Shown in pieces: positions 1 to 64,000 of a DNA stretch of 64,000 bases (positions are counted from its first letter, which is position 1; each line of letters starts with the position of its first letter). This DNA comes from an uncultured Rhodospirillales bacterium. Its GTDB lineage: Bacteria > Pseudomonadota > Alphaproteobacteria > RF32 > CAG-239. Made by a program: the position numbers and the translations under genes. The notes below the pieces were generated by a model, which saw nothing but the letters and a program-made list of their open reading frames with translations, was not told the DNA's origin and searched no databases. The stretch is from the NCBI GenBank assembly GCA_902761715.1, contig CACWLK010000004.1, positions 17,122-81,121 on the forward strand, in the 5' to 3' direction.

Positions 1-1139
1 GATTTGACCTTGAAATGCTTGAAACCACAGGACACTGCAAGGGTATTGAAAATTACTCACGCTATCTGACCGGACGTGCCGCCGGCGATCCACCGCCAAC
101 ATTGTTTGAATATCTGCCCGACGATGCACTGCTTTTTATTGATGAAAGCCATATTTCCGTACCTCAAATCGGCGGAATGTTCCGTGGTGACCGCAACCGT
201 AAGTCAACTTTGGCTCAATACGGCTTCAGACTGCCATCTTGCTTAGATAACCGCCCCCTAAAATTTGAAGAATGGAACAAAATGCGCCCGCAAACTATTT
301 TTGTTTCTGCCACCCCCGGAGACTGGGAACTCGAGCAAAGCAAAGGCAGTTTTGCCGAACAGATTATTCGTCCGACCGGATTAGCTGACCCGATTTGCTT
401 GGTTCGTCCGGTTGAAAATCAAATTGATGACCTCATGGAGGAGTGCCGCAAAAACATTCTTAAAAAAGAGCGTGTTCTGGTTACTACTCTTACTAAAAAA
501 ATGGCTGAGGACCTAACCGAATATCTTAATGAAAACGGCATAAAAGTTCGCTATATGCACTCCGACATTGATACCCTGGAGCGTATTGAAATCATTCGTG
601 ATTTACGCCTTGGTGTCTTTGATGTATTGGTCGGAATTAACCTTTTGCGTGAAGGTTTGGACATTCCTGAATGCTCTCTTGTTGCCATTCTTGATGCCGA
701 CAAAGAAGGTTTTCTTCGTTCAACCCGCTCGCTGATTCAGACCATCGGTCGTGCCGCACGTAATGCTCAAAGTCGTGTAATTTTATATGCCGACAAAATG
801 ACCGGCTCCATTAAAGAAGCTCTTGAAGAAACATCTCGCCGCCGTGAAAAACAGCTCAAATTCAACATTGAACACGGAATAACTCCGCAAACTATCAAAA
901 AGAGCATATCTTCAACCCTGCGTGAGATGAGTGAAACCGATTTTGCCAAAGAAGAGCCCATCAGCGCCGGCGACGCCAAAGACATTGAAAAACAAATAAA
1001 AGAATACACCAAGCTGATGAAAGAAGCCGCTGCCAACCTCGAATTCGAGCAAGCTGTTATTTATCGTGATAAAATCAAATCTCTTGAATTATTAGCTATG
1101 CGCGTTTATGACAACACCATGTATATAAATGGCGACTAA
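1..1139 (+). CDS. uvrB: Excinuclease ABC subunit B, C-terminal ~375 aa (5' end outside window)
   Basis: The frame is open from the window edge. UvrB helicase motifs are present ([43 protein letters not shown]), as is the C-terminal UVR motif ([16 protein letters not shown]). Confidence 0.92.
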
Positions 1140-1618
1140 AATCTCGCCATCACTCTGGCTTTTTCACGATTCCAATCACGTGTTTTTTCTGTTTCACGTT
1201 TATCATAAAGTTTTTTACCAACGCCGAGCCCAACCTCCAATTTTGCTCGTCCTTTATCGTTAAAAAACAGTCTGATAGCCACCAGCGTCGTACCTTTTCT
1301 AGCAATTGAACCGATAATATCATTTATTTCTTTTTTCTTTAGGAGTAACTTTCGGTCTCTTTTTTCGGCATGGCTGGCGTAACCTTTGTTGCTATATTCG
1401 GCAATAAACATATTTGAAATATAGAGCTCTCCGCCTTTTTCAACACCGAAAGCATCATTAATATTGGCATGCCCTTGCCGTAAAGACTTGACTTCTGTTC
1501 CTGTCAATTGGAGTCCGGCAACAAATTTTTCGGTAATATAATAATCAAACGTGGCACGGCGATTCTGTGCCACGTTTCCTGTTGAAATAAAATCTGATTT
1601 TTTCTTTTTTACCGGCAT
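1136..1618 (-). CDS. smpB: SsrA-binding protein SmpB
   Basis: 160 aa. Typical SmpB blocks: [31 protein letters not shown] and a basic C-terminal tail. Confidence 0.9.
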
Positions 1619-1619
1619 A

Positions 1620-2054
1620 CTACTTTGCTGCTTTCAGCTTTTGAGGCTGAGAAGTTCCTTCAACAACCATCAATGTCGGCTTATTTTTAATGCAACGCCC
1701 TTCGATATAAGCACCAGGCTCAATTGCTATGCTGTTGTGCTTGATATCTCCGACCAGATGGGCTGTCTGCGCAATAAAGAAGCTGTCAGTACAGACTTCT
1801 CCGTTCAGAGAACCGTACAAATATATACTTTGAGCATTTACCGAACCGTTAATGGTTCCCTTAAGCCCGACAATCAATTCATCACAATTTACATCACCGT
1901 CAATATTACCGTCCACATGCAACGTTCCGGCCGAAACGACATCTCCTTTTAAAGAACTGTTTTCAGCAATAATTGTCGGTACGACATTGCCGTTTTTGCC
2001 TCGTCCCATCAGACGGGCAATTTTCAAGTACACAATTCTTCTCAATTTTTTCAT
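1620..2054 (-). CDS. Bactofilin family cytoskeletal protein
   Basis: 144 aa. It has the repetitive beta-helix pattern typical of bactofilin/DUF583 (LKGDVVSAGTLHVDGNIDGDVNCDELIVGLKGTINGSVNAQSIYLYGSLNGEV). The start is uncertain; an internal Met at 2009 is possible. Confidence 0.8.
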   Translation of the reverse strand: MKKLRRIVYLKIARLMGRGKNGNVVPTIIAENSSLKGDVVSAGTLHVDGNIDGDVNCDELIVGLKGTINGSVNAQSIYLYGSLNGEVCTDSFFIAQTAHLVGDIKHNSIAIEPGAYIEGRCIKNKPTLMVVEGTSQPQKLKAAK

Positions 2055-2065
2055 TTCAATCTCCT

Positions 2066-3292
2066 TTAAGACGATTTTGCCCTAATAAACGGCATCGGGT
2101 CAACATCTTTACCCTTATATAATACTTCATAGTGCAAATGCGGTCCGGTAGAACGACCGGTTGACCCCATTTCACCTATTGCATCACCGATTTCCAATCG
2201 TTGACCTTTTTTCACATAAGATTTGCTCAGGTGCGCATATTTGGTAACAAAACCATTACCATGGTCAATCTCAACCAAATTGCCGTACCCGGAATTATAT
2301 TCCGTCTTAATTACTTTGCCCTTGGCCATAACTTTTATCTTATTACCGGTTCGACCGGCCAAGTCAACGCCCTTGTGATAGGCTTTTGTCTTCTTAAACG
2401 GGTCGCTCCTGGATCCGTATGGAGATGACACTATACTCCACGATACCGGCTTACCCAGAGGAACATAATTCAGCACCTCACGCAAATAAGCGACATCGTC
2501 AACCGTCTTATACAGACTGCTGACTTTATCATTAACCTTTTTTTCCTGCAAAAACTTATTTTCTTCCGGAATATACGGACCACCGCTGCCTTGTTGTTTT
2601 TTGTTATTAGCCGATGCATTAAAATACATTCCGCGTTTTTTGAGTGAAACATTAATAGAGCTGATTGCATCTTTAATTTTTTTCATTTCGCTCTCGGCAA
2701 TCTGTGATACTTTATCCAACACGTTCATCTCTGCCGAACGCATATCTTCGACCATCTTTTGCAAATCAACCAACTGCTTGCGCAATTCATTACGTTCCGA
2801 CACGGCAATATCTCTTTGCAGAGACACCTCATTCAAGCTGGTTTTTTCTTCCAATTTTTCGGCATCTATCAACTCCGGATGACTGGTAATCTGCTTAACC
2901 CGTTCTTCGACCATTGAAGCCTGCTGCTTATATTCTTCGACATTAACGCTTTTATTATCGGCTTTATCAAGATTTTGAATCATCATTGCAATATTGCTTT
3001 GCAACGCTACAAAATCGCCCATAAGATCCATATAAGCATCACGAGTTGCCGTCAGTTCATTATTTTTACGGCTGAGAATACGCCACGAACGATGATACAT
3101 ATGTGAAGAATGCACACTCCAAAACGCCGTCAATGCAATCAATATCAATACAATGATTTGCATTTTCGACGAAATATGCCAGACACGCGCACGTCCGTTA
3201 CTTCTGAAAATAATCTCTTTAGTTGAAAAGAGCGGTTTTTTTTCAGAGTAATGCATTGGCTCTCTGGATATTTTTTTAGGCAACTTTTTCAT
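2066..3292 (-). CDS. Membrane-anchored coiled-coil M23 family metallopeptidase (LmdC/EnvC-like)
   Basis: C-terminal M23 signature (HKGVDLAG...GYGNLVEIDHGNGFVTKYAHL...GSTGRSTGPHLHYEV). There is an N-terminal TM segment (IIVLILIALTAFW) and a long helical middle region. Alternative starts lie at 3328 and 3256. Confidence 0.82.
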   Translation of the reverse strand: MKKLPKKISREPMHYSEKKPLFSTKEIIFRSNGRARVWHISSKMQIIVLILIALTAFWSVHSSHMYHRSWRILSRKNNELTATRDAYMDLMGDFVALQSNIAMMIQNLDKADNKSVNVEEYKQQASMVEERVKQITSHPELIDAEKLEEKTSLNEVSLQRDIAVSERNELRKQLVDLQKMVEDMRSAEMNVLDKVSQIAESEMKKIKDAISSINVSLKKRGMYFNASANNKKQQGSGGPYIPEENKFLQEKKVNDKVSSLYKTVDDVAYLREVLNYVPLGKPVSWSIVSSPYGSRSDPFKKTKAYHKGVDLAGRTGNKIKVMAKGKVIKTEYNSGYGNLVEIDHGNGFVTKYAHLSKSYVKKGQRLEIGDAIGEMGSTGRSTGPHLHYEVLYKGKDVDPMPFIRAKSS

Positions 3293-3384
3293 AATACATA
3301 ATTTCCTATCAGAAACTACATATATCAAGAAAAAAACAAAAAATACAGTATTTTTTTATACTATCTACAGCATAGAACGCGGAT

Positions 3385-3714
3385 TTACTCGTCCAACAAA
3401 ATCAATTCGCCGGTCCCGACCATATTCAATACCTCTCTGGCACGTTCATCAAGCATATCCAAATCGAGGCTTCCCGGCGACAAAAGTCTGACTTCTTCGT
3501 TTAAGGCTTCTTTTTTCAAACGATACTGATTGGCTATATCACGGGCATATGCTACTTCTTTTTTCAAATACATATATTTTTGAAAACCGCGGTCTCCGTA
3601 AAAACCGTTAAAACAAAAATAAAAGAACAGCATTACAAAAAATATCAGTAACCCTGACTTTCTCAAACGATATTTTAAATCCTGTAACAGTCCCATAATA
3701 AACACAATCTCCAT
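3385..3714 (-). CDS. ftsB: Septum formation initiator FtsB/DivIC family
   Basis: 109 aa with one TM segment followed by a coiled coil (YLKKEVAYARDIANQYRLKKEALNEEVRLL) and the typical ending DMLDERAREVLNMV. Met-7 (3696) is an alternative start. Confidence 0.7.
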   Translation of the reverse strand: MEIVFIMGLLQDLKYRLRKSGLLIFFVMLFFYFCFNGFYGDRGFQKYMYLKKEVAYARDIANQYRLKKEALNEEVRLLSPGSLDLDMLDERAREVLNMVGTGELILLDE

Positions 3715-3770
3715 AGACGTGCATTATAAGACCTTTTTTGTTAATATTTGGTAACTTCCGAAATTTTTTA

Positions 3771-4247
3771 TCAGCGACCTAAATCTCTGCCTCTTAAAGG
3801 CGGTCTTTTTATTGCTGATTTAGAACGCTTCATTTGTCCGGATCTGAGCGCCACAATCCTTCCTGCATCAACCTGCTTAAATACCGGAATAACAATTTCT
3901 CTCTTTTCTCCTTCTTGCATACTGCTGACATCTTTAAGCTGCGGTTCAAAAATCTGGCGATTTATCATTATATGCGTAGCCTTATGCAAAACCGTCAAAT
4001 TCTTAAAAGAATTAACTTTTTCATCAGCTGTACCCGAAATTGGAAAAATGTGATGGACATCTAAATCTTTGGGCAAAAAGCCCTCTTTTGCCTGCTCAAT
4101 TTCAATATCCGTAAGGACATCATCAAACATATGTGAATACGCCAAATATTTCACAAACGCTTTGCGTACATTCCGCTCAAAAAAACGACGATTAGCCTTA
4201 CTGACTTCTGCAGAAACTTTAGTAAACACAACTTTTTTATATTTCAT
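3771..4247 (-). CDS. Small HNH-like (beta-beta-alpha-Me) nuclease-fold protein with a basic C-terminal tail
   Basis: Motif DLDVHHIFPISG...NSFKNLTVLHKATHIMIN resembles the HNH signature (HH..P ... N..L....H). The start is placed at MKYKK because GAGAGG lies 4 nt upstream. The tail is KRSKSAIKRPPLRGRDLGR. Confidence 0.45.
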   Translation of the reverse strand: MKYKKVVFTKVSAEVSKANRRFFERNVRKAFVKYLAYSHMFDDVLTDIEIEQAKEGFLPKDLDVHHIFPISGTADEKVNSFKNLTVLHKATHIMINRQIFEPQLKDVSSMQEGEKREIVIPVFKQVDAGRIVALRSGQMKRSKSAIKRPPLRGRDLGR

Positions 4248-4313
4248 GGAGCCTCTCTCAAAACACATACCTTATGTTAGATACATATTTTGCTCAAGAC
4301 CACATATTTATTG

Positions 4314-4784
4314 CTATTTTCTACAGTTTTTTTGCCTTTTGGACTTGAAAAAATCTTTCAAAATCTGCGAACATTCTTCTTCCAGAATGCCATTTTCAAC
4401 TTTCGGCCGATGATGGCATGTTGCCGCCTCAAAAAAACGCACACCGCTAACAACAGCCCCGCCTTTTTCATCTTTTGCCCCGAAACACAGTTTTGAAATT
4501 CTCATCATCGAAATTGCCGCCGCACACATCGTGCACGGCTCCAATGTAACATATAGTTCCATGCCGTATAACCGGTTTGTTCCTAATTTTTTGCACGCTT
4601 TTCTCATAGCTTCCATTTCTGCATGAGCAAACGCTTCTTTACCGTGCTCTCCGCAGTTTCCGGCTCTAGCTACCACTTTCCCCGAGACCGGATCAACCAC
4701 CACCGCACCGACCGGCACTTCATCTTTTTCTAAAGCTTTTTCTGCCTGCTTTAAGGCAATTTTCATGTAATCGTAACAATTCAT
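4314..4784 (-). CDS. tadA: tRNA adenosine(34) deaminase TadA
   Basis: 156 aa with CDA-fold zinc motifs HAEMEA and PCTMCAAA, and the size typical of TadA. Confidence 0.85.
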   Translation of the reverse strand: MNCYDYMKIALKQAEKALEKDEVPVGAVVVDPVSGKVVARAGNCGEHGKEAFAHAEMEAMRKACKKLGTNRLYGMELYVTLEPCTMCAAAISMMRISKLCFGAKDEKGGAVVSGVRFFEAATCHHRPKVENGILEEECSQILKDFFKSKRQKNCRK

Positions 4785-4843
4785 CTTTATTTTTTCCTTT
4801 GCTTAATATATGATAGGCACAAATTTATTGAGGATTGCTTAAA

Positions 4844-5563
4844 ATGAGTGAAAGAATAGCCAAATTTATTGCCCGTTCCGGTGTCTGCTCACGCCGCGCT
4901 GCCGAAGAACTGATTTTGCAACAACGTGTAACCCTGAACGGACAAGTCATAAACTCTCCGGCTGTTAACGTTGAGCCCACCGACAAAATCCTCATCGATG
5001 GAGAAAAACTGCCGGCAATCGAACAAACCCGACTTTGGCTCTACTACAAACCGACGGGACTTATTACATCACACAAGGATTCTTCTCATCCGACCGTTTT
5101 TGACAATCTGCCCGCCGGCATGCCCCGTGTTATTTCCGTAGGACGACTTGACCTCAACTCTGAGGGGCTTTTACTGCTCACCAACAACGGAGAACTTTCC
5201 CGTCTGCTTGAGTTACCCCAAAACGGATGGAGCCGCCGCTATAAGGTCAAAGTCCATGGTCAGGTTACTCAACAAAAACTTGATTCTGTATCCAACGGCG
5301 TTACCATCGATGGTGTCAACTACGGACCGGTAAAAATTACCATTGATAACACTCAAGGCACCAACACATGGCTGACAATTACCTTGTCTGAAGGCAAAAA
5401 CCGAGAGATTCGCCGTCTTATGCAATATATCGGGCTTGAAGTTGCCCGTTTAATCCGTTTGTCTTATGGTCCGTTTCAACTTGGCAGCCTCAAAAAAGGT
5501 GAAGTCAAAGAGGTACCTCACAAAGTTTTAAAAGAACAACTAGGCGGGAAATTTGAGCTATGA
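4844..5563 (+). CDS. Pseudouridine synthase, RsuA/RluB family, with N-terminal S4 domain
   Basis: S4 motif RIAKFIARSGVCSRRAAEELI and catalytic block VGRLDLNSEGLLLLTNNGEL. The ATG at 4844 has GAGGA 9 nt upstream; the ORF track begins at a TTG at 4835. Confidence 0.85.
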   Translation: MSERIAKFIARSGVCSRRAAEELILQQRVTLNGQVINSPAVNVEPTDKILIDGEKLPAIEQTRLWLYYKPTGLITSHKDSSHPTVFDNLPAGMPRVISVGRLDLNSEGLLLLTNNGELSRLLELPQNGWSRRYKVKVHGQVTQQKLDSVSNGVTIDGVNYGPVKITIDNTQGTNTWLTITLSEGKNREIRRLMQYIGLEVARLIRLSYGPFQLGSLKKGEVKEVPHKVLKEQLGGKFEL

Positions 5564-6105
5564 GAATTATTGGCGGATTATATCGAGGCAAAAACCTCCT
5601 GTCTCCCCAAACCGGCAATATCCGCCCGACTTCGGACAAAGCCCGTGAATCCGTATTTAATATTTTATATTCAAAACTCACCAAAACTTGGGATCAAATC
5701 AACCTTGCCGATATTTTTACCGGTAGCGGCGCTTTTGGGCTTGAAGCCGTATCTCGTGGTGCCAAAAGTGTTGCTTTGGTTGATATAGATACCGCTTCTG
5801 CTACAAAAAATATCGCTCTTTTCCCTAACGAAAAAAATAAAATAACGCTGATTCGTGCCGATGCTTCATCACTACCTCACTCAAGACAGAAGTTTGACAT
5901 CATTTTCATGGATGCACCGTATCACAAAGGTTTAAGCGAACAGGCATTGTCATCAATACTCAAAAACAACTGGCTGGCTCCCGACGGCATATGCGTAATT
6001 GAAACCGCCGCCGATGAAACACTTGAAGTTCCGCAACCTCTCAAATTGATTGACGAGCGCCGTTACGGCATTGCCAAATTTTGGTTTTTGACGTTCAAAA
6101 ACTAG
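5560..6105 (+). CDS. rsmD: 16S rRNA (guanine966-N2)-methyltransferase RsmD
   Basis: N-terminus MRIIGG.YRGK.L......IRPTSDKARESVFNIL, SAM-binding block DIFTGSGAFGLEA and a DAPY variant of the DPPY motif. The ATGA overlaps the upstream stop. Confidence 0.8.
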   Translation: MRIIGGLYRGKNLLSPQTGNIRPTSDKARESVFNILYSKLTKTWDQINLADIFTGSGAFGLEAVSRGAKSVALVDIDTASATKNIALFPNEKNKITLIRADASSLPHSRQKFDIIFMDAPYHKGLSEQALSSILKNNWLAPDGICVIETAADETLEVPQPLKLIDERRYGIAKFWFLTFKN

Positions 6106-6860
6106 TCTTTTCCGAAATAATTAACCTTACATGCAGGATAATCACGCATTGCCTCATGATTCAGTTCATAGCATTTATCTTCAATGCATTTCTGAATTTT
6201 CTCAATGCTTTCGTTCTTATCACCGCTTACATCAATCGGCGGCATAAATTCAACAATAATCTTACCCGGTATATGCTTAAACGAACTGCGTGGCCAAAAC
6301 ATACCGCTGTTTAACGCCACCGGAACCACCGGCAACTTAAGATTTTGTGCCAGGAATAAAAAACCCGGTTTATATTTTATATTGGTACCGGCCGGAACTC
6401 TGTGCCCCTCCGGAAAAATAATCAGTGAACGACCGGTGCTCATCATTTTTTTAGCACCTGCCAACATTTTTTTCATGGCACTTGCACCTGCAGAACGATC
6501 AACCGGAATAAGTCCGTACATTGCCTGTGCCCAACCGAAAAACGGGATATATGTCAGTTCTTTTTTAAGCACCATTGTTGCTTTATCAACTATGGCAGCC
6601 AAAAAATATGTCTCGGCAGCGGACTCATGCTTGCAGGCATAAATTACTTTTTTTCCTATGTATTGTTGACCACGAACCTCAATGCTCAAACCTCCGAATA
6701 CTTTCATACCCCACATAACGGCGGGACACATCATTCTTCCCCACCAAAAGATATGCCATTTGCGGGGCAAAAACCAACCGAATATACTGCAAAAAACTAC
6801 ACCAAAACCGATGACCCCATAAATCCAAATATTACTTAACAACGAACGTACAAATAACAT
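6102..6860 (-). CDS. plsC: 1-acyl-sn-glycerol-3-phosphate acyltransferase family (PlsC-like)
   Basis: Acyltransferase blocks KHESAAETY (an HX4E variant) and IIFPEGHR, plus an N-terminal TM segment. The start is placed at the ATG at 6860 because AAGGAG lies 5 nt upstream. Confidence 0.75.
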   Translation of the reverse strand: MLFVRSLLSNIWIYGVIGFGVVFCSIFGWFLPRKWHIFWWGRMMCPAVMWGMKVFGGLSIEVRGQQYIGKKVIYACKHESAAETYFLAAIVDKATMVLKKELTYIPFFGWAQAMYGLIPVDRSAGASAMKKMLAGAKKMMSTGRSLIIFPEGHRVPAGTNIKYKPGFLFLAQNLKLPVVPVALNSGMFWPRSSFKHIPGKIIVEFMPPIDVSGDKNESIEKIQKCIEDKCYELNHEAMRDYPACKVNYFGKD

Positions 6861-6870
6861 CTTAGTCTCC

Positions 6871-7440
6871 TTATTGTAATACGCCATCAAAAAACCATAC
6901 ATACAAAAACTTATTATATTCGCTTACCAGCAACGAAAAACTGTGCCAATTTTTCCACCAAATTTTTGCCACTCTGTCCGAATACACCGGATATGGAATA
7001 ATTGTAAGCTCGGGGCTATAATGCCTAAACTCAATCATACTTCTGGGCATATGATAATTTGAGGTTACCAAATATATTGATTTAATTTCGTGCTCTCTGA
7101 TCCACTCTGCCGTTTCTTTGGCATTTTCTACCGTATTGGTTGACCTTTTATCAAGTGTTACCAACTCTGAATTAAAAATCTCCACATCTTCACGATTCTG
7201 CAACTCTTTAAGCGATGTCCCCTTAAAAACACCTGAAATAAAAAGTTTATCTGCAACTTGGGCATTCAATAATTTTACTGCTTCTTTCAGACGGTTTCGA
7301 CCACCGGTCAACACCACTATTGCATCAGCCTTATTTTCCCCTGCGGATGCAAAATGATTGATATGATAATCAAAAACTTCAAATCCGATTACCCACGCCC
7401 AAAATACAGTCAATAACAAAACAAGCAGTCTTTTAACCAT
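6871..7440 (-). CDS. DUF218/YdcF(ElyC)-family protein
   Basis: 189 aa with an N-terminal TM segment and the blocks IVVLTGGRNR, LFISGV and LVTSNYHMPRS typical of the YdcF/SanA fold. Confidence 0.7.
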   Translation of the reverse strand: MVKRLLVLLLTVFWAWVIGFEVFDYHINHFASAGENKADAIVVLTGGRNRLKEAVKLLNAQVADKLFISGVFKGTSLKELQNREDVEIFNSELVTLDKRSTNTVENAKETAEWIREHEIKSIYLVTSNYHMPRSMIEFRHYSPELTIIPYPVYSDRVAKIWWKNWHSFSLLVSEYNKFLYVWFFDGVLQ

Positions 7441-7443
7441 AAG

Positions 7444-8358
7444 CTACATCATTCTTTCTAAAGTACGCTTTACCGTATAATATGCGGTTTGCATTGCAAT
7501 CAATGACGAAAATACCGGCAAACTTATAATTGCTAACCATGAAGCCGTTGAAAGTCTCGCTTCATCAATAATTCCCCCCTCAATCTGGCTGGCCAGATGC
7601 GCAATCAAAAATATAACCGGCACGGCAACCATCACACCGATTATACCTCCGATCGCCCCCAACCATGCAGTCCTTCCGGCATATTGTTGAGCAATATAAG
7701 TGTCTTTTGCCCCCATAATATGCAAAATTTCAATTACATCTTTGTGCAATCCCAAACTTGTTTGTGTTGTATAAAAAATTGCTCCTGAAGTTACGCCGAT
7801 TACCAACAGCAAAACCGCCAATGCCAAAACTTTTAGTCCGGCCGCAAAATTTATCAGTTTATTGAGCCACAACTTATGATTATCAAGCGATGCTTGCGGA
7901 GCAATTGTTGCCAACTTTTCTGCTAATTGCTTAAAATTAACTTCAGCACCGGACTTCAACTTTACATCAATCAGCCTCGGCATCGGAAGCTCATTTATAT
8001 CAACATCATCTCCCAACCACGGGCGCAACAACTGTTGCAACTGATCCTCACTTAAAGCCGTAACTTTTTTGGCTTCAGGCATCGCCGACAACAACGCCAC
8101 TGCTCTTTGTTCCTGTTCCAACATTTCATCATGCGCTTTTTGACGATCAGAATTGCTGATCGGGACAATTTGTACAGTCAGAGATCCCAAAATGCTGGCA
8201 TTCCAGTTAACCAACATTGAATTAATAGCCAAAACACCGGCCAACGTAACCGCAAACAAAAATACCGAAATTGAAATCATAATTTTCAAAAACAGATTTG
8301 AACTGTCCTTTGACAGCGGCAACTCTTGATGACGTGAACTCTTAAATTTCCATATCAT
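7444..8358 (-). CDS. ftsX: Cell division ABC transporter permease FtsX
   Basis: Four predicted TM segments with a large first periplasmic loop, lying immediately downstream of ftsE. The ATG at 8358 has GGGGAGA 6 nt upstream. Confidence 0.78.
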   Translation of the reverse strand: MIWKFKSSRHQELPLSKDSSNLFLKIMISISVFLFAVTLAGVLAINSMLVNWNASILGSLTVQIVPISNSDRQKAHDEMLEQEQRAVALLSAMPEAKKVTALSEDQLQQLLRPWLGDDVDINELPMPRLIDVKLKSGAEVNFKQLAEKLATIAPQASLDNHKLWLNKLINFAAGLKVLALAVLLLVIGVTSGAIFYTTQTSLGLHKDVIEILHIMGAKDTYIAQQYAGRTAWLGAIGGIIGVMVAVPVIFLIAHLASQIEGGIIDEARLSTASWLAIISLPVFSSLIAMQTAYYTVKRTLERMM

Positions 8359-9058
8359 GTATTTTCTCCCCTGCCGGCACAATTGTCAAATTATGATTTT
8401 TCAGACAAATACACGGATATTTAAATTCATTGATTAAATTTTCATTGTGAGTAGCAATAACCACCGTTGTACCCAGTTTGTTCAGCTCAACAAACAACTT
8501 CATCAATTTTGTTGCAATGCCGTTATCTACGTTACCTGTCGGCTCATCGGCCAACAAAATATCCGGTCTGTTTATTACTGCACGAGCAATCGCAACACGT
8601 TGCTTTTCGCCACCTGAAAGCGTGGAGGTTATTGCCGAAGTACTGCGATCAATTTCAACCCATTTCAGCAACTCGTTAACCCGCTTACGGATTTCTTTTT
8701 CACTCATACCGCTCACACGCAATGGCAACGCCACATTATCAAATGCTGAAACATGTTCCAACAAACGGAAATCTTGGAATACTACACCGATTCTGCGTCT
8801 GAACAGCGACAACGAATTACGATTGGCAAAATTCACATTATTGCCAAAAATACTCAAACGCCCGCGGCTGGGCTTTTGCCACAAATACATCATACTCAAA
8901 AGCGATGTTTTACCGGCTCCGCTTTTTCCGGTCAAAAAATGAAAAGACCCGCGTTGCAACGACAAATCAATGTTGCTCAATACCTCCGGTCCTCGCCCGT
9001 ACCGGATACCGACTTTTTCCAATTCAATAATCGGTCCTGTTTCCTGTGTTTCGAACAT
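8342..9058 (-). CDS. ftsE: Cell division ATP-binding protein FtsE
   Basis: Walker A GKSGAGKTSLL, ABC signature LSGGEKQRVAIARA and Walker B ILLADEPTGNVD. Paired with ftsX. Confidence 0.9.
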   Translation of the reverse strand: MFETQETGPIIELEKVGIRYGRGPEVLSNIDLSLQRGSFHFLTGKSGAGKTSLLSMMYLWQKPSRGRLSIFGNNVNFANRNSLSLFRRRIGVVFQDFRLLEHVSAFDNVALPLRVSGMSEKEIRKRVNELLKWVEIDRSTSAITSTLSGGEKQRVAIARAVINRPDILLADEPTGNVDNGIATKLMKLFVELNKLGTTVVIATHNENLINEFKYPCICLKNHNLTIVPAGEKIHDMEI

Positions 9059-9120
9059 TATATCTCCTCAACGATAATGACTTATAGTAATATAATATCC
9101 GGCTTAATAAAGTCTTTTTC

Positions 9121-10851
9121 CTAAGCCTTGGGCATAACTTCCGGAGCCTCGATTCCCAAAAGGTACAAAAGTTTTACCAGTATATCCCTGGTCAGTTTGG
9201 CCAACCCCATACGTGAGCCGGCAACCTCTGCACTATCGGCACCTTTAATCGGCGATGCATTGTAAAAACTGCTGAAAGCCTGCGCCAAATTATATACATA
9301 ATCCGAAATAATACTCGGCTCCTTTTCTGCCTCACAACGCATAACCACGTTGCTTAGTTGTGCAATTTTCAACGCCAAATTTCTTTCTTCAGCATTGGTA
9401 ATCATTATCTTATGCGCTTTAATGTCACTATTTTTACGCATAACCGAATTTATTCTGGCAATTGCATACTGAATATATGGACCGGTTTTGCCCTCAAAGT
9501 TAGCAAAATCATCCAACTCAAACACATATCCCGAAGCAATATTGTTCTTCAAATCTTGGAACTTAATCGCTCCTATTGCCACTTGTGAAATCAGTTTATC
9601 AAGCTCAGGCTCGCTCAAGCCGCTTTCAGCACCGGCTTTTGGCATAGATTCCGCTACTTTTTCTTTTGACATCTTAATCATGTCTGACAGATTCATCACG
9701 CCGCCGTCACGTGTCTTAAACGGTTTTCCGTCAGCACCGTTAACCGTGCCAAAACCGATATGTTTCAACTTTACATTAGGCGCAATCCCGAGCTTTTCTA
9801 CCGTTTCAAAAACTTGTTCAAAGTGCAGAGATTGACGCTTATCAACAAAATAAACTATTTCATCAGCTTTCAAGTCATCAACACGCATCTTAATCGTTGC
9901 AATATCGGTTGCCTGATATGTAAAACCCCCGTCTGATTTTTCAATAATTACCGGTGGTTTAGGCTTATTTTCCTCATCAAGCCGAATAATATATGCTCCG
10001 TCATCAAATTCAAGCAGCCCCTTATCCTCGGCAATCTTTTTAATTTCAAAACATGTTTTATGTGCATCAGATTCTCCCAACCAGAGGTCAAAATGCACTC
10101 CAAGTTCTTTATAATTTTCTTTAACCGCATCTACCGACACTTTTCTGATATGTTTCCACGCTTTTGTATATTCAGCATCTCCGTCCTGAAACTTAGCGGT
10201 AATTATTCTGGCTGTTTCTTTAGCTTTTTCGTCTTCTTTACAGCGAATATTCGCCTTTTTATAAAATGCCGTAATCTCCGCAATATTATAATTTTCCATT
10301 TTATCAAGGTTGCCATCATGTGCGATAACTTCAGCCAAAATCATACCGATAGGTGTACCCCAGTCGCCGAAATGCACATCCGAAATCGGTTTATTTCCGA
10401 CAAATTCCTCGATTCTGCGCATTGCTTCACCGATAACGCCGGAGCGCAGGTGTCCCACATGCATTTCTTTTGCCACATTCGGCCCGCCATAATCCATCAC
10501 GACAGTTTTAGGCTCTTTAACTTTTGCACAACCGAAACGCTCATCACCGGCCATCTCGTCCATAACTTTGGCAATACTTTCATCTTTAAGTGTCAAATTC
10601 AAAAACCCAGGACCGTCAACCGAAACTTTTGCAAAATCACCATCTTCTGACAATTTGGCGGCAATCATCTCGCCGATTTGACGAGGATTCTTTTTTTCAA
10701 TCTTTGCCAATGCCAATGCACCATTACACTGAAAATCACTTAAATCCGGACGATCCGAATTTTTCACCGTTGCAAACTTGGTATCAAACCCCAATTCTTC
10801 AAATATCTTTTCCAGTTTTTTATTTATTTTTTCATCTAAAATACAAGTCAT
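9121..10851 (-). CDS. argS: Arginine--tRNA ligase
   Basis: About 576 aa with the class I HIGH motif (HVGHLRS), an ArgRS N-terminal domain and a DALR anticodon-binding C-terminus. The start is placed at MTCILDEK. Confidence 0.9.
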   Translation of the reverse strand: MTCILDEKINKKLEKIFEELGFDTKFATVKNSDRPDLSDFQCNGALALAKIEKKNPRQIGEMIAAKLSEDGDFAKVSVDGPGFLNLTLKDESIAKVMDEMAGDERFGCAKVKEPKTVVMDYGGPNVAKEMHVGHLRSGVIGEAMRRIEEFVGNKPISDVHFGDWGTPIGMILAEVIAHDGNLDKMENYNIAEITAFYKKANIRCKEDEKAKETARIITAKFQDGDAEYTKAWKHIRKVSVDAVKENYKELGVHFDLWLGESDAHKTCFEIKKIAEDKGLLEFDDGAYIIRLDEENKPKPPVIIEKSDGGFTYQATDIATIKMRVDDLKADEIVYFVDKRQSLHFEQVFETVEKLGIAPNVKLKHIGFGTVNGADGKPFKTRDGGVMNLSDMIKMSKEKVAESMPKAGAESGLSEPELDKLISQVAIGAIKFQDLKNNIASGYVFELDDFANFEGKTGPYIQYAIARINSVMRKNSDIKAHKIMITNAEERNLALKIAQLSNVVMRCEAEKEPSIISDYVYNLAQAFSSFYNASPIKGADSAEVAGSRMGLAKLTRDILVKLLYLLGIEAPEVMPKA

Positions 10852-10865
10852 TATTTTTTCTCTTT

Positions 10866-11195
10866 TTATCTTACACATTGAAATTTAGCTTTGGTCGGAG
10901 TCATAATTCGGCATGAAAAATGCTCTTCTTCATCAAGTTTTGCCACTATTCCGGTATCATATTTAACACACTCGACATCAGCCATTTTTTGCACTTCTTC
11001 AAAACTTGTTTTCCAACCGTTATAACATACTACGGGAGCCTCAGTCGTTGAGCTTCCGACATACAAATCGTCTTTAGGTCTTCCGGCTTCTCGTCGTCGG
11101 TCCACAAAAGGTTCAGTCAACGAACAAGCTGTGGCTACAAATAACAGCATCCATAAAACGCTAAATTTTACCCTAGACAATTTTAAAATCTCCAT
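10866..11195 (-). CDS. Small putative lipoprotein, unknown function
   Basis: MEILKLSRVKFSVLWMLLFVATAC has a lipobox-like ATAC. The mature part has 4 further Cys. It lies just upstream of argS on the same strand. Confidence 0.4.
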   Translation of the reverse strand: MEILKLSRVKFSVLWMLLFVATACSLTEPFVDRRREAGRPKDDLYVGSSTTEAPVVCYNGWKTSFEEVQKMADVECVKYDTGIVAKLDEEEHFSCRIMTPTKAKFQCVR

Positions 11196-11240
11196 TACAT
11201 TAAAAACACTGCCTAACAATTTAATATGAAGAAGTAAAAA

Positions 11241-11846
11241 ATGCAAAGCCAAAATAAATATATTGGTGATGATAAATTCACAAAACTGCTCGAACATTAC
11301 CAGTGTCCGGCGGAACTGCCTTTGATAAAACTTCGTTTTGCCGGAGCTATCTGCAGCCCCAATCTTGATTTACGCCCTACTGATGTCATATCTTCCCTGT
11401 GGCCGCAAAACCAACAACCTCGCCTTCAAACCAAAGAAGAAGCTGAGCTGTTTTTCAAATTTTTCATGGGATTATGGGACGAAATTTTTGAACAGGTCAA
11501 ACTCAACAAAATTGAGCTTCCGCCTTTCAAAATTAAAAATGAGCAAGACCTTATTTCGACCTGTGCCGGTCGCCGTGAGTTAGTAGAAAACGGTTGGCTT
11601 GAAGGTTTTTGGGGCGGATGTGAAAACATTCAATGCCCCAGCTACATTGCCCAAATTCTCGATTCTCTTGCCGACTTAGCTGCCTTGTATGGACAACTTT
11701 CCACTCGCAACCTCAAGAATTCGGAATTTGACAATCTGGTCAAAACTGTCAACCATACCGACAAAATGGTCAATCGCTCGATCGCTTTTATAATTGAAAA
11801 CTATGTCTTACCACGCTTTGAAAAAATACAATCAAAAACAAATTAG
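11241..11846 (+). CDS. Hypothetical protein, possibly UPF0149/YecA-N-like
   Basis: 201 aa. The segment LRFAGAICSPNLDLRPTDVISSLW resembles the UPF0149 core as I remember it. This is a weak assignment. Confidence 0.35.
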   Translation: MQSQNKYIGDDKFTKLLEHYQCPAELPLIKLRFAGAICSPNLDLRPTDVISSLWPQNQQPRLQTKEEAELFFKFFMGLWDEIFEQVKLNKIELPPFKIKNEQDLISTCAGRRELVENGWLEGFWGGCENIQCPSYIAQILDSLADLAALYGQLSTRNLKNSEFDNLVKTVNHTDKMVNRSIAFIIENYVLPRFEKIQSKTN

Positions 11847-11855
11847 GAGTAAAAC

Positions 11856-12389
11856 ATGGAATTATATCAAGGACTTCTAACCCGACGTTCTGTCCGCAAA
11901 TATCAAGACCGCAAAATTCCTCGTCAGGAGCTCGAAGAGATAATTAAAGCGGCGCAATACGCTCCGTCTGCTCATAACAAACAACCGTGGGAATTTTTGG
12001 TTATTGAAGACCGTCAAACCTTGAGTTCATTACGCTCGGTTCAGCGCTGGACCTCATTTGCTAAAGATGCATCTTGTGCAATTATTGTTTGCGGCAACAC
12101 CGAACAAACTTTTAGACGCGACAAAGACGGCGAAAAATGGGACTATGCCGATATTGACTGCTCACTTGCTGCACAAAATCTCATGCTTGCCGCTCATTCC
12201 AAGGGTATCGGCAGTTGCTTCTGCGGTGCCTCACCCATGCCCTTAGTCGTTGACGGATTACGCAAACTTTTGGACTTGCCACAACACATCAGACCGGTTG
12301 CTATCATCATTATGGGTTATCCTGACGAACAACCATCACAACCGGCTGACCGCTACAATCCTGCCAAAATTCATTGGGAAAAATGGTAA
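11856..12389 (+). CDS. Nitroreductase family protein
   Basis: N-terminus LLTRRSVRKYQDRKIPRQELEEIIKAAQYAPSAHNKQPWEFLVI is a classic FMN nitroreductase signature. Confidence 0.82.
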   Translation: MELYQGLLTRRSVRKYQDRKIPRQELEEIIKAAQYAPSAHNKQPWEFLVIEDRQTLSSLRSVQRWTSFAKDASCAIIVCGNTEQTFRRDKDGEKWDYADIDCSLAAQNLMLAAHSKGIGSCFCGASPMPLVVDGLRKLLDLPQHIRPVAIIIMGYPDEQPSQPADRYNPAKIHWEKW

Positions 12390-13010
12390 TCAGATAATTC
12401 CCATTTTTTGCGCCGTTATAACCGCCTGAGTGCGGTTATTGGCGCCAACCGAACGCAACAGCGCATTTATATGCAATTTAACGGTTGCCTCAGAAACACC
12501 GATTTCATAGGCAATTTGTTTGTTTGAAAGCCCTTGCGCCACCAAATTTAAAACCTGATTTTGCCGGCTTGTCAGCATTTTGGACTGCCGCCCCTGATAA
12601 ACCGGAGAATTTTTATTAAGTAAAGTCGGTGGAATATATGTTCCGCCCTCGGCAATCAGTTTTAAGGCATTTAATAAAATTTTGCTTTCTGCACGTTTGC
12701 TGATATATCCGCTTGCCCCTTTTTCAAGGGCATTTCGAATATTTCTCGGATTCTCTGCCGCTGACACCACCACTAATCTGGCATCACCGGCTGACTTTTT
12801 AAGTTCATCGATTCCCTGTTCCCACGACGGTAAATCGTGCATTTCCAAATCAGCAACCACCATATCAAAATGCGGTTCCGTATCCAAAATTTTTAGTGTT
12901 TGAAGATAGTTTGCGGCCTGAATCACTGTAGCCGAATTATCAAGACTTTCAATTAACTTGCCCAACGCATCGCGAAAAAGTGCATGATCATCAGCAATTA
13001 AAACTTTCAT
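12390..13010 (-). CDS. NarL/FixJ (LuxR-type HTH) response regulator
   Basis: Receiver domain (KVLIADDH..., acceptor region MVVADLEMHD) plus a LuxR HTH (LTSRQNQVLNLVAQGLSNKQIAYEIGVSEATVKLHI). No histidine kinase gene is adjacent. Confidence 0.85.
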   Translation of the reverse strand: MKVLIADDHALFRDALGKLIESLDNSATVIQAANYLQTLKILDTEPHFDMVVADLEMHDLPSWEQGIDELKKSAGDARLVVVSAAENPRNIRNALEKGASGYISKRAESKILLNALKLIAEGGTYIPPTLLNKNSPVYQGRQSKMLTSRQNQVLNLVAQGLSNKQIAYEIGVSEATVKLHINALLRSVGANNRTQAVITAQKMGII

Positions 13011-13097
13011 AAAACCTCCTCAAAACTCTATTATCTGCTCTAAAATCTTCAACAGATGTAATCACTTAGAGTTCGGGTTTAAAGAGGTTTAAGAACT

Positions 13098-13553
13098 TTA
13101 TTTTAATATTTTATACTCGACACCGGCTTCTTTGAACATTTGTTCCGAATAGCACAGTTTGTCACGCCAGGTTCCGCTCGGAGTATTACCGTCAATTTTC
13201 ATCTCATTGGTAACTACCATTTTTATTCCGGCCTGAATAATCGCCCGAGCACAATCGGTGCAAGGCGGATGAGTCGCATAAAGTACACAGCCTTTCAAAC
13301 TGGTTCCGGTCAAGCAAGCATTGTATATAGCATTACGCTCGGCGTGCTCAAAAAAATCATACTTTGTCGGACGTTCCAGCCTTTCGGGAATATTGTCATC
13401 AACCCCGCGAACCAACCCGTTATATCCGGTTGCCCTAATTTCCCTATCCGGACCGACAACCACCGCACCGGTTTTGGTACTTGTATCTTTTGACCAACTG
13501 GCAATCAGCTTTGCCAGTTCCATAAAACGATAATGCCATTTATCCGAAAACAT
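13098..13553 (-). CDS. dCMP deaminase (ComEB-type cytidine/deoxycytidylate deaminase)
   Basis: 151 aa with zinc motifs HAERNAI and PCTDCARAI. Confidence 0.8.
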   Translation of the reverse strand: MFSDKWHYRFMELAKLIASWSKDTSTKTGAVVVGPDREIRATGYNGLVRGVDDNIPERLERPTKYDFFEHAERNAIYNACLTGTSLKGCVLYATHPPCTDCARAIIQAGIKMVVTNEMKIDGNTPSGTWRDKLCYSEQMFKEAGVEYKILK

Positions 13554-13689
13554 ATTTTGCTCCTTTCGGTTATTACAACAAAAATTCTAGATACTTCTTA
13601 TGGTTAGAGCAAATATTTTTTGCAAAGTTTTAACAAAAACTAAATGCAACTATTGACAAATGGCGCAAAATAGCAGACTACTATTCTAG

Positions 13690-14994
<1,305 letters not shown>

Positions 14995-15012
14995 TCTTTC
15001 AAGGTTCGCATC

Positions 15013-15047
15013 AAAAAAAGCACCGTTTCAACACGGTGCTTTTTTTA
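15013..15047. terminator. Rho-independent terminator after eno
   Basis: The stem AGCACCG/CGGTGCT (15019-15025 and 15034-15040) is followed by a T6 run and preceded by an A7 run. Confidence 0.75.
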
Positions 15048-15060
15048 TTTTTCTTTAGTT

Positions 15061-15218
15061 CAAAAAACTCGGAGAACGAGTCAAATAATAAGAAACTCCT
15101 CACCTTAAAACGCGAAGAACCGTTTAGATAAAGTCAAAATAAAAAGAGGAAAAATTTTAGTGTACCCAGTAGTACATGAATTTTTCCTCTTTGAAATTTT
15201 GGCTTTAGATGAGCGGTT
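15061..15218. repeat. Modular hairpin repeat, copy A (same family as 25921-26150); probable pgk terminator
   Basis: The module starts AAAACTCGGAGAA. The core GTTTAGATAAAGTCAAAATAAAAAGAGGAAAAATTTTAGTGTACCCAGTAGTACATGAATTTTTCCTCTT contains a perfect 13-bp stem (15144-15156 and 15179-15191). On the minus strand the stem is followed by a T-run. An outer imperfect inverted repeat (15118-15140 and 15196-15218) touches the pgk stop codon. Confidence 0.7.
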
Positions 15219-16428
15219 ATGCGCGTTTTAATACGGCAACTCCGGGCAACTCCTTCCCTTCCATCCACTCCAGAAAAGCTCCGCCTGCAGTAGAAATGTA
15301 GGAAAATTTATTGGCCACGCCGGCATTTTCCAAAGCCGAGACCGTATCACCGCCACCGGCTACTGACATAAGTTTTCCGGCGGATGTCAATTCTGCCGCA
15401 TGTTGAGCAACTTTGTTGGTGGCATTGTCGAACGGTTTCATCTCAAACACGCCGAGCGGCCCGTTCCAAACCAGAGTTTTGCACTCATCAAGTTTAGCGT
15501 TGATTGAAGCAATGGTTTTTTCACCGACATCAAGCAAATGACCGCCATCGGCCGGAATTTCATTTACTCCGAAGGTTTTATGCTCGGCATTAACCGCAAA
15601 CTCTTTAGCAACAACCACATCATCCGGAAGAACAATTTCGCAGTTATTAGCTTTTGCAACAGACATAATTTCTTTTGCGGTATCAATCATATCCATTTGT
15701 ACCAACGAATTTGCCTCATTGACGGCGTCAATTCCGCTGGCTTTCATAAAAGTATGAGCCATACCGCCGGAAATAACCAGCTTATCAACTTTCTTAACCA
15801 AATTATTAAGCAAATCCAATTTGGTAGAAACCTTTGAACCGCCGACAATCGCAATCAACGGACGAGTCGGGTTTGATAAAGCTCCCTCAAGAGCCTTAAC
15901 TTCTTCTTCCATCAAACGACCCATTGCCGCCGGGCGTTCTTTTGCGGCAGCAACCATTGACGCATGGGCGCGGTGAGCGGTTGAAAAAGCGTCTGAAACA
16001 TAAACATCTGCCGGTTTAACCAACTCTCTGGCAAAATCTTCATTGCCTTTCTTTTCCTCGTCATAAAAACGTAGATTTTCAAGCAACAAAACTTCGTCAT
16101 TGCTCATTTTGGCAACAGCGGTGCTGACTTTTTCACCGATACAGTCGTCAACAAACACAACTTTTTTGCCCAAGGCTTTCTGCAAATCACCGACAATATG
16201 TTGCAGGGAATTTTTCATGTCGCCTTTGCCTTCCGGACGGCCGAAGTGCGAAATCACAACTACTTTTGCCCCTTTGCTCATCAATTCTTTGATTGTCGGA
16301 ACCGTACGATCAATACGGGCAGTATTTGTAACCTTAAAATCCTCACTCATCGGCACATTCAAATCAGCACGCAGCATAGCGACTTTGCCCTGCAAATTGC
16401 CCAAATCATCAATAGTTTTATAATTCAT
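15217..16428 (-). CDS. pgk: Phosphoglycerate kinase
   Basis: 403 aa. RADLNVP, ISHFGRP and GGGDT motifs. Confidence 0.96.
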   Translation of the reverse strand: MNYKTIDDLGNLQGKVAMLRADLNVPMSEDFKVTNTARIDRTVPTIKELMSKGAKVVVISHFGRPEGKGDMKNSLQHIVGDLQKALGKKVVFVDDCIGEKVSTAVAKMSNDEVLLLENLRFYDEEKKGNEDFARELVKPADVYVSDAFSTAHRAHASMVAAAKERPAAMGRLMEEEVKALEGALSNPTRPLIAIVGGSKVSTKLDLLNNLVKKVDKLVISGGMAHTFMKASGIDAVNEANSLVQMDMIDTAKEIMSVAKANNCEIVLPDDVVVAKEFAVNAEHKTFGVNEIPADGGHLLDVGEKTIASINAKLDECKTLVWNGPLGVFEMKPFDNATNKVAQHAAELTSAGKLMSVAGGGDTVSALENAGVANKFSYISTAGGAFLEWMEGKELPGVAVLKRA

Positions 16429-16501
16429 ATTATTTATCCTTTAATCTTTTTAAACATAGACCGGCAGGATTACTGCCGGTCTCATTTTGCAACAATCGGA
16501 A

Positions 16502-17578
<1,077 letters not shown>

Positions 17579-17670
17579 TTAGCACGAATAGATTCATTTT
17601 CAAGCGATTTTTGTGTTTTCAAAAAAAATTACAATATTGTTTCATTTTCTCGATTCTGTACCGCTTCATA

Positions 17671-17699
17671 TTGACTTTTACTGTTTTTTAACGTATAAT
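17671..17699 (+). promoter_or_regulatory. Sigma70-type promoter of Cys-rich paralog 1 (TTGACT-17 nt-TATAAT)
   Basis: TTGACT at 17671-17676, a 17-nt spacer and TATAAT at 17694-17699, about 40 nt upstream of the ATG at 17740. The 32-nt stretch 17668-17699 is identical to 20384-20415. Confidence 0.7.
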
Positions 17700-17739
17700 G
17701 AACTATAGTGCGCACGTGGTATTATTGGGGAGACTGGTC

Positions 17740-20289
17740 ATGACAAAATCACTCAAATATATAGCAACCTCAATGCTGTTTGCCTGCGGTTGTTTTTGGA
17801 CTTTATCAGCCAACGCTAATGTATGTTTTCTCCCCAGAGGCAATTGCGCAGACTCTGAAGTTTCCGGCATAGATATAAACCCTGATGACCTTGCCAGTAA
17901 ATGTGTAGTCGATGGCTATACAACACGTAAAACCGACTGCGTTTCTCCGCAACAAATCGGTGATTATTGCCCTTATGACAACAATTGGGTAAAATGTTGC
18001 GGGGCCGAATATACCTTACAATGCGAAAGCACAAACATAGTTCTTGATAAATGCGGAAAATTAGTAAAATGCGGTTGTGCTGAAGAATTCAACTATATAG
18101 AACAAACAATCACTGAAGACAACAAGCCAAAAATTGTTTGCCGACGTTATAACCCTTTGAGTAGACCTTTTGACAACAGTCTTGCTGATTATGACAGCGG
18201 AATATGTTACCTTCCTACCTATGAAAACGGCAACCTGACTACTGTTGCTCTATACAAAGGCTGTATTTGTGACCCTACCATTTATCCCCGCACCCAAACA
18301 ATCTGCAAAGCTCGTGGCATGATTGGTGGTGGAACCGTATGTAAAGACAGCAGTCCTCAAGGAACTGAACGTTTTACTAAATGTGTATGTGCTGAAACCA
18401 TTCTCACAGATTCATGTGATTACGGTGTTCCGCCATCGGCTACTCAATGTACGTCTGAAGAGGGGGTACAATATACCTCTACCTGTTGTCAATGTAATGC
18501 TTCACAGTATCCATACACTACCATCCCGCCTGAGGTTGACACATACACCTCCTGCCGCAGTTTTCAAAATTGCAGCGGCGGGAACAGTGACCGCTATAGA
18601 GCCAAATCCTGCAAACCTGGCTATGAAGTCAACGAAAGTACCGGTAAATGTGAGCTCCAGACTTGTTCAAAGGCGTTAAAAGCATACTTAAAATACAGCT
18701 CCAACTCCTCTTACGGACTCCTTACCGCCAATGGTGTAGTTGACATTGATGGCAACACCAGCAACGCCACAAAAGTTATTGTGGCTGATGATGTAACCAT
18801 CACTACCCAAAGTACTAACGGTTCGTCATCAAGCAGTGGTGGTTATTATATGTGCAGACAGCGCACCTGTATCAAAAACTACGGCAGAACAGAATATTAC
18901 CAAGATACCGACAACTGTATGTGCATAAACTGCTGCCTTGAAAATCACATGAACGGCGATGCTCTTGAACAGTGCGAAATGTATCATCCTTGCAATTACA
19001 GTCAGTTGTATCCTTATAGTCAGTATGACACTGTTTGCAAACCCAATTACGATTATGTTTGTACTGACAAAGTATATAAAACCAGTTATTCAACTTCTAC
19101 TAACTATAAGGGCTTGGTAAACTCCAGTGCTACACAGTACATATCCGCCAGAGAGTTCTTAAATACCAATGCGGTCAATGATCCGCTTGCCGCCACAGCA
19201 AAGATGGTTTGTAACAACACGCCTACCATCACCTATACTGCGTCAACATTTCCTGCCAATGACACAGCTTCAGCAAGCAATCAGACCCTTAAGTTTTCTG
19301 ATGTTATTCTTAAGTTCTCAAGAACAACTAATTCTTACCGTAACCTTCAGTTAACGGATGGTGGTCTAAACATTACCGGAACACTTTATACCTATGGTCC
19401 GGTATCGATGAGCTCCTCATCGAGCAGTGGCAGTGTTGATATTACCGGAAAACTGGAAGTTATGGATAGTTTTACTTCTTCCGGATATTCTTATAATGAA
19501 TCATCATCTTATGGTTCCGGAACCATAAACATCTTGATTCCGGCAAAATATCGTAGCTCGAACCCGGCCCGCTTTACATTCGGTTCCGGACAGGTATTCA
19601 AAGTCAGCAATCTGGCAATTTCTTCCGCAACAGATCAGTATATGACTACTCATAGCGGTATTACTACTGCTATTGTCAACCAATATTTGCCTCTTGCATA
19701 CCCATATACTGCAACAATAGATTTTGAAGGTCCTTCATCATCTGGTACTGCTAATGTTTACACCAACCTTTCTCTTGGTTACATACCCGGCAGAACACTG
19801 CGCACCAGTTTTCTTACCCTTCGTATGTCCGGCAACCTTGACTGGAACATGTCCGGCAGATACGCCAATCACACCATCGGCTTGAGCACCGGTAGCAAGA
19901 TATATTCTTCTGACTATGGTCATGGTAACTATGCTCGTATTTATAACGGAAGTAACAAATCATATGCATGGTGCAAAATGACAGACACAATCTATTACGG
20001 ACGTGACCGACATCGTTTCCTAGACTGTGAAGCTGATTCACATATAGAGAGCGTAGGAACTAACGAGCCATTGGGAGCATCATCTTACTACGCTTGCTAC
20101 ATCAGCAGTTCCGGTTCTACCTATCGCCAAGGCTCAGCCTTCACGGTTACTGTTAAACCTGATGGTGATTGCAGCAGAATAACCACTACATCTAACTATG
20201 GCTGCAGTTTTGACTACTCTAAAGGGCATGATGAAGCATATCATGGACCTAAGACCGGTGTCATGCTGACCTGTGGAGATTCTGACTAA
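17740..20289 (+). CDS. Secreted cysteine-rich protein, paralog 1 (~849 aa), unknown family
   Basis: GGGGAGA RBS upstream. Signal peptide MTKSLKYIATSMLFACGCFWTLSANA|NV has an AXA site; LFAC is also lipobox-like. I counted about 46 Cys in the mature chain by hand. It is paralogous to 20459-23005. I recognise no motif from any known family. Confidence 0.85.
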   Translation: MTKSLKYIATSMLFACGCFWTLSANANVCFLPRGNCADSEVSGIDINPDDLASKCVVDGYTTRKTDCVSPQQIGDYCPYDNNWVKCCGAEYTLQCESTNIVLDKCGKLVKCGCAEEFNYIEQTITEDNKPKIVCRRYNPLSRPFDNSLADYDSGICYLPTYENGNLTTVALYKGCICDPTIYPRTQTICKARGMIGGGTVCKDSSPQGTERFTKCVCAETILTDSCDYGVPPSATQCTSEEGVQYTSTCCQCNASQYPYTTIPPEVDTYTSCRSFQNCSGGNSDRYRAKSCKPGYEVNESTGKCELQTCSKALKAYLKYSSNSSYGLLTANGVVDIDGNTSNATKVIVADDVTITTQSTNGSSSSSGGYYMCRQRTCIKNYGRTEYYQDTDNCMCINCCLENHMNGDALEQCEMYHPCNYSQLYPYSQYDTVCKPNYDYVCTDKVYKTSYSTSTNYKGLVNSSATQYISAREFLNTNAVNDPLAATAKMVCNNTPTITYTASTFPANDTASASNQTLKFSDVILKFSRTTNSYRNLQLTDGGLNITGTLYTYGPVSMSSSSSSGSVDITGKLEVMDSFTSSGYSYNESSSYGSGTINILIPAKYRSSNPARFTFGSGQVFKVSNLAISSATDQYMTTHSGITTAIVNQYLPLAYPYTATIDFEGPSSSGTANVYTNLSLGYIPGRTLRTSFLTLRMSGNLDWNMSGRYANHTIGLSTGSKIYSSDYGHGNYARIYNGSNKSYAWCKMTDTIYYGRDRHRFLDCEADSHIESVGTNEPLGASSYYACYISSSGSTYRQGSAFTVTVKPDGDCSRITTTSNYGCSFDYSKGHDEAYHGPKTGVMLTCGDSD

Positions 20290-20310
20290 CATCAACAGGT
20301 GTTACTTTTT

Positions 20311-20356
20311 CAAAATCGGTATGAAATTGACTTTTCATGCCGATTTTGATTTTTAA
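20311..20356 (+). terminator. Rho-independent terminator after paralog 1
   Basis: A 16-bp stem CAAAATCGGTATGAAA/TTTCATGCCGATTTTG with one G-U pair, followed by ATTTTT. Confidence 0.75.
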
Positions 20357-20386
20357 ACAACTTTTCCGATTCTACTCCTCTTAATA

Positions 20387-20415
20387 TTGACTTTTACTGT
20401 TTTTTAACGTATAAT
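20387..20415 (+). promoter_or_regulatory. Sigma70-type promoter of Cys-rich paralog 2 (TTGACT-17 nt-TATAAT)
   Basis: TTGACT at 20387-20392, a 17-nt spacer and TATAAT at 20410-20415. It is identical to the paralog 1 promoter. Confidence 0.7.
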
Positions 20416-20458
20416 AAAATATAATGCGCGCAAAGGGTAAAACACAGGGAGGTTCATC

Positions 20459-23005
20459 ATGAAAAATATGAAACATTTAATAGCTGCAGTGCTCATTGCA
20501 TGCGGCTGTATATACGCTTCACAAGCATATGCGAGTGTGTGTTTCCTCCCCTCCGGTGACTGCGGAGATTCAGGCGTTAACCCTGATGACTACATCCCTG
20601 ATTCTGACGCCCTTAAGACCAAATGCGCCGAGGCCGGCTATACTGTTGCCAAAAGCGACTGTGTTGACCCCAAAAAAATCGGTGATTTTTGCCCTTACGA
20701 CAACAAATGGGTCATCTGTTGCGCTCCTGAGTTCACCAACCAATGCGACAGCACAAACGAAATCGCAGAACGATGCGGCAATTTAGTAAAATGCGTCTGC
20801 CCTGATAAATTTGACTACTATGAAAGCGGTGATAACTGCATACGTCTCAGCAATGGTTCCTCTTATGCCAACGCTCGTGGTGACCGCAATAAAGGTATCT
20901 GTTATTTAAGAGAATATAAAAACGATGCCATAACTACAACCTCGCTTTATCAAGGTTGTTTGTGTAACGCAACCACCTATCCGCGTACTCCTGAGATTTG
21001 CCAAAACAAAGGCATGAAACCCGGCGGCATTATGTGCCAAGACGCCCCTGACGGTGATGAGCATTACAGCAAATGCGTCTGCGAAGAAACAACGCTGAAA
21101 TCATCTTGTAGTTATGGTATCCCAAACAATGCAACTACCTGTACCGATGAGGACGGATTGCAATATGTTTCTGAATGCTGCCAGTGTAATCAGGCAACTT
21201 ATCCGTATGACACACTTCCCAGTGAGGTCAAAACTTATGTCAAATGTACTACCGAGCGTAGTTGTTCCGGTGGTAGTCGTGAACGCTATAGAGCCACATC
21301 CTGCAACTCCGGATACGCTCTTAATGATGCCGGCAAATGCGTAAAAGAAACCTGTTCCAACGCCATTAAGGAACTGTTAAAAGCCACTTCAGACACGACC
21401 TATGGCCTTTTGACCACAACCAAAGTAATTGACGGCAACGGCAATACCAGCACGGCCAAAAAAGCCATTGTTGCTGATAGCGTTACCATAACCACCGCCG
21501 GCACCAACGGCTCTTCATCTTATACCCGTGAATATTGCATAAAGCGTGAGTGTCAAAAAGCCTCAGGCCCGCAACCGAATTATCCTAACGATCCTAGTTG
21601 TTTTTGCCGGACCTGCGGTATATGGCAACGTTCTACGAGTTTCTATGATGAGTTTGGCAACTATGACCCTTATAACGGCGCCCGTGAGCAATGGTACTTC
21701 AACCAAGTCGGAGCAACCTGCAATCAGCTGGAGCAAGCTCAAACCGGTGATTCATATTATGGTTGTAATAAAGACAATAATGGATATGGAAACACCAGCA
21801 AATATTTAACAGCCGTTTGTACTCAGACCACACTGAAAACCACAACCACTACCCAGGCGAAAGGACTGGTCGGCTCCGAAGCTACTGAATACATTTCAGC
21901 ATCTGAATATCTCAAAAAATTTGGTGATGATCCCATTGCCGATAACGCCAAAAACAACTGTAGCGGTATGCCGATTATTACCTATAAAGCATCAACTTTC
22001 CCGAGCAATGATTCGGCAACTAGTTCTAGTATAATCACATTCAAGAACGTAGAGCTCAACTTCCCGAGCATCGTTTCTATCTATCGTAGAGTAGTCATTA
22101 ATAATGGAGCTTTGACTGTCGATGGAACTCTTAATGACCATGGTTACCTTGAATTGCAGGGAGAAGGTGAAGTCAATATATCCGGCATTTTGAATATCCA
22201 CAACATTTTCAGTGCCTCAGGATATTCTTTCAACAGTGACTCTTCATATTTTGGCAGAGGCACGTTGGTTGACATCAGCCCGTCAACCATTAGCAACTCA
22301 ATCAGACTTGGAGACGGTCAGACTTTTGCTGTCGGGAACTTCCAAATCGGAAATAACACCGATACATACAGAAGCCGTTACAACGTAAGTATAACCGATT
22401 CAGAAACTGGTAAAGGATGCTCAGACACATCACATCTCCCATCAGCTAGTTCTGTGAGCAAGGTTTTCTCCTTCTACGGATCAAATAGCAGCTCACCTGC
22501 CAGTGTATATACCAACCTGCAACTGGGTTGGACAGGTTCCGGTAACTATCGCGCAAGAGGTTTAACCTTAAAACTATCAAATGCGCTTGACTGGTATATG
22601 TACAATCCTAACAGTACAGCAAAATACACTATTGGATTGAGCACAGGAAGCAAAATATATGTTACTGATAACAATGCCCGCATTATGAAAGGACGCAATT
22701 CTATCTACAAAAAATGTGAAATGGTATCGCAAGTTGATTACCAACGTCACAATCACTACAAAGTTACTAAATGCGGTTGTGACTGTAACCGTGATGGTCA
22801 CATATATGACAAGATTGCTTATATAACTTGTACAGCCAGTGATACCGGTTACAAGACGGTAGGTTACTCGACCAAAACACAGATTTGCAAAAGCGGTAGT
22901 AATTGTGGCGATCGAGCCTCATACATAGATACTAACTGCCAGATGACCTACCAAAGCTGTAATCATTGTAGCAGGTCTCCTGCAAGTCTGATAACCTGCG
23001 AATAG
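20459..23005 (+). CDS. Secreted cysteine-rich protein, paralog 2 (848 aa), unknown family
   Basis: GGGAGG RBS upstream. Signal peptide MKNMKHLIAAVLIACGCIYASQAYA|SV; LIAC is lipobox-like. About 50 Cys by hand count. It shares conserved blocks with paralog 1 (VCFLP.G.C.DS, DCV.P..IGD.CPYDN.WV.CC, CCQCN, RYRA.SC..GY, TIGLSTGSKIY). Confidence 0.88.
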   Translation: MKNMKHLIAAVLIACGCIYASQAYASVCFLPSGDCGDSGVNPDDYIPDSDALKTKCAEAGYTVAKSDCVDPKKIGDFCPYDNKWVICCAPEFTNQCDSTNEIAERCGNLVKCVCPDKFDYYESGDNCIRLSNGSSYANARGDRNKGICYLREYKNDAITTTSLYQGCLCNATTYPRTPEICQNKGMKPGGIMCQDAPDGDEHYSKCVCEETTLKSSCSYGIPNNATTCTDEDGLQYVSECCQCNQATYPYDTLPSEVKTYVKCTTERSCSGGSRERYRATSCNSGYALNDAGKCVKETCSNAIKELLKATSDTTYGLLTTTKVIDGNGNTSTAKKAIVADSVTITTAGTNGSSSYTREYCIKRECQKASGPQPNYPNDPSCFCRTCGIWQRSTSFYDEFGNYDPYNGAREQWYFNQVGATCNQLEQAQTGDSYYGCNKDNNGYGNTSKYLTAVCTQTTLKTTTTTQAKGLVGSEATEYISASEYLKKFGDDPIADNAKNNCSGMPIITYKASTFPSNDSATSSSIITFKNVELNFPSIVSIYRRVVINNGALTVDGTLNDHGYLELQGEGEVNISGILNIHNIFSASGYSFNSDSSYFGRGTLVDISPSTISNSIRLGDGQTFAVGNFQIGNNTDTYRSRYNVSITDSETGKGCSDTSHLPSASSVSKVFSFYGSNSSSPASVYTNLQLGWTGSGNYRARGLTLKLSNALDWYMYNPNSTAKYTIGLSTGSKIYVTDNNARIMKGRNSIYKKCEMVSQVDYQRHNHYKVTKCGCDCNRDGHIYDKIAYITCTASDTGYKTVGYSTKTQICKSGSNCGDRASYIDTNCQMTYQSCNHCSRSPASLITCE

Positions 23006-23020
23006 GTAAGTCTGTATTCC

Positions 23021-23053
23021 AAAAAAGAGAGAGGATAAAACCTCTCTCTTTTT
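23021..23053 (+). terminator. Rho-independent terminator after paralog 2
   Basis: Stem AGAGAGAGG/CCTCTCTCT (23025-23033 and 23040-23048) followed by TTTT. Confidence 0.8.
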
Positions 23054-23088
23054 GCTTGTGTATAAGTTACCGATTCACAACCGCAATT

Positions 23089-23117
23089 ATTGACCTTCAC
23101 TATTTTTTAACCTACTG
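23089..23117 (+). promoter_or_regulatory. Degenerate third copy of the promoter cassette (TTGACC-17 nt-TACTGT)
   Basis: CCGATTCACAACCGCAATTATTGACCTTCACTATTTTTTAACC aligns with the cassettes at 17655 and 20368. The -10 is weaker, and it sits about 150 nt upstream of the lipoprotein ATG. Confidence 0.4.
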
Positions 23118-23265
23118 TAGCTTATTATATATGCATAATGCGTTAATAGACTCATCAATTTTGTTTTTATATGTCTACCGGACAATAAACGGAACAGTTT
23201 TTTAATATTATTATCTACAACTTTTATGAAGCGAAATTTATTATTAACAATTAACATTAACAGGT

Positions 23266-24573
23266 ATGAAAACGATCAAGTTTTGGTCAATTATCACAGT
23301 AGCTGTGTTTTTGACCACCATGATGTTTACATCATGCGAGGACCCTCTGGATGACCCTGAAAATCAGGAAATCATCGAAAGTGAAGTCGTTGACGAAGGC
23401 GTTAGCTCTAACGTTACTACTCAACAGCTTTCCGGCACTACCGAAAACGGAAACACCGTTTCCGGCACTGAACTCTCTTATGAGTCATGGATTAGAGTTA
23501 AGACTAAGACCGGACCTAAAAAGGCTCCTGCTTATGCCTCAACCAGAGCTGCTTCCGGTAACGACGGCGACGTTGTTACTGTACTCTTGAAAGACGTGTT
23601 TCACAACACCGATACCACGATTACCCTCAATGACCAATACTTTGATATCGGAGAATACACCACCGATATCTCGTATTATGTCAAAGGTACTCGTCAGGAC
23701 GGTTATGTAACAATCACCGACTCTGTTATGGTCTATACCTTAAGTTTTGAAGATTTTTCTTTTGCGTATGAGCTTGAGTACGAAGTTGCCGTTTATGATG
23801 ACGGCATCACCAAAGAGACCATGCCGTACCACAAAATTAAAAATTTGCAAGACAAGGGGATGGAAATTGTTCCTATCGAGAACATTCATGACGAATCTTT
23901 AACTGTTTTTGCTCGCAGACAAATCAACCACTCCATCACGGTTGAATTCTGTGGCGAGACTTACACCCTCAAGGGCAAAGTCATTCTGCAGACGCCATTT
24001 GGCACTGCGTTTGAACCCTATGTAAAAAAGAGTGATCTCTTGGACGCTCGTTACTATACTGAAGGCGGACAGGTTTATTCTGCATTGAGGCTCAGGCGTT
24101 ATTGGTCTGATGGTCAGACAAAGACAGAAAACGTTAGTGTACCGATAAATGTCAGTATTGACGATGAATTCAAGAGCTTAGTGTTCCATGGTGTACATCC
24201 TGAAAGTATTGAGCTTGTCTCATATGAACTTAGTGATGTGCATAACACCATGTCTCCGATGTATCTCCAACCATATGTTACTTGTGGGGGAGAATATCGA
24301 ACACTTAACATCAACTATGGTTTCTTTGAATTCGGAATGGAAGTCTTTAACGATACCCCATACTATTATGACGGCTATCTGCAATATGATTTCCCTGTTC
24401 CGACCTTCCAGAACTTCCGTTTCTCTGAGCAACAACTCATTCAAAACCAATCTGGGGAAAATGAAACCGGCAAATACGTTGGCTATCGTTTAATTCGCAA
24501 TGTCAAAGCCGATTTCGACAGGCTCGAATGTGAAGCGCAATTCAATATCGGATTGGTGTTCTACGACGAATAA
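23266..24573 (+). CDS. Putative lipoprotein (435 aa), unknown function, Bacteroidota-style N-terminus
   Basis: Signal MKTIKFWSIITVAVFLTTMMFTSC, followed by the acidic stretch EDPLDDPENQE straight after the lipobox Cys. The rest is rich in beta-strand-like Y/T/V/E segments. I recognise no known motif. Confidence 0.75.
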   Translation: MKTIKFWSIITVAVFLTTMMFTSCEDPLDDPENQEIIESEVVDEGVSSNVTTQQLSGTTENGNTVSGTELSYESWIRVKTKTGPKKAPAYASTRAASGNDGDVVTVLLKDVFHNTDTTITLNDQYFDIGEYTTDISYYVKGTRQDGYVTITDSVMVYTLSFEDFSFAYELEYEVAVYDDGITKETMPYHKIKNLQDKGMEIVPIENIHDESLTVFARRQINHSITVEFCGETYTLKGKVILQTPFGTAFEPYVKKSDLLDARYYTEGGQVYSALRLRRYWSDGQTKTENVSVPINVSIDDEFKSLVFHGVHPESIELVSYELSDVHNTMSPMYLQPYVTCGGEYRTLNINYGFFEFGMEVFNDTPYYYDGYLQYDFPVPTFQNFRFSEQQLIQNQSGENETGKYVGYRLIRNVKADFDRLECEAQFNIGLVFYDE

Positions 24574-24600
24574 CACGTTTTCCTACCTTCTTTTCAAAAA

Positions 24601-24634
24601 CACCGCGCAGGCTCGTCCTGCCCGGTGTTTTTTT
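24601..24634 (+). terminator. Rho-independent terminator after the lipoprotein gene
   Basis: Stem CACCGCGCAGG/CCTGCCCGGTG with one mismatch, followed by T7. Confidence 0.75.
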
Positions 24635-24639
24635 ATAAC

Positions 24640-24666
24640 AAAAAAGGACGGCTTTTGCCGTCCTTC
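24640..24666 (-). terminator. Rho-independent terminator after rplQ
   Basis: On the minus strand AAGGACGGC-AAAA-GCCGTCCTT is followed by TTTTTT. Confidence 0.8.
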
Positions 24667-24690
24667 TTAAATCACTAACCGATTCGCTGA

Positions 24691-25281
24691 TTATTTTTCA
24701 GCTGTTTTGGTTGTTTTTTTAGCTTTTGCCGGAGCTTTGGCTTTTTTCTCTTCAGACTTTTTTTCTGTCTTTTTTTCAGCAGGCTTATCAGCTTTTTTCT
24801 CGGTCTTCTTTTCAGCCTTTTTCTCAGCTTTCTTAGCCTCAGCTTCAGCAGCTTTTTCTTGAGCTTCTGCAGTAGCTTTTTCTTCAGCTACACGAGCCAA
24901 ATCTTTAGCGCCTTTAGCTTTTACATCTCTGTCAACCAACTCAACAATAGCCATCTGAGCCGCATCACCATAACGGATACCGGCTTTCAAAACGCGGGTA
25001 TAACCACCGTTGCGATCTTTGTAGCGCTCTGCCAAAGTAGAAAACAACTTTGCAACAACTTCTTCATCACGCAAAAAGGCCAACGCCAAACGACGGCTGT
25101 TCAAATCACCTTTTTTACCAAAAGTAATCATGTTATCGGCAAATGTTCTCAATTCTTTAGCACGTGGCAAAGTAACTGTAATTTGTTCGTGAGTCAACAA
25201 AGCGCAGGTAAGGTTTGAAAACAAAGCTCTTCTCTGGCTGGTCGGCATATTAAATTTTCTATGTGCATCACCATGTCTCAT
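24691..25281 (-). CDS. rplQ: 50S ribosomal protein L17 with a ~80-aa Lys/Ala/Glu-rich C-terminal extension
   Basis: The N-terminus [24 protein letters not shown] and GGYTRVLK are L17 hallmarks. The tail is [41 protein letters not shown]. Confidence 0.93.
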
Positions 25282-25396
25282 GGCATTTTCCTTTCATTTC
25301 ATATAGTTGTGCTTTGACTGGCAAAGCGGATAATTCCGTACCGATACTACCTTCATACATATCGGTTTTACGCCGAAACATCTTCAGCGCAAGCGC

Positions 25397-25425
25397 AATA
25401 TATATAATATTTTTTATATTTGCAA
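25397..25425 (-). promoter_or_regulatory. Candidate sigma70 promoter for rplQ (TTGCAA-17 nt-TATATT)
   Basis: The minus strand reads AAAAATGC-TTGCAA-ATATAAAAAATATTATA-TATATT. The same AAAAATGCTTGCAA module precedes tRNA-Asp. Confidence 0.45.
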
Positions 25426-25484
25426 GCATTTTTATAATAATATTTTAACCAATCTCCGCCACTCTTAAGCCAAGGAGAAAAGCC

Positions 25485-25922
25485 ATGAAATTATTGCTGC
25501 AACGTGTCAAAAATGCCAACGTCTCGGTTGAGGGCAAAATCGTCGGAAAAATCAATCAGGGGTTACTGATTTTTGTCGGCATTGTCAAAGGCGACACTCC
25601 GCAACAGGCCGAATATTTAGCTCGCAAATCAGCAAACTTACGCATATTTGAGGACGAACAAGGCAAAATGAACCTATCGGTAAAAGATGTTGGCGGCTCC
25701 GCCCTTGTAATTTCCCAATTTACACTTGCCGGCGACTGCACACAGGGCAACCGCCCCGGATTTGACAATGCCGCCCGCCCTGACGACGCTAAATCGCTAT
25801 ATGAATATTTTTCAACCCAACTGAAAGCCAACGGAGTGCCGGTCGAAAACGGCATTTTTCAGGCCGATATGCAAGTTAGCCTAATTAACGACGGTCCAGC
25901 AACCTTTATCCTTGAACACTAA
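25485..25922 (+). CDS. dtd: D-aminoacyl-tRNA deacylase
   Basis: 145 aa. MKLLLQRV, the SQFTL motif and NDGPATF near the C-terminus. AAGGAG RBS upstream. Confidence 0.9.
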   Translation: MKLLLQRVKNANVSVEGKIVGKINQGLLIFVGIVKGDTPQQAEYLARKSANLRIFEDEQGKMNLSVKDVGGSALVISQFTLAGDCTQGNRPGFDNAARPDDAKSLYEYFSTQLKANGVPVENGIFQADMQVSLINDGPATFILEH

Positions 25923-26150
25923 AAAGACTCGAAAATTAGGCTAACCTGCAAAAACCTCTTTTGCTCTCACAAAATGCAAAGAATGGTTTAGATAAAATCA
26001 AAATAAAAAGAGAGAAAATTTTAGTGTACATAGAAGTACATGAATTTTCTCTCTTACCAAATTCCGAGAAAACTCGGAGAATTAGGCTAATACGCAGAAA
26101 CCTCTTTTGTGAAGTGTACAAAGAAGTACATAAACAAAAGAGGTTTCAAG
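25921..26150. repeat. Modular hairpin repeats, copies B1 and B2 (two tandem modules), between dtd and rpoA
   Basis: There are two modules, each starting A(C)TCG(A/G)A(A/G)AATTAGGCTAA...GCA(A/G)AAACCTCTTTTG. Hairpin B1 spans 26008-26055 and hairpin B2 spans 26098-26146. Both have perfect 13-bp stems around the apical motif AGTGTAC-N2-AG-N-AGTACAT. On the minus strand B1 is followed by a T-run, so it is the probable rpoA terminator. Confidence 0.75.
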
Positions 26151-26173
26151 TAGTAGTCAATTATACGAGTTTT

Positions 26174-27184
26174 CTAAAAATGGTCGTCCACTCTCTTAAT
26201 CAACTCCTCAATATTTTCTGGCGGCCAACCTGGTGTTTCCATACCGAGATGGATACCCATTTTAGCCAACACTTCTTTGATTTCATTCAAAGACTTACGA
26301 CCAAAGTTCGGTGTACGGAGCATTTCTGCTTCAGTCTTTTGAACCAAATCACCGATGTAAACGATATTATCATTCTTCAGGCAGTTAGCTGAACGAACAG
26401 AAAGTTCAAGCTCTTCAACCTTTTTCAACAAATTCTTGTTGAATGGCAATTCTTCTTTTTCAGCTTCAACTTCGCTTTCCGGCTCATCAAAGTTAATGAA
26501 CGGTTTCAATTGATCTTGCAAGATACGGGCTGCAAATGCAACAGCATCTTCAGGAGTAACTACACCGTTTGTTTCAACAACCAAAGTCAACTTATCATAG
26601 TCGGTAACTTGTCCTACACGGGTGTTATCAACACGGTAAGAAACACGTTTAACCGGTGAATAGATTGCATCAACCGGAATCAAACCGATAGGAGCATCAG
26701 CCGGTTTATTTTGGCTTGCCGGAACATATCCTTTACCTGTGTTTACAGTTAATTCCATATTAATTTTTGCGCCGGCATCAAGATTACAGATAACCAAATC
26801 CGGATTCATAATCTCAACATCGTGACCGGTTTCAATCATTGCGGCAGTAACCACGCAAGGACCTTCAGCTTTCAAAGTCATAGATTTTGTGCCTTCGCTA
26901 TGAACCGCAACTGCCAAACATTTAACATTCAGCACGATATCGGTAACATCTTCACGAACACCCGGAATAACTGAAAATTCATGCAAAACACCGTCAATTT
27001 TAATGGCGGTAACAGCTCCGCCTTGCAAAGAAGACAACAAAACCCGTCTCAATGCGTTACCAAGAGTGAGACCAAAGCCTCTCTCCAATGGTTCTACCAC
27101 TATTTTAGCTTTGTTTCCGCCATCGCTGGGAACAACATCTAAATTAGTCGGTTTAATAAGTTCTTGCCAATTCTTTTGAATCAC
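26174..27184 (-). CDS. rpoA: DNA-directed RNA polymerase subunit alpha
   Basis: 336 aa. [17 protein letters not shown] and the C-terminal domain [23 protein letters not shown]. Confidence 0.96.
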
Positions 27185-27272
27185 TGGGATACCCTCATTT
27201 TTTAGTGCATATGCTATTTTACGAAAATCAAAAGACGGCAGGGCTGTTTTCCAGCCCTACTATCCAGATATA

Positions 27273-27656
27273 TTATACGCGGCGGCGTTTGCGCAAACGG
27301 CAGCCGTTATGTGGAATCGGAGTAACATCACGAATAGTTGTGATGGTAAAACCGACAACCTGCAAGGCTCTGATAGCTGATTCGCGACCTGACCCCGGAC
27401 CTTTAACTTCAACTTCCAGAGTTTTTACGCCGCATTCCATAGCTTTTTTACCAGCATCTTCGGCAGCGACCTGAGCGGCATAAGGAGTAGACTTACGAGA
27501 GCCTTTAAAACCTTGTGCACCTGCGGTAGCCCAAGATACGGTATTGCCTTGAGCGTCAGTAATTGTAATACGAGTATTATTGAAAGTAGAATTCACGTGT
27601 GCAACACCGGCAGTGATATTCTTCTTTTCTTTTTTCTTTTGTATTGCTTTTGCCAT
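27273..27656 (-). CDS. rpsK: 30S ribosomal protein S11
   Basis: 127 aa. [17 protein letters not shown] and [13 protein letters not shown]. Confidence 0.95.
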
Positions 27657-27673
27657 TGGGAACCTACCTCTTA

Positions 27674-28042
27674 TTATTTCTTCTTATTGGCGACAGTCTT
27701 ACGTTTACCTTTACGAGTACGAGCATTTTGCTTTGTACTTTGTCCGCGTACCGGCAAACCTTTACGATGTCTCAAACCTCTGTAACATCCGAGATCCATA
27801 AGTCTCTTGATGTTAACGCCAACTTCACGACGCAACTCACCTTCTACGAGGTAGTCACGGTCAATCACTTCACGCACCTTTGCGATGTCTTCTTCAGACA
27901 TATCGCTAACGCGTGCATCAGGGTTGACTCCCGATTTTGCACAAATATCTTGAGCATTTTTTCTACCGATACCAAATATATAAGTCAAAGCGATTTCAAT
28001 TTTTTTGGCAGTCGGAATATTTACACCAGCTATACGAGCCAA
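27674..28042 (-). CDS. rpsM: 30S ribosomal protein S13
   Basis: 122 aa. [10 protein letters not shown] and [21 protein letters not shown]. Confidence 0.95.
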
Positions 28043-28166
28043 ATTTCATCTCCATTTATTTAAAATTAATATTAAAAAGTTGATCACCACTTTTCAAAAT
28101 TAAGCGGATTATATGCTAATATTTGATTGTGTCAACCCTTAACTTCATGCTTTCGTTAAAAAATTT

Positions 28167-28838
28167 TTATCGTTTCAAAAGCTCATTGATTCGTGCAGCC
28201 ACAACATCCACGGCACCATTGCCGTCAACACTAATCAAAACGCCTTTTTTACGATAATATTCAATTGTCGGATATGTAAAGTTTCTGTACTTTTCCAAAC
28301 GACGTTCAATGGTTTCTTTGGTGTCATCGAGTCGCTTAGAGAACTTCTTACCGCCGCAAATATCGCATACTCCCTCGACCGCAGGCTTATGGAATTTATC
28401 GCTGTAACTTTCTCCGCAGGTAACGCAGGTATAGCGCCCCAAAATTCTTTCAACGATAACTTTGTCCGGCACCAAAATTTCGAGCACGGCATTAAGCTTT
28501 ATTCCTTTGCCCTCCAACATCTTATCAAGCACTTCTGCTTGATTAAGCGTGCGCGGGAAACCGTCCAAAATAAAACCTTTTTTGCAGTCATCTTCTTCGA
28601 TTCGGTTTGAAACCATTTCAATAATCAGCTCATCGGGAGCAAAGTTTCCTCCGGCGAGCAAAGGCTCCAGCTTTTTGCCAACCGGAGTACCTTTTCTGAT
28701 TTCCTCACGCAACATCTCACCTGCCGACAAATGGCAGATACCATATTTGCGCTTCAAGACACCGGCCTGAGTTCCTTTGCCGGTGCCGGGAGCACCTGTA
28801 ATAACCAGATGCATCCCTTCATTGCTATTTTCAAACAT
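28167..28838 (-). CDS. adk: Adenylate kinase (four-Cys zinc lid type)
   Basis: P-loop GAPGTGKGTQ and lid CVTCG...CDICGG. The start at 28838 forms a TAATG overlap with the secY stop. Met-9 (28814) is an alternative start. Confidence 0.9.
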   Translation of the reverse strand: MFENSNEGMHLVITGAPGTGKGTQAGVLKRKYGICHLSAGEMLREEIRKGTPVGKKLEPLLAGGNFAPDELIIEMVSNRIEEDDCKKGFILDGFPRTLNQAEVLDKMLEGKGIKLNAVLEILVPDKVIVERILGRYTCVTCGESYSDKFHKPAVEGVCDICGGKKFSKRLDDTKETIERRLEKYRNFTYPTIEYYRKKGVLISVDGNGAVDVVAARINELLKR

Positions 28839-30193
28839 TATCTTCTTTTGCCTTTCTTATTAACGAGAGCAGCTTTTTTCAGCAAACCTTCGTATTGATA
28901 AGCAATCAGATGAGTTTGAACCTGAGTAACAAAATCCATTGTAACTTGAACTACGATCAACAGAGTCGTACCGCCCAAAACGAACGGAACCGACAGTTTT
29001 GCAATCAGAACCTCAGGCAAAATACACAAAGCCGTCAGATAGAATGCACCCAAAACCGTCAATCTGGTAATAACATAGTCAAGATATTCTGCCGTATTTT
29101 TACCCGGACGAATACCGGCAATAAAACCACCGTGCTTTTTCAAATTATCGGCTGTATCCTCGGGGTTGAATACAACTGCGGTATAGAAGAATGCAAAGAA
29201 TATAATCAATGATGCATACAAAGCCAAATACAGCGGTTGACCATGACCGAGCAAACGGCTCAAAGTTTGAACCCACGCCGGTCCGTTGTTAGCTGAAAAG
29301 TTTGCAATTGTAATCGGCAACAGCAACAAAGAGCTTGCAAAAATCGGCGGGATAACACCGGTCGGGTTAATTTTTAACGGCAGATGAGAGCTCTCTGCAG
29401 AAGTCATTTTCATACCCATTTGGCGCTTCGGATACTGAATAACAATCTTTCTCTGAGCTCTTTCTACAAATACGATAATATAAACCAAAGCCAAAACCAT
29501 AACCATCAACATCAAAATCAACCAAATTGACATTGAGCCTACACGTCCCAACTCAAAAGTTTGAGCCAAAGCAGTCGGAATATTAGCAATAATACCGACG
29601 GTAATAATCAAAGACGAACCGTTTCCGACACCGCGCGATGTAATTTGATCGCCCAGCCATACAATAAACATTGTACCACCAACCAAAGAAACAACGGTTG
29701 TAAATCTGAATACAAAGCCCGGCATAACTACGGCTGACATGTTTGAACCACCGGTCATTCCTTCAAGACCTACAGCAATACCATAGCCTTGAATAATTGT
29801 AATAAACACGGTCAAAACCTTGGTATAATGTACCATCTTGCGGTGCCCGGCCTCACCCTCTTTTTTCAAAGCAGCCAAAGACGGAACAATTGACTGACCA
29901 AGTTGCAATATAATTGAAGCCGAAATATACGGCATAATGTTCAAAGCAAAAATTGTCATACGTGCCAACGCACCACCGGCAAACATGTTGAACATACCTA
30001 AAATGCCGTTTGAATTCTTATCAAAAATTTCTGCCAATATATGCGGATCAATACCCGGCAACGGAATAAAAGTTCCCAAACGGAAAACAATTAGGGCAAG
30101 AATTGTAAACCACAATCTTTTCTTTAATTCTTCGGCTTTACCAAAGGCCGACATATCAAGATTGGCAGCCATTTTTTCTGCAAGTGATACCAT
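28838..30193 (-). CDS. secY: Preprotein translocase subunit SecY
   Basis: Ten TM segments. The N-terminus MVSLAEKMAANLDMSAFGKAEELKKRLWFT is typical of alphaproteobacterial SecY. The start is placed at 30193 because AAGGAA lies upstream; the ORF track extends to 30268. Confidence 0.93.
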   Translation of the reverse strand: MVSLAEKMAANLDMSAFGKAEELKKRLWFTILALIVFRLGTFIPLPGIDPHILAEIFDKNSNGILGMFNMFAGGALARMTIFALNIMPYISASIILQLGQSIVPSLAALKKEGEAGHRKMVHYTKVLTVFITIIQGYGIAVGLEGMTGGSNMSAVVMPGFVFRFTTVVSLVGGTMFIVWLGDQITSRGVGNGSSLIITVGIIANIPTALAQTFELGRVGSMSIWLILMLMVMVLALVYIIVFVERAQRKIVIQYPKRQMGMKMTSAESSHLPLKINPTGVIPPIFASSLLLLPITIANFSANNGPAWVQTLSRLLGHGQPLYLALYASLIIFFAFFYTAVVFNPEDTADNLKKHGGFIAGIRPGKNTAEYLDYVITRLTVLGAFYLTALCILPEVLIAKLSVPFVLGGTTLLIVVQVTMDFVTQVQTHLIAYQYEGLLKKAALVNKKGKRR

Positions 30194-30398
30194 TTTTAAT
30201 TCCTTATCATTTAAAATACCTAATTTTGGGCACAAAAGTGCCCATTTGGAAAACAATGTAATACACAAAAATTAATTTTTTGCAACAAATTTCTCTTTAT
30301 CCTCAATTTTTATGGTTTTCTTTCTGATTTTTTCATCTTATTTGGATTTTTTTAACTACAACAAATTATAATATTCCTGTTTCAACCGGTATAAAGCT

Positions 30399-31121
30399 AT
30401 GAGCAGACTGACAAAAAGACAAATAATCATTATAACCTCTATTACACTTGCGACTGTTTTTCACTTTGTCAAACCTGCAATATATTCTGCAATATGGGGA
30501 AAATTCACACCACAAACGCAGTCCGAGTTGAGCGAAGATTTTTATGATCTAGACAATCAACCTTGGCAAAGAATTTCTATCGGCGGCTATGATATAGAAT
30601 ACCGCTTGCGCACCAAATATCATGTAAGAGGTCGCATAATCTGGGTAGATTGGAACGACGGTATAATCAGCACATGGTATCATTCAGCCGGCAAAAAGGG
30701 CGTAAAGTTGTACAACAGCGTTGCTGCGGTCGATGTCTCAATTGCTCATGGTGCTACTGCGGATCCAGACAACCTTAAAAAGATAAAATTTTCTCACCCC
30801 AAACGCGCCATCACTTATACCTTTTTGTACAAAGACAACCCGATTATTAATCACGACGAAATTAACAATAACCACATAATACCGGCCACTCCTGCGATCA
30901 GGAGAGCTATTGCGTTGCTAAAAAAAGGCGATATTGCCGAATTTGAAGGCTACCTGATGGATTGGAAAGGCACCGGAAAATTATCTTGGTTTGAAATTGA
31001 GACCGCTACCAAACGTGGCGACATTCACACCAAACAGTTATACGGTGGTATCCCCGGCGCCGGAATGTGCCGACAATTTTACGTTACCAAAATTACTTAT
31101 AAAAACCATGTTTTTGAATAA
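30399..31121 (+). CDS. Hypothetical membrane-anchored protein (240 aa) inserted between rplO and secY
   Basis: An N-terminal TM anchor (IIIITSITLATVFHFV) precedes a globular domain with no motif I recognise. A strong terminator follows. Confidence 0.6.
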   Translation: MSRLTKRQIIIITSITLATVFHFVKPAIYSAIWGKFTPQTQSELSEDFYDLDNQPWQRISIGGYDIEYRLRTKYHVRGRIIWVDWNDGIISTWYHSAGKKGVKLYNSVAAVDVSIAHGATADPDNLKKIKFSHPKRAITYTFLYKDNPIINHDEINNNHIIPATPAIRRAIALLKKGDIAEFEGYLMDWKGTGKLSWFEIETATKRGDIHTKQLYGGIPGAGMCRQFYVTKITYKNHVFE

Positions 31122-31151
31122 AAAAAGAGCGGTCTGAAAACCGCTCTTTTT
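31119..31151. terminator. Bidirectional rho-independent terminator (rplO and the 240-aa gene)
   Basis: Stem AGAGCGG/CCGCTCT (31126-31132 and 31141-31147), flanked by an A-run on the left and a T-run on the right. Confidence 0.8.
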
Positions 31152-31169
31152 AACATTTGCTAAAACAAC

Positions 31170-31634
31170 TTAGGCAACAATGTTTACTTTGCCGCCGGCC
31201 TTTTCAATTGCGGCAACTGCAGCTTTAGAAGCAGAATTAACTGAAACGTTAACTGCGCTTGTAACTGCACCGCGAGCCAACAGGCGAACACCGTCATAAG
31301 TTCTGTTAACGATACCGGCCTTGGTCAAAGCTTCCAAATCAACTTTGTCAGCCTTCAATTTACCGGCATCAATAGCGGTTTGCAAAGTATCCAAATTTAC
31401 AACAACAAACTGCTTAGCAAACGGGTTTTTAAAACCACGTTTCGGAAGTCTGCGGTAAATTGGCATTTGACCGCCTTCAAAACCATTGATAGCAACACCG
31501 CTGCGAGCTTTCTGACCTTTTTGACCATGGCTGGAAGTCTTGCCTTTGCCGCTTCCGATACCACGACCAACTCTGATGCGGTTTTTGGTTGCTCCATAGT
31601 TGTCTTTTAATTCATTAAGTTTCATTTTTTTCAC
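31170..31634 (-). CDS. rplO: 50S ribosomal protein L15
   Basis: [31 protein letters not shown]. The start may be Met-4 at 31625. Confidence 0.94.
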
Positions 31635-31685
31635 CTAACATTTTTGCGGGTCAGGTGGTCTCGGTTGAGACCACCGCCCTGACTA

Positions 31686-31868
31686 TTAATCTACGATTTG
31701 AACCAAATGAGGAATTTTGTTAACCATTCCTCTGATTGCCGCAGTATCTTCCAACTCAACAACCTTGTTCATTTTGTTCAAGCCGAGTCCGATAAGGATG
31801 GCTTTTTGCTTTGCCGGACGTCCGATTGGGCTGGCGATTTGCTTAACTTTTATAGTTTTCTTTGCCAT
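31686..31868 (-). CDS. rpmD: 50S ribosomal protein L30
   Basis: 60 aa. [14 protein letters not shown]...L.GLGL. Confidence 0.92.
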
Positions 31869-31871
31869 TGA

Positions 31872-32432
31872 TTAAGCCTCCTCTTTTTCCAATTTTGCAC
31901 CGGCGCCTTCTCTGCGACTTACAATATCACCTACTTTTTTGCCGCGTTTTGCTGCTACCATTCTCGGAGAGTGGATAGACAACAAAGCATCAAAAGTAGC
32001 CTTAATCATATTGTAAGGGTTGTTAGAACCCAGCGATTTTGCAACCACGTCCTGTACACCCAAAACTTCAAAAATTGCACGCATCGGACCACCGGCAATA
32101 ACACCGGTACCGGCAGGAGCAGTTCTCAAAATTACTTTACCTGCGCCATAGCGACCATGTGCATCGTGGTGCAATGTTCTGCCTTCACGCAAAGGAATAC
32201 GAACGAGGTTTTTCTTAGCTTCATTGGTAGCTTTTGTAATAGCTTCCGGAACTTCCGCAGCTTTACCTGAACCGAAACCGACGCGACCTTTCTGATCTCC
32301 TACTACTACAACAGCAGCAAAAGACATTGTGCGTCCGCCTTTAACGGTCTTGGCTACACGGTTAATATGAACCAGTCTCTCGACCAATTCTTCTTTCTTT
32401 TCTGTTTTACGACGATCTACAGCTTGTGTCAT
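31872..32432 (-). CDS. rpsE: 30S ribosomal protein S5
   Basis: 186 aa. [12 protein letters not shown] and [15 protein letters not shown]. Confidence 0.95.
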
Positions 32433-32442
32433 ATTAACCTCC

Positions 32443-32805
32443 TTAGAATTTCAAACCAGCTTCACGAGCAGCGTCAGCCAAAGCCTTAACGCGACCATGA
32501 TAAATGTAACCGCCGCGGTCAAAAACCACTTCGCTTACACCGGCCTTCAATGCTCTTTCAGCAACAGTTTTACCAATAACACCGGCTGCGGCAACAGTAG
32601 AAGTCTTCTGAACATTTGCTCTTACTTCCTTATCCAAAGTAGAAGCTGAAGCTACGGTTGCGCCTTTAATGTCGTCAATGATTTGTGCGTAGATATGCTT
32701 ACCACTGCGGAAAACCGACAATCTCATTTTGCCGTTAGCAGAGTTTTTCAAAGCTGTTCTAACGCGTGCTTGTCTTTTCTTAAACAATTTTCTTGGCGTA
32801 TTCAT
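32443..32805 (-). CDS. rplR: 50S ribosomal protein L18
   Basis: 120 aa. [18 protein letters not shown] and [25 protein letters not shown]. Confidence 0.95.
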
Positions 32806-32816
32806 TAAATTATTCC

Positions 32817-33356
32817 TTACTTCTTCTTGCCTTCTTTACGACGAACGTATTCGTTGGTGTATCTTACACCTTTGCCTTTATAAGGCTCAGGTTTTCTGTA
32901 CTCACGAATTTTATCGGCGACTTGACCGACAAGCTGCTTATTTGCACCGAAAACAGTCAACTGTGTCGGTGAAACGCATGTAATTTTAATACCTTCGGGA
33001 GCTTCATAAATTACATCATGAGAAAATCCCAAAGACAATACCAATTTCTTAGAGCCTTCCATTCTGGCTTTATAACCTACGCCAATCAATTCCAACTGCT
33101 TGGTAAAGCCTTCGCTTACACCTTTAACAATTGAATTAATTTGAGCACGGGTTGTTCCCCACAAAGCTCTCGCTTGTTGTGATTGGCTCAACGGAGTAAC
33201 CACAACTTTGTTTTCTTCCAATTTGGTGCTGACGTGGCTGTCGTCAAAAGTAAAAGACAACTCTCCGTTTTTACCTTTTACAATAACCTTGTTGTTTTCA
33301 ATTTTAACTTCAACACCGGCAGGGATAACAACTGGATATTTTCCAACTCTAGACAT
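32817..33356 (-). CDS. rplF: 50S ribosomal protein L6
   Basis: 179 aa. [15 protein letters not shown] and [10 protein letters not shown]. Confidence 0.95.
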
Positions 33357-33368
33357 ACCAATTCTCCC

Positions 33369-33767
33369 TTAAAATACCTGACAAAGAATTTCACCGCCGA
33401 CATTAGCCTTGCGAGCATCACTGTCGCTCATAACTCCTTGCGGAGTAGAGATGATTGAAATTCCCAAACCGTTATAAACTCTCGGAAGATCTTTAACGCT
33501 TGAATATACGCGACGACCCGGAGTAGATACACGGTAAATTTCTTTAATCACTGAAGCACCTTCAAAATACTTCAATTGAATGCGAAGTTCATCAATACCG
33601 GCTTTAACATTATATCTTTCATAGCCCAAGATATAGCCTTCTTTTTTCAAAACTTCTAATACGCTTTCACGCAAGCGAGAAGCAGGAGAGATAACTTCCT
33701 TTTTCTTCGCGCTTTGTGCGTTTCTAATGCGTGTGAGCATATCGCCCAAAGGATCAGACATAGACAT
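33369..33767 (-). CDS. rpsH: 30S ribosomal protein S8
   Basis: 132 aa. [13 protein letters not shown] and GGEILCQVF. Confidence 0.95.
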
Positions 33768-33784
33768 ATCTAACTAACCTCCTA

Positions 33785-34090
33785 CTACCAGCTTGATTTA
33801 ACCAAACCGGGGATTTCGCCAAAGCTTGCCATTCTTCTCAATTCATTACGGCAAAGCTTAAATTTGCGATATACCCCGCGTGAACGACCGGTATTCTCAC
33901 AACGGTTCTTAATGCGAACACGAGAAGAACTACGCGGCAATTCTGCTAATTTTAATACTTTCTTGAAGCGTTCTTCAGGAGAAGTATTTTTATCTTTAAT
34001 CTCCGCGACCAATTTGTTGCGACGAGCAGCAAATTTTTGGGCCTTGGCGACTCTTTTTAAGTTTCTGTAAACTGAACTTGTTTTTGCCAT
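33785..34090 (-). CDS. rpsN: 30S ribosomal protein S14 (long, non-zinc type)
   Basis: 101 aa. It ends [23 protein letters not shown]. Confidence 0.95.
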
Positions 34091-34103
34091 ATTTTATCTC
34101 CGC

Positions 34104-34643
34104 TTAGTTCTTAATCGGTAAGTTAAAACTGGTCAGAAGCTCTTTTGCTTCTTCATTAGTCTTGGCTGTTGTGCAGATAACGATATCCATACCACGAACG
34201 GCATCAACTTTCTCATAGTTGATTTCCGGAAAGATAATCTGCTCTTTAATGCCGAAAGCAAAGTTGCCACGACCATCAAAGTTCTTTCCTTGAATACCGT
34301 GGAAATCTCTGATTCGAGGAAGAGCCATATTTACCAATCTCTCCAAGAATTCATACATCTTGTCACGTCTCAAAGTAACTTTGCAGCCCAAAGGCATGCC
34401 TTCTCTTACTTTGAATGTAGCAATAGACTTACGGGCATGAGTAATGATAGCCTTTTGTCCGGCGATCTGTCCCATTTCATCTGCAGCATTGTTCAATTTC
34501 TTTTTGTCTGTAACAGCGTCACTAACGCCCATGTTCAAGACAATTTTGGTCAGCTTCGGAACTTCATGTGGATTCTTGTAACCGAATTTTTCCACAAGAG
34601 CTTTCTTAATGACCTCATTATACAATTTTTCAAAATTTGTCAT
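34104..34643 (-). CDS. rplE: 50S ribosomal protein L5
   Basis: 179 aa. [12 protein letters not shown] and [20 protein letters not shown]. Confidence 0.95.
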
Positions 34644-34656
34644 CTTTCAAAATCCC

Positions 34657-34977
34657 TTATTTATCGATTACTTCACCGGATTTGCGAGCAAAACGAACTT
34701 TGCGTCCGCTAACTTCCTTATATCCAACTTTGGTTCCTTTGCCGCTCTTAGAATCAACCAAGGCAACATTAGAAACATGAATCGGTGCTTCTTTAGTAAT
34801 GATACCGCCGGCCGAAGCTTGGCTCGGTTTAGTATGACGTTTTACAAGGTTAATACCTTGAACGACAACTTTGCCTTCTTTCGGCATAGCTCTTACTACT
34901 TCACCGGTTTTGCCTTTGTCATCACCTGACAAAACAATAACCTGATCACCTTTTTTAATTTTCAATTTAAGGTTCAT
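34657..34977 (-). CDS. rplX: 50S ribosomal protein L24
   Basis: 106 aa with the KOW motif KKGDQVIVLSGDDKGKTGEV. Confidence 0.94.
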   Translation of the reverse strand: MNLKLKIKKGDQVIVLSGDDKGKTGEVVRAMPKEGKVVVQGINLVKRHTKPSQASAGGIITKEAPIHVSNVALVDSKSGKGTKVGYKEVSGRKVRFARKSGEVIDK

Positions 34978-35345
34978 TATAATACCTCCGGTGCTAATGA
35001 AATTATCTTCATAAATTTCTTTGCACGCAATTCTCTGGTAACAGGGCCAAAAATACGAGTACCGATTGGTTCTCCATCCTTGTTAATCAGAACGGCGGCA
35101 TTAGAATCAAAGCGGATTACAGAACCGTCTTTGCGTCTGATGTCGCTTGCGGTGCGGACGATAACTGCTTTATGGACGTCACCTTTCTTAACACGTCCTT
35201 TCGGCAATGCATCTTTAATCGATACTACGATTACGTCACCGACGGTTGCATGCATTCTCTTAGAACCGCCCAGAACCTTTATGCACTGCACCTGACGTGC
35301 TCCTGAGTTATCTGCAACATCCAGGTTGGTTTGCATTTGTATCAT
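34977..35345 (-). CDS. rplN: 50S ribosomal protein L14
   Basis: 122 aa. [17 protein letters not shown]. Confidence 0.96.
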
Positions 35346-35360
35346 TTTCTTATTCCTTCT

Positions 35361-35600
35361 CTATTCGGCGTTATCAACTAACACTGTCCAAGCCTTGGTT
35401 TTAGAATATGGTTTAGATTCAATAATCTTAACTTCATCACCAATCTTGAACTGGTTGTTTTCATCATGAGCAGCATATTTTTTGCTCTTCTTAATGAATT
35501 TACGATAAACAGGGTGCATAACCTGACGTTCAACTTTAACGACAACGGTTTTGTCCTGCTTATCACTAACTACAACACCTTGAAGAATTCTTTTAGGCAT
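35361..35600 (-). CDS. rpsQ: 30S ribosomal protein S17
   Basis: 79 aa. [19 protein letters not shown]...HP.Y.K. Confidence 0.94.
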
Positions 35601-35611
35601 ATCTTTTTCTC

Positions 35612-35809
35612 CTAACTATTCTTCTTACGCTCGGCTAAAAGCGTATTGATTTTTGCAATATCGCGACGGACTTTGCGCATACCAGCGGTATTTTGCAACT
35701 GTCCGGTTGAGTGCTGAACTCTCAAGTTAAACTGCTCTTTCTTAGCTTCAAGCAATTTAGCTTCCAATTCATCAACACTCAAAGAGCGAAGTTCTTTAAT
35801 TTTTGCCAT
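35612..35809 (-). CDS. rpmC: 50S ribosomal protein L29
   Basis: 65 aa. [25 protein letters not shown]. Confidence 0.92.
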
Positions 35810-35810
35810 C

Positions 35811-36239
35811 TTATGCTACTCCTTGGTCAGAATTGAGGCGTTTTACAAACTTTGTCTTAATCGGGAGTTTGGCAGCGCCCAACGCAAAAGCGGAACGAGC
35901 CAATTCTTCAGGAATTCCATCGATTTCAAACATAATTCTGCCTGGTTTCACTCTGGCGCACCAATACTCGATTGAGCCTTTACCTTTACCCATACGAACT
36001 TCGGCTGGCTTATCAGATACTGGTACATCTGGGAAAATTCGAATCCATACTCTTCCGGCTCTTTTCATTTCACGTGTAATCGCACGACGAGCTGCCTCAA
36101 TTTGACGAGCTGTAATACGATCAGGTGTCAAAGCCTTCAATCCATATGTTCCGAAACTTAATTCCGAGCCGCCCTTAGCCAAGCCGTGAATACGACCCTT
36201 GTGCTGCTTGCGGAATTTTAATCTTTTTGGACTTAACAT
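35811..36239 (-). CDS. rplP: 50S ribosomal protein L16
   Basis: 142 aa. [16 protein letters not shown]. Confidence 0.96.
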
Positions 36240-36258
36240 TTTCTTATAACCTCAAAGT

Positions 36259-36927
36259 TTACTTATTGTCAGCCAACTTTTTGTCTTGAGCCATCGGATC
36301 ATGAGCCATAATCTCGCCCTTATAAATCCAAACTTTAACGCCACAAGCACCATAAGTTGTATGAGCTGTTGAAGTTGCATAGTCAATGTCAGCACGCAGT
36401 GTGTGCAAAGGAACACGACCTTCACGGTATTGTTCTGTTCTTGCAATTTCAGCGCCGCCTAAACGACCACTGCAGCTAACCTTAATACCTTCAGCGCCAA
36501 GACGCAAAGCTGATTGCATAACGCGCTTCATTGCACGGCGGAAAGCAATACGTCTTTCCAACTGTTGAGCAACGCTGTCAGCAACAAGCTGAGCATCCAA
36601 CTCAGGTTTTCTTACTTCCAAAATGTTCAATTGAACTTCCGAAGATGTCAAAGCCTGAATTTCTTTTCTCAAAGCTTCAATATCTTGACCCTTCTTACCA
36701 ATAACAATACCAGGTCTTGCCGAATGAATGGTAACTCTGGCTTTCTTGGCAGGACGTTCAATCACAATCTTGCTGATACCGGCTTGAGCCAGTTTCTCTT
36801 TCAAGAATTCTTTAATTTTAACATCTTCGTGCAGATATTCGGCATAGTTATCATCCGCATACCAACGAGAGTCCCAAGTACGGTTAACTCCTAAACGAAG
36901 ACTTGTAGGATTTGCTTTCTGTCCCAT
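36259..36927 (-). CDS. rpsC: 30S ribosomal protein S3
   Basis: [13 protein letters not shown] plus a KH domain. The ATG at 36927 has GGGGAG 7 nt upstream; the ORF track starts at a GTG at 36942. Confidence 0.95.
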
Positions 36928-36931
36928 AAAC

Positions 36932-37306
36932 TTACTCCCCACGCTCGGTTACAACGATAGTAATGTTGGAGAACGGTTTCAAAACTCGAGCTCCTCTTCC
37001 GCGACCGCGTGCGTGCATGCGTTTCATTACCAAACCTTTTCCGCAATAAGCTTCACTAACATAAAGCTTATCGATGTTTAACTGATGATTGTTTTCAGCA
37101 TTTGCAATCGCAGACTGCAAAACTTTCAAAACCGACTTTGCAATTCTCTTCTTTGAGAAAGTGAGTTCTGCAACAGCCTTTTCAACGCTTAAACCGCGAA
37201 TAGTTTGAGCAACTAGGTTAAGTTTTTGCGGGCTAGTACGCAATGCGTTGCAAACGGCCTGAGCCTGATTTGCAGCGAGACTTCTAGTATTCTTAGACTT
37301 TCCCAT
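36932..37306 (-). CDS. rplV: 50S ribosomal protein L22
   Basis: 124 aa. [17 protein letters not shown]. Confidence 0.94.
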
Positions 37307-37308
37307 TA

Positions 37309-37587
37309 CTAACTCCTATTTGCTTTTTTATCAGCGGCGTGGCCGTAGAATGTACGAGTAGGAGCAAATTCACCGAACTTGTGGCCTACCATATCTTCCG
37401 TAACCAAAACCGGGATAAACTTATGACCATTGTGAACACCAAATGTCAAACCGACAAATTGCGGCAACATTGTGGATCTGCGAGACCAAATTTTAATAAC
37501 TTCATTACGAGATGAAGTTCTGGCCGCATCAGCTTTCTTCAGAAGATATCCATCAACGAACGGTCCTTTCCATACTGAACGTGTCAT
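37309..37587 (-). CDS. rpsS: 30S ribosomal protein S19
   Basis: 92 aa. [10 protein letters not shown] and [15 protein letters not shown]. Confidence 0.96.
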
Positions 37588-37601
37588 TAGCTTATCTCCC
37601 T

Positions 37602-38435
37602 TTATTTCTTATTATCATGACGCGAACGCATAATAAAGCGATCGGTCTTCTTGTTAGAACGAGTTTTTCCACCCTTGGTAGGTTTACCCCACGGAGTAGT
37701 CGGGTTACGACCGCCTGATGTGCGACCTTCACCACCACCCATCGGGTGATCAACCGGGTTCATGGCAACGCCACGAGATACCGGACGCATACCCAACCAA
37801 CGAGCACGACCGGCTTTACCCAAGGATTTATTTTGATTGTCCGGATTAGAAACAGCACCGACAGTAGCCAAGCACTCTTCACGAACAATTCTCAATTCTC
37901 CGGAGCTCAGTTTCAATTGAGCATAACCAGCATCTTTACCAACAACTTGAGCATAGCAACCGGCAGAACGAACCAACTGTCCACCCTTGCCTGAGCGTAA
38001 TTCAACGTTGTGAATAATTGTACCAACCGGCATACTCTTCAAAGGCATAGCATTACCCGGTTTGATATCAGCCTTTTGAGCTGAAACCACCTTGTCGCCA
38101 GCCTTCAATCTTTGCGGAGCCAGAATATAAGCCTTTTCGCCGTCTTCATAGCAAATCAATGCAATGAAAGAAGAACGATTCGGATCATATTCGATTCTCT
38201 CAACTGTAGCTTCCATATCAAACTTATTACGCTTAAAGTCGATAATTCTGAGCTTGCGTTTATGTCCGCCGCCCTTTCTCCGACTTGTAACATGTCCGAA
38301 ATTATCACGCCCACCGGTCTTAGTAAGACCAATTGTCAAAGACTTCTCAGGAGCTCCTTTATAAAGCTCGCTTCTGTCAACAATAACCAATTGACGAAGT
38401 CCAGGAGATGAGGGCTTAAATGTTTTTAATACCAT
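37602..38435 (-). CDS. rplB: 50S ribosomal protein L2
   Basis: 277 aa. [19 protein letters not shown] and [13 protein letters not shown]. Confidence 0.97.
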
Positions 38436-38438
38436 CTT

Positions 38439-38756
38439 TTAAATTCCTGTTGTAACATCAATATTTTGACCTTCGGCAAGAGTAACCAAAGCTTTTTTAT
38501 AGTCAGAACGTTGTCCGACATAGCCTCTGAATCTTTTAACCTTGCCAAACTGACGAATAGTATTCACTTTAACGACCTTTACGCTAAAAATAGCTTCTAC
38601 GGCAGCCTTAATGGCTTCTTTGCTGGCTTCTGCCGGAACTTTGAAAACAATTTTTCCGTTCTCAGATGCAAGCATAGACTTCTCAGTGATTACCGGACGA
38701 ACCAATGTGTCGTACATCGACGCAACTACATTGTTGGCTTTTACACTCTTTTTCAT
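38439..38756 (-). CDS. rplW: 50S ribosomal protein L23
   Basis: 105 aa. [13 protein letters not shown]. Confidence 0.93.
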
Positions 38757-39382
38757 TTCAGTCTTTCCTCCAAGCAGTTAACGGCGTCTTTGGTCAACAC
38801 CAGTTTGTCTCTTCTTAAGATGTCATATACGTTGGCACCCATTGTCGGCAAAACATCTACACCGGCAATATTGCGTGATGCCAAAGCAAAATTGATATCT
38901 ACTTCGTTACCGGCGATAAACAAACAATTGTTCCATCCCAAATTGTTCAATTTGCTTTGCAAATCTTTTGTTTTTGGAGAAGCCAATTTTGCTTCGTCGA
39001 TAACTGCCAAGTTGCCTTCCTTAACTTTTGAAGAAAGAGCAATCTTCAGACCTAATTGTCTGAATTTCTTGGTCAACTCATGTGATTGATCACGAACAAC
39101 CGGACCAAACACGATTCCACCCTTTCTGAACTGAGTACCCTTGCGGCTACCTTGACGAGCATTACCTGAACCTTTTTGTTTAAAAGGTTTAGAAGGTGTC
39201 AAAGCAACTTCCGAACGGCCCTTAGTTTTGTGGGTGCCGGCTTGCATTCTGGCCAATTGCCATCTTACAACCCTTTGTAAAACATCGGCTCTGACTTCCA
39301 AACCGAAAATCGATTCGTTAAGTTCGATTGAACCAACATTTTTATTATCTAAACTTAAGATGTCCTGTTTCATAACTTTCAT
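38753..39382 (-). CDS. rplD: 50S ribosomal protein L4
   Basis: 209 aa. [20 protein letters not shown] and [15 protein letters not shown]. Met-4 (39373) is a possible start. Confidence 0.94.
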
Positions 39383-39390
39383 CCTTTATC

Positions 39391-40110
39391 TTATGCATTA
39401 TCAGCTGTTTCAGCTTTAACTGCGACAGGTGCATCAACTTTTTTCAAACCTGCAGGCAAAGGAAGCTCTACATTAGCTGTTTTCTTAACGGCATCGGTAA
39501 TACGAACCCAAGCGTTTTCACCACCGGGCACACCACCTTTGACCATAATCAAACCTTTGTCAGCATCAATAGCCACAACTTTCAGGTTTTGAACGGTTAC
39601 ACGTTCAGCGCCCATGTGGCCGGCCATCTTTTTGCCCTTGAATACTTTACCCGGGTCCTGTCTTTGACCTGTAGAACCATGAGAACGGTGAGAAATAGAA
39701 ACACCGTGGCTGGCTTCCAAACCGGCAAAGTTGTGACGCTTCATAACGCCAGCAAAACCTTTACCAATTGAGGTAGCACAAACATCAACATATTGTCCGC
39801 AGACAAAATGTTCTACAGATAATTCAGAACCGACAGAAAGCAGGCAGTCTTCAGAAACTCTGAACTCACCCAATTTCTTTTTAGGCTCAACATTAGCCTT
39901 TGCGAAATGTCCTTTCAAAGCTTTTGAAACATTCTTGGCTTTAACAGCACCGGTACCGAGCTGAACAGCTGTATAGCCGTCCTTTTCTTGTGTTTTAACG
40001 GCAACAACCTGAAGATTGTCAACGCTCAAAACTGTAACCGGTACATGAGTTCCGTTTGCTTCAAAAATGCGGGACATTCCCAATTTTTTTGCGATCAAAC
40101 CAGTACGCAT
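39391..40110 (-). CDS. rplC: 50S ribosomal protein L3
   Basis: 239 aa. [16 protein letters not shown] and [14 protein letters not shown]. Confidence 0.96.
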
Positions 40111-40201
40111 TTTTTATTTTTCCTTTTCAATAGGTTGACTAACTTTATTTCACGAAAGCCAACATTGCTTTTAATTACGGGTAATTATTTATAACAAACA
40201 A

Positions 40202-40513
40202 TTACAGTTTAATTTCGACATTAACGCCGGCAGCCAAATCGAGCTTCATCAAAGCATCAACTGTTTGCGGTGTCGGGTCAACAATATCGAGAAGTCTCTT
40301 ATGAGTTCTGATTTCGAACTGTTCACGAGATTTCTTATCTACGTGCGGAGAACGGTTAACCGTAAATTTCTCGATTCGTGTCGGAAGAGGTATCGGACCT
40401 CTTACATTTGCCCCTGTTCTTTTGGCAGTATGAACGATCTCTGTTGTAGATAAATCGAGCAAACGGTGGTCAAAAGCCTTGAGGCGAATTCTTATATTTT
40501 GTGTATCCATCAT
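40202..40513 (-). CDS. rpsJ: 30S ribosomal protein S10
   Basis: 103 aa. [14 protein letters not shown] and [36 protein letters not shown]. Confidence 0.97.
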
Positions 40514-40808
40514 TTTAAATACTTTTCCTATAACTAGACGGCACGATTCGCACGCAGCGAACTGGCCGACTAAACAATTAACCTATGCAAAATACCTTTA
40601 AAATTCAAGGACTTGCGGGATATTTTTTATTACAACCGAATAGACAGATTCATCCCGTCAATCCGGTTAATGTGTGCGCTTTGTAACATATTAGATATTA
40701 TAATGCAAGCAAAAAAATGAAATTTTTTCTATTTTTTACAAAACCGGAATCGCTTGCTCTGACTCTCGTTGAGTCAAATTTCCGATTCTCTCCAAGAGGC
40801 ATTTGGAC

Positions 40809-40840
40809 AAAAAAATCGACCACCTTAAAACAAGGTGGCC
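40809..40840 (-). terminator. Rho-independent terminator after rplS
   Basis: The minus strand reads CCACCTT-GTTTT-AAGGTGG followed by TCGATTTTTTT. Confidence 0.75.
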
Positions 40841-40864
40841 GACTAAACAAAATATCGCTAAAAA

Positions 40865-41251
40865 TTATTCTGCGTCTTTAGCTTTTGCGGATGCTGACAA
40901 ATCGTCGGCAATACGAGCCGAACGACCGCGCAAAGCACGCAAGAAATACAATTTTGCACGACGAACTTTACCGATACGAGAAACTTCGATCTTTGCAATA
41001 TTCGGAGAATACAGCGGAAATACACGCTCTACACCCTCACCGAAAGAGATCTTGCGAACGGTAAATGAAGAATTCAAACCATCATTTTTGCGAGCAATAC
41101 AAACGCCTTCATAAACCTGAATACGCTCTCTATCACCTTCTTTAACTTTGGTGTGAACTTTCAGAGTATCGCCGGCCTTAAACTCAGGAAAATTCTTTCC
41201 TTCGCTGAGCTTTGCGATTTGCTCTTTTTCAACTTCTTTCAAAATGTTCAT
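40865..41251 (-). CDS. rplS: 50S ribosomal protein L19
   Basis: 128 aa. [33 protein letters not shown]. Confidence 0.95.
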
Positions 41252-41291
41252 AACTGTTACCTTTTCTTAAAATGTTTGTTATCTTTTATGC

Positions 41292-41984
41292 TTAAACCCT
41301 TTTAGAGTCAAGATATTTTTTCCATAAGTCCGGTCTTCTCTCTTGAGTGGTTTTTATTGCTTGTTCTCTGCGCCAGTCATCAATTTTTTTATGATGTCCT
41401 CCGAGCAACACCTCAGGCACTTTGCGTCCTTCCCATTCGGTCGGTCTTGTATATTGCGGATACTCCAACAGGTTGTCTTCAAAACTTTCTGACAACGTTG
41501 ATTCCGAATTTCCCAACACTCCGGGCAACAAACGTACAACCGCATCAAGCAAAATCTGCGCCGCTTGTTCGCCTCCGGTCAAAACGTAGTCACCGATGCT
41601 CACTTCTTCTATGTTATAAGCTTCAATAACTCTCTCGTCTATTCCCTCAAAGCGCCCGCAAACAATTGCGATTTCTTCTTCTTGTGCCAGTTGTTTGACC
41701 ATATCTTGAGTAAGCGGTTTCCCTTTCGGGCTCATAGCCAAAATTCTCCCTTTGGAATAATTAGCTTTGATAGCCGCCCCCAAAATATCCGGTCGCATAA
41801 CCATTCCGGCTCCGCCACCGCAAGGAGTATCATCAACCGAACCGTGCTTATCTGTTGCATAGTCCCTGATATTTACTGTCTCAATCGTCCAAACTCCCTC
41901 ATCAAGAGCCTTTCCGGTCAACGAATACCCTAAAAAGCCCGGAAAAATCTCCGGAAAGATGGTAAAGATTTTAGCCTTCAGCAC
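41292..41984 (-). CDS. trmD: tRNA (guanine37-N1)-methyltransferase TrmD
   Basis: IFTIFPEIFPG, CGRFEGIDERV and LTGGE motifs. The start is ambiguous: GTG at 41984 has GGAG 6 nt upstream, ATGs lie at 41996 and 41999, and a TTG lies at 42008. Confidence 0.9.
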   Translation of the reverse strand: MLKAKIFTIFPEIFPGFLGYSLTGKALDEGVWTIETVNIRDYATDKHGSVDDTPCGGGAGMVMRPDILGAAIKANYSKGRILAMSPKGKPLTQDMVKQLAQEEEIAIVCGRFEGIDERVIEAYNIEEVSIGDYVLTGGEQAAQILLDAVVRLLPGVLGNSESTLSESFEDNLLEYPQYTRPTEWEGRKVPEVLLGGHHKKIDDWRREQAIKTTQERRPDLWKKYLDSKRV

Positions 41985-42516
41985 CTTCTTCTCCATCATC
42001 GGGTTCAAACTGCATTGAAACAGAATTTACAATAATATAACCATCTTTGATATTGACCGTCGGCACATACGCATGGTTAAACGGAATCATTTCGAGCTTT
42101 CCGCTCTGTTTAACTTTGATTTCCAGAATATCGCCCGCACCAAAGTTATAAATTCCGACAATCTTGCCTGCCACATTACCCGAAGCAGCTTCGCGAACAT
42201 CTAGACCGATTAAATCTGCCTGGTAAAACTCTTCGCTATTGGTAAGAGGTGGAAGCACGTCACGATCGGCAAACAATTGAGTACCGATAAACGTCTGTGC
42301 AAGATTTCTGTCATCGACTCCCTTAATTTTAACCCGCAGCAATTCTTTCGAATGACCGACAACTTTTATTTCCAGAGATCGCCCGTTTTGGTCCGTCAGC
42401 ACGCCGTATTTATCGATGTTTTTATCTTGTTCGGTAAAACTCTTTACTTTTACCTCACCTCTGATTCCGTGAACACCGACAATGGCACCCAGACAAATTT
42501 TAGAACGATCCTGCAT
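41971..42516 (-). CDS. rimM: Ribosome maturation factor RimM
   Basis: 181 aa. LGAIVGVHGIRGEVKVKSFT with a PRC barrel at the C-terminus. The gene order rpsP-rimM-trmD-rplS supports the call. Confidence 0.88.
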   Translation of the reverse strand: MQDRSKICLGAIVGVHGIRGEVKVKSFTEQDKNIDKYGVLTDQNGRSLEIKVVGHSKELLRVKIKGVDDRNLAQTFIGTQLFADRDVLPPLTNSEEFYQADLIGLDVREAASGNVAGKIVGIYNFGAGDILEIKVKQSGKLEMIPFNHAYVPTVNIKDGYIIVNSVSMQFEPDDGEEGAEG

Positions 42517-42537
42517 CTGAAAAACCTTTCAGTTTAA

Positions 42538-42924
42538 TTATTCTGCACTACCTTCGCTGGCTGCAGATGCAGCTTCGGCAGCAGCCTTAGCAGCTTCTTC
42601 TTTAGCTTTCATTCTCTCAACAGCTTTTGCTTTAGGAGCAGACTTTTTCGGCTGTTCACGCATAGCCGGAGCTTTGGTCAAACCGAGGTTAGAGAACAAC
42701 TTAGCCAATCTTTCTGTCGGCAAAGCACCGATACCCAACCAATATTTTACTCTCTCGGCATTAACAACCAATCTTTGCTCATGATCTTGAGGCAACAACG
42801 GATTGTATGTTCCGAGTTTTTCAATAAATCTACCATCGCGGGGAGCTCTTGAATCAGCTGCCACAATACGATAGAACGGGCGTTTTTTAGAACCACCGCG
42901 AGATAATCTGATACGAACTGCCAT
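42538..42924 (-). CDS. rpsP: 30S ribosomal protein S16 (with Ala/Lys-rich C-terminal tail)
   Basis: [42 protein letters not shown]. Confidence 0.95.
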
Positions 42925-42975
42925 TTTATATTCCTTTCTAAATTAAATTAAAAAAACGACTTCCGCCCTAATGGC

Positions 42976-44352
42976 TTAAAACGGAAACCTGTTACCCATT
43001 CCGCCGGGCAATTTACCCATCGGAAAATTTTTCATCATCGACATCATGCTGCCCAAGCCGCCTTTGCCGAATTTTTTCATCATATCGGCCATCTGCTCAT
43101 ATTGTTTTAAGAGCTTATTGACCTCATGAACTTCCACACCTGCACCGGCTGCGATTCTCTTTTTACGTGAGGCTTTTATCACATCCGGTGATTTTCTTTC
43201 CAACTTTGTCATTGAAAGAATAATTGCCTCTTGCTTTTTGATAAGATTATCGCCGATACCGGCACTTTCTATTTGATTTTTAAACTTAGACAACCCCGGG
43301 ATCATTGACATTATTCCCCCTAAACTGCCCAGTTTTTGAATTTGCCTCAACTGACTTAACAAATCATCAAGATCAAATTTACCCTTCATCATTTGTTGTG
43401 CCATTTTATCGGCTTCTTCACGATCAATTTTTTCAATTGCGTTTTCAACCAAACTGACTACGTCGCCCTGCCCGAGGATACGTCCGGCAATACGGTCGGG
43501 ATGGAACTCTTCAAACTCATCAATTTTTTCGCCTGTTCCCAAAAACTTGACCGGCACTTGCGCCACCATACGCATCGACAATGCAGCACCCGCACGGGAA
43601 GAACCGTCAATTCTGGTCAGAACGATACCCGTAACTCCGAGTCTTTCATTAAACTCCTTCGCCACATTGCAGGCATCTTGCCCCATCATGGCGTCAGCTA
43701 CCAGCAAAATTTCAGCCGGATTGGCAATTTTTTTAACCTCAACCAGTTCATTCATCAGTTCATTATCAATATGCAAACGCCCCGCTGAGTCCAAAATCAG
43801 CACATCATATCCGCCTTTTTTGGCAACATCTAATGCACGTTTGGTGATATCGCAAGGTTTTTGCCCTTCAACAATCGGCAAAGAACTTCCGCCGATTTGC
43901 TCTGCCAACTGAGCCAACTGTTCCTGCGCTGCCGGACGATAAACGTCTAACGACGCCAAAAGAACTTTGCGCTTTTTACCCAGCATCTTAGCTAGTTTTG
44001 CTGAAGTAGTGGTTTTTCCCGAACCTTGTAAACCGACCATCAAAATAACTGCCGGCGGCACCACATTAAAGTTCAGTGCACTTTCATCAGAGCCCAAAAC
44101 TTTGACCAACTCATCATGAACAATTTTAACCACCATTTGCCCCGGCTGAATTGAGCGAATAACTTTTTCACCCAACGCCTGTTCTTTAACTTTGGCGATA
44201 AACTCTTTGACCACCGGAAGCGCAACATCTGCTTCCAGCAATGCAATGCGAATTTCACGCATAGCCTCATCGATGTCCTTTTCATTCAAGACACCTCTTG
44301 AGGTTATTTTGGCGAACACGCTGCCCAGTTTATCTGTCAAATTTTCGAACAT
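42976..44352 (-). CDS. ffh: Signal recognition particle protein Ffh
   Basis: 458 aa. GLQGSGKTTT, DVYRPAA, DSAGRL and a Met-rich M domain. Confidence 0.96.
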   Translation of the reverse strand: MFENLTDKLGSVFAKITSRGVLNEKDIDEAMREIRIALLEADVALPVVKEFIAKVKEQALGEKVIRSIQPGQMVVKIVHDELVKVLGSDESALNFNVVPPAVILMVGLQGSGKTTTSAKLAKMLGKKRKVLLASLDVYRPAAQEQLAQLAEQIGGSSLPIVEGQKPCDITKRALDVAKKGGYDVLILDSAGRLHIDNELMNELVEVKKIANPAEILLVADAMMGQDACNVAKEFNERLGVTGIVLTRIDGSSRAGAALSMRMVAQVPVKFLGTGEKIDEFEEFHPDRIAGRILGQGDVVSLVENAIEKIDREEADKMAQQMMKGKFDLDDLLSQLRQIQKLGSLGGIMSMIPGLSKFKNQIESAGIGDNLIKKQEAIILSMTKLERKSPDVIKASRKKRIAAGAGVEVHEVNKLLKQYEQMADMMKKFGKGGLGSMMSMMKNFPMGKLPGGMGNRFPF

Positions 44353-44465
44353 ACAAACCTATACAAACTATTGCACGCCAGTGTGCGAACCCTCGCTGAC
44401 TGGCGGCACTCCGTAGAGTGGTTAAAAACAAAAACTCACAATGAAAAATCATTGAAACTGCGCTC

Positions 44466-44493
44466 AACATAACAGATTAATCATCAGAGTCAA
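44466..44493 (-). promoter_or_regulatory. Candidate sigma70 promoter for ffh (TTGACT-16 nt-TATGTT)
   Basis: The minus strand reads TTGACT-CTGATGATTAATCTGT-TATGTT. It lies about 110 nt upstream of the ffh ATG. Confidence 0.4.
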
Positions 44494-44508
44494 GCAAAAA
44501 AACTTAGC

Positions 44509-45735
44509 TTACTTTGTAAAATTTTTATACCTCAAACACGCTTCCGTAACTTTTTCGGATATAAGTCCGTTTACTGACGGCAACGTTTTAAACTTTGGTA
44601 TTGCAACACTGTTTTGCTTTAAAAAATCGTCAAAATCACCCGCATACCCGCCGCTTATAAGAGCCTCGGCAAGTCGATAACAATCCGGACGTTTTCGTTT
44701 TTTTATTTTCACATCACGACAAATTAACGTTGGGATTCCGCATGCTGCTGTTTCGCAACTGGCAAATGAATCAAAAGTATGCACGACAAAAACCTTCTTT
44801 TTTCCCAAAATTCCCGGATATATATTGCCGACATCTTCATATTGGCTTGTCAGTTCTTTTTTGTACTTTCCGGCATAAACCCGCCATTCCGGCATTTTTT
44901 TGCCTTTGTTTTCCAGCGGTTTGCCGTTATAAAAATACATTTTTTTGTTTTCCAAACATTTCTCATACAAAAAATCACATACCTCATCGGGTGTCCGCGG
45001 ACCGCTTATAAAAACGACATTACAACCCTTTTCTCTCAAAACCAGAGCTTTATTCCATATTTTTTTGCATACGCCAATATCAAAAACAATGTCGTCATTT
45101 CCTGTTCGTCCTCCTAAGCTGAACACCGCTATCGGGTTATTTCCTTTTATGTTATTTATCGCCTGTTTCAACTTTTGTTGACCGAACTTTTGAGCAATAA
45201 AAACCTTTGTCATGTTATGAATAATGCCTGTTGTCATCAAAAACTTTTCCGGCATTGATTTTACAAATTTTGCCTCTTTAGCTGATAACATATGTTCCGG
45301 CACATTCACCACATCTGCCCACTTATAATTATAGGCACACGCAGTCAGCACCACCGCAACCACCCAACCTTTATGATTTTTGGCATAATACTCTTTTACG
45401 GCGCGACACAGCTCATCTGTATTTTGTCCGGCAAATTTGCCTTCTGATTGATCACACGCCGTTATAAACACTCTCGGCGGCAAAATTCTGTTTGCAAAAT
45501 ACGCATCAAGACATTTAAATACATCTTTATCAAAAAGCTGTTTATTCTTATATCGATTATATCGTAATGAACCGGAACAAACCTTGTTTACAAACATATC
45601 CCACGAAAACGCAAAACTTATTTTTTTATTATTACGATTTTGGCGCACCAACCGAACAACCAGCCCTTTAATCTGATTTCTCTCTCCGGCGTTCGGAGTA
45701 AACATTGCAAAACAAGTGGTCAAAAACTTATACAT
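44509..45735 (-). CDS. ELM1/GT-B-fold-like protein (putative glycosyltransferase-like, function unknown)
   Basis: The blocks VFSLGGRTGN, ISGPRTP and VVHTFDSFASCETAACGIPTL resemble the ELM1 (PF06258-type) pattern as I remember it. The start is placed at MYKFL because GGAG lies 6 nt upstream. Confidence 0.4.
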   Translation of the reverse strand: MYKFLTTCFAMFTPNAGERNQIKGLVVRLVRQNRNNKKISFAFSWDMFVNKVCSGSLRYNRYKNKQLFDKDVFKCLDAYFANRILPPRVFITACDQSEGKFAGQNTDELCRAVKEYYAKNHKGWVVAVVLTACAYNYKWADVVNVPEHMLSAKEAKFVKSMPEKFLMTTGIIHNMTKVFIAQKFGQQKLKQAINNIKGNNPIAVFSLGGRTGNDDIVFDIGVCKKIWNKALVLREKGCNVVFISGPRTPDEVCDFLYEKCLENKKMYFYNGKPLENKGKKMPEWRVYAGKYKKELTSQYEDVGNIYPGILGKKKVFVVHTFDSFASCETAACGIPTLICRDVKIKKRKRPDCYRLAEALISGGYAGDFDDFLKQNSVAIPKFKTLPSVNGLISEKVTEACLRYKNFTK

Positions 45736-45904
45736 AACAAACTCCATTGCACACCATACCAACTCATGGTTAAAAAATAATAAAATTGAGTCCGTGCCTT
45801 CTACACACTGCTTTTATACAATTGTCAAAAACTGACATCCGGCGACACAGACCTCTTGCCACCACCAAACAATGTGATATCATAAAACCCTTAGGAGAAA
45901 AACC

Positions 45905-46225
45905 ATGACTGACACCCAAAAAACAATCTGCCCCTATTGTGGCAGCGACTATATTGATAAAGAGGCATTGTATCTACTTGATGAACCAGAGAATAGTTTA
46001 TCGCCGGAAAGACAGTTGGAATTACTACAATTTATACAAGACAGTGCTAGATTTTATGGTTGCCAGTTCATTATAGCAACTCACTCACCATTTCTTTTAT
46101 CCTTAAAAGATGCTTGGATTTATGACTTTGATACAAATCCTGCAAGAGTAAGACCATGGACAGAACTAAAAAATGTTCGCAATTATTATAACTTTTTCAA
46201 ATCACACGAAAAAGAATTTGAGTAA
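45905..46225 (+). pseudogene. Truncated AAA/ABC-type ATPase remnant (C-terminal part only)
   Basis: 106 aa. It retains Walker B (LYLLDEPENSLSP) and the downstream ATHSP motif, but no Walker A or ABC signature is present upstream. Confidence 0.5.
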
Positions 46226-46235
46226 GGAGAATAAT

Positions 46236-46784
46236 ATGGAAAAGAAATGTCTAAAACCATGGATAGATGAAAATACACGCATTTTAATTGTCGGCACAAT
46301 GCCGGGAGAACAATCTCTCCGGGAACAAATGTATTATGCAAATCCACATAACAAGTTTTGGTCTTATATTGAAAAAATATTAAATCAAGGCCAAAAACTA
46401 GAAAATAAAGACAGAAAACGCTTTTTGCAAAAATATAATATCGGGCTGTGGGATGCTTTATCTGTATGCGAAAGAAAAGGGAGCTTAGATTCAAAAATAA
46501 AAAAAGAGCAATACAATGATTTTTCCAAATTTCAGTCCGTTCAGTACATTTTATTTAATGGCAAAAAGGCACAAAAATACTTTGAAAAACATAATGCAGA
46601 ATATTTAAAAGAACGGTTATTTCGACAACTTCCTTCTACAAGTCCGGCTAATGCCTCAATACCAGACCAAATAAAGCTTGAAGAATGGGAGCACGCCTTA
46701 TTACAATTTATATGTTACGGTAAGAAAAATATCTTTTGCGGAGGTTTACAATCTGGTATCCCGTCATATTATAAAATTAACTAA
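46236..46784 (+). CDS. Uracil-DNA glycosylase superfamily protein, DNA-deoxyinosine (hypoxanthine) glycosylase-like
   Basis: The N-terminus ILIVGTMPGEQSLREQMYYANPHNKFW matches my memory of the TIGR04274-type motif. AAGGAG lies 6 nt upstream of the ATG at 46236. Confidence 0.6.
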   Translation: MEKKCLKPWIDENTRILIVGTMPGEQSLREQMYYANPHNKFWSYIEKILNQGQKLENKDRKRFLQKYNIGLWDALSVCERKGSLDSKIKKEQYNDFSKFQSVQYILFNGKKAQKYFEKHNAEYLKERLFRQLPSTSPANASIPDQIKLEEWEHALLQFICYGKKNIFCGGLQSGIPSYYKIN

Positions 46785-46794
46785 ACACAGAAAA

Positions 46795-46826
46795 TAAAAG
46801 ACCGCTCGAATTGAGCGGTCTTTATT
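46795..46826. terminator. Bidirectional terminator between the glycosylase gene and secA
   Basis: Stem AGACCGCTC/GAGCGGTCT (46799-46807 and 46813-46821) with flanking A-rich and T-rich runs. Confidence 0.7.
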
Positions 46827-46827
46827 C

Positions 46828-49551
46828 TTAAACAGCAATTTTTCCGTGGCAGTGTTTGTACTTCAAACCGCTTCCGCACGGACACGGCTCATTACGCGAA
46901 ACCTTGCCCCACGTGCTTGGATCATTAGGATCAATTTCTGTTTTCACGTATTTGAACGGCACGTTTCTTTCTTGCGGTTCCGGACGATTCCCTCCTAACA
47001 GATTTTGCGGTGTTTCATGCACTTCCTGCATCCTGGTCGGAGCACTGCGCAACTGCAAATCATCAGCATTTTGCGGTTGAATTTGGACACGATATGTAAT
47101 GAAAGTTACACGCTCTCTTAACATATCCAACATATCCGAGAACATATTGAAAGCTTCTTTCTTATATTCATTCAACGGATCTTTTTGCCCGTATGCACGC
47201 AAAACAATTGTGTAGCGCATATAATCCAAACTTGCGATATGCTCTTTCCACAATTGGTCCAAAACCTGCAACAAAATATTTTTTTCTACCAGACGAACAA
47301 TTTCTTCCGGTAAATCCGCATTCTTTTCCTGCAGCATTTTTTCGGTTGCATCAACAATACGTTGCTCAATCACATCGCTATCAATCTCAGCTTCTTTGCT
47401 CCATTCATCAATCGGCAACATAAAACCGGTAATGCGTGCAACTTCCTGTTGCAAATCGGCAACTCTCCACTCATTGGGAGCGGTTCCCGGAACAACATAT
47501 GTTGAAACCACATCGCCCAAATATTCGGCACGCATATCACGAACCGTATCACTGACATCTTCGGCCAGCATCAGTTCGCGACGTTGTTCATAAATAACCT
47601 TACGTTGGTCATTCATCACATTATCATATTTAAGCAGGTTTTTACGAATATCAAAGTTCCGCTCTTCTACTTTTTGTTGAGCTTTTTCAAGAGCTTTACT
47701 AATCCATGGATGAACCAACGGCTCTCCCCTTGGCATTCCCATTTTTGTAAGCATTGCCGACATTCTTTCCGAACCGAAAATACGCATCAAATCATCTTCC
47801 ATAGACAGGAAGAATTTTGAAGTTCCCGGATCCCCCTGACGCCCCGAACGACCGCGCAATTGGTTATCAATACGGCGGCTCTCGTGGCGCTCTGTTCCCA
47901 AAATAAACAAACCGCCGGCAGCAATAACTTTTGCCTTATCTTCTTCGATTTCTTTTTTCAATTTGGCTTTCAGCTCATCAATCTGCTCCTTGGTTTCATC
48001 ACCCTTAAGCATATTTTTCAGGCGCATATCCAAGTTACCGCCGAGTTGAATATCCGTACCACGACCGGCCATATTAGTCGCAATTGTAATTGCTCCCGAA
48101 ACGCCGGCCTGAGCAACGATTGCTGCTTCACGTTCATGGTGTCGGGCATTCAAAACCTCAAACTTAACCTTGCTTTTTTTGCTCAACAAGTCAGCAACCA
48201 ACTCTGATTTTTCGATTGAAGTCGTACCAACCAAAACCGGCTGACCTTTTTCATGACACTCTAAAATTGTTTTAATGATTGCATCATATTTTTCAGCCGC
48301 AGTCATATAAATTTCATCATGCAAATCTTCACGCTTAACCGGACGATTCGTCGGAATTTCAATACATGACAATCCGTAAATATCAACAAACTCCGCTTCT
48401 TCGGTCATAGCCGTACCGGTCATACCTGACAACTTCGGATACAAACGGAAATAATTTTGGAATGTAATTGAAGCCAAAGTCTGGTTTTCTGACTGAATTT
48501 TAACCCCCTCTTTTGCCTCAATGGCTTGATGCAAACCGTCAGAATAACGGCGTCCTTCCATCATACGACCGGTAAATTCGTCAATAATCACAACTTTGCC
48601 GTCTTTTACAATATAGTCGACATCACGTGTCTGCATTTTGTGTGCACGCAAAGCATTGTTGACATGTTGCACCAACGACACATTACCCACATCATACAAA
48701 CCGCCTTCTTTAATCAAGCCGTTTTCCTTAAGCAATTTTTCCACATGCTCCATGCCGCTTTCGGTCAAAACCACACTTTTGGCTTTTTCGTCTTTTTCAT
48801 AATCACTCTCGACCAAACTCGGAATAATACTGTTAACGGCCACATATTTTTCTGAAGAATCTTCAGCCGCACCCGAAATAATCAACGGTGTTCTGGCTTC
48901 ATCAATCAAAATCGAATCCACCTCATCGACAATTGCAAAATTAAACGGTCTTTGAACCATATCGGACAGATTAAACTTCATATTATCACGCAAATAGTCA
49001 AAGCCGAGTTCGTTATTGGTGCCGTATATAATATCGCACGCATAAGCCGCACGACGCTGTTCATCATTTTTCTCGTGCACAATATAATCGACCGTCAACC
49101 CCAAAAAGCGATAAACCTGTCCCATCCATTCGGCATCACGTTTTGCCAAATAGTCATTTACCGTAACAATATGCACACCTTTGCCCGGCAAAGCTTCCAA
49201 ATAAGCTGCCAGCGTTGCCACCAAGGTTTTACCCTCACCGGTTTTCATTTCGGCAATCATACCCTTGTGCAACACAATACCGCCAATCAACTGGACATCG
49301 TAGTGGCGCTGTCCGAGAGTTCTCTTTGCCGCCTCACGCACAACAGCGAAAGCTTCCGGCAACAAGTCATCAAGAGTTTCACCTAGTTTTAAGCGATCAC
49401 GAAACTCCACGGTTTTATTACGCAGTTCCTCATCGCTCAGCGCTTCTGTTGATGGTTCCAACGAATTAATTTTATTTACTAATTTATATTGTTTTTTTAT
49501 AAAACGATCATTGGCACTGCCAAAAAACGCCTTTGCAATTTTACCGATCAT
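46828..49551 (-). CDS. secA: Preprotein translocase ATPase SecA
   Basis: 907 aa. [11 protein letters not shown], a DEAD-like [19 protein letters not shown] and the C-terminal zinc motif [14 protein letters not shown]. Confidence 0.97.
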
Positions 49552-49720
49552 AGATCCAAATCCACCTTTAAATATTATAAGTCAACCTTACATTTAATGT
49601 TTATAATATATAAAGTCAATAGTTTGCCCCAACTTATAAACCTTACCCGAATATTTTTCTTGGAAAATTTTTATTTTAAGGTATAACTAAACCAGTTTTA
49701 TTTTTTTTGGAGGATGATTA

Positions 49721-50533
49721 ATGAAAACCCAATATATTGCGGCCATTGCTTTGTCGCTCGCTGTTATGTCGCCATTCAACGCCGGAGCTGAAGGCAAAGG
49801 TGGCGTTGCCGGTGTTGTAAACGGCGAAAAAATCACAGTTGCTGAAATCAAAACAATTTATGACAACACCCCGCAAATCCACAATCAGGAAAAATGGGAT
49901 GCTTTCTATGAAAAAGCTTTGAATGCATGGGTAAGCAGCAAAATTGTTCAACAGGCTGCCGACAAATCAGGCGTTAGAAACTCAGAAGAATACAAAAAAC
50001 AATTGCAGGTTGCCGGTAACGATATCGCCAGCAAAATCTTTATCAGACAAGAGCTCGACAAGAAAATTACCGAAAATGACCTCAAAAATCTCTACAATCA
50101 ATACAAAACCAATTTTGTTTCCGAAAAAGAAATGAAAGCTCGTCACATTTTGGTTGAAAATGAGACCATTGCCAATGACATCATCGAGCGCATTAAAAAA
50201 GGCGAAAAATTCGATGATTTGGCCCGCAAATATTCTAAAGAAAAGAAAATTGATCTCGGTTACTTTACCAAAGACATGATGGTTCCTGACTTTGGAAATG
50301 CCGCTTTTTCAATGAAAAGAGGTCAGTTCTCTCAAAAACCGATTAAGACACAATTTGGCTACCATATCATTATGGTTGATGATGTTCGTGACAGCAAACC
50401 GTTGTCTTACAAAGACGCTGAAAACCAAATGAAAGGCATTTTGGCTCGTGATGCTCTCAAAGGTGTTATGACTGACATTGCTAAAAATGCCCAAGTTGAA
50501 AAATATTCTCTCGACGGCAAAGTTATTAAATAG
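49721..50533 (+). CDS. Periplasmic parvulin-type peptidyl-prolyl cis-trans isomerase (SurA/PpiC family)
   Basis: Signal peptide MKTQYIAAIALSLAVMSPFNAGA and parvulin domain ARHILV...FGYHIIMV. Confidence 0.82.
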   Translation: MKTQYIAAIALSLAVMSPFNAGAEGKGGVAGVVNGEKITVAEIKTIYDNTPQIHNQEKWDAFYEKALNAWVSSKIVQQAADKSGVRNSEEYKKQLQVAGNDIASKIFIRQELDKKITENDLKNLYNQYKTNFVSEKEMKARHILVENETIANDIIERIKKGEKFDDLARKYSKEKKIDLGYFTKDMMVPDFGNAAFSMKRGQFSQKPIKTQFGYHIIMVDDVRDSKPLSYKDAENQMKGILARDALKGVMTDIAKNAQVEKYSLDGKVIK

Positions 50534-50552
50534 TCAAAAGAGATACCAAATT

Positions 50553-50585
50553 AAAAATCCCTCCTTTTCGGAGGGATTTTTTTAT
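50553..50585. terminator. Bidirectional rho-independent terminator
   Basis: Stem AAATCCCTCC/GGAGGGATTT (50556-50565 and 50571-50580) with T7 downstream and an A-run upstream. Confidence 0.8.
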
Positions 50586-50941
50586 TTTATTTCCGACAAT
50601 TTATTCATCACAATCTCACGGCGTTCGGGAGGATTGCCTTCTGCTTCGGCATATTCACGCATAATTTTTACAATCTGACTTTTATATCTTCCCGAATTAT
50701 TGGCAATTTTAACTAAATCATAAACTGCCATATTAAAAATTTGGTGATAAGGGGACACCATCTGTTCGGCAATTTTTACATATGTCGGTGTGCAATCCCC
50801 GTTTTTCTTAGCGGTTCTTGCCTCAAAAATCATTCGTTGTAACCTTTTGGCCGATGTTTCATTCATCGTAATCTTATGATGTCTGAACACTTTTCCGGTT
50901 TTTGCCACAATCGACGTCAGTTTCTGAACTATTTTTGCCAT
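50582..50941 (-). CDS. Hypothetical protein (119 aa)
   Basis: The start is placed at MAKIVQK because GGAGGTGG lies upstream. The longer ORF-track version would run into the divergent gene. I recognise no motif. Confidence 0.5.
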   Translation of the reverse strand: MAKIVQKLTSIVAKTGKVFRHHKITMNETSAKRLQRMIFEARTAKKNGDCTPTYVKIAEQMVSPYHQIFNMAVYDLVKIANNSGRYKSQIVKIMREYAEAEGNPPERREIVMNKLSEIK

Positions 50942-51053
50942 AATCCACCTCCACAACTTTAACATAACCACAAAAAATAAAAAATAGATTAAAAAGCCTT
51001 GAATTTTACTTTTATTTTCATAGTATGAAATACACATATTTTGGGGAGCCACT

Positions 51054-51416
51054 ATGAAAAATATTTTATATACTTTGTTTATCGCTGTATTCGTTTTATG
51101 TTCATGCCAAAAACAGTCAAACAAAAATATTGATGCAGATATCATAATTTTTACTCAACAGGGTTGCTCTCACTGTGAAAAAGCTATTGATTTCCTCAAC
51201 AACAAATTACTTGTTAACAATCCTGCGGTTCGTATCGCTCAAATTGATGTTACCTACGATCAAGACAATATAAAAACACTTAAATACTACCTCGACAAAT
51301 ACCAATTCCGCGGGAACCGTGTCGGCACACCGGTAATCATCTTCAACAACCAACTCGTTATGGGCTGGAGTATTGAGAACAAGGTCAAATTACAACGGGC
51401 CTTTGTCTCAAAATAA
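51054..51416 (+). CDS. Thioredoxin-fold (glutaredoxin-like) putative lipoprotein with a CSHC motif
   Basis: Signal plus lipobox MKNILYTLFIAVFVLCSC, CxxC active site IIIFTQQGCSHCEKA and the glutaredoxin-like block GTPVIIFNNQLVMGW. Confidence 0.65.
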   Translation: MKNILYTLFIAVFVLCSCQKQSNKNIDADIIIFTQQGCSHCEKAIDFLNNKLLVNNPAVRIAQIDVTYDQDNIKTLKYYLDKYQFRGNRVGTPVIIFNNQLVMGWSIENKVKLQRAFVSK

Positions 51417-51488
51417 AAACCGCCTTAATAAAAAATTAATATCATGCCAAATACTATAAGCGTATAAGTCTATACCAAAGGTAATTAC

Positions 51489-52661
51489 ATGAAAAAAATT
51501 TATATACCTATAATATTGCTTGCTTTGATATTTATTGCATTCACCTATTCAAGCACAACCAATGATGAGAATTTAGAGGATACAGATATAATTTTAAAAC
51601 ACCTTAACGATACACAGAATTTTGAACAATGGTACCATAATCTTAAGCAACGCGATAAAAACCTTGTTTTGGCTGGAACGGTATATTTTTGTCGCCCAGA
51701 TTTTACTAAAGCTGCATTGCTAATGGGGGGAGATGTTAACACACAATTTGATGTAGTGGAAAGGATTGATAATTATTATGATTCTGAATACGACATCGTT
51801 AGATGTAAACATAGACTTGATATCTATTTGACAGAATACGGTTCATCTCTAGCTGTTGCCGGAATTGGTTCTTGCGAAAATTCTCGTAAAACAATAGATA
51901 TGCTAAAACTCTTAATAGAAAATGGCAGTATAATAAATAAAACTGACTCTCTAGAAACAGCTATTCGGGTAAAAGAGATCAAGACATTGGATTTTTTGCT
52001 ACAAAATGGCGCCGATTTCAACAAACCATATTATGATAATAAAGGTATTCGCGTGTATGCTTTTTCAAGTTTAATAGATATATATATAGATATATGTTCT
52101 CATAAACCTGAACCATTGTATGTACATTCTCCTGATGGTTCAATTGAAGTAGATCGTAATTCCTGCATTGAATACGCTCAAACTGAAGCAATTTGGAACT
52201 ATGTTATAACATATTTGCAAAACCACAAACTCTCTCCTGAAGCCGAAACCGATGCCTACATACACGCATATGGTAATGAAACAATTTTGAAAACACTAAA
52301 TTTGAAACCTGATTATAGAACCACTGCGGCAAAAGATGGGATCATAGAAGCTGCGTGGGGGCAAAAATATGACCTGTTAAAACAGTTAATTGACAATAAT
52401 GTTGACATAAATTATCAAGATGCGTCTGGACGTACCGCACTATATATATTGACTCATAAAGATAATCCCAATTCGGAAGATATTAATGCTGCCAAATACC
52501 TCCTAGAACACGGTATTAATATAAACATCAAGGAACACAATGGACAAACTGCATTTGACAACTGTTCATACCAAATGTGCCTACTTAACCCGAATGGGAT
52601 GCCCGACCCTTTTCCCGATGATGACAAATTAACATATTCCCCTATAACATACCCACAATAA
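51489..52661 (+). CDS. Ankyrin-repeat protein with N-terminal signal/anchor
   Basis: N-terminal hydrophobic segment IYIPIILLALIFIAF. Ankyrin-like repeats include LKLLIENGSIINK, LDFLLQNGADFNK, DASGRTALYILT and AAKYLLEHGININIKEHNGQTAFD. Confidence 0.7.
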   Translation: MKKIYIPIILLALIFIAFTYSSTTNDENLEDTDIILKHLNDTQNFEQWYHNLKQRDKNLVLAGTVYFCRPDFTKAALLMGGDVNTQFDVVERIDNYYDSEYDIVRCKHRLDIYLTEYGSSLAVAGIGSCENSRKTIDMLKLLIENGSIINKTDSLETAIRVKEIKTLDFLLQNGADFNKPYYDNKGIRVYAFSSLIDIYIDICSHKPEPLYVHSPDGSIEVDRNSCIEYAQTEAIWNYVITYLQNHKLSPEAETDAYIHAYGNETILKTLNLKPDYRTTAAKDGIIEAAWGQKYDLLKQLIDNNVDINYQDASGRTALYILTHKDNPNSEDINAAKYLLEHGININIKEHNGQTAFDNCSYQMCLLNPNGMPDPFPDDDKLTYSPITYPQ

Positions 52662-52774
52662 GAATAACTATACTATTATTGAGCGAGGTTTTGAAAAACA
52701 TAGCGAAACTAGATGCCGTTGCATAGCCTCGTTACAAATTGCCGGTAAAAACGGCAATTTGGCACTCCAAGCAA

Positions 52775-52804
52775 TAAAAAATCCGCCTTTTAGGCGGATT
52801 TTTA
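52775..52804. terminator. Bidirectional terminator (ankyrin gene and tRNA-Asp)
   Basis: Stem ATCCGCC/GGCGGAT (52781-52787 and 52793-52799), flanked by A6 and T5 runs. Confidence 0.8.
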
Positions 52805-52805
52805 A

Positions 52806-52882
52806 TGGCGGGAGTGACGAGGCTCGAACTCGCGACCTCCTGCGTGACAGGCAGGCGCTCTAACCAACTGAGCTACACCCCC
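52806..52882 (-). tRNA. tRNA-Asp (anticodon GTC), CCA encoded
   Basis: The minus strand reads GGGGGTGTAGCTCAGTTGGTTAGAGCGCCTGCCTGTCACGCAGGAGGTCGCGAGTTCGAGCCTCGTCACTCCCGCCA. It folds as a cloverleaf with anticodon loop CTGTCAC and T-loop GGTTCGAG-like GAGTTCGAGCCTC. Confidence 0.93.
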
Positions 52883-52898
52883 AGCGAATTCGTTATAC

Positions 52899-52927
52899 CT
52901 TATAACTAACATTTTTTTCATTTGCAA
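52899..52927 (-). promoter_or_regulatory. Sigma70 promoter for tRNA-Asp (TTGCAA-17 nt-TATAAG)
   Basis: The minus strand reads AAAAATGC-TTGCAA-ATGAAAAAAATGTTAGT-TATAAG. The -10 ends about 16 nt before the tRNA 5' end. Confidence 0.6.
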
Positions 52928-53045
52928 GCATTTTTTTCATAAAATATTAAAAAAATAAAAGTATAGGATATCCTGTATTTTTAACTGGTATTTTCTCCCC
53001 TGTGTGCTAGAGTACCGCTGATATAAATGGCTAATTTAAAAGGTA

Positions 53046-54458
53046 TTGTTTTTGCTTAAAGATTTTATAAAACAAATTTACCCGTCGATTAAAACCAAGC
53101 AATGTTTAGTAACATTTTGCTCTACTTTTGCTGTGGCTTTAGCGCTCATATTAGTTATTGCCAAAAACACCTCTGTAAAAGCCTCAGTATCAAATTCGGC
53201 TCCTATGTCTGCCCTTGAAAACGAGGTTGAAAACGATGGTTTTGAAGAAGAAACCATTATTTCTGAAGAAGAAGCCGAGCGCCACCCTATTCCTCATGAC
53301 GGCAAATATACGATTGAAGTAAAATCCGGCGACACATTGCTCAATATTCTCACTGATATGGGAGTTGAATATAAGCATGCCAACGACCTTTTTGTATCTA
53401 TCCGCAAAGTTTTTGACCCGCGCGATCTCCGTATCGGACAAAAAATCGAGATTGAAACCGCAACCATTGACGGATCATATGTTGTAAAATCTCTTGCTTC
53501 AACTTTGAAAACCGGCCAACACCTCAATGTTACCATTAATGATGACAACACGTATTCTGCCCGTGTTGACAAAGACGAACTTATTGAAGAAGTAAAAACA
53601 GTTTACGGACAAATTAACGGCACGGTCTCTGCCTCAATGCACAACAACGGCGTTCCCAGCCGCATTGTTGCCAATTTTATTCACATATTCTCAGCCGGTG
53701 TAGATTTCCGTCGTGATATCAAAAAAGGCGACACCTATGAAATTATGTACAAAAACTACCTGCTACCCGACGGCAGCATTGCCAAAAACGGCAATATTAT
53801 CTACGCTTCAATTACTTTAGGCAAAAACAAGATGGAACTCTACCGCTTTAAGGATGCCGGCGGTAACGTTGACTACTACACTTCGAAGGGTGCCGCAATA
53901 AAGAAAAACCTTCTCAGCCGTCGTCCGATGGCTCACCAGTCAAGTCGCATTTCATCACATTTCGGACGACGTCGTCACCCGATTTATAAAGACATTCGCA
54001 CTCACTGGGGTGTTGACTACCCTGCCCCAAAAGGTTCTGCTATATACGCCGCCGGAGACGGTGTTGTTGAAGTTGCCCAATATCGTAGCGGGTACGGCAA
54101 CTATATCCGCATTCGTCATAACGGAGAATATTCTACCGCATACGGACACATGAACGGCTACGCCCGTGGGGTTAGAGCCGGAACCAGGGTCAAAAAAGGA
54201 CAAACCATCGGTTATGTCGGCTCAACCGGTCGTTCTACCGGACCACACTTGCACTATGAAGTAATCCGCAATGGTCAACGAGTTAACCCGCTAACCATCA
54301 AAGCAACTGCTGCCAACAATCTTACCGGCAAGAACCTGACCAACTTCAAACATCAGGTCAGCAAAATTGATGAAACTCGCAAAAATATGTTAGCCGACGT
54401 GCAAAAATCAGAAAAACTTGCCCAAGAACAAACAGCTCAGTCTGAAAAAGTAAACTGA
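53046..54458 (+). CDS. Membrane-anchored M23 family metallopeptidase (470 aa)
   Basis: TTG start. TM segment FAVALALILVIA, a LysM/OapA-like segment (YTIEVKSGDTLLNIL) and the M23 signature HWGVDYPAPKGSAIYAA...GYGNYIRIRHNGEYSTAYGHM...GSTGRSTGPHLHYEV. Confidence 0.85.
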   Translation: MFLLKDFIKQIYPSIKTKQCLVTFCSTFAVALALILVIAKNTSVKASVSNSAPMSALENEVENDGFEEETIISEEEAERHPIPHDGKYTIEVKSGDTLLNILTDMGVEYKHANDLFVSIRKVFDPRDLRIGQKIEIETATIDGSYVVKSLASTLKTGQHLNVTINDDNTYSARVDKDELIEEVKTVYGQINGTVSASMHNNGVPSRIVANFIHIFSAGVDFRRDIKKGDTYEIMYKNYLLPDGSIAKNGNIIYASITLGKNKMELYRFKDAGGNVDYYTSKGAAIKKNLLSRRPMAHQSSRISSHFGRRRHPIYKDIRTHWGVDYPAPKGSAIYAAGDGVVEVAQYRSGYGNYIRIRHNGEYSTAYGHMNGYARGVRAGTRVKKGQTIGYVGSTGRSTGPHLHYEVIRNGQRVNPLTIKATAANNLTGKNLTNFKHQVSKIDETRKNMLADVQKSEKLAQEQTAQSEKVN

Positions 54459-54871
54459 TTTTTATCAATCCCGTTTATCGTTTTTATTGCCGGATTTCTC
54501 ATAATTGCCGGTAATTCTACGCTACGAAAAACGCTACGAGGATCGGCGTTTTTTACAAACGCCGTTAAATTTCCTCTTGCTTGCGCAATAAATCGCTTTG
54601 ATGCCACAGTCCAAATCTCGGCAACTTTTTGCTTATCATGTTCATCAAATCCGTCACCATCGCCTAACACTTCATTCAACGCCTTCCCGCACGGAGTTTG
54701 GTCAATCATCATTGCTGACGGATTATTTTTTATATATTCAAATGCCGCATCTTTATTTTCTTTAGTCGGCAAAAAGCTGATTGAATATAACACGACACAA
54801 TCAGCATTTGAACTGACATCAAACGTCTCGGCAATTTTCATTGCCTTGTCATACAAATCTTTATCAATCAA
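54437..54871 (-). CDS. Hypothetical protein (144 aa) translationally overlapping the clpB stop
   Basis: The start overlaps the clpB 3' end by 8 nt, and the 3' end overlaps the convergent M23 gene by 22 nt. Its composition looks protein-like, but I recognise no motif. Confidence 0.5.
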
Positions 54872-57422
54872 CTTTTTCTATCTCCAGAGCATTATTTTTA
54901 ACCACAATTTCAGCTGTATCATTATCGCCGATTTCATTGTTCAAAATCTTTAACGCCAATTTATTTTCGACTTGCGTCTTCAACAAACGCTTCAATGGAC
55001 GAGCACCGAAGTTCTCATCATAACCATTATTGCTGATCCACGTAATGGCCTCATCGCTGAAATGCAGTTTAATATTTTTCTCTTCCAACCGCTTCTCAAT
55101 ATTGTGCAACTGAATTTTAGCAATTTGCTCAATATCATCTTTACTCAGCTTATCAAACATACTGATCTCATCAATACGGTTAATAAACTCCGGTCTGAAA
55201 GATGCCTTTACCACTTCCATAACCTCGTCTTTGGAGCCGCCACGCATTAAAATATCCGAACCCAAATTAGAAGTCATAATAATGATCGTATTCTTAAAAT
55301 CTACCGTTCTGCCCTTGCTGTCAGTCAAACGCCCGTCATCAAGGACTTGCAATAAAATATTGAACACATCGGGGTGTGCTTTTTCCACCTCATCAAACAA
55401 AATAACCTGATATGGTCTGCGCCTTACAGATTCGGTCAAAGCACCGCCTTCCTCATATCCGACATATCCCGGAGGAGAACCGATTAAACGAGCAACCGCA
55501 TGCTTTTCCATATATTCTGACATATCGACACGAAACATTGCGTTTTCATCATTAAACAAAAACTCTGCCAAAGCTTTGCTCAACTCTGTCTTGCCCACAC
55601 CCGTCGGCCCCAAAAACAAAAATGAACCAATCGGTTGCTTATGATCGCTGATACCTGCACGTGAACGGCGGACTGCATTAGCTACTGCACTAATGGCTTC
55701 TTTTTGCCCGACCACTCTTTGAGCCAAAAATTCTTCCATCTTCAGCAGTTTATCTTTTTCGCCTTCCAGCATTTTATCAACCGGAATTCCCGTCCACTTT
55801 GAAACCACCTCGGCAATTGCCGCATCGGTAACCACGTGTTCGCTGTCTCCCTTTTGCTGTTTGGCCACTTCTTCCAATTCATGGAGTTTTTTCTCCAGCT
55901 GTGGAATTTCGCCATATTGCAACTGTCCGGCCTTTTCAAATTGTCCGTTGCGTTGCGCAATAATTACTTCATTTCTGGCTCTGTCCAGTTTCTCTTTAAC
56001 CTCTGTCAAATCTGCCAACGCCTGCTTACCGGCATTCCATTTTGCCGAAAGTACATTTGCCTTTTCTTCTTCATCGGCAATCTCTTTTTCAATCTCAGTC
56101 AAACGTTTTTGAGAATTATCATCTTTTTCTTTTTTCAACGCTTCACGCTCGATTTTGAGTTGCAAAATCTTACGATCAAGACCATCAAGTTCTTCCGGTT
56201 TTGAATCAATAGCCATGCGCAACGAGCTTGCCGCTTCATCCATCAAATCGATCGCTTTATCCGGCAAAAATCGATCGCTTATATATCTGTTTGAAAGCGT
56301 AACCGCCGCAATCAATGCACTATCAGAAATTCTCACCCCGTGGTGTAGTTCAAACTTTTCCTTAATTCCACGTAAAATAGAGATACTCTCCTCAATCCCC
56401 GGCTCAGCCACAAATACCGGTTGGAAACGTCTTGCTAAAGCCGCATCTTTTTCAACATATTTTTTATACTCGGCCAACGTTGTCGCTCCCAAACAGTGTA
56501 GCTCACCGCGTGCCAATGCCGGCTTTAATAAATTAGAGGCATCCATTGAGCCTTCATTAGCACCGGCTCCGACAATAGTGTGCATTTCATCAATGAATAA
56601 TATTATATTTCCTTCGGCTGCTTCTACATCTTTCAACACCGCCTTCAAACGCTCTTCAAACTCACCTCTGAATTTTGCTCCGGCAATCAGAGCTCCCATG
56701 TCCAAAGCCAACAGTCTTTTGCCTTTCAGACTTTCCGGCACATCGTTATTAACAATACGCATTGCCAATCCTTCAACAATGGCAGTTTTACCGACACCGG
56801 GCTCACCGATTAAAACCGGATTATTCTTGGTACGTCGTGACAACACTTGGATTGTTCTTCTGATCTCTGCATCACGTCCGATAACCGGATCAAGCTTTCC
56901 TTCTTTAGCCTTTGCCGTAATATCTATTGCATATTTTTTCAATGCTTCAAAATTGTCTTCTGCACTCTCGCTGTCAGCCAATCGCCCTTGACGATAGTTA
57001 GCAATTGCCGTATTTAACTTTTGCGCACTGACACCGCTCGACTTCAAAACTTCACAAGCCTTATTGCCGGCCGTCATTACCAGCGCCTGCAACAATCTTT
57101 CAACTGTAACAAATTTATCGTTGGCCTTTGCGGCAATTTGCTCTGCCGCCACCATAACTTCATTAAAATCTTGCGACACAACCGTTTGCACATTGCCCGA
57201 CACCTGTGCAATTTTAGCTATCTCACTTTCAACACCTTTACGCAAATTTTCAAGGTTGCCTCCGGCATCAACAATCAACTTATCAATTACACCATCATGC
57301 GTTGCCAAAATTGCCTGCAACACTTCCAACGCCGTAACATACTGACGTTTGCCGGCTACTGCTGTATCATAAGCTGATTTTATAATTTCTTGCGAACGAG
57401 TAGTAAACTTTTCTAAATTCAT
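54864..57422 (-). CDS. clpB: Chaperone/disaggregase ClpB
   Basis: Two AAA+ modules ([15 protein letters not shown] and [15 protein letters not shown]) with a long middle coiled coil. The ATG at 57422 lies 9 nt after AGGAG. Confidence 0.96.
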
Positions 57423-57442
57423 GGTTATCATCTCCTATTATC

Positions 57443-57473
57443 TATATAGGAAGTCACAAACCGCAAAGTCAAG
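57443..57473 (-). promoter_or_regulatory. Candidate heat-shock (RpoH-like) promoter upstream of clpB
   Basis: The minus strand reads CTTGACT-N16-CCTATATA. It resembles the CTTG...CYTATNT pattern described for alphaproteobacterial sigma32 promoters, but the spacing is slightly long. Confidence 0.35.
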
Positions 57474-57485
57474 TTTCCGCCGCAA

Positions 57486-57514
57486 CAAAAAACGGAGACT
57501 TTTTTAGTCTCCGC
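57486..57514 (-). terminator. Rho-independent terminator after ychF
   Basis: The minus strand reads CGGAGACT-AAAAA-AGTCTCCG followed by TTTTTT. Confidence 0.8.
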
Positions 57515-57520
57515 TTTTCA

Positions 57521-58630
57521 TTACACATTGAACAAGAAATTCATCAAATCTCCGTCCTGCACCACATAATCCTTGCCCTCGGAACGCATTTTTCCGGCCT
57601 CTTTACAAGCCTGCTCTCCGCCCAAGTTGACATAATCATCATAAGCAATGGTCTCGGCTCGAATAAAACCTCTTTCAAAATCCGAGTGTATAATTCCGGC
57701 ACATTGCGGAGCCTTAGACCCTTTCACAAAAGTCCATGCTCTAACCTCTTTCGGACCGGCGGTAAAATACGTTTGTAAACCGAGCAACTCATAACCGGCT
57801 TTGATAATTCTTGCCAATCCGGTTTCTTTCAACCCCAGAGTTTCCAAAAATTCTTGTTGTTCTTCTTTGTTATCCAACTGTGCAACTTCAGATTCGATTG
57901 CCGCAGAAATAATTACTGCCTTTGCTCCTTCGCTTGCGGCTTTTTTCTCTACAGCTTCTGAAAATTTATTTCCGGTTGCTGCCGAATTTTCATCAACATT
58001 GCAAACATACAAAACCGGTTTAGATGTCAAAAGTTGCAACATTTTATACTCTTTGACTGCATCTTTATTGCTGTCATCGGGAGCAGCCGTTCTTGCCGGC
58101 TTACCTGATTTCAACGCCTTGATAATCGGCTCCATAACTGCCTGACGAACAATTGATTCTTTATCTCCGCCGCGAGCTTTTTTAACCGTTTGGTCATAGC
58201 GTTTTTCCAACGATTCCAAATCAGCAATCATCAACTCTGTTTCTACAATTTCGGCATCACGTATCGGATCAACACTGCCCTCAACATGGGTAATATTGTC
58301 ATCTTCAAAACAGCGTAACACATGAATTATTGCATCAACCTCACGGATATTGGCCAAAAACTGATTGCCCAGCCCTTCGCCTCTTGATGCTCCTTTTACC
58401 AAACCGGCAATATCAACAAATTCCAATTGTGTCGGCACAACGTTCTTGGGTTTTACCAACTCTACCAACTTGTCCAAGCGTTCATCTGGCACAGCAACAC
58501 GACCGGTATTCGGCTCAATTGTGCAAAAAGGAAAATTCGCCGCCTGCGCTGCTATTGTTTGTGTCAACGCATTAAACAGAGTTGATTTTCCCACATTCGG
58601 CAATCCGACAATACCGCAATTAAATCCCAT
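57521..58630 (-). CDS. ychF: Ribosome-binding ATPase YchF
   Basis: 369 aa. [17 protein letters not shown] and a TGS-like C-terminus. Confidence 0.95.
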
Positions 58631-58642
58631 AATTTTCTCCTC

Positions 58643-59212
58643 TTAAGCCTTCAGCATACCTATTTTATTACTAAACGCACTGATCCCGTCTTTAAGCAAA
58701 ATACCGATATTATCCGTTACAATTTCAATATTTTGTTCCAGAGCAGCTGCCTCTGTTTTTGAAAATCTCGACAACACGTGGTTAACCACGTCTCCATTGT
58801 TACCTTGAGGGTGTCCTACACCGATTCGCACACGATTATACCCGTTTGTAATATGCGCATCTATGCTCTTAATCCCGTTATGTCCGCCTGAACCTCCACC
58901 GATCTTGGCCTTAATTTTATTGATATCGAGATCCATATCGTCATGTACAACTACAACATGGTCCGGCAATATTTTATAGAACATTGCCGCCTTAACCACC
59001 GAGTTTCCAGACAAATTCATAAATGTTTGCGGTTTAAGCAAATAAACTTTTTCATCATCTATACGACCTTCGGCAATCAGCCCGTCAAACTTGTCGCGCC
59101 ATGGTCCGAAACCATATTTATCTGCAATGGCATCGACCGTCATAAAACCAACGTTATGACGAGTACCTGCATATTCAACTCCGGGATTACCTAAACCGAC
59201 AATCAAAAACAT
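58643..59212 (-). CDS. pth: Peptidyl-tRNA hydrolase
   Basis: 189 aa. LIVGLGNPG..Y..TRHNVGF and GGHNGIKSI. Confidence 0.95.
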   Translation of the reverse strand: MFLIVGLGNPGVEYAGTRHNVGFMTVDAIADKYGFGPWRDKFDGLIAEGRIDDEKVYLLKPQTFMNLSGNSVVKAAMFYKILPDHVVVVHDDMDLDINKIKAKIGGGSGGHNGIKSIDAHITNGYNRVRIGVGHPQGNNGDVVNHVLSRFSKTEAAALEQNIEIVTDNIGILLKDGISAFSNKIGMLKA

Positions 59213-59299
59213 TTTATTGCACCGAATTTAAAAATTTTTCGGAGCGAGATACCGAGACAACCGCTCAGAATCTTAACGCCCCGAAACATTTACTACAGA

Positions 59300-59590
59300 C
59301 TATTTTCTAAGAAAGTCAACGTGAATTGGCATGTCAGAAACTGGGTGGAACTGTACATCCTGGCAAGTAACTTTGATTTTTTTGCCATCAACGACAATTT
59401 CAATGTCAGCATCATAAAAACCAACCATATCCAAAGCTTTTTCAAGCTCAACCGGGTGCAGGCTGATCATAACCGGTTCCTGTTTATTACCATAAATAAC
59501 GGCAGGAACACGTCCCTCACGACGACATGCTCTAGCTGCCCCCTTACCTGCTTTTTCGCGCTTTTCAGCATTAAATGTAATATCTACCAT
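59300..59590 (-). CDS. rplY: 50S ribosomal protein L25, short form (96 aa, no CTC C-terminal domain)
   Basis: REKAGKGAARACRREGRVPAVIYG. The position upstream of pth-ychF is the usual rplY locus. Confidence 0.85.
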   Translation of the reverse strand: MVDITFNAEKREKAGKGAARACRREGRVPAVIYGNKQEPVMISLHPVELEKALDMVGFYDADIEIVVDGKKIKVTCQDVQFHPVSDMPIHVDFLRK

Positions 59591-59703
59591 TTGAATATTC
59601 CTTAAAAAATTAACTTGAATTTTCCGACAGACCTCCAGGGGTGCCTGCCGAACAACACCCTTCTATACCCATATTTATTTTTTTTCAAGCACTTTTTAGT
59701 TAA

Positions 59704-59733
59704 CAAAAAAGAGAGTGCACCACGGCACTCTCC
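59704..59733 (-). terminator. Rho-independent terminator after the 135-aa ORF
   Basis: Stem GAGAGTGC/GCACTCTC (59711-59718 and 59725-59732), followed by a T6 run on the minus strand. Confidence 0.7.
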
Positions 59734-59749
59734 TTTGTGTTGTCAAATT

Positions 59750-60157
59750 TCATACAGTATAGCACGACAATGACGCATTTTTGCCGGTATAGTCAAGCAC
59801 GACCATATCTCTGCAACTGAAACGCCCTTTCTTACTGTCAAAAAACAGTAGGCTTCCGTCATACTTAAGGCTGGCAATCCACACCTGACGCAATTCGTCA
59901 TAGTATATCAGCCTCGCAACGCAGTCTTTGTTTTTGTACGAACCGTGATTAGCCACTGCTACCGACTTTTCCTTTCCAGGCAAAGCCCAAACAACTGTGC
60001 CGACACACATTACCTCGGAAGACAAATCTCCTTCCAAACAGCCGACATTTTTATTCTGGTCTCTGACCAACACGTGATTGTCCTGCACTGCAACAACAAC
60101 CAACTTACATCCGCACACGCGCAAGCGGATTTTTCTGATTAGCTTTTTTACATTCAT
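59750..60157 (-). CDS. Hypothetical protein (135 aa)
   Basis: Basic N-terminus and 8 Cys. I recognise no motif. It has its own terminator. Confidence 0.45.
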   Translation of the reverse strand: MNVKKLIRKIRLRVCGCKLVVVAVQDNHVLVRDQNKNVGCLEGDLSSEVMCVGTVVWALPGKEKSVAVANHGSYKNKDCVARLIYYDELRQVWIASLKYDGSLLFFDSKKGRFSCRDMVVLDYTGKNASLSCYTV

Positions 60158-60251
60158 ATAATAATTATTTTTATGGTGAATAATAAATTTAATGGCTGAA
60201 CAATATTACCATTATTTTAAGTTGTCAATCAGCTGATTTTAATTATAATCC

Positions 60252-60280
60252 AAAAAAAGATGCCGCAATGCGGCATCTCT
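60252..60280 (-). terminator. Rho-independent terminator after galU
   Basis: The minus strand reads AGATGCCGC-ATT-GCGGCATCT followed by TTTTTTT. Confidence 0.8.
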
Positions 60281-61174
60281 CTAAACGACCATCGTATCCA
60301 GCAATTCACGGCAATATGCTCTCAAATCCGGATTTCGCATTAATGTCAGCTTCAGATTCGACTTTGCCAACTCGGCATTTGTCCCGCAATCCAACCGCAT
60401 TGCATCGCACAAAACACCGGTAAGCTTCATACCTCTTTGCGCCGCCAATCCGGCCGCATCTGCCAAATTAATTTCACCATTAGTTCCTTTTTTAACCTCC
60501 GGCAAAATATCCATAATTTCATTTGGCAAAATATAAGGTCCCATACTTGCGTAATTCGATGGCACATCTTCCAACGCCGGTTTTTCAATTTTTCCTTTTG
60601 CTCTGACGATTCGTCCCTCTCTTACTGCTCCAATCAGCGCACCATAACGAACCATCTGTTCACGTGGAAACTCCATAATATTCTCGACCATACCACCTTC
60701 CTGTTCATAAACATTCAGCAATTGGCGCAAAATTCCCTCACCTCCGTGAGTATTGATATACACGTCATCCGGCCACATTACCACAAAGTCGCGCTTGCCG
60801 ACAATCTCTTTAGCCATCAAAACTGCATGACCATTTCCCTTAGGCTCTTTTTGTTCGGCAAAACTAAACTTCATTCCCTCCGGAATAATGCTTTCAATCA
60901 CTTTTAACAAATCAAGCTTGCCTTTTTCACGCAAATGATTTTCAAGCCACGGATAAGGTTTATAATAACCTTCAAACAAGTGTTTACATGATTGATCGCT
61001 ATATATAAAAACAATCTCTTTTATGCCGATTTCCGCACATGCATCTACTGCATACTGAATAATCGGTATACTGTTCAAAGTCAAAAAACCTTTGTGAAGA
61101 ACCTTTGTTGCCGGCAGATTGCGAGTTGACAAGCCTGCAACCGGCAGGATGCAGACTTCTGGTTTTCTAAACAT
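60281..61174 (-). CDS. galU: UTP--glucose-1-phosphate uridylyltransferase (divergent GalU-like nucleotidyltransferase)
   Basis: 297 aa. ILPVAGLSTRNLPATKVLHKGFL, KGNGHAV and the VEKP-like IEKP. Several positions differ from canonical GalU. Confidence 0.72.
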   Translation of the reverse strand: MFRKPEVCILPVAGLSTRNLPATKVLHKGFLTLNSIPIIQYAVDACAEIGIKEIVFIYSDQSCKHLFEGYYKPYPWLENHLREKGKLDLLKVIESIIPEGMKFSFAEQKEPKGNGHAVLMAKEIVGKRDFVVMWPDDVYINTHGGEGILRQLLNVYEQEGGMVENIMEFPREQMVRYGALIGAVREGRIVRAKGKIEKPALEDVPSNYASMGPYILPNEIMDILPEVKKGTNGEINLADAAGLAAQRGMKLTGVLCDAMRLDCGTNAELAKSNLKLTLMRNPDLRAYCRELLDTMVV

Positions 61175-61269
61175 AAAACTCTCCTAAAATCTCATTAATC
61201 ATATAATCGGCAATATAACACCGAAAAAAGCAATTGGACAATATATTTATCCATTATCCCAATGTTTTA

Positions 61270-64000
61270 TCAATCCTCGCTGAAATCAAGCACTCTGTGC
61301 CCTTCTTGCTTAATCAGTTCCTCTGTGCGCTCAATATCTTCCAAATTACGCCTGATTGTAACGGTTTTTCCGCCGGCGGTTGCAATGGTTCCGACATTTT
61401 CGCTGATTTTTTGTTTTATTTTTTCATCGTCCAGTTTTTTCTGATGAGCTTTTTCCTCTGCCGATATAGTCGCATCAACATAATTGACATATTCATCAAT
61501 TGAAGTCCTCATCTCTTCAATATTGCCGTCAATCTTGTGGTACGCTTCGGAAAAGCTTGTTGCATATCCGTCAAGCAACGCCGCATCATTAACATTTTTA
61601 GCCGCAATATTATCTCTTTCGACTTGGCGTTTTAATGTATCAACTTCAGACATCAGACGATCCAATTTTTGACGAATGGCACGAGCTTTCGGATCCTGTT
61701 CTAAAGAATATTTTGCATTAAAAGCTGCCAACCTGTTTCCGAAATCTCCGTTTGCATCCATATATTTTGAATATGCCGCCTGCACTTGTCCGGCTCGCTC
61801 TGAAACTTTTCCATAATAATCTTTAATTCTCAGACGAACATCTTGACTGCGTAACACTTTCAAATCTAAGGCTGCCTTTTTAATTCTGTCGGTCAAAACA
61901 TCATTTCTTGTTTGCAAATCGGCAATCACATCGTCAGTTACTACCGGCACCTTTTTCTTGGCAACAATATCTTTTATTTCCGCATCTATCGAATTTATTT
62001 CCTCACCGATTTTGGCATATGCCGCTTGCATTTTTTGGTCTTCAGCTTTGGCGCTGTATGCCTCAAACTCAGGTTTGAGCGATTCATACAACTTGATACG
62101 CGATTTTTCGACATATTCTTGTTGCAAGTCCATCAGTGCACGATATTTTTCCACTTTTGCATTTTCAGCGGCTTTTGCCTCAGCAATCATCTCTTTTTCT
62201 CTCGCCGCATACATATCAGACAAAGCCGCAACATCAACATCGAGTGAAGGAGCATTAATTGCACCGTCTAACGAAAAATCAAAACCTGCCAATGACTGAT
62301 TTTCCTTAAATGTAACTTTGAAAGTTGCCGACTGTGTCCAATCGTCTATGCTGCCGTGAGCCGTAGCACCAACACTATATGCTCCTGACTCAAATGATGT
62401 ATTGTAGATACGATAATTACCGTTATTTACCTCAAAAGATCCCTCCAAACTGTCAAACTGAGTTTCTCCACCGCTCAGATTTTCTTGCATCATCATCTTC
62501 ATGCCTTCAGTGGTTGCCCGTGCATCCAAATCTGTTTCTATTGCTTCGAGATCCCAGCCTTTTACCAACGGTTTATTTATGACAAAAGTCCCTTTTCCGC
62601 TGAATTGCGACATAATATCATCAACCGTAGTCGCTTTAGTATTAAAGGTTACATCAGAGGTAATAACGCCTTTTTTCAGCCCGTAGCTTATGCCGTTCCA
62701 CTTCTCTCTGTTCAAATCTATATTATACAGACTTAGTTTTCCGCTCAGACTGTTTTTGTCCGGAACATTCAATATAACGTCAGCGCTAACCGTACCTTCA
62801 CCGTCATCTCCTTTAAATTGTACAATTTTCAAAACTTGTTTATCAAGTTGCATTCCCCACGAGGCGTTTGTTAAAGTCTCCCCATACAAAGATATCTTTC
62901 CGGCATTAACCTTAGCCTCGACATTCCAATCTTTCAACCAGTCATAGTTAATATTTGCTTTGCTCAAAACCGGCTTATTCAGGAACGGGGCTTTTTCGCT
63001 TTTCGGGCGGAAAGAGCTAACCTCTGCTCCTGCACCTGTATTATAAAAGAAACGTTCCAACTCCAAACTGTTTGCCTTCAGATTCGTTTTTACCTGCCGC
63101 ATTTTTCCTTCGGTTGAATACAGCAAATCTCCGTTGAAATTATTTGCACCGATATAAGCATCGGCATTTTTCAGTAATACGCCGTTTTTATTTCTTTTTA
63201 TATCTGTACTGATTTTAAACAATCCGAGCGGATATTCCGGATGATAGCCGATTGAAAAATTATTTAATGTTCGTACAAAATCATTACTGCGTGCATCAAG
63301 TTTACCATCGAGTTCAAAACCGTCTTCGTTGCGGTTAATCGCACCTTCGTACGAAAAATCAATATCACCGAATTTTGATGATGACTTCAACATCACGCTT
63401 GATAAATTACCGCTGATTACACCTTCCGAACTGAATTTTGATAAATTTTTCAAATTAGCAGACGGAATTTCTATCTTCAGTCTTTCGGTAAAAGCTTTGG
63501 TATCTTTAACATCAATATCATAAGTCAAATTTTTGACCTCAGGCTCTCCACCGAAACCCGTAATTGCGCCTTTTGCCGAAAATTGTGCCGAAGCAACTTC
63601 ACCAAGATTCAACTCCTTAAACACCAGCGCACCTTCTTTTACAGCACCTTCTGCATACAGTTTTTCAAACGGGATCTGTCCCCAAATTCCCGAATTTAAT
63701 GTTAATCTGAACTGAATGTCTGCATCTTTCAAACCGGCAAGTTTTCCAAAACGATATCGAATTTGCTCATCGATTTTTGCATTTGCAACATCGTCCGGCA
63801 TATTTTTTATATAATTGTCAAAGTTAATATTGTCCGATTCGGCAATAACAAAATACCTGTTTATGGCTCCTCTTACCAGCCCCAGCTTACCATTAATACC
63901 TACCTTATCAACGTTAAACACAAACGGTGCCACTTTAACCGTTTGCGGAGTTCCAGAAATGGTAAATTTTGCCGAAGCTTTCTTATACAGTTGGTTAGAC
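61270..64000 (-). CDS. AsmA-family envelope protein with a ~320-aa helical C-terminal extension (5' end outside window)
   Basis: The frame stays open upstream of the GTG at 63933 to the window edge. The AsmA_2-like block is GKGTFVINKPLVKGWDLEAIE...GGETQFDSLEGSFEVNNGNYRIYNTSFESGAYSVGATAHGSID. The last ~320 aa are coiled-coil-like. Confidence 0.6.
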   Translation of the reverse strand, partial: SNQLYKKASAKFTISGTPQTVKVAPFVFNVDKVGINGKLGLVRGAINRYFVIAESDNINFDNYIKNMPDDVANAKIDEQIRYRFGKLAGLKDADIQFRLTLNSGIWGQIPFEKLYAEGAVKEGALVFKELNLGEVASAQFSAKGAITGFGGEPEVKNLTYDIDVKDTKAFTERLKIEIPSANLKNLSKFSSEGVISGNLSSVMLKSSSKFGDIDFSYEGAINRNEDGFELDGKLDARSNDFVRTLNNFSIGYHPEYPLGLFKISTDIKRNKNGVLLKNADAYIGANNFNGDLLYSTEGKMRQVKTNLKANSLELERFFYNTGAGAEVSSFRPKSEKAPFLNKPVLSKANINYDWLKDWNVEAKVNAGKISLYGETLTNASWGMQLDKQVLKIVQFKGDDGEGTVSADVILNVPDKNSLSGKLSLYNIDLNREKWNGISYGLKKGVITSDVTFNTKATTVDDIMSQFSGKGTFVINKPLVKGWDLEAIETDLDARATTEGMKMMMQENLSGGETQFDSLEGSFEVNNGNYRIYNTSFESGAYSVGATAHGSIDDWTQSATFKVTFKENQSLAGFDFSLDGAINAPSLDVDVAALSDMYAAREKEMIAEAKAAENAKVEKYRALMDLQQEYVEKSRIKLYESLKPEFEAYSAKAEDQKMQAAYAKIGEEINSIDAEIKDIVAKKKVPVVTDDVIADLQTRNDVLTDRIKKAALDLKVLRSQDVRLRIKDYYGKVSERAGQVQAAYSKYMDANGDFGNRLAAFNAKYSLEQDPKARAIRQKLDRLMSEVDTLKRQVERDNIAAKNVNDAALLDGYATSFSEAYHKIDGNIEEMRTSIDEYVNYVDATISAEEKAHQKKLDDEKIKQKISENVGTIATAGGKTVTIRRNLEDIERTEELIKQEGHRVLDFSED

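Follow-up and report, generated by a model that had tools for sequence, protein, structure and literature searches.

A strain-variable cassette of a cysteine-rich secreted protein and a lipoprotein in uncultured gut Alphaproteobacteria, with a putative role at the cell surface

Introduction

What could a gut bacterium do with two adjacent genes for long, secreted and extremely cysteine-rich proteins? The question is raised by genes A and B of an uncultured Rhodospirillales bacterium, which lie on contig CACWLK010000004.1, within a stretch of 64,000 nucleotides that was analysed as a whole (hereafter, the window). An initial annotation had described the two as a tandem pair of paralogs with no recognisable family. 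The analysis given here leads to a reading to which a probability of about 0.45, somewhat short of even odds, is assigned. It proposes that A and B are highly expressed, disulfide-stabilised, strain-variable surface adhesins or coat proteins, which work with an outer-membrane lipoprotein and diversify by recombination. All features below are on the plus strand and are numbered from the first letter of the window.

The genes and their control regions

Both reading frames are present and intact where they had been described, between gapA and the ribosomal genes, of which rplQ is the neighbour. Gene A (17740..20289) encodes an 849-aa secreted protein with 48 Cys, for which homologs (P0001-P0009) and an AlphaFold model are available, and gene B (20459..23005) encodes its 848-aa paralog with 52 Cys. 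A longer ATG for gene A, at 17698, falls within the -10 box of its promoter. As all A homologs begin at the MTKS codon and a GGAG ribosome-binding site precedes 17740, the latter was taken as the correct start. Further downstream is gene C (23266..24573), also called lipoC, which is discussed below.

The two proteins are 41% identical across 808 aa in a pairwise alignment, in which 45 Cys of A are aligned with Cys of B. The mature chains hold 46 (A) and 50 (B) Cys, the very range given by the initial annotation, and its hand count for the first ~300 mature residues, about 29 Cys, proved to be exactly 29 in each. The Cys blocks that it had quoted are likewise found in the alignment. The Cys fraction is 5.7-6.1% in A and B, against 1.5% in the other long ORFs of the window. 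The reported abundance of N-x-S/T triplets holds for A (20, with 12.1 +/- 2.9 expected) and fails for B (13, with 12.4 expected).

In A, the signal peptide is followed by a Cys-rich N-module (about aa 47-310), a long beta-hairpin (aa 361-455), a beta-solenoid-like region (about aa 495-750; nt ~19222-19989) and a Cys-containing C-terminal cap. The N-module contains four recurring CxC...Y(P) motifs. BLAST self-matches inside this module are not significant (E>=0.08), so no repeat family is claimed.

Each of the two genes was said to have its own strong promoter, ribosome-binding site and terminator, and this was borne out. The promoter of gene A (17671..17699; TTGACT-17 nt-TATAAT) matches the sigma-70 consensus at 11 of 12 positions, and is conserved ahead of paralog B and of the L001, L003 and L006 orthologs. 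The promoter of gene B (20387..20415) has the same two hexamers and spacing, again with an 11/12 match, and sits inside a 68-nt direct repeat (D3) that is common to the promoter region of A and 85% identical to it. Intrinsic terminators follow both genes, with a 17-bp stem and a T-run after A (20310..20349) and a 13-bp stem and a T-run after B (23022..23053). Before gene C there is a promoter-like element (23090..23118; TTGACC-17 nt-TACTGT), identified from the sequence and from an alignment with the stretches that precede C in L001 and L003. Homology links it to the A and B promoters, its -10 is weak, and a conserved 5'UTR of about 150 nt lies downstream of it. Paralogous cassettes also have a conserved upstream region of ~110 nt in common. 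This conserved head of promoter, 5'UTR and signal peptide was absent from the initial annotation. An Rfam scan of 14900-26300 gave nothing above the gathering score. The locus is probably among the most highly expressed of these bacteria.

Export signals

The predicted signal peptide covers aa 1-26 of A (nt 17740-17817) and aa 1-25 of B. Both have two lysines among the first seven residues, and residues 8-22 have a mean Kyte-Doolittle hydropathy of 1.65-1.85. The AxA signal peptides seen in the pair turn out to be a trait of the whole family: position -1 is Ala in 53 of 59 members, position -3 is A, S, T or V in 56 of 59, and VCF stands at a fixed position. Because this AxA site is conserved family-wide at a fixed position, Sec export of A and B, as predicted secreted proteins of the signal peptidase I type, is well supported.

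The embedded lipobox (LFAC or LIAC) that had also been pointed out fares worse, as it is not conserved. Bacterial lipoproteins have a lipobox, [LVI][ASTVI][GAS]C, where a short h-region ends; as even a permissive pattern fits only 33 of the 59 members, A and B were not classed among them. L006 does not have a Cys at the lipobox position; L006, P0010 and P0041 do not have a lipobox, and the AxA site downstream is conserved instead. The lipobox of A and B is probably not functional. A Cys is found in the h-region of the signal peptide in 58/59 members.

Pfam scans of A, B, C and 48 family members, and inspection of the flanks of distant cassettes, found no secretion system, beta-barrel domain, sorting motif or anchor for A and B; those flanks hold housekeeping or polysaccharide genes only. 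There are no dsb genes within the window. The Cys-rich proteins end in ...LITCE, ...TCGDSD or ...GMGY.

A family with no recognisable relatives

A search of 1.84 billion proteins placed A and B in a family of 72 clusters at 50% identity, in which a conserved, putatively disulfide-bonded N-terminal module is joined to variable, beta-solenoid-like C-terminal halves. Among 48 members that are only 20-45% identical to A, 13 Cys are invariant and 20 further ones are at least 90% conserved. The counts of Cys in the mature chains are even. Such even counts and the conserved scaffold fit a disulfide-stabilised protein. The family, together with its cassette, was found only in uncultured gut Alphaproteobacteria. 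These bacteria, which are uncultured and presumably anaerobes, occur commonly in human metagenomes, and their MAGs go under the names 'uncultured Azospirillum sp.' or 'Alphaproteobacteria bacterium'.

As had been proposed, no known family could be recognised. Pfam and NCBIfam gave no match for A, B or C at E<=1. Among the 48 members, none matched Pfam at E<=0.01, and NCBIfam returned one spurious match and no other. The PDB sequence search, with single sequences and with profiles, gave nothing below E 0.07. The view that A and B form a new family, with no recognisable sequence or structural relatives, is therefore supported by these searches and by the structural comparison below. The EGF-like Cys spacing that had been suggested found no backing in Pfam, which gives neither an EGF nor a TNFR match; the Foldseek matches to EGF/TNFR-type domains (Pvs25, TNFR2, DR5 and 4-1BB) have E 1-9 and a probability <=0.08, and are not significant. 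A literature search found no description of the Cys-rich family; one preprint, on cysteine-rich repeats and horizontal gene transfer, is unrelated to it.

The two-gene cassette

The tandem pair of paralogs was not upheld as the unit of organisation, which is instead a cassette of one Cys-rich gene and one lipoprotein gene. Where a locus is long enough, the Cys-rich gene is nearly always followed by a homolog of lipoC, and the pair is still together in the rearranged genome L007. A scan of human-gut contigs, for which the N-terminal sub-alignment of the family was used, gave 32 non-redundant cassettes, frequently in tandem arrays (L017, L028, L052, L056, L060, L063, L071 and L085). The cassettes are multicopy and inserted at several different housekeeping junctions. 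L003 and L006 have one copy each, and other related genomes have arrays; the window itself has two Cys-rich genes and one lipoC. Orphan lipoC genes also occur, L045 being arranged as Cys-lipoC-lipoC and L056, L063 and L071 starting with lipoC.

Gene C encodes a predicted 435-aa lipoprotein with the lipobox FTSC. A lipobox is present, and Cys24 invariant, in all 18 homologs compared (FTSC, VASC, MTSC or FASC), and Ser23 is nearly invariant, as expected of a bacterial lipoprotein. The protein consists of two tandem homologous domains, the internal duplication being detected by hhalign with a probability of 98.6% and E 1e-15. The 18 homologs gave only scattered matches in Pfam and NCBIfam, with E>0.02. 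The adjacency of the genes suggests that lipoC is a functional partner of the Cys-rich protein.

Strain variability and recombination

The locus is a hypervariable island, a point absent from the initial annotation. In a same-species comparison with L003, DNA identity is 99.1% in the flanks and 88.6% in the pgk-gapA segment, and between the two cores no DNA similarity could be detected; the genome with the 99.1%-identical flanks carries a single Cys-rich gene, whose product is only 37% identical to A. Between genomes, PGK, GapA and RpoA are 91-99.7% identical, but identity is only 24-66% in the Cys-rich protein and 46-73% in lipoC. The diverged block is framed by a hairpin repeat of 85 nt, whose two copies (direct repeat D2) are 86% identical. 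The left copy (15107..15191; fold z-score -5.1) marks its left edge, exactly where the identity to L003 falls from 99.1% to 88.6%, and the right copy (25971..26055; fold z-score -5.6) sits at its right edge.

Within one group of 12 alleles, nonsynonymous and synonymous polymorphisms number 16 and 2 in the C-terminal part of the Cys-rich protein, and 2 and 3 in its N-terminal module (p=0.048). The signal is weak in the pooled test (p=0.054), and dN/dS between close alleles rests on small counts. Across cassettes, the N-terminal halves of the Cys-rich protein and lipoC co-vary (Spearman 0.75), whereas their C-terminal halves shuffle independently (0.32). In L046 and L081, the same Cys C-terminus accompanies different lipoC C-domains, and L009 and L011 show the reverse.

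This independent shuffling bears on a rival explanation, in which the Cys-rich protein is a polymorphic secreted toxin or bacteriocin, with its N-terminus for export or receptor binding and its variable C-terminus for killing, and lipoC is the cognate immunity lipoprotein. The conserved N-terminus and variable C-terminus, the tandem arrays, the orphan lipoC genes and the replacement of the cassette at the strain level are all in line with it, and the lectin-like bacteriocin LlpA is among the weak Foldseek matches (E 6.2, not significant). However, a toxin domain was found in none of the 48 members, and the partner C-terminal halves do not show the strict covariation expected of such pairs. Two Cys-rich genes share one lipoC in the window, and the variable halves all seem to resemble one beta-rich scaffold. 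Furthermore, lipoC, with ~430 aa, homology in all cassettes and a conserved N-domain, is unlike immunity proteins. The cassette was not assigned to the polymorphic toxin-immunity systems, and this explanation is considered quite unlikely.

Predicted structure of A

An early AlphaFold model of A, from a 12-sequence alignment, was mediocre (pLDDT 62), and its Foldseek search was empty. With the 48-member alignment, the pLDDT rose to 81.6. The predicted fold begins with Cys-rich hairpin modules and continues, according to DSSP, with regular rungs of three strands, which recur at intervals of 19-23 residues between 516 and 610 and also further on; it ends in a small Cys-containing cap and not in a barrel. 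Foldseek searches of PDB and BFVD with this model found no significant neighbour (best E 0.9). The weak tail of matches consists mostly of beta-helix adhesins and tailspikes (Ag43, EspP and tailspikes at E 0.9-9, non-significant) and of EGF/TNFR-type modules, none significant. On the DSSP pattern and these non-significant matches, the C-terminal half is predicted to be beta-solenoid-like, a trait that the initial annotation had not named. Its conserved residues are hydrophobic or structural, with no polar or catalytic residue conserved family-wide; R534 is the sole polar invariant, in the close subfamily.

A solenoid-like half also invites the thought of an enzyme. The protein would then be a secreted beta-helix that degrades or binds glycans such as mucin or dietary polysaccharide, similar to pectate lyases or tailspike depolymerases, and lipoC its surface glycan-binding partner, comparable to the enzyme and SGBP pairs of PULs, with the variation setting substrate specificity. 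Tailspike depolymerases, K5A lyase and pectate lyase do occur among the weak Foldseek matches, polysaccharide genes adjoin some cassettes, and one member (P0032) has a sub-threshold Pectate_lyase_4 match (E 0.011; 15.8 bits, where the cut-off is 24). Yet no glycoside hydrolase or lyase of Pfam or NCBIfam was found above threshold among the 48 members, and the structural character of solenoid conservation argues against this reading. The transporter and regulator genes typical of utilisation loci were not found near the cassettes, and enzymes are rarely swapped for 37%-identical alleles inside one species. An assignment to pectate-lyase-like enzymes was rejected, the profile match being confined to P0032 and no conserved acidic or basic cluster appearing in the alignments; a glycan-directed role in general seems improbable.

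It is very unlikely that A and B stay inside the envelope as a disulfide-cross-linked lattice like the chlamydial complex or as a thiol or metal buffer: the extreme Cys content, the signal peptide with its h-region Cys and the want of any detected outer-membrane translocation signal would suit this, but a structural protein of the envelope interior would not usually be hypervariable between strains or shuffled into mosaics, the Cys form a fixed, even-numbered intramolecular scaffold and not scattered free thiols, and neither OmcA nor OmcB is similar to A and B.

Proposed role and mechanism

In the preferred reading, that of a variable surface adhesin or coat, A and B would represent, as two alleles or as two paralogs, a secreted protein that is specific to the lineage and highly expressed, forming with C a strain-variable module of the envelope or cell surface. 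The surface location and the interaction with the host are inferred. Each gene would be transcribed from its own near-consensus sigma-70 promoter, which the sequence shows. The product would leave the cytoplasm through Sec, and signal peptidase I would cleave it behind the conserved AxA; as this motif suggests, an x-V-C-F N-terminus would result. In the periplasm, the ~46-50 Cys would pair into ~23-25 disulfides and lock the conserved N-terminal stack of small beta-hairpin modules as a protease-resistant stalk, as suggested by the model and by a Cys scaffold that is conserved and even in number. The variable C-terminal beta-solenoid would be the exposed head, facing a ligand or antigen. The two-domain lipoprotein C, in the outer membrane, may hold or present the protein via its conserved N-domain, with its own variable C-domain exposed too; the gene pairing and the covariation of the N-terminal halves point to this anchoring role. 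Finally, diversity would come from recombination, both between the conserved heads (promoter, 5'UTR, signal peptide) and by way of the flanking housekeeping genes. Alleles would thereby be replaced, copy numbers changed and mosaics shuffled, a pattern to be expected of a target under pressure from phage, IgA or competitors.

A bolder version is offered tentatively, as a conjecture that may well not hold in full. In it, the cassette is an undescribed envelope system of uncultured gut and rumen Alphaproteobacteria, in which a disulfide-knotted stalk of new fold is fused to a variable beta-solenoid head and is presented or exported by a dedicated two-domain outer-membrane lipoprotein, independently of known secretion pathways. 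Multiple cassettes per genome, with an identical promoter/5'UTR/signal-peptide head, would swap their variable bodies and so bring about recombination-driven antigenic or receptor variation in a commensal.

The cassette appears to be the most conspicuous strain-variable locus of these gut Alphaproteobacteria. Should it prove to be a surface module, it would be the obvious candidate for their adhesin, phage receptor and IgA target; it would also serve as a strain-tracking marker and as an example of how a Gram-negative, living in an anaerobic niche, presents a protein with many disulfide bonds. Structural databases may gain two new protein folds or families, those of the Cys-rich module and of the lipoC domain, and the design of a conserved head with a variable body may show a new route to surface variation in commensals.

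Comparison with known systems

One likeness is to beta-helix surface adhesins and autotransporter passengers (Ag43, pertactin and EspP) and to phage tailspikes. The C-terminal half of A is predicted as ~20-residue three-strand rungs; these proteins, like A and B, are secreted, large, S/T/N/G-rich and strain-variable, and make up the bulk of the non-significant Foldseek tail. However, A and B lack an autotransporter beta-barrel, a TPS domain, a tailspike N-terminal adaptor and any sequence-family match, and they have a unique N-module (~300 aa, ~29 Cys) and a dedicated lipoprotein partner. A type Va autotransporter was rejected, as there is no Autotransporter Pfam match and the model ends in the Cys-containing cap instead of a 12-strand barrel. 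Two-partner secretion (TpsA/TpsB) was rejected as well: neither Haemagg_act nor Omp85/POTRA Pfam domains occur in A, B, C or their relatives, and the partner is a two-domain lipoprotein.

Chlamydial OmcA and OmcB are, like A and B, Sec-exported Cys-rich envelope proteins of a Gram-negative bacterium. They show no sequence similarity to A and B (no Pfam match at E<=1, no PDB sequence match). Moreover, OmcB is conserved and has DUF11 repeats, whereas the A/B family is hypervariable and is predicted to combine a hairpin stack with a solenoid.

The variant-specific surface proteins (VSPs) of Giardia and other Cys-rich variant surface antigens of gut parasites offer an analogy. In common with A and B as these are read here, they are Cys-rich (5-12%) extracellular proteins of anaerobic gut dwellers and form divergent paralog families with a conserved and a variable part, in which the Cys scaffold is presumed to resist proteases. 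VSPs, however, belong to eukaryotes; they are type-I membrane proteins marked by CXXC motifs and by a TM-CRGKA tail that is conserved at the C-terminus. A and B have CxC, CC and CPYDN motifs instead and lack a TM anchor, their conserved part lies at the N-terminus, and Pfam gives no VSP match; the resemblance is not homology.

At the level of the locus, the closest parallels are surface-antigen loci that vary between strains and are maintained by recombination, such as the O-antigen/gnd, flagellin and capsule loci, where a non-homologous core is likewise flanked by housekeeping genes of raised divergence in near-identical genomes (here, 88.6% vs 99.1%). Loci that evolve under diversifying or frequency-dependent selection typically bear such a signature of core and flank. 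Unlike those loci, the present one consists not of polysaccharide biosynthesis clusters but of two-gene protein-coding cassettes, which are multicopy and occupy several housekeeping junctions.

Gene structure and expression signals

The two open reading frames proposed in the initial annotation are real. Gene A (17740-20289) and gene B (20459-23005), both on the plus strand, encode proteins of 849 and 848 aa, which are 41% identical over 808 aligned residues. The ORF lister opens A at an upstream ATG, 17698, which falls within the -10 hexamer; position 17740 is preceded by a GGAG Shine-Dalgarno sequence, and MTKS is the start in all homologs. As had been claimed, each gene carries its own promoter (17671-17699 for A and 20387-20415 for B, both TTGACT-N17-TATAAT with an 11/12 match) and its own strong hairpin terminator (20310-20349 and 23022-23053, respectively), all on the plus strand. 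Because intact ORFs of conserved length occur in dozens of independent assemblies, an artefact or pseudogene is ruled out.

The cysteine counts were also borne out. The precursors contain 48 (A) and 52 (B) cysteines and the mature chains 46 and 50, both even numbers that bound the 46-50 range given earlier, and exactly 29 lie in the first 300 mature residues of each, where about 29 had been estimated. Cysteines align between A and B at 45 positions, and each protein would presumably contain about 24 disulfide bonds. They make up ~6% of A and B versus 1.5% of the window's other long ORFs. The next most cysteine-rich ORF (44509-45762, minus strand; 416 aa, 15 Cys, 3.6%) has a Mito_fiss_Elm1 match (PF06258, E 1e-10). 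The reported abundance of N-x-S/T triplets holds for A (20 vs 12.1 +/- 2.9 expected) and not for B (13 vs 12.4 expected).

The lipoprotein partner and the cassette

The next plus-strand gene after B is gene C, or lipoC (23266-24573), which encodes a lipoprotein of 435 aa. Its lipobox is FTSC, with Cys24 invariant in 18 homologs, and an acidic PEVIESEV-like stretch then follows. Two homologous domains in tandem make up the protein, as hhalign shows (probability 98.6%, E 1e-15). Upstream of C lies a degenerate version of the A/B promoter. The ~150-nt leader at 23119-23265 is kept in the related loci L001 and L003 (GTCTACCGGAC.ATAAACGGAACAG...TTATTATTAACAATTAA); it has no match in Rfam and may be a regulatory RNA.

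The functional unit is a cassette of a Cys-rich gene plus lipoC, which the initial annotation had missed. In the related genomes, a C homolog always accompanies the Cys-rich gene: L001 has two Cys-rich genes and C, L003 has C and a single Cys-rich gene at the place where the window has two, and L006 and L007 have one each, with C encoded on the other strand. A search with an N-terminal profile yielded 78 loci, nearly all of them in human-gut metagenomes. A lipoC gene follows the Cys-rich gene in almost every locus of sufficient length, and tandem arrays such as lipoC-Cys-lipoC-Cys-lipoC are common. The cassettes are inserted at differing housekeeping junctions: in the window the junction is gapA/rplQ; in L029-L045 the cassettes lie downstream of eno; in L007, L025 and L052 they adjoin lepA; and in other loci they adjoin tgt/ABC or polysaccharide genes. 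No secretion-system genes were found in the flanks of the cassette loci. Immediately upstream of the cassettes in two loci (L017:205-1539 and L055:4382-7741) are genes for polysaccharide pyruvyl-transferase and GT2; this may tie the cassettes to surface-polysaccharide loci or may be a coincidence.

Family signature and hosts

Word-indexed searches returned 9 close clusters and 2 distant ones and no more, and an exhaustive profile search of 1.84 billion representatives returned 72 clusters at E<=1e-3, 55 of them at E<=1e-10. Most are 600-1080 aa long and have the N-terminal 300-350 residues in common. The signal peptide has 26-28 residues and an AxA end, with Ala at -1 in 53 of 59 members, which is consistent with cleavage by SPase I. 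It is followed by x-V-C-F-x-x-[GDE]-x-x-C, then CPY[DN]xxVxCC, then four CxC...Y(P) motifs. In 48 members with 20-45% identity to A, 13 cysteines are invariant and another 20 positions, mainly Cys, are at least 90% conserved, while the C-terminal halves are of several types, with endings such as ...LLTCE, ...GMGY and ...WSDSDGGL. Pfam and NCBIfam assigned a family to none of the 48, in keeping with the earlier statement that no family is recognisable. The embedded lipobox suggested for A and B was not upheld: despite at least one Cys (e.g. ACGC, SACL, FCCG) in the signal-peptide h-region of 58 of the 59 members, including A (17740-17817) and B (20459-20533), no consistent lipobox is found.

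Hosts could be identified as MAGs labelled 'uncultured Azospirillum sp.' from human gut, 'Alphaproteobacteria bacterium Tb.RUG.69' from rumen, and GCA_045116295.1. The loci of higher GC are of this lineage too, since they encode a LepA 90% identical to the one in L007. A 2.6-kb family contig binned as Bacteroidales is probably mis-binned. One library match, P0073, is an outlier of 740 aa in which six tandem ~45-aa Cys repeats (C..YPY..C..C..Y..C..GY..G.C....C), resembling A residues 250-310, are fused to DUF285/BspA-like leucine-rich repeats. It points to the family's last Cys sub-module being present in other bacteria too, as a free-standing repeat.

Predicted structure of A

The AlphaFold2 model, built on the 48-member alignment, has a mean pLDDT of 81.6 and a pTM of 0.66, with 430 residues at 90 or above. 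Only the signal peptide and first loop (1-45), which includes the invariant VCF...C loop at the mature N-terminus, the tip (383-431) of a long hairpin and three short loops are modelled with low confidence. DSSP assigns short hairpin modules to the Cys-rich part (60-306), followed by a helix (309-319), a 19-residue two-stranded ribbon (361-379 and 437-455) and two helices within 470-490. Further on come regular triplets of 4-residue strands, with rungs beginning at 516, 535, 555 and 578 and continuing to ~750, and a Cys-containing C-terminal cap. Such a predicted rung pattern is what a three-sided beta-solenoid typically shows. In Foldseek searches, no neighbour reached significance in either PDB (best E 0.9) or BFVD (best E 0.17). 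The non-significant tails contain two kinds of entry: tailspikes, K5A lyase, Ag43, EspP and pectate lyase, and the Cys-rich modules of Pvs25, TNFR2 and DR5. Based on the DSSP pattern and these tails, the architecture may be described as a disulfide-rich hairpin stalk plus a beta-solenoid-like head, with no family assigned.

Hypervariability and mosaicism

PGK, GapA and RpoA of the window are 91-99.7% identical to those of L001, L003 and L006, whereas the Cys-rich proteins are 66, 37.5 and 24% identical and lipoC 73, 54 and 46%, respectively. Compared as DNA, the window and L003 agree at 99.1-99.2% over ~7 kb on each side. Identity falls to 88.6% in pgk-gapA and the first ~360 nt of A; similarity is undetectable in the remainder of A, throughout B and in the 3' half of C, with 86% in the 5' part of C and 96% in rplQ-dtd. 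This block is bracketed exactly by two copies (15107-15191 and 25971-26055; 86% identical) of an 85-nt direct repeat. The repeat folds into a long, stable hairpin (z about -5), shows compensatory changes from one copy to the other, sits between the convergent genes eno/pgk and dtd/rpoA, and has more copies in L006. Possibly it serves as a bidirectional terminator or is a REP-like element, and it may also mark a recombination boundary. As read from the alignments, such a divergence profile marks allelic replacement through recombination, and the locus would be under diversifying or frequency-dependent selection by presumed selective agents.

In the higher-GC relatives, a ~110-nt upstream region is nearly identical across all cassettes, including paralogs on one contig, and A and B have a 68-nt promoter repeat in common. 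The cassette design thus puts a conserved head (promoter, 5'UTR, signal peptide) before a variable body, an arrangement that favours gene conversion and is probably why assemblies are often broken at the Cys-rich genes. In one 12-allele group, nonsynonymous and synonymous polymorphic sites number 16:2 in the C-terminal part vs 2:3 in the N-module (p=0.048); with a pooled p of 0.054, the contrast is no more than suggestive.

Across 32 non-redundant cassettes, the N-terminal parts of the Cys-rich protein and lipoC co-vary (Spearman 0.75). Were the two a toxin-immunity pair, the C-terminal parts should do likewise; they do not (Spearman 0.32), and explicit mix-and-match combinations of them exist. 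Furthermore, there is no toxin domain, the Cys-rich and lipoC genes occur at 2:1 in the window, and lipoC is large and conserved, so that such a pair is unlikely. A beta-helix glycan enzyme with a glycan-binding lipoprotein is similarly improbable, given the lack of family matches and of conserved catalytic residues. A periplasmic structural or redox protein, against which the hypervariability counts, is slightly more doubtful.

Other features of the window

A 240-aa ORF without a Pfam match (30399-31121, plus, the opposite strand) lies between secY and rplO inside the ribosomal superoperon and is conserved at that position in L003. A gene of 1212 aa, also without a Pfam match, adjoins secY in L007. 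A 390-aa ankyrin-repeat protein is encoded at 51489-52661 (plus strand) in a low-GC patch (50001-52000, GC 34.8%), next to a 186-aa ORF without a Pfam match (50582-51145). Bacterial ankyrin repeats often mark host-interaction effectors. A response-regulator/GerE-type gene (12390-13010, minus strand) is present in the window and L003 and absent at the matching place in L001, a small indel between related genomes.

Proposed role and relation to known systems

On the best-supported reading, a tentative one with a rough probability of 45%, A/B and lipoC constitute a highly expressed, Sec-exported, disulfide-stabilised and strain-variable adhesin, coat, receptor or antigen module. The conserved stalk of the Cys-rich protein would cooperate with the conserved N-domain of lipoC, a putative outer-membrane lipoprotein, while the variable beta-solenoid head and the variable lipoC C-domain would face outward, presumably exposed at the surface.

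No curated family includes either partner, no structural relative of either is detectable, and the literature yielded no description of the Cys-rich family or of lipoC. It is possible, if doubtful, that the cassette is a genuinely new system of surface display and variation. As a function, a strain-variable beta-helix surface protein is of a known kind; the novelty, in gut Alphaproteobacteria, lies in the Cys-knotted N-module, in an obligate lipoprotein partner of two domains and in the conserved-head/variable-body organisation of the cassette.
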